Assembly: GCA_002269645.1 (NCBI GenBank)
Contig: NIVC01002143.1
Location: forward strand, 1 to 40,726
Length of the DNA: 40,726 bases
Direction: 5' to 3'
Origin: Macrostomum lignano
Taxonomy: Eukaryota
The notes below the pieces were generated by a model. That model ran no database searches and was not told the origin of the DNA. It was given only the letters and a program-made list of their open reading frames with translations. Numbering within the stretch: position 1 is the stretch's first letter; the number at the start of each line of letters is the position of its first letter. This document shows positions 1 through 40,726 of this stretch, in pieces. A program made the position numbers and the translations under genes.

Positions 1-19
1 AGTCTTAAGATCATGTGAA

Positions 20-315
20 GGGGTTGTAGCCTAGTGGTCAGAGCGTCGGACTCACGACATGAAGGTCGGGGTTTGATTCCCGATTCCACTAAAACAATTT
101 GTGTCCTTGAGCAAGACACTTAACTCTGCATTGCTTCAGTTCACCCAGCTGTAAAATGGGTGCCAGCATTAGCTGGGGTAATTGAGGGTGTGTGTGGCGA
201 CCCCTTTAGACTGAACAGCCGTACGCAGCCTTCAGATGCGCCGCGCAATCGCTGCGGCTGAGCTGTCGGTTGCACACCTGGCCCGTTGTGGCAGGTGTAA
301 TCAAATATTATTATT
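20..315 (+). mobile_element. tRNA-derived CORE-type SINE, apparently full length
   Basis: tRNA-like head with A box TAGCCTAGTGG (27-37) and B box GGTTTGATTCC (70-80); CORE-like segment GTGTCCTTGAGCAAGACACTTAAC...CAGCTGTAAAATGGG (101-160); (TTA)n tail. A second, 5'-truncated copy lies at 21661-21835. No clear TSD. Confidence 0.8.
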
Positions 316-484
316 TTAAGGACAAGTAATGATAAAAGTTGAATAGACATGTAATTTATTAAATCAAATAAGCTGTATGATAGTTCAGGCATCGGGTACT
401 GAACAAACAGCATGCTGGTGCTGTAACTCTTACAATGTAATTCAAAGTCTAACTAAAAACTGTTTACAATTACCTGATTGGCAG

Positions 485-703
485 GTGACAGTCTGGGGAG
501 ATTACGGCCGAATGGACCGGAAGGCATTTATGGGCATCTGCCAGGTGCTCCTGGACGATCTGGACCTGTCCAACATTGTCATCGGCTGGTACAAGCTCTA
601 CCCCACCTCGTCACTGGTGCATCACCACCATCACCGGCAGTGCTCGTCAGCTTCCTCCGGTGACATCGCAGGCGCATCCGCCCCCTCCCCCGGTCCCAGG
701 TAG
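485..703 (+). CDS. RIMS: Terminal coding exon of a RIM/UNC-10 active-zone protein (end of the C2B domain); upstream exons lie outside the window
   Basis: Acceptor CAG at 482-484. Translation VTVWGDYGRMDRKAFMGICQVLLDDLDLSNIVIGWYKLYPTSSL matches the RIM C2B signature WGDYGRMD...IGWYKLFP. Stop TAG at 701-703. Confidence 0.9.
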   Translation: MTVWGDYGRMDRKAFMGICQVLLDDLDLSNIVIGWYKLYPTSSLVHHHHHRQCSSASSGDIAGASAPSPGPR

Positions 704-3169
704 TGACGGGGGGTAGTTTCTCCCGGTTCAAAAGTCTAAAAGCAGGAATCGGTGATCCTTAGTATTCGCTCGCAGGGTTCCTACAGAATACGGCCCCTCA
801 TAGTTTCTCCCTCCCGTCCAGGCCGTATTCGACCCCCCCCTACCCCTGAAAAATCATGTGTCGAGTTCGGTGTGATTCTCCGCCCAGTGACTCTGTCGCA
901 TGCGACATGCGCGTGCACTATTTCTTTACCTTGCCTGTCTGTCTGAAGCCATTTCGCCTACTGCATTGTCTATCGCGGCTGCTTGTGAAACAAAGATGGA
1001 AATTTATCCCAATTAAAAGCACAAGAGTAAAGAATGGGCAAAGTAGGACAACCCCCCCCCCCAAACTCTGCGCGGTCCTCATCTGAGAGAACTGGTGCTG
1101 CCAGCAGTGTGGCTGCGGGCGAAACTCTCTCAATACCAGCAACATTCTCGATTGTTCTTGTTATTTTTTGCACACACAGTTTTTCTCTTTCCTGTCCGCT
1201 TCATAGATGAAGTTTTTTTTTTAAAACAACAAAGTATTTCAGATTTTGCCAACTGCAGGCTGCACTCGTTCGATATTGTGTGTTCTACTGTCCAATATTT
1301 TCTCCACCGAGAGATATCCTACTCAAGTTTCTACTGCATAAATAGCTGCTTTCGATGCACATTGGTCGCAGAAAGTTTTTCGCAGGCTAAAGTGATGGTA
1401 CGAGTTGACGGGTTTTGAGTTAAGAAAATTTTGATCACCGCTGGGTTAAAATGATTGGAATCAGTTTTGACTTTTTTCCTCCTTATTTTCACGTTCTCCC
1501 TCTGTATCTCTCCGCTGTCTGTTTGGCTCGACTTTAAATGCTACATATTTTTGCAATTTCTGAACTCCCTCTTGCTTGAGCAGACAGCACCGTCACCCCA
1601 GCAGAGCCTACCCAAGCACATTCGTTTTCTACTCGTACTACTGCAGAGCGTTGCTACATGCTTCTCGATTCAATTTGCTACTATTGACTACTATTAATAC
1701 ATACTACAAATTATTAACAAATATATCTGAATATGCATATAAACATTTATAGAATTCACTGCATAGCTCGCCATTGGCAAGCCTATCCACTCGAGGCGAT
1801 TTTATCAACATTTTTTATTGGAACTTTTACGAAAAAAATCGACAAAAACAACGAATCGACTATGCTTAAAATGAGTAGTGTGGTAAGTATTTTTCACTAT
1901 TTCTTATTTCATGGTCAAAGATTCAGTTGTTTAGTACGGTTAAATAGCTAAATTGGCTTATAAAAGTCACCGCAAGCGAGGTGCAAATTAGGCTGAGCTG
2001 AAGTTCCAACCCGCTGTGATTGGGTAGCAGCTCAGAGCTGCGGTAGAAATACCTCAGCATGGGATCACAGCCTAGGAGTTGCGACTCCCAGATTCTGAGT
2101 TCTGTGCGGTGTACAAGCTGTACGCAGCCTTTAGATGCACCGCGAAGTTACAGAAGCCGCCGCGCCTTTGGCTGCTGCACCCTGGCCACTTTTTCGATTG
2201 CACTAAGTGCGTCTTCTTAATCAATATTCGAAATAAACATTCCATTGATAGTGCATAAAATCATACAATACTACTTACTCACTATCGTGAAAGTAGATAG
2301 ATGAACAAAATAGTAGTCAATCCACTCAACTAATTAATCTCTTCTTGGGGCGGTCGAGCTTCCGCCTTGCGCTTTTCGTTGCAGTCGATAATCCGAAATC
2401 AATCAAACAGAACTGCATTGCGAACTTGAGAGCGGGCCGCCAGAGAACTATAGACGAGCACGAGAGCAGGGAGGGTGGAGGCCGGGCCGAGGCAGGAACA
2501 GGGTCAGCGAAATGCGATCCGGTCAATGTCAAAGACGACTAATAATATAAAAGGGATCGGCTTAGCATCATTTTCTACCTGACAGCCTGGAGACTTTTAT
2601 CCCCTGCCCTGGCCTCTGCCATCGGCTAAAATCTCCCTAGGGAACTGCGGGGATGCAGAGAAAGATAACATTTTTTGCGACTGCCAGTATCTGGGATCGA
2701 TGGCTGCTTTGATATCCGGGCGCATTTGGAGCAGAAGTTAGCCAGCATTATCGTCTGTTTAGCCGGGATGACAGAGGGAAAAACGACGACACAGAGGGAT
2801 GGATCGGATTTCAGCAACAAGCTGGGCTCTGGGTCGATGTTTGACTGTACCTGGACAGGATGAAAGGGAAACAATAAAGTGACTCGGATAAATGGAAGCG
2901 GCTAATGCAAGCGGAACAATCGGATGTTTTCGCGATAATGAGCTCTACCTCGTAAAATGCAAGTAGCTCGCGCATAATGTGCCTGGTGTTTTTGAAAGTT
3001 TATCAACTTCTATTTGGTAAAGTGTAGCTGAAAAATTCACTTTTTGATGCGGACTAGTTATCGCTAGTCACTGCAAAATTATCACCAAATTGTCAATCAT
3101 AAATCATAAATCATATTAAACAGTATTAAACAGATCTCCCATGGCATCATAAATCTCTTGTAACTTAAC

Positions 3170-3415
3170 TGTCGAGGGCGCCCAGCGACAGCTGGACCAG
3201 CTGGTTGCTGTTACCGCGAGTGTCGGTCAGGTGCCGAACTTCCGCGATGTCAGCAGCTCATCTACCTAGATGGTCTAGTTCCCAATCCCAACAACGCTTG
3301 CTTGGGCTGTCCTGTACATTCTGAGGCCCTACCTGACAGACAGAGAGCAGCGTTACTTCAGGGGCGGTTGTAGAGACAGGCAGCTGCTGTACAACGCTTA
3401 CACTTAGACACTGGC
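3170..3415 (+). mobile_element. Decayed RTE-clade non-LTR retrotransposon fragment (end of the RT domain)
   Basis: Frameshifted pieces VEGAQRQLDQLVAVTASVG, ELPRCQQLIYLDGLVP, LAWA, EALPDRQRAALLQ, VVET and LLYNA follow the order of the RTE RT C-terminal motifs (...GL, YLG, AW, LLY.AE.W), recalled from memory. Confidence 0.65.
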
Positions 3416-3441
3416 TTAATAATAAGGCTTAATATCAGCCT

Positions 3442-4738
3442 CAGGGGCGTCGCCACCGGGGGGGGGGACAGAGGGGACATGTCCCCCCAGTAAAAGCTAT
3501 GGGCGGACATGCCAATGCTTTGTCCCTCCCACCCCACCTTGTTGTGGATCCGTTGTGGAAATCAATAATTTTGTTTCAGTGCGCTAAAATATAGCATATG
3601 TGGCACCAAAATGAGTGCCTGCGGCGCAAAAATGAATGCATGCGGCGCCGAAATGAGGGATGAGTGCCTGCGGCGCTAAAATGAGTGCCTGCGGCGCTAA
3701 GAGCGTAAAATGAATGCATGCGTCGCTAAAATGAGTGCCTGCGGCGCTAAAATGAGTGCCTGCGGCGCCAAAATGAGTGCCTGCGGCGCTAAAATGAGTG
3801 CCTGCAGCGCCAAAACATGTGCCTGCGGCGCCAAAATGAGTGCCTGCGGCGCTACGAGCGTAAAATGAGTGCATGCGTCGCTAAAATGAGTGCCTGCGGC
3901 GCTAAAATGAGTGCCTGCAGCGCTAAAATGAGTGCCTGCGGCGCTAAAATGAGTGCCTGCAGCGCCAAAATGAGTGCCTGCGGCGCTAAAATGAGTGCCT
4001 GCGGCGCCAAAATGAGTGCCTGCGGCGCTAAAATGAGTGCCTGCAGCGCTAAAATGAGTGCCTGCGGCGCTAAAATGAGTGCCTGCAGCGCCAAAACAAG
4101 TGCCTGCGGCGCCAAAATGAGTGCCTGCGGCGCTAAAATGAGTGCCTGCGGCGCTAAAATGAGTGCCTGCGGCGCTAAAATGAGTGCCTGCGGCGCTAAA
4201 ATGAGTGCCTGCGGCGCTACGAGCGTAAAATGAGTGCATGCGTCGCTAAAATGAGTGCCTGCGGCGCCAAAATGAGTGCCTACAGCGCCAAAACAAGTGC
4301 CTGCGGCGCCAAAATGAGTGCCTGCGGCGCCAAAATGAGTGCCTGCGGCGCTACGAGCGTAAAATGAGTGCATGCGTCGCTAAAATGAGTGCCTGCGGCG
4401 CCAAAATGAGTGCCTACAGCGCCAAAACAAGTGCCTGCGGCGCCAAAATGAGTGCCTGCGGCGCTAAAATGAGTGCCTGCAGCGCCAAAATGAGTGCCTG
4501 CGGCGCCAAAATGAGTGCCTGCAGCGCCAAAACAAGTGCCTGCGGCGCCAAAATAAGTGCCTGCGGCGCTAAAATGAGTGCCTGCAGCGCCAAAATGAGT
4601 GCCTGCGGCGCCAAAATGAATGCTCACAACACCGATTCTCAAAATGATGTACATGTTGGAATTTAGTTATTTACATGTACACGTAAAATTCTTGACTTTG
4701 ACAGACCCCCCCCCCTAAAATCCACGGTGACGCCGCTG
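3442..4738. mobile_element. Non-autonomous DNA transposon (MITE-like, possibly hAT) carrying an internal 21-bp minisatellite
   Basis: Imperfect TIRs CAGGGGCGTCGCC / CAGCGGCGTCACC with poly-G and poly-C subterminal tracts. The right ~120 bp and the array recur inverted at 33521-33835. Flanking 8-mers ATCAGCCT / AACAGGGT match only 5/8. Confidence 0.6.
3607..4622. repeat. 21-bp minisatellite (AAAATGAGTGCCTGCGGCGC[T/C]), ~48 units with periodic 29-bp variants
   Basis: Direct inspection; it explains the repetitive ORFs (MSACGAK / AAGTHFS). Confidence 0.95.
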
Positions 4739-6259
4739 AACAGGGTATTTTTTGGTTGCCTAGTTCTAGGAAATCCAATTTAACTGCTGTGCGACATCCC
4801 TTCGATTAATGAGTACCATACAGTAAATAAAACTTAAAAGAACTGGGAAAAGCGAAAATTGAATGAATATTTCTGGCGCAAATCCAGCTGCAACAGAGAG
4901 TAGTTGCCGCGGCAAATATCAATTCTGGCGTGCGTCAAAACAAAAGAGTTACCAGGTATATATATTTGTCTGGTTTTAGTAAACTCCAAGGTTAAACAAA
5001 AGTGCTAAGCGGTAAACGCTTGAATATAAATTTCAGATGCACCACCTCACCTCATAAAACAGAGTTGCACGAGAGAAGAAAAACCAAGTGTCAGTGCGGC
5101 GTTAGGTAATGTTATATAAAAATAGATGCATAAGCATAAAAAAGTTTTGATTCCGATTGATCTTTTTTAAAATATCTGATCTTGTGCATTTGAATAAATA
5201 ACATCAGCAACATGTTAAAGTTACCGCCCCAAAACCTAGTGGTCTACAAGAGCCATAACTCCATAAACTGTCTCCTCACCAGCCTGAGCTAAGGCCTTGT
5301 GCATCAGCACCAACCGTTGATGCGTCACATGGGGTTGAGGTCTGAGAAAAGTTGACCACTGGTTTCGGGGTGGAAACTTTAACATGTTGCTCAGTGCGCA
5401 TCTCGGGCAAGAGTCGATTACAGTTAGCCAAGCAATAATGCATTAAAGTGTCACAAAAACCTGGAAAAATAACTACATAGTTCACACAAGCCTTGATAGA
5501 TTTGGCTTAGAAAATTTGCACAGCCAGTTAAAGTGCTTTCCCATGAGTTCACAGGAGTTCGGTTGCGCTAGGTAAACTATGAGCTACACACACAACTAAG
5601 GGATTTATTCTGCTGTTGTACAACATATAGAAATATAAATGTATCGCTCTAACTTGGCTGCTGTGCAAGTGTTTGTTTTGATACTACGGGTTGATAAAAT
5701 AGAAAAACTAAAAGCACACTACATGTACTCGTAAAAATATTAAAAAATCTGTCTTCAACGAGTTCGATAATAAGCTTCATCTGAAAGCGGACTTTTTAAA
5801 CAAAGCAAACGGTACGTAAAATTGACCGATCGATAGCCACTCACTCTGTCTTCTCTGTTATTCTAAACCGGGACCCTACTGTAGTCATACCCTGACTTTT
5901 CCTACCCCTGGTGTACAGACTGATCGACGACCGTTATCTGCTAACCCAACACTTGCCCTGGAATAAAGGGAACCAGCCACCCCCTCAGTTTTATTACACA
6001 GAACGTACATTTCGACCCATCCGACCCCACACTGGCCGTAGATTTTCTCACCCTCAGTGTACATCTGATCAACCCCCCACTGGCCCCAGAATAACGGCTC
6101 TTAGTTTTCTTCCCCTGTCTGTACATTAACTTTTAATTAGTTCGCACTTTCAGTTCACACAGCCCTTATTAAACTCATAAACGATATCAAGTTAACGCGG
6201 TCAGTTGTGAGATGAAACACACCGACACACGAGCTTCGTTGCTCATCGCTTGACAAATT

Positions 6260-9200
6260 CTAACGGGCACCCTGTTCAAGCTCCATGACGTCCGGCGACT
6301 TGACCGGTTCCACGCTGTTTCGACCGTGTCCGGTGCCACTTCCACGGCCATGGCCGGTCATAGGTCTGGGCAGGCCGCCCGTGGCCGGCCGAATCGAGGA
6401 ATTTGAGGCGCGCAAGTTGGCGGTGGACGGGCCCATCATCATCATTAGCGTGTTTACCTGTTTGGCGTCCGCGTTCTAAAAAAATTAAGAAAGTAAATTT
6501 TGTTTGCTTTGCAAAAACATGGACTTGATATTGGATACTTCGATACATATACTCATAAAATGCAAGTAATAAACCAAAGCTATAGGATTTAAAGTGTAGT
6601 TAAAGCCGCAAATATTAATTCTCAATGCATTCCGGATTCCCATTCGCAATATAATCCAATTTAAGGAAACAAACACAATAGAAACTCTGAAGTTTTATCC
6701 AGACAAGGATATAAGGCAGAATTTAATGCAAAAAGCAGCCCCGGCAAACTTAGGCGCACATTTTTGGCCCATTCGACGCCATAGACCTTAGCGACAATTT
6801 TCTCCGCCACAAACATGATTAGGGCGATGCCGACGCCAATGCAGAAGAAGATAAAAGCGCCGCCCAGCGTGTCCAAGCTCAGGCCTGGCGGTGGAATTGG
6901 ATTGCATGTTATAAAAGAACTTTTGATTCAATGAAAAGCATTGAAGAATAACCGACTCAAATCAAATCTGGCTCACCTGACGAGGCAGACGAAGTGGCCT
7001 GACAGGTAACCTTATCTCGCGACCACCAGTACTGCTTCAGTGTCTCGGTGACGCGATTCTCGTTCAGAGACAGGATGCTGAAGTTCCAAAGGGGGTGTCA
7101 CTTTTAGCTTGCCCTAGGCTATAACAAAGTTTGTAACTGCCACATTTTATAGATAACTCGCTTCTCTACAGCCACCTCACTCCTTAACAGCCACCTCACT
7201 CCTTATCAGCCACCTCACTCCTTATCAGCCACCTCACTCCTTAACAGCAACCTCACTCCTTAACAGCCACCACACTCCTTAACAGCCACCACACTCCTTA
7301 ACAGCCACCACACTCCTTAACAGCCACCTCACTCCTTAACAGCCACCTCACTCTTTAACAGCCACCTCACTCCTTACCAGCCACCTCACTCCTTACCAGC
7401 CACCTCACTCCTTAACAGCCACCTCACTCCTTACCAGCCACCTCATTCCTTATCAGCCACCTCACTCCTTAACAGCCACCTCACTCCTTAACAGCCACCT
7501 CACTCCTTAACAGCCACCTCACTCCTTAACAGCCACCTACTCCTGAACAGCCACCTCATTTATTTTTGTATTAAATAATTTCTATCATACATTGACTAAA
7601 CAATTTATTGAAAATGCATTTTTTCTGTAGAACACGGTGAAAAGTTTTGAATCCAGCCGCTCTATTAAGGCAATCAACAGACACCAGTTAGGTGGAAAAC
7701 ATTGGGTCTGAGTAATTTGAGTCCGGCCCGAAGATTACATTGAAATTCAATACCTTATAACTGCTAATAATGACGAAATGTCAATACAGTCAGCTATCAG
7801 GTTTCGGGTCGCCAACCTGTCATGCGTTACTTGGGGGACGTTTAGCTTATAAGGCAATATGGCGGCAATTCGACAGCCTAATTAACTGGTTGCAATCGAT
7901 TTGGCTCCATCTTGCACAGGGGGTGAAATCCGAGTGATCAGATGAAAAAATGCATTCTGCACAGACTGATTTTTTGAAACTTTAGTTCTAATATTTTTAT
8001 GGGTTTGTGAGCATGTCACTTCAAGTTATTTCCTTAGCAACCAGTAAATGCTTGCACTGCTCAAGTCAACATAATCTTACTGTTGAGCACCAACTCACGC
8101 GACATTCATCTGTTTGAGCAGTGGCGACTTGTTGCGCAGAGCGATGCCGTAGGGTCTCGGCGCGAACGGGTCTCCGACAGTCATAAAGTCGCAGGTCTTG
8201 GCCGTGTAATATTTCACCAGCGAGCTCTCCAGGAAGATGGCGATGTTCTCTTTTCGGACTCGGTCGAGCGCCTGCTCTGTGCTGGTGGCGAAGCCCCACT
8301 TGGTCATGCGGTTCCACACGGTGGTGTACCGTTCGATCACCGGGTACTTCCAGGTGACCAGGGAGGCCAGCTGGTCGACGGTCTCCTCCGTGCCGATGCC
8401 GCTGGTCAGCCAGTAGTTGTACAGGTTGGCCTCGGCGTCCTTCATTCGCATGAAATGCTCGTAGGAGGCGGTGTCCTTGATCACGGTGTACTTCATAGCC
8501 ACCTGGGTGGTCAGCTCGTCGAAACTCTGCGGTGGCTGAGACAGCTTGTCCACCGTCAGCTGGGCGGCGAGGTTGGCGGTGTAGAGCGACATCATGAGGT
8601 AGCCGAACAGCCAGAAGCCCACAATGATGGTGCGGCAGGACATCGAGCGGGGATCGAAGCTCTCGCCAGCCTGGGTGTAGGCGCCAAGCACGTACCAGAG
8701 CGACTCCTTCACGGTGAACACCTTGCCCTCCGCCTCGCCCTCGCGGATTTGATCGTTCCGGTAGCGGTTTTGGAAGGAGAACGGGCTCACCCTGCAATGG
8801 CGGGGTTTGTTAAGCTGAGTGATTGTAACAGGTTGCTCTTTAGAAGATAATAAATAAAGAGAAGGAAAGAACGTACTCACTTGTCAACAAAGAAAATGAG
8901 AAAACCGGTGAAGGTGATGATGGCAATGATGCTAACCCACACGTCCCAGGTGAACGCTTTGAGGAAGAAAGTCTGGTCGCCCTTGGAGCTGGTCGGCTGT
9001 AGCAGCAGAATCTGCAGCGACACGTAGTCGTAGATTGGCACAGTGAAGTCGGCTATCTGCTCGCGCTGCGCCGTCACCGTGATGGGACCGATGGCCATGT
9101 CTGCGACCTGCGTTTTGTTTTTGTATATTTAATTACTTACCGAGCTCACAGTACAGTCAGTTAGCCTCAGTCAAGTCAGGCCCTAATTGCTTCTCACCCC

Positions 9201-11552
9201 ACTGGCGAGGGCGCCCATCATGCCATTCCAGGTGCCATCTGACTGCAGAGTGCCGTAGATGCCGTCAGTCTGCTCAACCAGGGTGTAATTGAAGTTCATG
9301 TTGGTGGCTAAGTTCTTCAGCATGTCGATGCTGTAGCCTTCGAATGTGCCGTCAGTCTTCTTGATCACGAATGGCGGATCCTGTCAGTGCGTGATGAAGT
9401 CGTTACAGACAAATGGTGAAAATATACGTAGAGCATTAAACAAACTTTGCTGTGTGCGGCTCTCTTACGTGAGTTAGTCGGACAATCAGATTGCGGATGG
9501 TCATGTAGCTGAGAGAGATGGTTGACACTGAGCCGGCCAAGCCAGCCGCCTTGGTCCAGGTGCCGATCTGCCCCAGACAGAAATTTATTGTTATCGAGAA
9601 AAGCGATGCTGTTTTCAACACAAGTTACATAAGAATGAGAAAATCTCTCAGCTCACATTGTTCACAGTGGGGCCGGGGTAAACAATCTGGGCGATCTTGA
9701 ATGTCGTGTCAGTGTTCCTCAGCGTATTGGCGAACGCTACGTTACCCATAACGCTGGAGAAGCTCGGCAACTGTAAATTTGTTCAGGATAGTTCATGCAT
9801 GTTAATACGGTATGAATAAACGAGATTGCCGAAATGACTGGAATAGCACGAAGCGTCGCTCACAGCCTTCAGCTTAGCAGTGTAGTCGTTGTAGCGCACA
9901 GGCGTGGACGGGCTGTACGCCCCGCTGCACACCAGCCAGTTGGTGGCGTTGCCGAAAGACCCGGCATCAGTCTGAGCCTTGATCACTCGGCCCATAGTCT
10001 CGGCCGCCTCGTAGGCGAATAATACGTCGACCTTGCGACTCTCGGCCACCGCAACGCCCGTGGCCGACTGCACCGCAGTGAACACCGCCGTAGCCCGAGT
10101 TGCATCCGCTGCCGTCTGTCGGAAGAAGAACAGACTGGAGCCGGAGCCGCAGCCGGAGCAGGAGAAATCCTGCAAGTCCTTGGTGACTACGAACCAGTGA
10201 TAGATGCCGCCCATGAGCGACTTCACTCCGGCCTGCTGCACAACCATGGCCGCGTTCGACACAGAAGAGGCGACCACAAAGTCGGCAATGCGCAGAGTCT
10301 TGGCTTCGTCTAGCAGAGTGGCCACTTCAACAGCTGTGGTAGGGATTTTGCGCAGGTAGATTGGCGGATACCAGCTGTAGTCCTCGTAGGGCAGGATGGA
10401 GCCCGCGTCTGTGTTTTTGGTGGCAGATGGTTTAGTAGGCAAACTATTACAAGCACGGTTTTTGTAGAAAGCAGTACAAACTAGAAAACAGGCAATCTTA
10501 CCGAATGAAGCATCATACAGCACCATGATGCCATCGCGGGTAGCATTGTCCCTTAGCAGCAGGGCTGCCACAGCTCGCATGTAGTTCCTAGGCGATGGGT
10601 GAACGTTCGGCACATCGTTCGTGAGCTCCATGGAGGCCCTAATAATTGGCGCGTCAAGATTTCTGGCTAGATCCTCAACGCAGGACGGCCGGGCGGTGAA
10701 GTCAAGGATGCCATCGATCCACAGCAGGTGCTCGTTACCTGTCTTGCAAACTGCGGTAGGTATTCAGAAATTAAGGTGAAACTGCTGCTTGATTTATTCC
10801 ACTGCATGTTAGAGCATCTACTTCGAAGTAAATGAGATTTCAGGCACAGAAGTGCTTTGATTTAGACTGTGGAAGGTACACTTGTCGGCGCTTCAGTCTA
10901 TTCGTCGGATGTGTGCTCAATGGTGTGCACGGTTGAGTAGCAGCGGTAGCGCGCCTGACTCTCGTGCCAAAGTACCCCGAGTTCGATTCCACAGTAACTA
11001 GGGGTTTTGACGCGGAAATTTTGTCGCGTACTTCACGGATTGTGAGGCCAAACCCAAATATCAGAGCATTGCACATGCCTGAGAAAGTCAGGGCCGCTGT
11101 ACACGCAGCACGTATTCGTATGCAAGGGGGATCGTTACCGTGCAATGCGGCAACACCTCGCGAATGGAGTCTCCAGTAACTCACCAGTCTGGAACAGCGA
11201 CTCAGAGCCGGATTGCACAGCCGTCACGTTGATGGTCTTCCCGGCTGGCAGGACAGCGCTGGGCGTGCCGGCGTTCAGATCGGCGATCGCCTTCTGCGCC
11301 GCGGCCAGCAGGTCGCGATTCTGGGCATCGTAGACCGCCACTAAAATTGAGGGACACGTGCGCGTTGGAGATATTCAGGACGTTAAATCATTCTAAGCAT
11401 ACGGTGATTAATTTACTAGCAGTTAGTCAGCAACAGAATGTTTCGAAGAACTCACGGAAATAGTAGGTGTTGCCGATCATACCGAATGACTGCTGGCCCA
11501 TAACTAGCAGAAGCAGCAGAAGAAAGTTGAAGTGCTGCTTCTTGGGTGACAT
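6260..11552 (-). CDS. IR25a: Ionotropic receptor 25a-like (IR/iGluR superfamily co-receptor with ATD), 12 exons, predicted 934 aa
   Basis: Exons: 11456-11552, 11185-11340, 10502-10750, 9864-10408, 9657-9770, 9469-9567, 9198-9380, 8881-9107, 8099-8791, 6977-7077, 6760-6884, 6260-6475. All introns are GT-AG with compatible phases, total 2805 nt. Signal peptide MSPKKQHFNFLLLLLLV; S1 DPPFV...GYSIDML...WNGMMG; M3 YTANLAAQLTV. IR25a-type hallmarks: PIYDYVSL, SPFSFQN, and the S2 insertion LVTWKYPVIERYTTVW. The donor at 6759 (GTGCGC) is the weakest junction. Strict orthology versus a paralogue is untested. Confidence 0.85.
7168..7560. repeat. 19-bp minisatellite (ACAGCCACCTCACTCCTTA), ~20 units, in an IR25a-like intron
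   Basis: Direct inspection; period 19. Confidence 0.95.
10927..11140 (+). mobile_element. Second tRNA-headed SINE-like insertion in IR25a-like intron 2
   Basis: TAGCAGCGGTAGCGCGCCTGACT (A-box and D-arm-like) and GAGTTCGATTCC (B box, 10979-10990). The body differs from the CORE SINE; the 3' boundary is uncertain. Confidence 0.5.
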
Positions 11553-11628
11553 GCTGATTGTGGCTTTGGATCTCAACAGGAAGGGGCGCGTACTACTTGG
11601 CTGGTCTGGTGTGAACTGAGCATCCGGG

Positions 11629-11635
11629 TTTTATA
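11629..11635 (-). promoter_or_regulatory. Candidate TATA box of the IR25a-like gene
   Basis: TATAAAA on the minus strand ~80 nt upstream of the ATG at 11552. No transcript support. Confidence 0.4.
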
Positions 11636-12896
11636 TCCAGTCCAGTTCGAGCTCACTCAGATTTTTCCCAGCCTCCCCTCCTCTCCTCCTTAAAAACTTT
11701 CCTCGCCACTCCCCGATCAGCAGAATGGTTGCCGGGGCAACGCCAGCCAATGGGAGTTAAGAATGTAAAAAAAAAACAATCCCAAAGCAAACTAGGGCTC
11801 TCGGGGGGCAGAGGGCGGAGGCGGGGACAGCAGGATAGGTTTTGACATTTCGCGTCGGGCGTCACCCGAGCAGGGAGCCCCGTGTAGCCTTTCTCTGAGT
11901 TTCCAATTCTCACTTCGCTCCGGAGCAGCGGGAACCGGAGAGAGCAAATTGCTGCTCTTTTCTCCGGCGGGGCGCGACCCCACTTTGCAAGCCCGAAGGA
12001 GTGAAGACGCGGTGCGGCCGGATGGCCAGATCGGGGAGTGCCGCAGCGATGGGATGGGGAGATGGGAAGAGAGAGAAAAAGGCCCGCTAGCTGCATCGGT
12101 GCAAGAGTCTGTCGATCGTATCCAGTTACTATTTGTGCCAAGATTTGCATGGATCTTGCAGCAGGGATGGCATAAATTCTCTCCCCCCCAACCCAGGTAT
12201 TGATCCCGTCCCCATCCTGATCCCCGTGGCTCTTCTTTCTCAGCTTGCTTACCTCTCGGCTGATGTTTTCCATCTCCCAGTCCCACAGGAATTGGGAATT
12301 TTTCTCCTCATCCATTTCGGCCAAAAGCATGCAGCGCCCCGCGACTCTGCATGAATTTTTTTGTAATCCACGAGGGGTTCGAAAGACGCACTAGTCGCAG
12401 CAGACGCATTTATCCGCCCTGAGACTGGCGGAGAAGCCGGGATTACTTTCCCTCAGAATTTCTGTCAATAAAAAATAATGGAGACTCAAGGAGGAGGAGG
12501 AAGAGACGGGACTTTGTTAGCGGAGGCGATGAGAGACCGGAGGGCAGGACGGCCGGATCGAATAGCCCCGAGTAATTTATAATACTGCTCGAAACACACT
12601 GGGAATCGGGGAGTGGCGTCGCAGGAAGAGCGCCAGTTCAGTCTGAAGTGGAGCGGCTAAGCAGCTGCCGCTAACGCTATAAAGCTTTTAAGCGACTATC
12701 CATAAGCCACTACGAGACCTGTCACCCCTCACCTACCGGGAATTGATTAGCTCAAACGGCTCAGACGGTGCGATTCGTATCTTAATTTCTAGAATGTATA
12801 AATACTAAATATGTATCATAAAATGAAAGCTAACTGAAATAAAAATAGGTGGGTGTACGTGAACATTGTACACAACTTACACAAGGGAGGCTGTCG

Positions 12897-13060
12897 ATTG
12901 CGTAGGTGTACATAAGGGGTCTGAGAATTGCGTAGGTGTACATAAGGGGTCTGAGAATTGCGTAGGTGTACATAAGGGGTCTGAGAATTGCGTAGGTGTA
13001 CATAAGGGGGCTGAGAATTGCGTAGGCGTACGTACGCGAAGGGCTATAAATTGCGATGTA
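12897..13060. repeat. 30-bp minisatellite (CGTAGGTGTACATAAGGGGTCTGAGAATTG), 4 full units plus a decayed unit
   Basis: Direct inspection. Flanked by an 11-bp inverted repeat TGAAATAAAAA (12835-12845 / 13123-13133), possibly a decayed MITE. Confidence 0.85.
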
Positions 13061-14083
13061 AGGGAGACATAAGGGAGACTGAGACACGGTGAGACCGGTT
13101 ATCGATTTTCCAATTGTCCCAGTTTTTATTTCATATAGAAAATTGGCTAAGTGACAACAGAGAGAAATAAAAGTAAAGCTCGCCAGACCGCTCCGACCAA
13201 AAGTTTTCAGGTGAGGGCAGGTAGAAACGATCAGTTTTAAGGCTAGAAAATCGGCTATTGAATCAAATCAATCCACAATTTATTGTGATTTAATAATTAC
13301 TTTGACACTGTCAGCGTTGAGAATTGTTTTTAGTTTCAAAAAAGCTGCAGGTCCGAGTACGACCAAAGGTGAAATTTAACAGTTTTTGAAACGCAACTAC
13401 TTCTTTCAGTAGCGTGCCGGGGCAAACAAAACGCTGGGGGTCAGATGTCTAGAAAACTGAGGGAAAAAGCACCACAACAGACAGCCGAGGACGAGAACAC
13501 AGGCGGAGCAGCGAGACAGCCGCGCCGCCGCCGCCCGCGTGAACAGAGGGAAAAAGCTGGATAAAAAACGTTAAGATAAAAAGACAAAGCAGGCAAAAAG
13601 TTCTAAGAGAGCAAAAAACGCAAACAACAAACTTGAGTCTGCAGAGAGTAAAGTGAGAAGTCAGTATTGAAGTACTAGGCTGCATATTTGGTAGGATAAA
13701 TTAATCAGCTGGGGTAAAAATGTGAAAGCGGCACCGCTAGCACAGGTAAGAGACGGAGGTGCTGGGGCGACAGCAGCGCAAAAAGCCTGTATCGATTACT
13801 GTTTATTGAGTAGCAAATTTGAACATAAAACTGCCATTCAATATGGCGACAGGCCGCTTGCGTTTTACTAAAGAAAACCGGGCGCACCTAAAGGCAACTT
13901 GAGACTGCATAACAATTGACAATGATCTACGCACAATAAAACAGTGCTCACAGACGGTGCGCAGATGGACATACAAATCACAATAAATATGAGATATGGG
14001 AACGGAATGCAGAGAAGAATGTTGCACGATTATGGAGAATAATTACTTTTGTAGAATTCAAACCAACGAATTCTATGCAAGTG

Positions 14084-14985
14084 TCTGGGAGGCTGGCCCA
14101 GCAACTGAGCATCTGGGAGGCTGGCCCAGCAACTGAGCATCTGGGAGGCTGGCCCAGCAACTGAGGATTTGAGAGGCTGGCCCAGCAACTGAGGATCTGG
14201 GAGGCTGGCCCAGCAACTGAGGATTTGAGAGGCTGGCCCAGCAACTGAGGATCTGGGAGGCTGGCCCAGCAACTGAGGATTTGAGAGGCTGGCCCAGCAA
14301 CTGAGGATCTGGGAGGCTGGCCCAGCAACTGAGGATCTGGGAGGCTGGCCCAGCAACTGAGGATCTGGGAGGCTGGCCCAGCAACTGAGGATCTGGAAGG
14401 CTGGCACAGCAACTGAGGATCTGGGAGGCTGGCCCAGCAACTGAGGATCTGGGAGGCTGGCCCAGCAACTGAGGATCTGGGAGGCTGGCCCAGCAACTGA
14501 GGATTTGAGAGGCTGGCCCAGCAACTGAGGATCTGGGAGGCTGGCCCAGCAACTGAGGATCTGGGAGGCTGGCCCAGCAACTGAGGATTTGAGAGGCTGG
14601 CCCAGCAACTGAGGATCTGGGAGGCTGGCCCAGCAACTGAGGATCTGGGAGGCTGGCCCAGCAACTGAGGATCTGGGAGGCTGGCCCAGCAACTGAGGAT
14701 CTGGGAGGCTGGCACAGCAACTGAGGATCTGGGAGGCTGGCCCAGCAACTGAGGATCTGGGAGGCTGGCCCAGCAACTGAGGATCTGGGAGGCTGGCCCA
14801 GCAACTGAGGATCTGGGAGGCTGGCCCAGCAACTGAGGATCTGGGAGGCTGGCACAGCAACTGAGGATCTGGGAGGCTGGCCCAGCAACTGAGGATCTGG
14901 GAGGCTGGCCCAGCAACTGAGGATCTGGGAGGCTGGCCCAGCAACTGAGGATCTGGGAGGCTGGCCCAGCAGCTGAGGATCTGGG
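14084..14985. repeat. 28-bp minisatellite (CTGGGAGGCTGGCCCAGCAACTGAGGAT), array 1, ~32 units
   Basis: Period 28; it produces the 28-aa cyclic ORFs in all three minus frames. Confidence 0.95.
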
Positions 14986-15447
14986 TGTGGTTCTGGAGAT
15001 GGAGTTTGGGGAGGCTGCAGCATAAATGCCAGAACACGAGCTTTCAGAATCTAAGGTAACAAATTCAATGGTTTGAATTGAAAACTCAATTAAAGAAGTT
15101 CGATTTTGAAGCTTTAAAAACTAAAACAAAAGCAGACAAAATTTAAAGACGCAAAAGGCAAAGAAAAATCGAACACAAAGCCAGCTTAAAACTCTATTCT
15201 ATTATAAGACACTGAGGCTTTGAGAAGTAGCGAGCTGAGCTTGGACACACTGTTGATTATATTGTATAAAATGTGTAAATTTTCAACTGCATGGATGTGC
15301 TTGCACATGGACAGATATTTACATAACACAAGCGTTTAAAGTAGTCTTTGAGTAAAGAAAATTGGTAAGTACGGAAAATCAAGTTGCTACATATATTGCT
15401 TCCGCTTGCTCAGATTCTCATTTCATCTGCAGGGGAGCGACCGAGCG

Positions 15448-15868
15448 CTGAGGATCTGGGAGAGTGGCGGTGGCCCAGCAACTGAGGATCTGGGAGAGTG
15501 GCGGTGGCCCAGCAACTGAGGATCTGGGAGAGTGGCGGTGGCCCAGCAGCTGAGGATGTGGGAGGCTGGCCCAGCAGCTGAGGATCTGGGAGGCTGGCCC
15601 AGCAACTGAGGATCTGGGAGGCTGGCACAGCAACTGAGGATCTGGGAGGCTGGCACAGCAACTGAGGATCTGGGAGGCTGGCCCAGCAGCTGAGGATCTG
15701 GGAGGCTGGCCCAGCAACTGAGGATCTGGGAGGCTGGCCCAGCAGCTGAGGATCTGGGAGGCTGGCCCAGCAGCTGAGGATCTGGGAGGCTGGCCCAGCA
15801 ACTGAGGATCTGGGAGGCTGGCCCAGCAGCTGAGGATCTGGGAGGCTGGCCAAGCAACTGGGAATCTG
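15448..15868. repeat. 28-bp minisatellite, array 2, with 34-bp variants at the left end
   Basis: Same unit and orientation as array 1. Confidence 0.95.
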
Positions 15869-16569
15869 TGGGTGGTGGTGGCAGTGCACTTAAGGAGCCA
15901 ACTACTTTATAAAGCAACAAACAACTAGACAATTAAGACAACTCTGGTATATAAAACAAAGATTTAATATTCCCGTTTAGAACGGCTGGCCGGTCAACCA
16001 GAAAAAGTGACACAAGAGCAGGCAGAACAACAAAGAAAAAATGGCAAATCAGCATAGATAAGCACACAGTCGCAGCAATGCTGTAAGAGCAAAAACGAAG
16101 GGAAAAACACAGTTTTAAGAGTGCAGATTCCAGGCAATAAAAGTAATTAACCTGATCGACAGCGAACCCAGGACAGGTAAAACTTCACAGACCTTGGAGC
16201 AGCGCAATCCATAGATAGATAAGAGTAATTATTTGATATCCAAAAGTACACGAACGGTAGTGTTGATTTTAGATTTGAATTGACAAATTTCAATAAACAT
16301 AAACTGTCATCGGATAAATGCAAGTCAGCAGCACAATTAGGTCCGACATACAACTAATCTAATATTAATTTATTGTTAAATTTGCCAATGCACTTCGCTG
16401 GGCAAAAATTCAATAAATATTTGAACGGTAAAATTAACTCACTTGGCAAGCACGAGCTACGGAGTTTGATTATTGAATCATTTGTTTATTGATAATAACA
16501 CAATAACTGAAGAGTCGGGATACTGCAGTTGATTAGAAATGGAAATTTAATTTAACTTGCCCCGTTGGA

Positions 16570-17345
16570 AGAGGCATAAAAGGTGACCTGAAGAGGCATA
16601 AAAGGTGACCGAGGTGCACAAGAGGCACCTTAGTGACCTATTTCGTGTGCGTTTTGGAAATGCAACTGAGTGCACCTTTTATGCCTAAATGTCACCAATA
16701 TTTCTAAAAAGAGGCATGAAAGGTGTAAAATCGGTGAAGTGGTCAGGCAGTAGGTGAATTCTCAATTTTAATTGGTTGCGGCGGTAGGGGCAGTAAAGGT
16801 GCGTAAGGGGCACTGGAGGTGCGCAAAAGGTGACCAGCAGGCTCACAAGTGAGGCACAGCAGGTGCATAAGGTGTACATGTGCGGCGTAAATATGTATAC
16901 AGATGTATTTCCAAAACACGCTCGAAATAGACCCCTAAAGTGTCTATTTTGTGCACCTCGCTCACCTTCCATGCCTATGCACGAATATTAACGCATTAAT
17001 AATTTGTAACAAAAAATGAACTTAGAGTTACATACTCGTACATTACACGCACCGATATAACATAGAAAAGCTTTATTTACATTTACACCTATACTAATCG
17101 CTGCTATCCCCTTCCTACTCCTGACAAACCACGAAAGTAAACGTCTCCTATACTGATAAGTTTTAATGACTTTCAAATACTCAGGAAAAGTTTTGAATCT
17201 GTTCAAAGAATAGTAAGGAACACCCCTTGCATTGCCTCTACGCCTAAAGTGCCCACTGTGCACCTGTTTTTCACCTTTCACTCCACCAATACACCAATTC
17301 CTACTTTGTTCACCTTTTGTGCCTCCAATGCACACTGTGCACCTT
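16570..17345. mobile_element. Possible degenerate MITE with inverted subterminal motifs
   Basis: GAGGCA(T/C)AAAAGGTGA and AGGTGCACA occur on + at the left end and on - at the right end. No clean TIR or TSD found. Confidence 0.3.
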
Positions 17346-17394
17346 TAACCATGAGCAGATGGATGGCCCGAATTCGGGTCATGGCTCAACACCC

Positions 17395-17800
17395 AAAGGC
17401 TCATTAATTGGGTCATTGATTAGTCCCAGTCCGGTCATTGGGCTCATGATTCGGTCATTGATTAGTCCTAGTTCGGTCATTGGGCTCATTAATTGGGTCA
17501 TTGATTAGTCCCAGTTCGGTCATTGGGCTCATTAATTGGGTCATTGATTAGTCCCAGTTTGGTCATTGGGCTCATTAATTGGGTCATTGATTAGTCCCAG
17601 TTCGGTCATTGGGCTCATTAATTGGGTCATTGATTAGTCCCAGTTCGGTCATTGGGCTCATTAATTGGGTCATTGATTAGTCCCAGTTCGGTCATTGGGC
17701 TCATTAATTGGGTCATTGATTAGTCCCAGTTCGGTCATTGGGCTCATTAATTGGGTCATTGATTAGTCCCAGTCCAGTCATTGGGCTCATTGATTAGTCC
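17395..17800. repeat. 43-bp minisatellite (GGTCATTGGGCTCATTAATTGGGTCATTGATTAGTCCCAGTTC), ~9 units, downstream of PTDSS2
   Basis: Period 43 measured at 17521/17564. Confidence 0.9.
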
Positions 17801-17993
17801 CAAGTCGGTAACCGGCTGAGTGATTGGCCCAATATTTAAAATTAATTTTCTTAGTATTAAACAAAACATTGCTGTAAAACGCAAGCCGCTACTATAAGTA
17901 GCCAGCAGCGAATGCCAATGCAGTTTAAATAGTTAACAAATCACCAATTTGAGATTGCACCAAACGCAAGGCCTGCTCGCAGAGTCCGCGTTC

Positions 17994-25807
<7,814 letters not shown>

Positions 25808-26502
25808 CTTGTCAGAAAGTATTAAGTATTGAATTTAAATTTTAATAGCAATAGCAATAATCCCTGATAAAAGGTTTTTTAACTTAACACAATTACATCT
25901 AGCATAAATAATGTAAATCTATGCTATTAATATAGAAAATCCTAAGAATTTATAACTAGATATCTTAGCAATACAAATTAAATGTCACTATATAACCATA
26001 TATATAGAATGTTATAGCCTTGTGGTATTTAATATTCAACAGCAAATATTATAGGTCTATATATAACTTTTGGTCTTATTGGCATTACAATAAGTGCTAG
26101 AACAATAAATTTATTATAAACTCATAAATTATTAATACAAAGTTATCAATCTTTAAATACAAAATTCTTAATATTAGTCAATTAATTTTAATAAAAATTT
26201 TATACCTAATAATCTTTTTTATTAGACTTGTGTCTAATACTAGTATAGCTATTCAGTCCAAGAACTAGGTTGCTAGATGCACCTTCAGTTTCTAGCTAAT
26301 GTTGGTACCCATTTTATAATAACTGGGTAAACTAAAGCAATACAAGTTAAACACTAATAATATAGTATAGCATATTCAATATATCAAATTTCTTCTATTG
26401 CAAAAGGGTTTATTTTAAATTTGTTAATAGACCTAAAATGTAAGAATATAGATGAAATAAAATTTTTCAATAGTTAAAACAAGCTAAGCAAGTTTGTCAA
26501 TA

Positions 26503-27125
26503 GGCAGTGACTATTTGTCCAGTATTGAATGAATAACGTAACTATTATTTGTCCAGTACCAGATAAATAATAGTAAAGTTATTTGTCCAGCACAGTATAG
26601 ATATAGATATACAATAAAAACTTGTAAAATATAGGGAATACTAAAAAAGTAGCAGTTTACTTTTAGGCTAGAAAGCAGAAAAAATTTGTTATGATTAAAT
26701 AGTGCTGTTTCTCAGAAATTCTAGAAATTTTGGCAAAAAATACTTGGGCATAGGCCTAGTCTACATGTCATTGCCCAATCTAGCAGTTTTGTATAAGTTT
26801 TACCTTTATTATATTTCATTTTATACATATTGGTATGTTTTAATTTCATAGTAAATAGTAGTCATAGTATAGTCAAAATTAATAACAAGATTTGCTGCTA
26901 TATAACACAAATGCCAAAGTAAGGACTTATAGTTATTACAATAACAATTGGAATTGTTACAATAAAAAGTGGAGTCATCACTACAGATTTGAACTCAGTA
27001 CTGACTAATCATCAGGAAGACACTCTAACATTATGCTAGTTGCTAGTATACCTTGCTAGAAAAGATGTGCAGAGTGGCATATAAATTCACGCAGCTCAGC
27101 TGGTACCGGACAAATAATCACTGCC
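26503..27125. mobile_element. 623-bp non-autonomous DNA transposon with 9-bp TSD (Merlin- or MULE-like)
   Basis: TIRs GGCAGTGACTATTTGTCCAGTA / GGCAGTGATTATTTGTCCGGTA (20/22). Perfect TSD TTGTCAATA at 26494-26502 and 27126-27134. Subterminal TATTTGTCC[A/G]G repeats. Confidence 0.75.
26969..27045 (-). other. Heavily decayed tRNA-like or SINE-head relic
   Basis: Minus strand TAGCATAATG (A-box-like) ... GAGTTCAAATC (B-box-like). It aligns loosely to the SINE head at 20-90, mainly through C>T and G>A changes. Confidence 0.4.
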
Positions 27126-27930
27126 TTGTCAATAAAACAAAGTTATCTGAAGACTAAAGTTGTTCTTTTAGCATAATAAAAATGTTTATAACTTAATAAG
27201 TAAAATATTTTCAAAGACTTCAACAAGACTTTATGGGTATAAATGCATAGAAATTAAAATAGGATCAAGAAATTAGAATAGGCCTAGAATATAGGTCTTA
27301 CTAATAATACTGTACTTAGTTAGTTAATAGTAATAGGCCTACTATACCAGGGCCAAGAAAAAATCTTGATTCCAAATGCAACTACAAGCAAGATGTTTAA
27401 CCCGATTTTTTATTGCAACTGAATTGTCATACATCTAATTTTTTGAGTTATAATAATTATTAATAATAAAAATTACTCTTAATCTCTCACTAAAATGAAA
27501 TTCTAAGAAAGTGTGATATTCAGATTTGCATCTGACGGAATGAAATATTATTCAAATGGGTAATATGCATTGCATGACAAAAAGTTAATGAACTGCACTT
27601 TCTAGCATTCTGGTAATCTCAATCAAATAAAAAAAAAATTTTGTGCCCCTTGACGGCCTCGAGTAATGACTGACACTGACACTAAACTGACTTCCAAGAA
27701 TATCAACAGTTAAATCATAGCCACTTAGTGATGCACACTTAGAAAAACAAATCGTTTTGTGCGCAGAAACTTTTCTAGATTTAAAACTCGAATTTTTTAA
27801 GTTACGATTTTTTTGTTTCTATTTCAATTTAAAATTAAAATAAACATGTTTCCCTGTTTACTGATTACTTGTTGCCAGTGAAAATGCAACTCGAAAGCGA
27901 AAAAATCGATGCCAAGTAAATAGACCAAGA

Positions 27931-28111
27931 ATATTTCCATTGTTCATTTGCTTGCACTATATACATAGCATTTTATTTATGTATGCTAGGTATATAAGAC
28001 ATTTATGCTAATATATATGCTATATATATGCTAAAAAGTGCTACTATATATCTAGCATACATGAATAAAAGTGCAATATATACAGTGCAAGCAAATGAAC
28101 AATGGAAATAT
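27931..28111. mobile_element. 181-bp palindromic (hairpin) MITE-like element
   Basis: Perfect 28-bp inverted repeat ATATTTCCATTGTTCATTTGCTTGCACT (27931-27958 / 28084-28111), with imperfect pairing continuing inward for ~30 bp. TSD is ambiguous (AT or ATAT). Confidence 0.7.
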
Positions 28112-28996
28112 GCATGTGCATGTCATGTATCAGCTACAATTGCAGCATATTGTTTTAGATCATAAGGAATTTGTTTCAGGTCAATAAAACCCAAAAAATA
28201 AACGTGGTAAAAAGTAAAGATAGACGGTGCTCTATATCGAAGGATAAAACTAGATAGCTTAGAACCGAGTACGAGTACGACATATCACGTGCATTTCTGA
28301 AGCGAACTGCCGATCGGTCACTTGGTGCACAGAAAATAGCAGCCTATAGTGCAATCTACGCGTACCTTTTAATTGTCATATTTTTAATTGCTTCGTTTTT
28401 TGAGGAACGAGCAACATGTACGTGTGAACAGTAATATCTCAAAGAAGGAGATAGCTAGCCTAAAAATAAAGGGTGTTTAAATCAGCTAAAGCTGGTTGTA
28501 AGTTATACGTTCAATACAATTTAATTTTTCTAATTAACATCATGGCTAGGACTCGCTACTAGGAGACATGCATATATGCATAGCTCGAATACGCTCGTAA
28601 TATAGTACGACATCTTTTAGAATCGTAAAAAGAGGGACGAACAAAATATAGCGAAATGAAGTTTCCGATTTCAAATATTATTTTGTTTACATCTAGTGAA
28701 TTTCTGCTTTGCAGTGTAACTGCAGTGCCTGTACAAAGTGTGCATGTAAAAAATTAAATCTAAAATCAAGATTTCAGGTAAAAATCGAAAACTCTATACA
28801 GGGACAACTAAAACCCTCGGGACGCGAAACGAGCCAATTCATGGCAAAAAATCTGAGGGGCTCGCTTAAAAGTATTGTTCTATGGCTTTTTCAAGTCTTC
28901 TCTGCTATCAGGCAAATTAAAATTGCTTTAGCTGCGGCCAGCAGTGAAGCTAAGCTGAACTATATCAAGAGAAGCATTTTTTATTCACTTGATGAA

Positions 28997-31881
28997 ATGC
29001 CAAAAAAGTGCTGCGTATTTCCGTGCTCGTCAAATTACAACTCTGAAGCCGTTCGAACACGGACATTTGCGTTTCCCAGAGATCCACAGGAGCGAGAGCG
29101 ATGGAGAAAGGCGCTGCCAAATATTCTCCAGGTAAGAAACCAGATCATTTGCTGTCATTACTGCTGCATAATTCCGCTTCAATTCTGCATGCCAGTCTCG
29201 TCCAAACAACTTGAAACCCAAAATTTATTATTTTAGAGAGTGACTGACAATATGGGCGTGTGCGTAAAGCATTGGCCAAGCGATGCTCCAATGGTCAAGA
29301 AAAACTCTACCGAAAGGCCAATTAATCCTCCTTCTGTTTTTAATGGAGTTCCTAGCTCGTGTTTTGTTCAGAACCAAGGTACGTAACTTAAAGATTGCTC
29401 AACACTTAGCGTCTACTTCAAGTATATCGATTTTGCCGCTCACAATTATCTTACTTTTATTTTTACTCTTATTTTAGACCAGGACCGACAGGCCGAAAAG
29501 CGCGGTGTTCTTTCTGACGCGAGGTGCGGCGACATCGATGAGATGGACGCTTTTCAGCTGCTTGATTTTTTGCCGGCATGGGAAAGTTTTCGAGCTGAGG
29601 TGAAAAATTCGGATGTCGTATCTCGACATGCACTGAACACAGCTATTCTGAACGAAGACGTTTACTTGTTTACGTTAGATAAAGATGAGACCTGTCTGTT
29701 CGAATTTTTGTCTCACCCAACTTTCTGATTCGTGCATTCAAACTGCATACACCGATTTCGGTTCGAGACTTGTTGGGATTTCAACCGACACTCAAGCGCT
29801 GGTCGCAACTGGATGCTGTTGTCGTGCGGTGCAAAAATTCCGACGCCAATCCCCAACGTGAAGTCGAAGCGTTTGTTAGTAGAATCAGTGATGATATAGA
29901 TTCTGACTCTGATTTGGATCCGTCGCTTCAGTTTTTGATTCGACAACTTAGCCTTACATTAGTAAATCGGAACAATCGCCGCTATGACATTTCACTAGTG
30001 CGACAGTCAGCATTGCTCTACTTGATCAGTAGTTCGGCTTACTCTTACCTACGGAAGCTATTGCCATTGCCTCATCCCCGAACGCTGCAGCTGCAACTAG
30101 CAGGTACAGGAGAAGTTGGCACAGAAACCGACGCAGCCGATGTGATCCAGTCAGTTTTTGCTAGTCTATCAGGAGCTCAGCGAAACTGCGTAATATGTTT
30201 GACGAAATGTACATACAACCGTCCGTTCGATGTCGATGCCGTCACCTTCTGGGTCGAGCCGTCGACGATCCGGACCAGGTTGCTAGGACAATTTTGGCCA
30301 TAATGGTAAAGCCATTACTTGGTGGAAAACAGTTTGTAGTCCGACTATTGCCGACATACATTTTGTCTGCGGAGTTTCTGCGAAAATGCGTCAGCCAATG
30401 TATTAAAGCAATTAACAACAACGGTGGCCGTGTCGTTGCTCTCGTCAGCGACAATCACCCTAACAACCGCAAGTGTTTTGCTTTATTTAGCGCTGGAAGA
30501 GAGAAGCCATGGATTGGAACGGATGTTGCACAGGAGTCGGAATTCTTCATGCTGTTCGATTTCGTTCACATTATCAAATGCATTCGCAACAATTGGCAAA
30601 TGGAAGCGAATGGAATTCTAAGCATTCAACCTCCTGGCGCTGACAGACAGATATCCGCTAAATGGTCAGACGTGGTACGCCTGTACCAAATGGAGAAAGA
30701 CCACGTAGTCAAGTGCACATGTCTAACTCATGAGGCCTGTTATCCTACAAGCATTCAGAAAACTAAAGTCAGTCTCGCTCTCCTAGTTCTCGATGAAAGG
30801 GTTGCCGCTGCATTGAAGTGTGATGGATACTCAGACACTGCGGAATTTATCAAAACCATAGTGAGATTCTGGAAAATTGTCAATTGTAAAAATCCTGATC
30901 TACACGCACGACTACGGGATCCGGACAGGCGACCAGTCTATTCCGTTCAAGATGAAAGCATACAATTTCTTAGCGCGCTCGCGGATTCGTTTGATTCGAC
31001 ACATTGTGGAAAAGGCCGAGCTCGCCATCATTCATTGACGCCCGAGACCAAGTCAGCGCTAGTAAACTCACTGCGCGGAGCCTGTGAGATGTGTGAGGTT
31101 CTTTTGTCCGACCCACGAATCAGCTACGTTCTGCTGGCTGACTTTCACAGTGATCCACTTGAGGCTGAGTTTGGCGTGTATCGCCAAATGAGCGGCGGCA
31201 ACTACTATGTATCTGTGGAGCAAGTGCTGCTCAGTGCTCGACTCCGACGAATGAAATTATTCGCATCCCTTGAATTAGCAGACTACAAGCACGATCGGAG
31301 CAAATGTTGCAATGAACAGCTGAATGAAATTGAACTGGCGACCATTGATAATTGTGCTGCTAAATCAGAGGAGCTTTCCATTTCGGAGATGGCTTCGCTC
31401 TACTATATCGCAGGTAAGCTGGATATTAATTAAAATTTAATTCACAACGAGGTTTTACACAATCTCATAAAAACAATTCAAACCGTGCTTTATTGGAAAT
31501 TGACAGGTTATACAGCGACTAAAGAAGGCAGGCATCAAAGGAACAGATTTGATATCAGAGACGAGCATTCCAGCCAGCGAATTCACTGAAGAGTTATCTC
31601 GCGGAAAGCTTTGTCATCCTCCACAATGGCTGTTAGACTTATCCTGTCTCTGCTACAACAGTTTTATTCTGCACTCTCCTACGTGCGCAACTCGCGTGCA
31701 GAAGCTGTTTTATGTTATTAAGGACTTTTACTTTCCAACTAAGACACAGTTCAGCATGGACAGTGTGTCCCGTCGGCTAGCCAACGTTTTTTTCAAAGGA
31801 CTAGTAAGACGCTCGTCAAAACTCCCACCAATACCGACGACATCCCATGATAGAAAGCTTCGGAAGTTAGATGCTCAGTAG
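28997..31881 (+). pseudogene. THAP-domain P-element (THAP9-like) transposase, 4 exons, three apparent frameshifts
   Basis: Exons: 28997-29131, 29237-29378, 29478-31413, 31507-31881. THAP C2CH: MPKKCCVFPC...FP...W...CVKHW...PPSVF. Catalytic-type motifs FDEM, LVSDN, FDFVHIIKCIRNNW, SDPLEAEFG, YIAGY and SRGKLCHP. Lesions: -1 near 29690-29710, -1 at ~30190 (GTAATATG), and a 4-nt GGCA duplication at ~31527-31534. Confidence 0.85.
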
Positions 31882-31960
31882 GTGAAGTTCCAGCGTTTCC
31901 TTTATGTACGAGCTACTGACTGTTTGTGTCGTCTTGTCCTTGGAGTTCCGTATTTGCTTC

Positions 31961-32066
31961 TATCTTCTTGCCGTTGGAGTTTCATCTTCGCTTTCATCCT
32001 TTATCTTCTTGCCGTTGGAGTTTCATCTTCGCTTTCATCCTTTATCTTCTTGCCGTTGGAGTTTTT
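31961..32066. repeat. 41-bp tandem duplication (2.5 copies) in the 3' noncoding part of the P element
   Basis: TATCTTCTTGCCGTTGGAGTT at 31961, 32002 and 32043. Confidence 0.85.
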
Positions 32067-32641
32067 TGTTGATATGGCGGTTACTTTATTGTAAATACAT
32101 TGTAATAATATCACTGGTTCCTATTCTTTAAATTAAATACTCGACATTGCTTCGCTTTACTATTTAATCTAACCGTTAATGCCTGATAGCAGAGAAGACT
32201 TGAAAAAGCCATAGAACAATACTTTTAAGCGAGCCCCTCAGATTTTTTGCCATGAACTGGCTCGTTTCGCGTCCCGAGGGTTTTAGTTGTCCCTGACTCT
32301 ATACTTTATACATGTACGTGGCCGGTAGCATGGCATATTGTTTAACATTACACTCGCGCTAGAGCAGAGTATGCTGTGCAGGAGATCTAAATGCCTAACT
32401 ATATGTATGTACTGCCCATGCAGTGAAGTCCATGGGGAGGCCGCGGCAATTCCATGGCACCACCTCTCGGCTTGTTTACTGCATTCACACCAGAGATTTC
32501 ACCGTTCAGATGCAGTTTGAGAAATTAATTTTAGCCATTGCAGCACAAGAATTATCCCATTTGTAGGAACCTAAAGCTTAGAGCAGTCTGCAAATACCAC
32601 AAAAAATTAGCGAGAGCTTCAACAACAGCAAATCCGCAACA

Positions 32642-33436
32642 ATGCAGATGGCAGCGGCGGATACCAAAGAGAAATTCATCAGCACCGCAGGTGTCCAATC
32701 TGGACAGCGAGAGAGTTTACGCCTGCTCTCGCCATACGGCTGCATAATGAAAATAATTTTATCGCTTTGGCCTAGCGACAGGCAACTGCTGGCTGAGTCG
32801 GAGCTGCAGATGCTGCGCAAGTCAGCTGCAGAAATATCAGACGTTCACGACTTTACTAAGCTGCTATGGTTGGACCTGAATGTGAAGACTTATTATGAGT
32901 ATGTGAACCGTCACAAATCCCAAGTGAAGCAATGCTATCAGCTATTCAACGGTGTAATGGTGGGCCAAGTGAAGAAGATTCTGCTAACAAAAGGCTGCCT
33001 AACACCGGAGCTTCAGCCGGAGCTGGATCCCACGGATGAACAGATCGATCGACACGATGACAGCAAGTTCGAGTTTGTTGAGACAGTAACCTACGCGCAG
33101 CGCTGGTACCCCAGCAACCAACTGGGCCAACCAGATGAAGAGGCCTGGCAGAGAGGCCTGCAGCTGCACTACAGCCGCAACGAGCATCATCCGCAGTACT
33201 GGCAGGGCCGACCCATGACCTGGCGCTACCTGTTGGAATCTGTGTACGACATGTCCGCCATGGAGCTGGAGCGGCGATTCTTTGGCACAGTGCCGAAAGA
33301 TTGTGCTATTCAACTGCTGCAATTCCAGCCCGTGCATTTGGACAGATATTGCTGCACTGGACAGCGAGGCTTGATCTGCCGGCTGCTGGCAGTGGCTATT
33401 GAACAGGTGCAAAGTTTGCAAGAACACTTGGATTGA
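32642..33436 (+). CDS. Intronless HD-superfamily (DUF5662-like) putative phosphohydrolase, 264 aa
   Basis: Uninterrupted ORF. CAACAATG start context is identical to the RMDN1-like gene. Motif order RHKSQV ... RHDDSKF..E..Y ... W...LHYSRNEHHPQYW ... M...LLESVYD matches the H-HD-HH-D pattern I recall for DUF5662. The family assignment was not run. Confidence 0.7.
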   Translation: MQMAAADTKEKFISTAGVQSGQRESLRLLSPYGCIMKIILSLWPSDRQLLAESELQMLRKSAAEISDVHDFTKLLWLDLNVKTYYEYVNRHKSQVKQCYQLFNGVMVGQVKKILLTKGCLTPELQPELDPTDEQIDRHDDSKFEFVETVTYAQRWYPSNQLGQPDEEAWQRGLQLHYSRNEHHPQYWQGRPMTWRYLLESVYDMSAMELERRFFGTVPKDCAIQLLQFQPVHLDRYCCTGQRGLICRLLAVAIEQVQSLQEHLD

Positions 33437-33520
33437 AATAATTATTCTTTAATGGGTTTCTGGGAAAGCGCGTCTCTGAAGCTCTAGCGATGGATTGGCA
33501 AACTTATTTGTGGTTTGTAG

Positions 33521-33835
33521 CAGGGGCGGCGCCATGGATTTTATGGTGGGGGGACAAAGCCAAGAATTCTACATGTACAAAACTATAAATTTTTAGAATC
33601 AGTGCTCATTTTGGCGCCGCATGCACTCATATAGGCGCCGCAGGCACTCATTTTAGCGCCGCAGGCACTCATTTTAGCGCCGCATGCACTCATTTTAGCG
33701 CCGCATGCACTCATTTTAGCGCCGCATGCACTCATTTTAGCGCCGCATGCACTTATTTTAGCGCCGCATGCACTCATTTTAGCGCCGCATGCACTCATTT
33801 AGCGCCGCATGCACTTTTTTGGCGCCGCAGGCGCT
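33521..33835 (-). mobile_element. Truncated second copy of the minisatellite-carrying MITE family (one terminus plus ~11 units)
   Basis: CAGGGGCGGCGCCATGGATTTTATGGTGGGGGGACAAAGCCAAGAATT aligns to the reverse complement of 4685-4738, followed by the same 21-bp repeat. The other terminus was not found. Confidence 0.75.
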
Positions 33836-34306
33836 ATTAAGTACAGAATAAGAATGTGTACTATGTAAAAATTCGAAGCTTCAAATTATTATTTTTTTAA
33901 AGTTAACGAGAATTTTGTTAAACCTTTGAACAGGTAAACTTAGAATAATTGATTAGAAATTTTTACTGCAGCAAATTGGTTTTCTGTTGGGATCGGTGGA
34001 GCCAGAGCCAGAGTACAAATTTTCAGTTCAGAGAAAGTTGAGTTAAACCGAGGACTTGTCCAGTTCATGAAAATACGATCTCATTTATTTGCTTTACTAA
34101 TTTTTTCCTCAACCCAGTCAATTTTACGTATTTGTTTATAAGTCTCTATATTGCGCTGGAAAAATGTAACCCCAGTCAGATAACATTTTGTGTACACAGC
34201 ATTAACACGTGACTTTATGGACATCTGCACACTATCCAGTCACTACTTGCAGTAATATATTACTAAACTAATCGCTATTCTCATTCAGCAAGTGAAAAAA
34301 TTGCAG

Positions 34307-34808
34307 GGGCCGATTTCACAAAGAAACTACAAGTGACAAGTCGACAAATGACAAGTGACATGTGTCAACGATTTTGGTTTCATAAACATGGGTCTTTGCT
34401 CGTGTTAAAAATAACTCAATTTTATGTCTATGGTTGAGATACCATATGAAATCGATCCAGCCTTTAGACCACAGACCACAATTTTAGGATCTGAGTTTTA
34501 GACAGACTTGCTTTCAAGACGGCCTCTGCGTTCTTTTCGGGCTTGAATACACAGCTTTAGTAAAGCTACAAGTGTCACAGCGACTTGTCAAAAAACACAA
34601 GGAAGTCTTTTCTCACAGAAGCATCCAGCTTAGTGCATGTCTATGGACGAAACCCCCGAAGAAGCGCTTGTAATTTGTCAAATTTCGCTTGTCACTTGTA
34701 ACTTGTCGATTTGTCAAGTTGTAGCTTGTTTTTATGAAACGCATTATTTTGAGGAATTGTCACTTGTCACTTGTAATTTGTCCGACAAGTGCTTTATGAA
34801 ATAGGCCC
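34307..34808. mobile_element. PIF/Harbinger-type MITE, 502 bp
   Basis: TIRs GGGCCGATTTCACAAAG / GGGCCTATTTCATAAAG (15/17); 3-bp TSD CAG (34304-34306 / 34809-34811); subterminal ACAAGTGAC / GTCACTTGT repeats. Confidence 0.8.
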
Positions 34809-35342
34809 CAGCTGTTGAAACTGCAAAATTGAAAGCAAAATCTTCAGAAGCGATAAGAAGCAACTAACCTGAGCAGTTTGTCTAAATATTTTCAGAAACG
34901 AAATCTGTCGGGCTCATAAAATCTTTTTTCATACAACTTTGAAAACAATTTTTTAAATCAGTTGACTTTATTTTCATGAAAAGAAAGTCTGGGATTCATT
35001 CTTAGAAATCCTGGTCAGCAAACTATAACAAATAAATTAGAAATAAAATAAAGTGAGTGAAATTTTCTAAACAAATCTCTTTATTGTCCACAAAGCATAT
35101 ATTGAATGTAGCGAGAATAAGCCTGTCTATGAATTATTAAAATTACGGTTTTATTACGATAACAATTTTATTTAACTACGCGGAATTTTGTCCTGTCAAA
35201 ACAAGCGGAGATTGGCTACAATTGCTAGAATGGAAAAAATCGTTATTGCGGAAGCGAAGGAATAACCGGAATCTGCGCTAACGCAAACTTTTAGTCTCTT
35301 ATATAACGGTTAATGGGAACACCAGCACACCATTCGGTTCAA

Positions 35343-38300
35343 TCAGCACTTCTTCATCAGGCTGGCCGCTTCCTTTTTGGCCTGAAAATTTCCATGCAAA
35401 GCGAGGGCTGCAAGCTATGTAACACTGCAAAATGGCATTGCTGTTGCGGCATCACAATGCTTTAGGCCCCCAGCATCTGGGAGGCTGGCACAGCAACTGA
35501 GGATCTGGGAGGCAGTGGCACAGCAGCTGAGGATCTGGGAGGCTGGCCCAGCAACTGAGGATCTGGGAGGCTGGCCATTAACTGAGGATTTGCGAGGCTG
35601 GCCCAGCAACTGAGGATCTGGGAGGCTGGCCCAGCAACTGACACTCTGGGAGGCTGGCCCAGCAACTGACACTCTGGGAGGCTGGCCCAGCAACTGACAC
35701 TCTGGGAGGCTGGCCCAGCAACTGAGAATTTGGGAAGCTGGCCCAGCAACTGACACTCTGGGAGGCTGGCCCAGCAACTGACACTCTGGGAGGCTGGCCC
35801 AGCAACTGACACTCTGGGAGGCTGGCCCAGCAACTGACACTCTGGGAGGCTGACCCAGCAACTGAGAATTTGGGAAGCTGGCCCAGCAACTGACACTCTG
35901 GGAGGCTGGCCCAGCAACTGACACTCTGGGAGGCTGGCCCAGCAACTGACACTCTGGGAGGCTGGCCCAGCAACTGACACTCTGGGAGGCTGGCCCAGCA
36001 ACTGACACTCTGGGAGGCTGGCCCAGCAACTGACACTCTGGGAGGCTGGCCCAGCAACTGACACTCTGGGAGGCTGGCCCAGCAACTGAGAATTTGGGAA
36101 GCTGGCCCAGCAACTGAGGAACTGGCAAGGTGACGGTAGAAGCTGATGACCTATGAGGCTCTCAGGTTAATGCATAAATATGGACAGCTGAAAGTCAATC
36201 AACCTGAAAAATATAATACAACAGCTCACCTCTCGATCATCGTGTCCGTCAGCCTCGTGGTTGATGGTCTTCTGAAAGAACTCCTTCGCCTCCGGCAGCT
36301 TTTTAAGCTGATAATAGGCCTTGCCGATGTAGTTCAGGTTGGAGGCGTAGAAATTCGGACTGGCTGCAATGTGAAAAAGGCATTCAGTCCGTCCGCAAAA
36401 ATTACGTCGAGAATTAAGAAGGCTGCGAACACAGATCCCGAAGCTTAGAGTGCAGACCCGGCTAAATTCGGGATTAAAGTAATTAGAGTCCGAATGACGA
36501 AATTCGACCTGATCGTGACAGCTAGAAGTAGAACCCAGATCCTGACATCTAGAATTCTAGATCTCAGGTACTGACAACAGACAGCTAGATTCCTGATCCT
36601 GACAGCTAGATCCCTGATCCTGACAGCTAGATCCCTGATCCTGACAGCTAGATCCCTGATCCTGACAGCTAGATTCCTGATCCTGACAGCTAGATCCCTG
36701 ATCCTGACAGCTAGATCCCTGATCCTGACAGCTAGATCCCTGATCCTGACAGCTAGATCCCAAATACTGACAGCCAGAACCTAGATCATGACAGTCAGAT
36801 CCCTGATCCTGACAGCTAGAACACATCTTGGCAGCTAGAGCCCAGATCCTGACAGCTAGATCCCAAATACTGACAGCCAGAACCTAGATCATGACAGTCA
36901 GATCCCTGATCCTGACAGCTAGAACACATCTTGGCAGCTAGAGTCCAGATCCTTGTAGTGTCTGTCTATCGGTTAGCTCGTACTCGCACTCCTCAGTCCC
37001 ACCAGGCACCGGTCTTTGTCTAGCCGTTACAGTCATCACTGTACGGCCAATGCACGCACAAGTCCTATGCACAAGTCTGTCTGTCTGCACCCCGCACCCC
37101 CAACAAGCATAGGCCTGCCGGTTGTCTTCCCCCAAGCCGGCACGCCGACCAGCTGCGGCCACGAACTACGCCGACGCCGCTAGCCGCCAGCCGCCTGTCG
37201 ACTGAGACCGGCGACGTGACGGACCGAGCCGGCGATGAGGCCGGCGACGCGGAGTTCGCCAGCTCGGCCCCTGAAGTTGATTCGGGCCAGCCGGCGAGGG
37301 ACGTCGAATCGCCGCAGATGCGCCGCTCAGCGCGAACGCGACAGGAACCGGACCGGCTGCTGTACACTAAACCGGGAACTCCCGGATGTGACTGATTAGA
37401 GACAATCGCGTTTTGGTAGGGAAGGGGAAAACTGTAGTGTCTGTCTATCGGTTAGCTCGTACTCGCACTCCTCAGTCCCACCAGGCACCGGTCTTTGTCT
37501 AGCCGTTACAGTCATCACTGTACGGCCAATGCACGCACAAGTCCTATGCACAAGTCTGTCTGTCTGCACCCCGCACCCCCAACAAGCATAGGCCTGCCGG
37601 TTGTCTTCCCCCAAGCTGGGAAGCAGAGAGAGATAAATAAAGAAGCCCGAGGCCTGGCGCCTCTGTAAGAAGCTACGAACCAAGATCGAGCTGGCCTACG
37701 AGGCTCACACACACGCTCGTGCACAATCTTATTCTTATTCATTTGGAGCTAGACTCCACAATCCTGACAGCTAGATCCCTGATCCTGACAGTCAGATCCC
37801 AGATCCTGACAGTCAGAACCCTGATCCTGACAGCTAGATCCCTGATCCTGACAGCTAGATCCCTGATCCTGACAGCTAGATTCCTGATCCTGACAGCTAG
37901 ATCCCTGATCCTGACAGCTAGATCCCTGATCCTGACAGCTAGATTCCTGATCCTGACAGCTAGATCCCTGATCCTGACAGCTAGATCCCTGATCCTGACA
38001 GCTAGATTCCTGATCCTGACAGCTAGAACACATCTTGGCAGTTAGAGTCCAGATCCTGACAGCTAGATCCCAAATACTGACAGCCAGAACCTAGATCATG
38101 ACAGTCAGATCCCTGATCCTGACAGCTAGAACACATCTTGGCAGTTAGAGTCCAGATCCTGACAGCTAGATCCCAGATACTGACAGCCAGAACCTAGATC
38201 ATGACAGTCAGATCCCTGATCCTGACAGCTAGAACACATTTTGGCAGCTAGAGCCCAGATCCTGACAGCTAGAACACATCTTGGCAGTTAGAGTCCAGAT

Positions 38301-39813
38301 CCTGACAGCTAGATCCCAAATACTGACAGCCAGAACCTAGATCATGACAGTCAGATCCATGATCCTGACAGCTAGAACACATTTTGGCAGCTAGAGCCCA
38401 GATCCTGACAGCTAGAACACATCTTGGCAGTTAGAGTCCAGATCCTGACAGCTAGATCCCAAATACTGACAGCCAGAACCTAGATCATGACAGTCAGATC
38501 CTTGATCCTGACAGCTAGAACACATTTTGGCAGCTAGAGCCCAGATCCTGACAGCTAGATCCCAAATACTGACAGCCAGAACCTAGATCATGACAGTCAG
38601 ATCCATGATCCTGACAGCTAGAACACATTTTGGCAGCTAGAGCCCAGATCCTGACAGCTAGAACACATCTTGGCAGTTAGAGTCCAGATCCTGACAGCTA
38701 GATCCCAAATACTGACAGCCAGAACCTAGATCATGACAGTCAGATCCATGATCCTGACAGCTAGAACACATTTTGGCAGCTAGAGCCCAGATCCTGACAG
38801 CTAGATCCCAAATACTGACAGCCAGAACCTAGATCATGACAGTCAGATCCATGATCCTGACAGCTAGAACACATTTTGGCAGCTAGAGCCCAGATCCTGA
38901 CAGCTAGAACACATCTTGGCAGTTAGAGTCCAGATCCTGACAGCTAGATCCCAAATACTGACAGCCAGAACCTAGATCATGACAGTCAGATCCCTGATCC
39001 TGACAGCTAGAACACATCTTGGCAGTTAGAGTCCAGATCCTGACAGCTAGATCCCAAATACTGACAGCCAGAACCTAGATCATGACAGTCAGATCCCTGA
39101 TCCTGACAGCTAGAACACATCTTGGCAGCTGGAGCCCAGATCCTGACAGCTAGAAACCAGACAACTAGAATCCAGAATATCGGATCTCAACAAATTCGAG
39201 TCCAGATTCCGACTATTTATAATAGCCAAATGCCAACACACTACATCAGGATCCAATTACAGAAAAGGCCTCGCTAACCTTTCTCAGCGCGCAGCAGATA
39301 CTCGAGCGCCTCCTCGTAGGTTGAAGTGGGCGGCTTAGCAAAGAATGCGGCAGCCATGTTCCGCTGCAGCCAGGACAGATTGGCCACCTCGTAGCACCAG
39401 ACTCCGAGGCAGTGCAGCACAACTGCATCGTCCGGCTTCTTATCCAAGGCCTTAGTGAAATGCTCTTTAACAAGGAAAGAGTTCTCAATGCGCTTCTTAG
39501 TGCCCTCAAATCGGCCAGTCAGGTCAAGCAGGATGCCCATCCATTTGTGGCAGGACCAGTTGTCCGGCTCGGCTGCCAGGCCCTTTTTAGCCGATTCGAA
39601 GGCCTCGTAGATGAGCGCCTTGCGCTGCTCCTCGCTGTCTGGGCAGCGGTTGGCCAGGCCGCGGCATTCGCGCGCCAGGCGCCAATAGATTTCGGCGCTC
39701 TCCCGGCCGGCGGCTAGCTCAGCTTTGAGCTGGTCGCGCGCCTCCTTCTCCTTGCCAGCCGAGTGCAACTCGTCTACAGCGGTTAGGATATCTGAGCTGG
39801 TGCTCTCTGCCAT
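35343..39813 (-). CDS. RMDN1: Regulator of microtubule dynamics protein 1-like (RMDN/FAM82, TPR fold), 3 exons, predicted 235 aa
   Basis: Exons: 39279-39813, 36230-36363, 35343-35381; phases 1 and 0 are consistent, total 708 nt. Motifs EIYWRLAR, CHKWMGI, KKRIENSFLVKEHF..A...P.D, LGVWCYEVANLSWLQR..A..FFAKPPTSTYEEAL, SPNFYASNLNYIGKAY. Confidence 0.9.
35471..36123. repeat. 28-bp minisatellite, array 3 (variant ...CAACTGACACT), in RMDN1-like intron 2
   Basis: Same core unit and orientation as 14084-14985. Confidence 0.93.
36530..39170. repeat. 21-bp-based minisatellite (GATCCCTGATCCTGACAGCTA) with 103/143-bp higher-order repeats, interrupted by an LTR element
   Basis: HOR marker AGATCCCAAATAC at 36755, 36858, 38065, 38168 (variant), 38311, 38454, 38557, 38700, 38803, 38946 and 39049. 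Confidence 0.92.
36954..37760 (+). mobile_element. Internally deleted Ty3/gypsy LTR retrotransposon (partial 5' LTR, integrase tail, PPT, full 3' LTR)
   Basis: TG...CA ends; 5-bp TSD ATCCT (36949-36953 / 37761-37765). 36954-37137 is identical by eye to 37433-37616. PPT GGTAGGGAAGGGGAAAA precedes 37433. 37138-37395 encodes RHADQLRPR...RRSARTRQEPDRL, a typical gypsy integrase tail. Confidence 0.88.
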
Positions 39814-40726
39814 TGTTGCTATGCAGGGGAAAGGCGCTGTGCAGAAGGGCCAAGGTAAAGGTAATCAAATTTTGCATCAGAGAGTTTGTCATGACACCAA
39901 AATTCTGGTGTTAAAGACTTAAGCAGTAGAGATTTTCAATACTATGTGCATATTGTAGTTATGATAAAAGGGGTCAAAAGTAAGACAAGTGGTTTTTTAT
40001 TTGCAATGCAAAAGGCTTTAGTGACCTAGGGAAGTTCTTAAGTCCCTAAGGTTAGGGTTTTAAATTGCAGATTTTCAAAATATGCACATGGTATTGTTGG
40101 GATAGTAGAGACTAAAGATAAGATAAATGCAATCCCTAGCATTTTTTGCATAGAAAATGAGATCTATTAATGACTAATAGGCAAAACTACATGATATTAC
40201 TTTAATGCCAAAGTTATAAGAAATTCATTAGTTATATAGATAGGCTAAAAGAAAAAATTAGACATGGCTAGGCCTATAGATATAGATATAGAAAAAATTG
40301 GTTATAGTGGAACCCAAGTTATTATAATAGGCTCTATCTATACTATGATGGTTTCTAATAGCATTCCTACAAAAATTTGCTAGACAATAGGTATATCAAC
40401 AAAACAATATATCAACAAACATCATTTTTAAATAATCAATTACATGGCCTAATAAACTAAGATAGGCCTAGGCCTATATTAGTTAAGCACAAAAAACTGA
40501 AACTATATATAATAAAAATAAATAACAATGAGAAAATAGGGATAAGGATAGAAATAGAATGGAATAGACAAACTTATATTTTATATTGATTAGGCCTATA
40601 TATATCAAATTTGTTGATTTTTAGCCTACTTTTTTAGCATGTTTTACCATTTCCATTTGGCTAGTTTTTAGTTTAGCTATTATTATTATTTAAGACTTTA
40701 TTATAAAATAGTTTCATAAAATGATA

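What the first reader, a model, noticed from the sequence alone, without database searches (positions are those of the whole stretch)
32642..33436. Intronless HD-domain (DUF5662-like) gene in an animal genome, wedged between transposons
Seen: an intact 264-codon ORF with host-like codon usage and start context and no introns, whereas the neighbouring complete genes are all spliced. Its motif order is H...HDxSKF...HYxxNEHHPxYW...LxExxxD. Known (from memory): this pattern characterises HD-superfamily DUF5662, described from bacteria and viruses with unknown substrate; HD proteins are often nucleotide phosphohydrolases. Inference: a horizontally acquired, domesticated nucleotide-processing enzyme. 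It starts 346 bp after a P element and ends 85 bp before a MITE, yet shows no stop codon or obvious frameshift.
Basis: partly seen in the sequence, partly recalled or inferred. Interest (0 to 1): 0.75.

Follow-up and report, generated by a model that had tools for sequence, protein, structure and literature searches.

The report
Unannotated flatworm DUF5662 metalloenzyme gene
The ORF is a real, intact, single-exon but unannotated gene in the flatworm Macrostomum lignano; it encodes a DUF5662 protein with a conserved metal-binding site, and it is an old paralogue within a small animal-associated branch of a family also found in invertebrate viruses, not a recent bacterial import.

Summary
Window 32642-33436(+) is an intact 264-codon ORF (0 of 500 shuffles reach this length). 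It hits Pfam DUF5662 at 74 bits against a cutoff of 27 and keeps every family-invariant residue (H91, H138-D139, S141, K142, H176, H182-H183, E199, D203).

The window equals Macrostomum lignano contig NIVC01002143.1, positions 1-40726. The ORF lies between spliced host genes (PSS, RMD1), 346 bp from a P-like transposon with a perfect 8-bp target-site duplication. The public annotation calls no gene there.

- The closest relative is a 48%-identical, also intronless paralogue in the same genome (Mlig027342), followed by four eukaryote-like environmental contigs.
- Synonymous sites are saturated and there is no rate acceleration, so this is an old, constrained gene.
- No bacterial or phage sister group was found.
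- Wider relatives occur in scallop (spliced), decapods, picorna-like polyproteins, a reovirus VP1 and an endogenous nimavirus.
- The "HD superfamily" label has motif-order support only. Pfam HD models, hhalign and two Foldseek searches with pLDDT-96 models found nothing.
- The "MITE" is a minisatellite without detectable TIRs.

Best guess at function: a dinuclear metallo-phosphoesterase acting on nucleotides or RNA ends, possibly in virus-host conflict. This is untested.

The parts
32642..33436 (+). Intact single-exon ORF, 264 codons plus TGA, encoding a DUF5662 protein. No gene is called here in the public annotation (GCA_002269645.1).
   Evidence: The AF2 model has pLDDT 96.4 and pTM 0.91 and is all-helical.
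32885..33274 (+). Core DUF5662 domain (aa 82-211) matched by PF18907.
   Evidence: The core-only AF2 model has pLDDT 96.4.
32912..32914 (+). His91, the first putative metal ligand, conserved in at least 90% of the family.
33053..33070 (+). HDDSKF motif (H138, D139, S141, K142). H138 and D139 are invariant in all the alignments; S141 and K142 are invariant in the 93-sequence alignment and at least 90% conserved in the 107-sequence one.
33167..33202 (+). HYSRNEHHPQYW motif. H176, H182 and H183 are invariant; N180 and P184 are nearly invariant.
33236..33250 (+). E199...D203 (ESVYD), the last acidic ligands of the H..HD..H..HH..D signature.
32642..32884 (+). N-terminal helical extension (aa 1-81) specific to the flatworm clade. 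It is homologous to the N-termini of Mlig027342, P0003 and P0151 ('FIAT/FLAT...ImrIvl..WP').
33275..33433 (+). C-terminal helical module containing the LxR[Y/F] motif (LDRY, R235). It sits at the same spacing in the flatworm-clade members, the scallop, the majanivirus and the picorna-like homologues. In the shrimp and crayfish proteins the motif lies further out, and it was not found in the reovirus proteins.
32296..32641 (+). 346-bp upstream spacer (putative promoter and 5'UTR) between the transposon and the ATG. Its first 8 bp are the right-hand copy of the TSD.
28799..32295 (+). P-like DNA transposon, 3,497 bp, with 116-nt TIRs (28799-28914 and 32180-32295, 99%) and an 8-bp TSD ACTCTATA (28791-28798 and 32296-32303). 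Its transposase lies in at least 3 ORF pieces. It is a separate insertion and not part of the gene.
33605..33829 (.). It belongs to the same repeat family as 3598-4619. No TIRs were detected.
35343..39831 (-). Spliced host gene RMD1 (BOX15_Mlig007364g1), the right-hand neighbour.
25343..25810 (-). 5' part of the host phosphatidylserine synthase gene, the left-hand neighbour. It continues to lower coordinates.

Best explanation
The ORF is a functional or very recently functional protein-coding gene of Macrostomum lignano. It is an ancient, single-exon paralogue of the annotated gene Mlig027342, and it was missed by the transcript-based annotation.

It encodes a 264-aa all-helical DUF5662 protein. 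The invariant residues H91, H138-D139, H176, H182-H183, (E199) and D203 most likely bind a dinuclear metal centre. The protein most likely acts as a phosphoesterase on a nucleotide, an oligonucleotide or an RNA end.

It belongs to a small eukaryote-associated clade with its own N-terminal extension. That clade is part of a wider branch shared by invertebrate genomes and invertebrate viruses.

What is shown: the ORF, family membership, residue conservation, long-term constraint, the genomic setting and the paralogy. What is inferred: metal binding, phosphoesterase chemistry, substrate class and current expression.

The neighbouring P-like transposon and minisatellite are incidental later insertions in a repeat-rich intergenic region.
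For: Identity and integrity:
- ORF; 74 bits against 27.
- it keeps 14 of 14 positions conserved at 90% or more, and deviates at only 4 of 33 positions conserved at 70% or more, against 8-10 of 33 for the other four clade members compared, including 9 for the annotated paralogue.
- Tajima relative-rate tests against the paralogue give p=0.18-0.88.

Constraint and age: pN is 0.38-0.47 against saturated pS of 0.75-0.85 within the clade.

Foldability: AF2 pLDDT 96.4 and pTM 0.91.

Host setting: the window is 100% identical to M. lignano contig NIVC01002143.1 and the ORF lies between RMD1 and PSS. The P-like element has its own intact TSD, so the ORF lies outside it. No LTRs or TIRs bracket the ORF.

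Paralogy: Mlig027342 is 48% identical over the full length and is also single-exon, lying between Btk-like kinase and Rab5-binding/FYVE genes.

Clade: NJ bootstrap support is 166/200.

Metal site: H, D, H, HH and D are invariant in 93-107 diverse members, in the same order as the H..HD..H..HH..D motif of dinuclear HD phosphodiesterases (PMC8177086).

Substrate class:
- Fusions to DHH/DHHA1 phosphoesterase (P0084) and P-loop kinase-like domains (P0132), and to the HAD_SAK_2 RNA-repair phosphatase (P0108).
- Tight bacterial operons with a UDG-family gene (15 loci) and with ruvB (3 loci).
- Insertion between the 3C protease and the RdRp in picorna-like polyproteins.
- A C-terminal position in a reovirus VP1, and presence in an endogenous nimavirus.
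Against: - No gene model exists here in an annotation built from RNA-seq. That pipeline also dropped transcripts below 0.5 RPKM and transcripts overlapping repeats, so the absence is ambiguous.
- No expression data could be examined.
- A P-like element sits 338-346 bp upstream and could have disturbed the promoter recently.
- No orthologue from another Macrostomum species was available, so recent constraint on this copy is untested.
- The chemistry is inferred only from residue pattern and guilt by association. No profile or structural link to any characterised enzyme was found. An oxygenase or a non-catalytic metal-binding role is not excluded.
Confidence: 0.6

Rival explanations
1. One reading: the gene was acquired by this animal lineage through horizontal transfer from a bacterium, phage or large DNA virus and was then domesticated.
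For: - The family is numerous in bacteria and on IMG/VR phage contigs.
- All known members of the flatworm clade are intronless.
- The animal distribution is patchy: flatworm, scallop and decapods.
- Homologues exist in invertebrate viruses.
Against: - The nearest relative is a same-genome paralogue at 48% identity with saturated synonymous divergence.
- No bacterial or viral sequence falls inside or next to the clade. Clade-pattern scans of GTDB genomes, IMG/VR and metagenomes were empty, and about 100 motif-matched ORFs were core-only hits of 59 bits or less.
- The clade shares a C-terminal LxR[Y/F] module with the animal and animal-virus forms, and labelled bacterial copies lack it at that spacing.
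- The scallop homologue has introns inside the domain.
- An ancient transfer at the base of the animal/virus branch remains possible but is not resolved. Support for that grouping is 62/200.
Confidence: 0.15
2. It is a silent relic: an unexpressed duplicate whose reading frame is still open only because inactivation was very recent, for example through the upstream P-like insertion.
For: - No gene is called at the ORF in the transcript-based annotation, and the protein is absent from the protein collections searched.
- The transposon insertion lies 338-346 bp upstream with near-identical TIRs and a perfect TSD, which suggests a young insertion.
- The setting is repeat-rich.
Against: - There are no stops or frameshifts, and all invariant residues are kept.
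- It has fewer deviations from the family consensus than the expressed paralogue and no rate acceleration.
- The annotation pipeline removed low-expression and repeat-overlapping transcripts, so absence is weak evidence.
Confidence: 0.2
3. It is an endogenous viral element or transposon cargo: a gene delivered by an integrated virus (picorna-like, reo-like, nimavirus-like or Polinton-like) or carried by the adjacent transposon.
For: - DUF5662 domains occur in picorna-like polyproteins, a Drosophila reovirus VP1 and an endogenous nimavirus (PMC10871703).
- A homologue on contig L055 lies beside an rve-chromodomain integrase.
- The decapod copy has a single coding exon, and the decapod domains cluster with those of the majanivirus protein.
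Against: - No other viral gene lies near the ORF. Its neighbours are host genes, a self-contained P-like element with its own TSD, and minisatellites.
- The closest relatives are stand-alone cellular-type genes, not viral proteins.
- The paralogue sits between ordinary host genes.
Confidence: 0.05
4. It is contamination or misassembly: a bacterial or viral fragment joined to flatworm DNA.
For: The family is mostly prokaryotic. One close relative is deposited as a bacterial MAG protein.
Against: - The ORF sits in the interior of a 124.8-kb PacBio-based contig between spliced metazoan genes, with flatworm repeats on both sides.
- Its GC3 is within the host range.
- The 'bacterial' relative is a lone 1,160-bp contig with (TA)n and (GA)n microsatellites and no bacterial genes, and is probably mis-binned.
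Confidence: 0.01

Closest known systems
Pfam DUF5662 (PF18907), uncharacterised family
   Same: The score is well above the gathering threshold. It has all the invariant residues (H, HDxSK, H, NxHHP, E, D) and a compact all-alpha core of about 130-150 aa.
   Different: It has an extra 80-aa N-terminal helical extension and a C-terminal LxR[Y/F] module that labelled bacterial members lack at that spacing. It is encoded in an animal genome.
Macrostomum lignano Mlig027342 (PAA66005.1, PAA69304.1, PAA87112.1), 'hypothetical protein'
   Same: Same species, same architecture over the full length, also a single exon, and the same Pfam family.
   Different: Only 45-48% identical, with saturated synonymous divergence. 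It lies at a different locus with no nucleotide similarity. The window copy has no called gene and a shorter N- and C-terminus.
Dinuclear HD-domain phosphodiesterases (HD-GYP, PgpH, YqeK-type)
   Same: The order of conserved ligands, H..HD..H..HH..D, is the one said to diagnose di- or trinuclear HD phosphodiesterases (PMC8177086). The protein is all-alpha, and the domain fusions and neighbourhoods are nucleotide-related.
   Different: There is no profile similarity to HD Pfam models, no hhalign similarity to YfbR, and no Foldseek match to any HD structure despite pLDDT-96 models. H176 and HH182-183 are only 6 residues apart, whereas in the HD-GYP structures as I recall them the corresponding ligands lie on separate helices about 25 residues apart.
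Accessory phosphoesterase domains embedded in animal RNA-virus proteins (2H phosphodiesterase of rotavirus VP3 and coronavirus NS2; Macro, NADAR and KptA in polyproteins)
   Same: DUF5662 homologues occupy comparable positions: inside picorna-like replicase polyproteins and at the C-terminus of a roughly 900-aa reovirus protein. PMC9503650 documents Macro, NADAR, 2H and KptA domains embedded in animal RNA-virus polyproteins.
   Different: The fold and motifs are unrelated, and no activity is known. The analogy with rotavirus VP3 rests on my own knowledge. The window gene is cellular, not viral.

Membership tests
Pfam DUF5662 (PF18907) | Profile-HMM score above the curated gathering threshold | tested here: met
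   74 bits against a cutoff of 27, E=1.3e-20, aa 82-211. All 49 aligned relatives also hit only this family.
Pfam DUF5662 (PF18907) | Family-invariant residues H..HDxSK..H..NxHHP..E..D present | tested here: met
   H138, D139, H176, H182, H183 and D203 are invariant, and H91, S141, K142, E147, Y151, N180 and E199 are at least 90% conserved, across 93-107 members. The window protein has all of them.
HD-domain metal-dependent phosphohydrolase superfamily | Metal-ligand motif H..HD..D (extended to H..HD..H..HH..D in dinuclear phosphodiesterases) | tested here: met
   The residue order matches (motif definition from PMC8177086). The spacing between the third His and the HH pair is atypically short.
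HD-domain metal-dependent phosphohydrolase superfamily | Detectable sequence-profile relationship to HD families | tested here: not met
   No HD-clan Pfam model was hit at E<=10 by the window protein or at E<=5 by 49 relatives. hhalign of the family profile against E. coli YfbR gave probability 0.3%. A profile search against PDB sequences found nothing. The test is limited because only one HD template was used.
HD-domain metal-dependent phosphohydrolase superfamily | HD fold shared with solved structures | tested here: not met
   Foldseek against PDB with the full-length model (pLDDT 96.4) and the core-only model (pLDDT 96.4) gave best E-values of 1.7 and 2.5. The only HD/PDEase-clan entry listed is a PDE5/6 chain at rank 24 with E=4.6 in the full-length search; the core search listed none. 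Foldseek is less sensitive for all-alpha folds, so a very derived HD fold is not excluded.
HD-domain metal-dependent phosphohydrolase superfamily | Metal-dependent phosphoester hydrolysis | not testable with these tools
   Needs biochemistry.
Horizontally transferred gene in an animal | Physically linked to bona fide host genes (not contamination) | tested here: met
   It is in the interior of a 124.8-kb M. lignano contig between spliced RMD1 and PSS.
Horizontally transferred gene in an animal | Phylogenetically nested in, or sister to, a donor (bacterial or viral) clade | tested here: not met
   The nearest relatives are a same-genome paralogue and eukaryote-like contigs. NJ bootstrap support for the clade is 166/200. 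Its next grouping is with animal and animal-virus sequences (62/200) and includes no sequence from a labelled bacterial genome. Clade-specific scans of prokaryotic genomes, IMG/VR and metagenomes were empty. The deep branches are poorly resolved.
Horizontally transferred gene in an animal | Patchy distribution incompatible with vertical descent | tested here: inconclusive
   Named animal hits are limited to a flatworm, a scallop, a shrimp and a crayfish. Most hits are unlabelled, and animal genomes could not be searched systematically.
Endogenous viral element | Closest relatives viral, and/or adjacent viral hallmark genes | tested here: not met
   The closest relatives are cellular-type stand-alone genes. 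The neighbours are host genes, a P-like transposon and minisatellites.
P-element-like DNA transposon (flanking feature) | TIRs, 8-bp TSD, THAP-domain transposase with RNaseH-like and GTP-binding insertion domains | tested here: met
   116-nt TIRs at 99%, TSD ACTCTATA, and THAP (weak), Tnp_P_element, TNP-like_RNaseH_N and TNP-like_GBD hits.
MITE (flanking feature) | Short element bounded by TIRs and a TSD | tested here: not met
   No inverted repeat of 10 bp or more flanks 33437-34100. The feature is a 21-bp tandem array with a related array at 3598-4619.

The most novel reading that the evidence does not exclude
DUF5662 may be an unrecognised, structurally novel class of dinuclear metallo-phosphoesterase that invertebrates and their viruses both deploy. 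The viruses include picorna-like +ssRNA viruses, a reovirus, endogenous nimaviruses and possibly integrase-bearing DNA elements. The substrate would be an RNA end or a nucleotide immune messenger (2',3'-cyclic phosphate, 2'-5' oligoadenylate or cyclic dinucleotide), analogous to the 2H phosphodiesterases of rotavirus and coronavirus or to poxins. On this reading the two M. lignano paralogues are host-side regulators or captured viral antagonists. The conserved linkage with Death-domain genes on two marine contigs would fit an innate-immunity role.
Probability: 0.2. Interest if true: 0.8.

Novelty: new member of a known kind. Interest (0 to 1): 0.45.

Why it matters
For the genome, this is a conserved protein-coding gene missing from the reference annotation of a flatworm model organism. 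It shows how a transcript-only, repeat-filtered annotation can lose real genes.

For HGT screening, it is a cautionary case. A gene can belong to a "bacterial/phage DUF", lack introns and be flanked by transposons, and still be an old resident paralogue. One of its closest database relatives carries what is probably a false bacterial label.

For biology, the family is completely uncharacterised. I found no paper mentioning it and no structural neighbour in PDB. Yet it has an invariant seven-residue metal site and recurs in at least three unrelated groups of invertebrate viruses and in host genomes. M. lignano has RNAi and transgenesis, so the two paralogues offer a tractable way to learn what the domain does.

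Tried and rejected
- The word-indexed homology search with the single protein found nothing. With a 49-sequence profile it returned only 12 proteins. The exhaustive HMMER search was what worked.
- NCBIfam and PADLOC gave no hits, and PHROGs gave only a weak hit to a family of unknown function. tblastn against GenBank phages found nothing.
- PDB sequence searches with the single protein and with the profile found nothing meaningful. The VTC4 and POLD4 matches have E>0.3 and were rejected as chance.
- Foldseek against PDB, run twice, returned only generic helical proteins at E>1, such as 14-3-3, globins and DinB. These were rejected. The best BFVD matches were two unnamed viral proteins (E=0.03 and 0.37) that could not be interpreted.
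- hhalign against YfbR showed no similarity.
- The search for related loci with the broad alignment failed because it had no conserved stretch.
- Literature searches for DUF5662, PF18907 and 'Glencorse burn' returned nothing relevant. The paper defining SAK RNA-repair proteins is not held.
- I suspected that contig L055 was a Polinton/adintovirus-like element. Pfam showed only the rve-chromodomain integrase and the Death domain, so this stays unconfirmed.
- I considered retroposition from a spliced parent. There is no poly(A) tract, and the whole clade, including the paralogue, is intronless, so nothing supports it.
- I considered whether the ORF is cargo of the P-like element. This was rejected because the element's TSD closes it off 346 bp upstream.
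Full report
**1. Observation.**

The ORF is there exactly as described. Window 32642-33436 on the + strand starts with ATG, runs 264 codons and ends in TGA. In 500 shuffles of the window the longest ATG-initiated ORF had a median of 130 aa and a maximum of 252 aa, and none reached 264. From the ORF's own base composition, the chance of 264 stop-free codons is about 4e-6.

The translated protein hits Pfam DUF5662 (PF18907) with E=1.3e-20 and 74 bits, against a gathering threshold of 27, over residues 82-211. It hits no other Pfam family even at E<=10.

**2. Where the window comes from.**

A neighbouring ORF at 39274-39810(-) is 99% identical to Macrostomum lignano RMD1. Fetching that gene's contig showed that window 25343-40726 is 100% identical over 15,384 bp to GCA_002269645.1 contig NIVC01002143.1. 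The coordinates coincide, so the window is positions 1-40726 of that 124.8-kb contig.

The ORF lies in a 9.5-kb intergenic stretch between two spliced host genes on the opposite strand: phosphatidylserine synthase (5' end at about 25810) and RMD1 (35343-39831). Contamination or a chimeric join is therefore very unlikely.

No gene is called at the ORF in the public annotation, and the exact protein is not on record in the protein collection. That annotation is purely transcript-based. It discarded novel transcripts below 0.5 RPKM and transcripts overlapping repeat annotations (PMC5730564). The missing model is therefore only weak evidence against expression. The same paper gives about 4.9 introns per gene, so a single-exon gene is atypical for this genome.

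**3. Flanks.**

The upstream element (28799-32295) is a self-contained P-like transposon. It has 116-nt terminal inverted repeats that are 99% complementary, a perfect 8-bp target-site duplication ACTCTATA, and ORF pieces with THAP, P-transposase HTH, RNaseH-like and GTP-binding insertion domains. Because the duplication closes the element, the ORF 346 bp downstream is not its cargo.

The downstream "MITE" is a 21-bp minisatellite (33605-33829). A related array lies at 3598-4619. I found no terminal inverted repeats around it. No LTR-like or long inverted repeats bracket the ORF.

**4. Relatives.**

An exhaustive HMMER search of 1.84 billion cluster representatives gave 148 hits. Only four are full-length relatives at 39-48% identity.

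- The best hit, P0001, is M. lignano Mlig027342, which has three near-identical copies, as expected for this partly duplicated genome. Its gene is also a single exon (915 bp for 304 codons) and lies between a Btk-like kinase gene and a Rab5-binding/FYVE gene.
- P0002 is deposited as a "Kangiellaceae bacterium" MAG protein. It sits alone on a 1,160-bp contig with (TA)n and (GA)n microsatellites upstream and no bacterial neighbours.
- P0003 lies on contigs of about 1 kb bounded by (CA)n repeats, with a TATAAAAG box upstream.
- P0004 is on a 954-bp contig.

All four are single-exon genes. Together with a fragment, P0022, these six sequences form a clade with 166/200 NJ bootstrap support. They share an 80-residue N-terminal extension.

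Clade-specific pattern scans of 185,579 prokaryotic species genomes, IMG/VR and JGI metagenomes found no further member. About 100 metagenomic or viral ORFs carrying the NEHHP[E/Q][Y/H]W motif are only core-domain relatives of 59 bits or less.

**5. Age and constraint.**

Within the clade, synonymous differences are saturated (pS 0.75-0.85) while pN is 0.38-0.47. The window gene is as far from its genomic paralogue as it is from the environmental relatives, so the duplication or acquisition is old.

The window protein retains 14 of 14 positions conserved at 90% or more in a 49-sequence family alignment. It deviates at only 4 of 33 positions conserved at 70% or more. The other four clade members compared deviate at 8-10 of 33, including 9 for the annotated paralogue. 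Tajima relative-rate tests against the paralogue with three outgroups are non-significant (p=0.18-0.88).

There is thus no sign of pseudogene-like decay. A very recent silencing, for example by the P-like insertion, cannot be excluded.

**6. The wider family.**

Named or classifiable hits outside the clade include the following.

- A scallop gene with two tandem domains and four coding exons, with one intron inside the first domain.
- Shrimp and crayfish genes with two domains; the shrimp coding sequence is a single exon.
- A two-domain protein of Metapenaeus joyneri majanivirus. Majaniviruses are endogenous nimaviruses recovered from crustacean genome data (PMC10871703).
- VP1 of Drosophila Glencorse burn reovirus, with the domain at the C-terminus.
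- Three picorna-like genomes of about 8 kb. For two of them Pfam shows the polyprotein order helicase, 3C protease, DUF5662, RdRp, capsid.

With weak support (62/200), the flatworm clade groups with this set of about 80 animal, animal-virus and unlabelled sequences. None of them was taken from a labelled bacterial genome. The flatworm clade also shares with the scallop, majanivirus and picorna-like proteins a C-terminal LxR[Y/F] motif 45-50 residues after HHP. In the shrimp and crayfish proteins the motif lies further out, it was not found in the reovirus proteins, and labelled bacterial copies lack it at that spacing.

Bona fide bacterial members exist on long contigs and chromosomes, including Runella, Emticicia, Bacilli, Clostridia and Alphaproteobacteria. 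Others lie on phage contigs.

The overall picture is a mainly prokaryotic and phage family with a eukaryote-plus-eukaryotic-virus branch. Horizontal movement somewhere in that history is plausible, but this particular gene is not a recent import, and the data here do not identify a donor.

**7. Is it an HD-domain protein?**

Across 93-107 diverse members, H138, D139, H176, H182, H183 and D203 are invariant. H91, S141, K142, E147, Y151, N180 and E199 are at least 90% conserved. The order H..HD..H..HH..D is the one a review gives for di- or trinuclear HD phosphodiesterases and HD-GYPs (PMC8177086).

Every relationship test I could run was negative.

- No HD-clan Pfam model is hit by the window protein or by any of 49 relatives.
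- hhalign of the family profile against E. coli YfbR gives probability 0.3%.
- Profile and single-sequence searches of PDB sequences find nothing.
- Foldseek against PDB gives best E-values of 1.7 and 2.5, using both the full-length AF2 model (pLDDT 96.4, pTM 0.91) and a core-only model (pLDDT 96.4). The only HD/PDEase-clan entry in either list is a PDE5/6 chain at rank 24 with E=4.6.

I therefore treat "HD superfamily" as unproven. It may be a very derived HD fold or an independent helical metal-binding fold.

**8. Likely function.**

Function is inferred, not shown. The invariant His/Asp/Glu cluster argues for a metal centre, probably dinuclear. The associations point to nucleotide or nucleic-acid phosphoester chemistry.

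- Fusions occur with a DHH/DHHA1 phosphoesterase (P0084) and with P-loop kinase-like domains (P0132).
- A fusion occurs with HAD_SAK_2, the phosphatase domain of "Swiss Army Knife" RNA-repair proteins (P0108).
- Fifteen Bacilli/Mycoplasmatota loci have the tight arrangement thioredoxin-like, DUF5662, UDG-family gene. Three alphaproteobacterial loci have ruvB, DUF5662, ybgC.
- The domain is embedded in RNA-virus replicase polyproteins.
- Two divergent marine contigs place DUF5662 near homologous Death-domain genes (E=4e-14). On one contig the Death-domain gene is directly adjacent; on the other it lies about 6 kb away on the opposite strand. One contig also carries tandem ankyrin-repeat genes and the other an rve-chromodomain integrase.

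My working model is a dinuclear metallo-phosphoesterase acting on RNA ends, oligonucleotides or nucleotide messengers, possibly used on both sides of virus-host conflicts. I give about 0.45 to the general chemistry and about 0.2 to the conflict role.

**9. Verdict.**

The thing itself is a new, unannotated member of a known but uncharacterised family. It is an ancient paralogue, not a fresh horizontal acquisition. Interest is moderate for the locus. It is higher for the family-level pattern that turned up along the way: a confident fold with no PDB neighbour and recurrent capture by unrelated invertebrate viruses.

Noticed in passing
P0033, P0049, P0121 (hits; contigs of about 8.0-8.5 kb): These are complete picorna-like virus genomes. 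For P0033 and P0121 Pfam shows the single-polyprotein order RNA helicase, 3C protease, DUF5662, RdRp, capsid. P0049 shows the same 3C-like motif just upstream of the domain. I found no literature on a DUF5662 or HD-like domain in Picornavirales.
   Followed up: partly
P0079 (WPV74299.1, VP1 of Drosophila Glencorse burn reovirus) and P0134: These roughly 900-aa proteins carry a C-terminal DUF5662 domain. P0079 is from a reovirus; P0134 is unlabelled and groups with it in the NJ tree. The layout recalls the C-terminal 2H phosphodiesterase of rotavirus VP3, which is an analogy from my own knowledge only.
   Followed up: partly
P0072 (Metapenaeus joyneri majanivirus), P0009 (Palaemon carinicauda, L051 6001-8001), P0015/P0189 (Cherax quadricarinatus): Two-domain DUF5662 proteins are shared by an endogenous nimavirus and decapod genomes. 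The shrimp coding sequence is a single exon on a 128-Mb chromosome. This may be endogenous viral DNA or host-virus exchange.
   Followed up: partly
L003 (GCA_036350755.1 contig JAZBNS010001755.1, 1,160 bp): A protein deposited as 'MAG: DUF5662 family protein [Kangiellaceae bacterium]' lies alone on a short contig with (TA)n and (GA)n microsatellites. It is 46% identical to the flatworm gene and includes the clade-specific N-terminus. It is probably a eukaryotic contig mis-binned into a bacterial MAG.
   Followed up: partly
L053 10001-10684 and 16971-17513; L055 3211-3864 and 4150-4836: On two divergent marine metagenome contigs a DUF5662 gene lies near homologous Death-domain genes (26% identity, E=4e-14). 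On L055 the Death-domain gene is directly downstream; on L053 it is about 6 kb away on the opposite strand. L053 also has three tandem ankyrin-repeat genes, and L055 has an rve-chromodomain integrase and tightly packed same-strand ORFs. L055 may be a virus-like or mobile element.
   Followed up: partly
L007-L049 (bacterial loci, e.g. L014 5437-6629, L012 351-1786): Bacterial synteny is conserved in two lineages. Fifteen Bacilli/Mycoplasmatota loci have thioredoxin-like, DUF5662 and UDG-superfamily genes that overlap or lie 4-8 bp apart. Three alphaproteobacterial loci have ruvB, DUF5662 (4-bp overlap) and a ybgC-like thioesterase.
   Followed up: partly
P0084, P0132, P0108, P0037: Domain fusions of DUF5662 occur with DHH/DHHA1 phosphoesterase, with two P-loop NTPase or kinase-like domains, and with HAD_SAK_2 (RNA-repair phosphatase). 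P0037 has a tandem duplication of the domain.
   Followed up: partly
window 28799-32295: This P-like transposon has unusually long 116-nt TIRs (99%) and a perfect 8-bp TSD. Its transposase is split over at least three ORFs (28709-29236, 29770-30303, 30195-31433), by introns or by frameshifts. The public annotation calls only the last piece as a gene.
   Followed up: partly
window 3598-4619, 14084-14985, 15441-15880, 24001-24825, 25087-25556, 35463-36246, 36508-39155: The window is dense with 21-, 28- and 42-bp minisatellite arrays, several of them inside or next to genes. The RMD1 span alone holds about 3 kb of arrays. Many of the long 'ORFs' in the window are just open frames through these arrays.
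   Followed up: no
window 32999-33427 (-): A 142-aa antisense ORF lies fully inside the DUF5662 ORF. It is most likely a shadow ORF of the GC3-rich coding strand.
   Followed up: no
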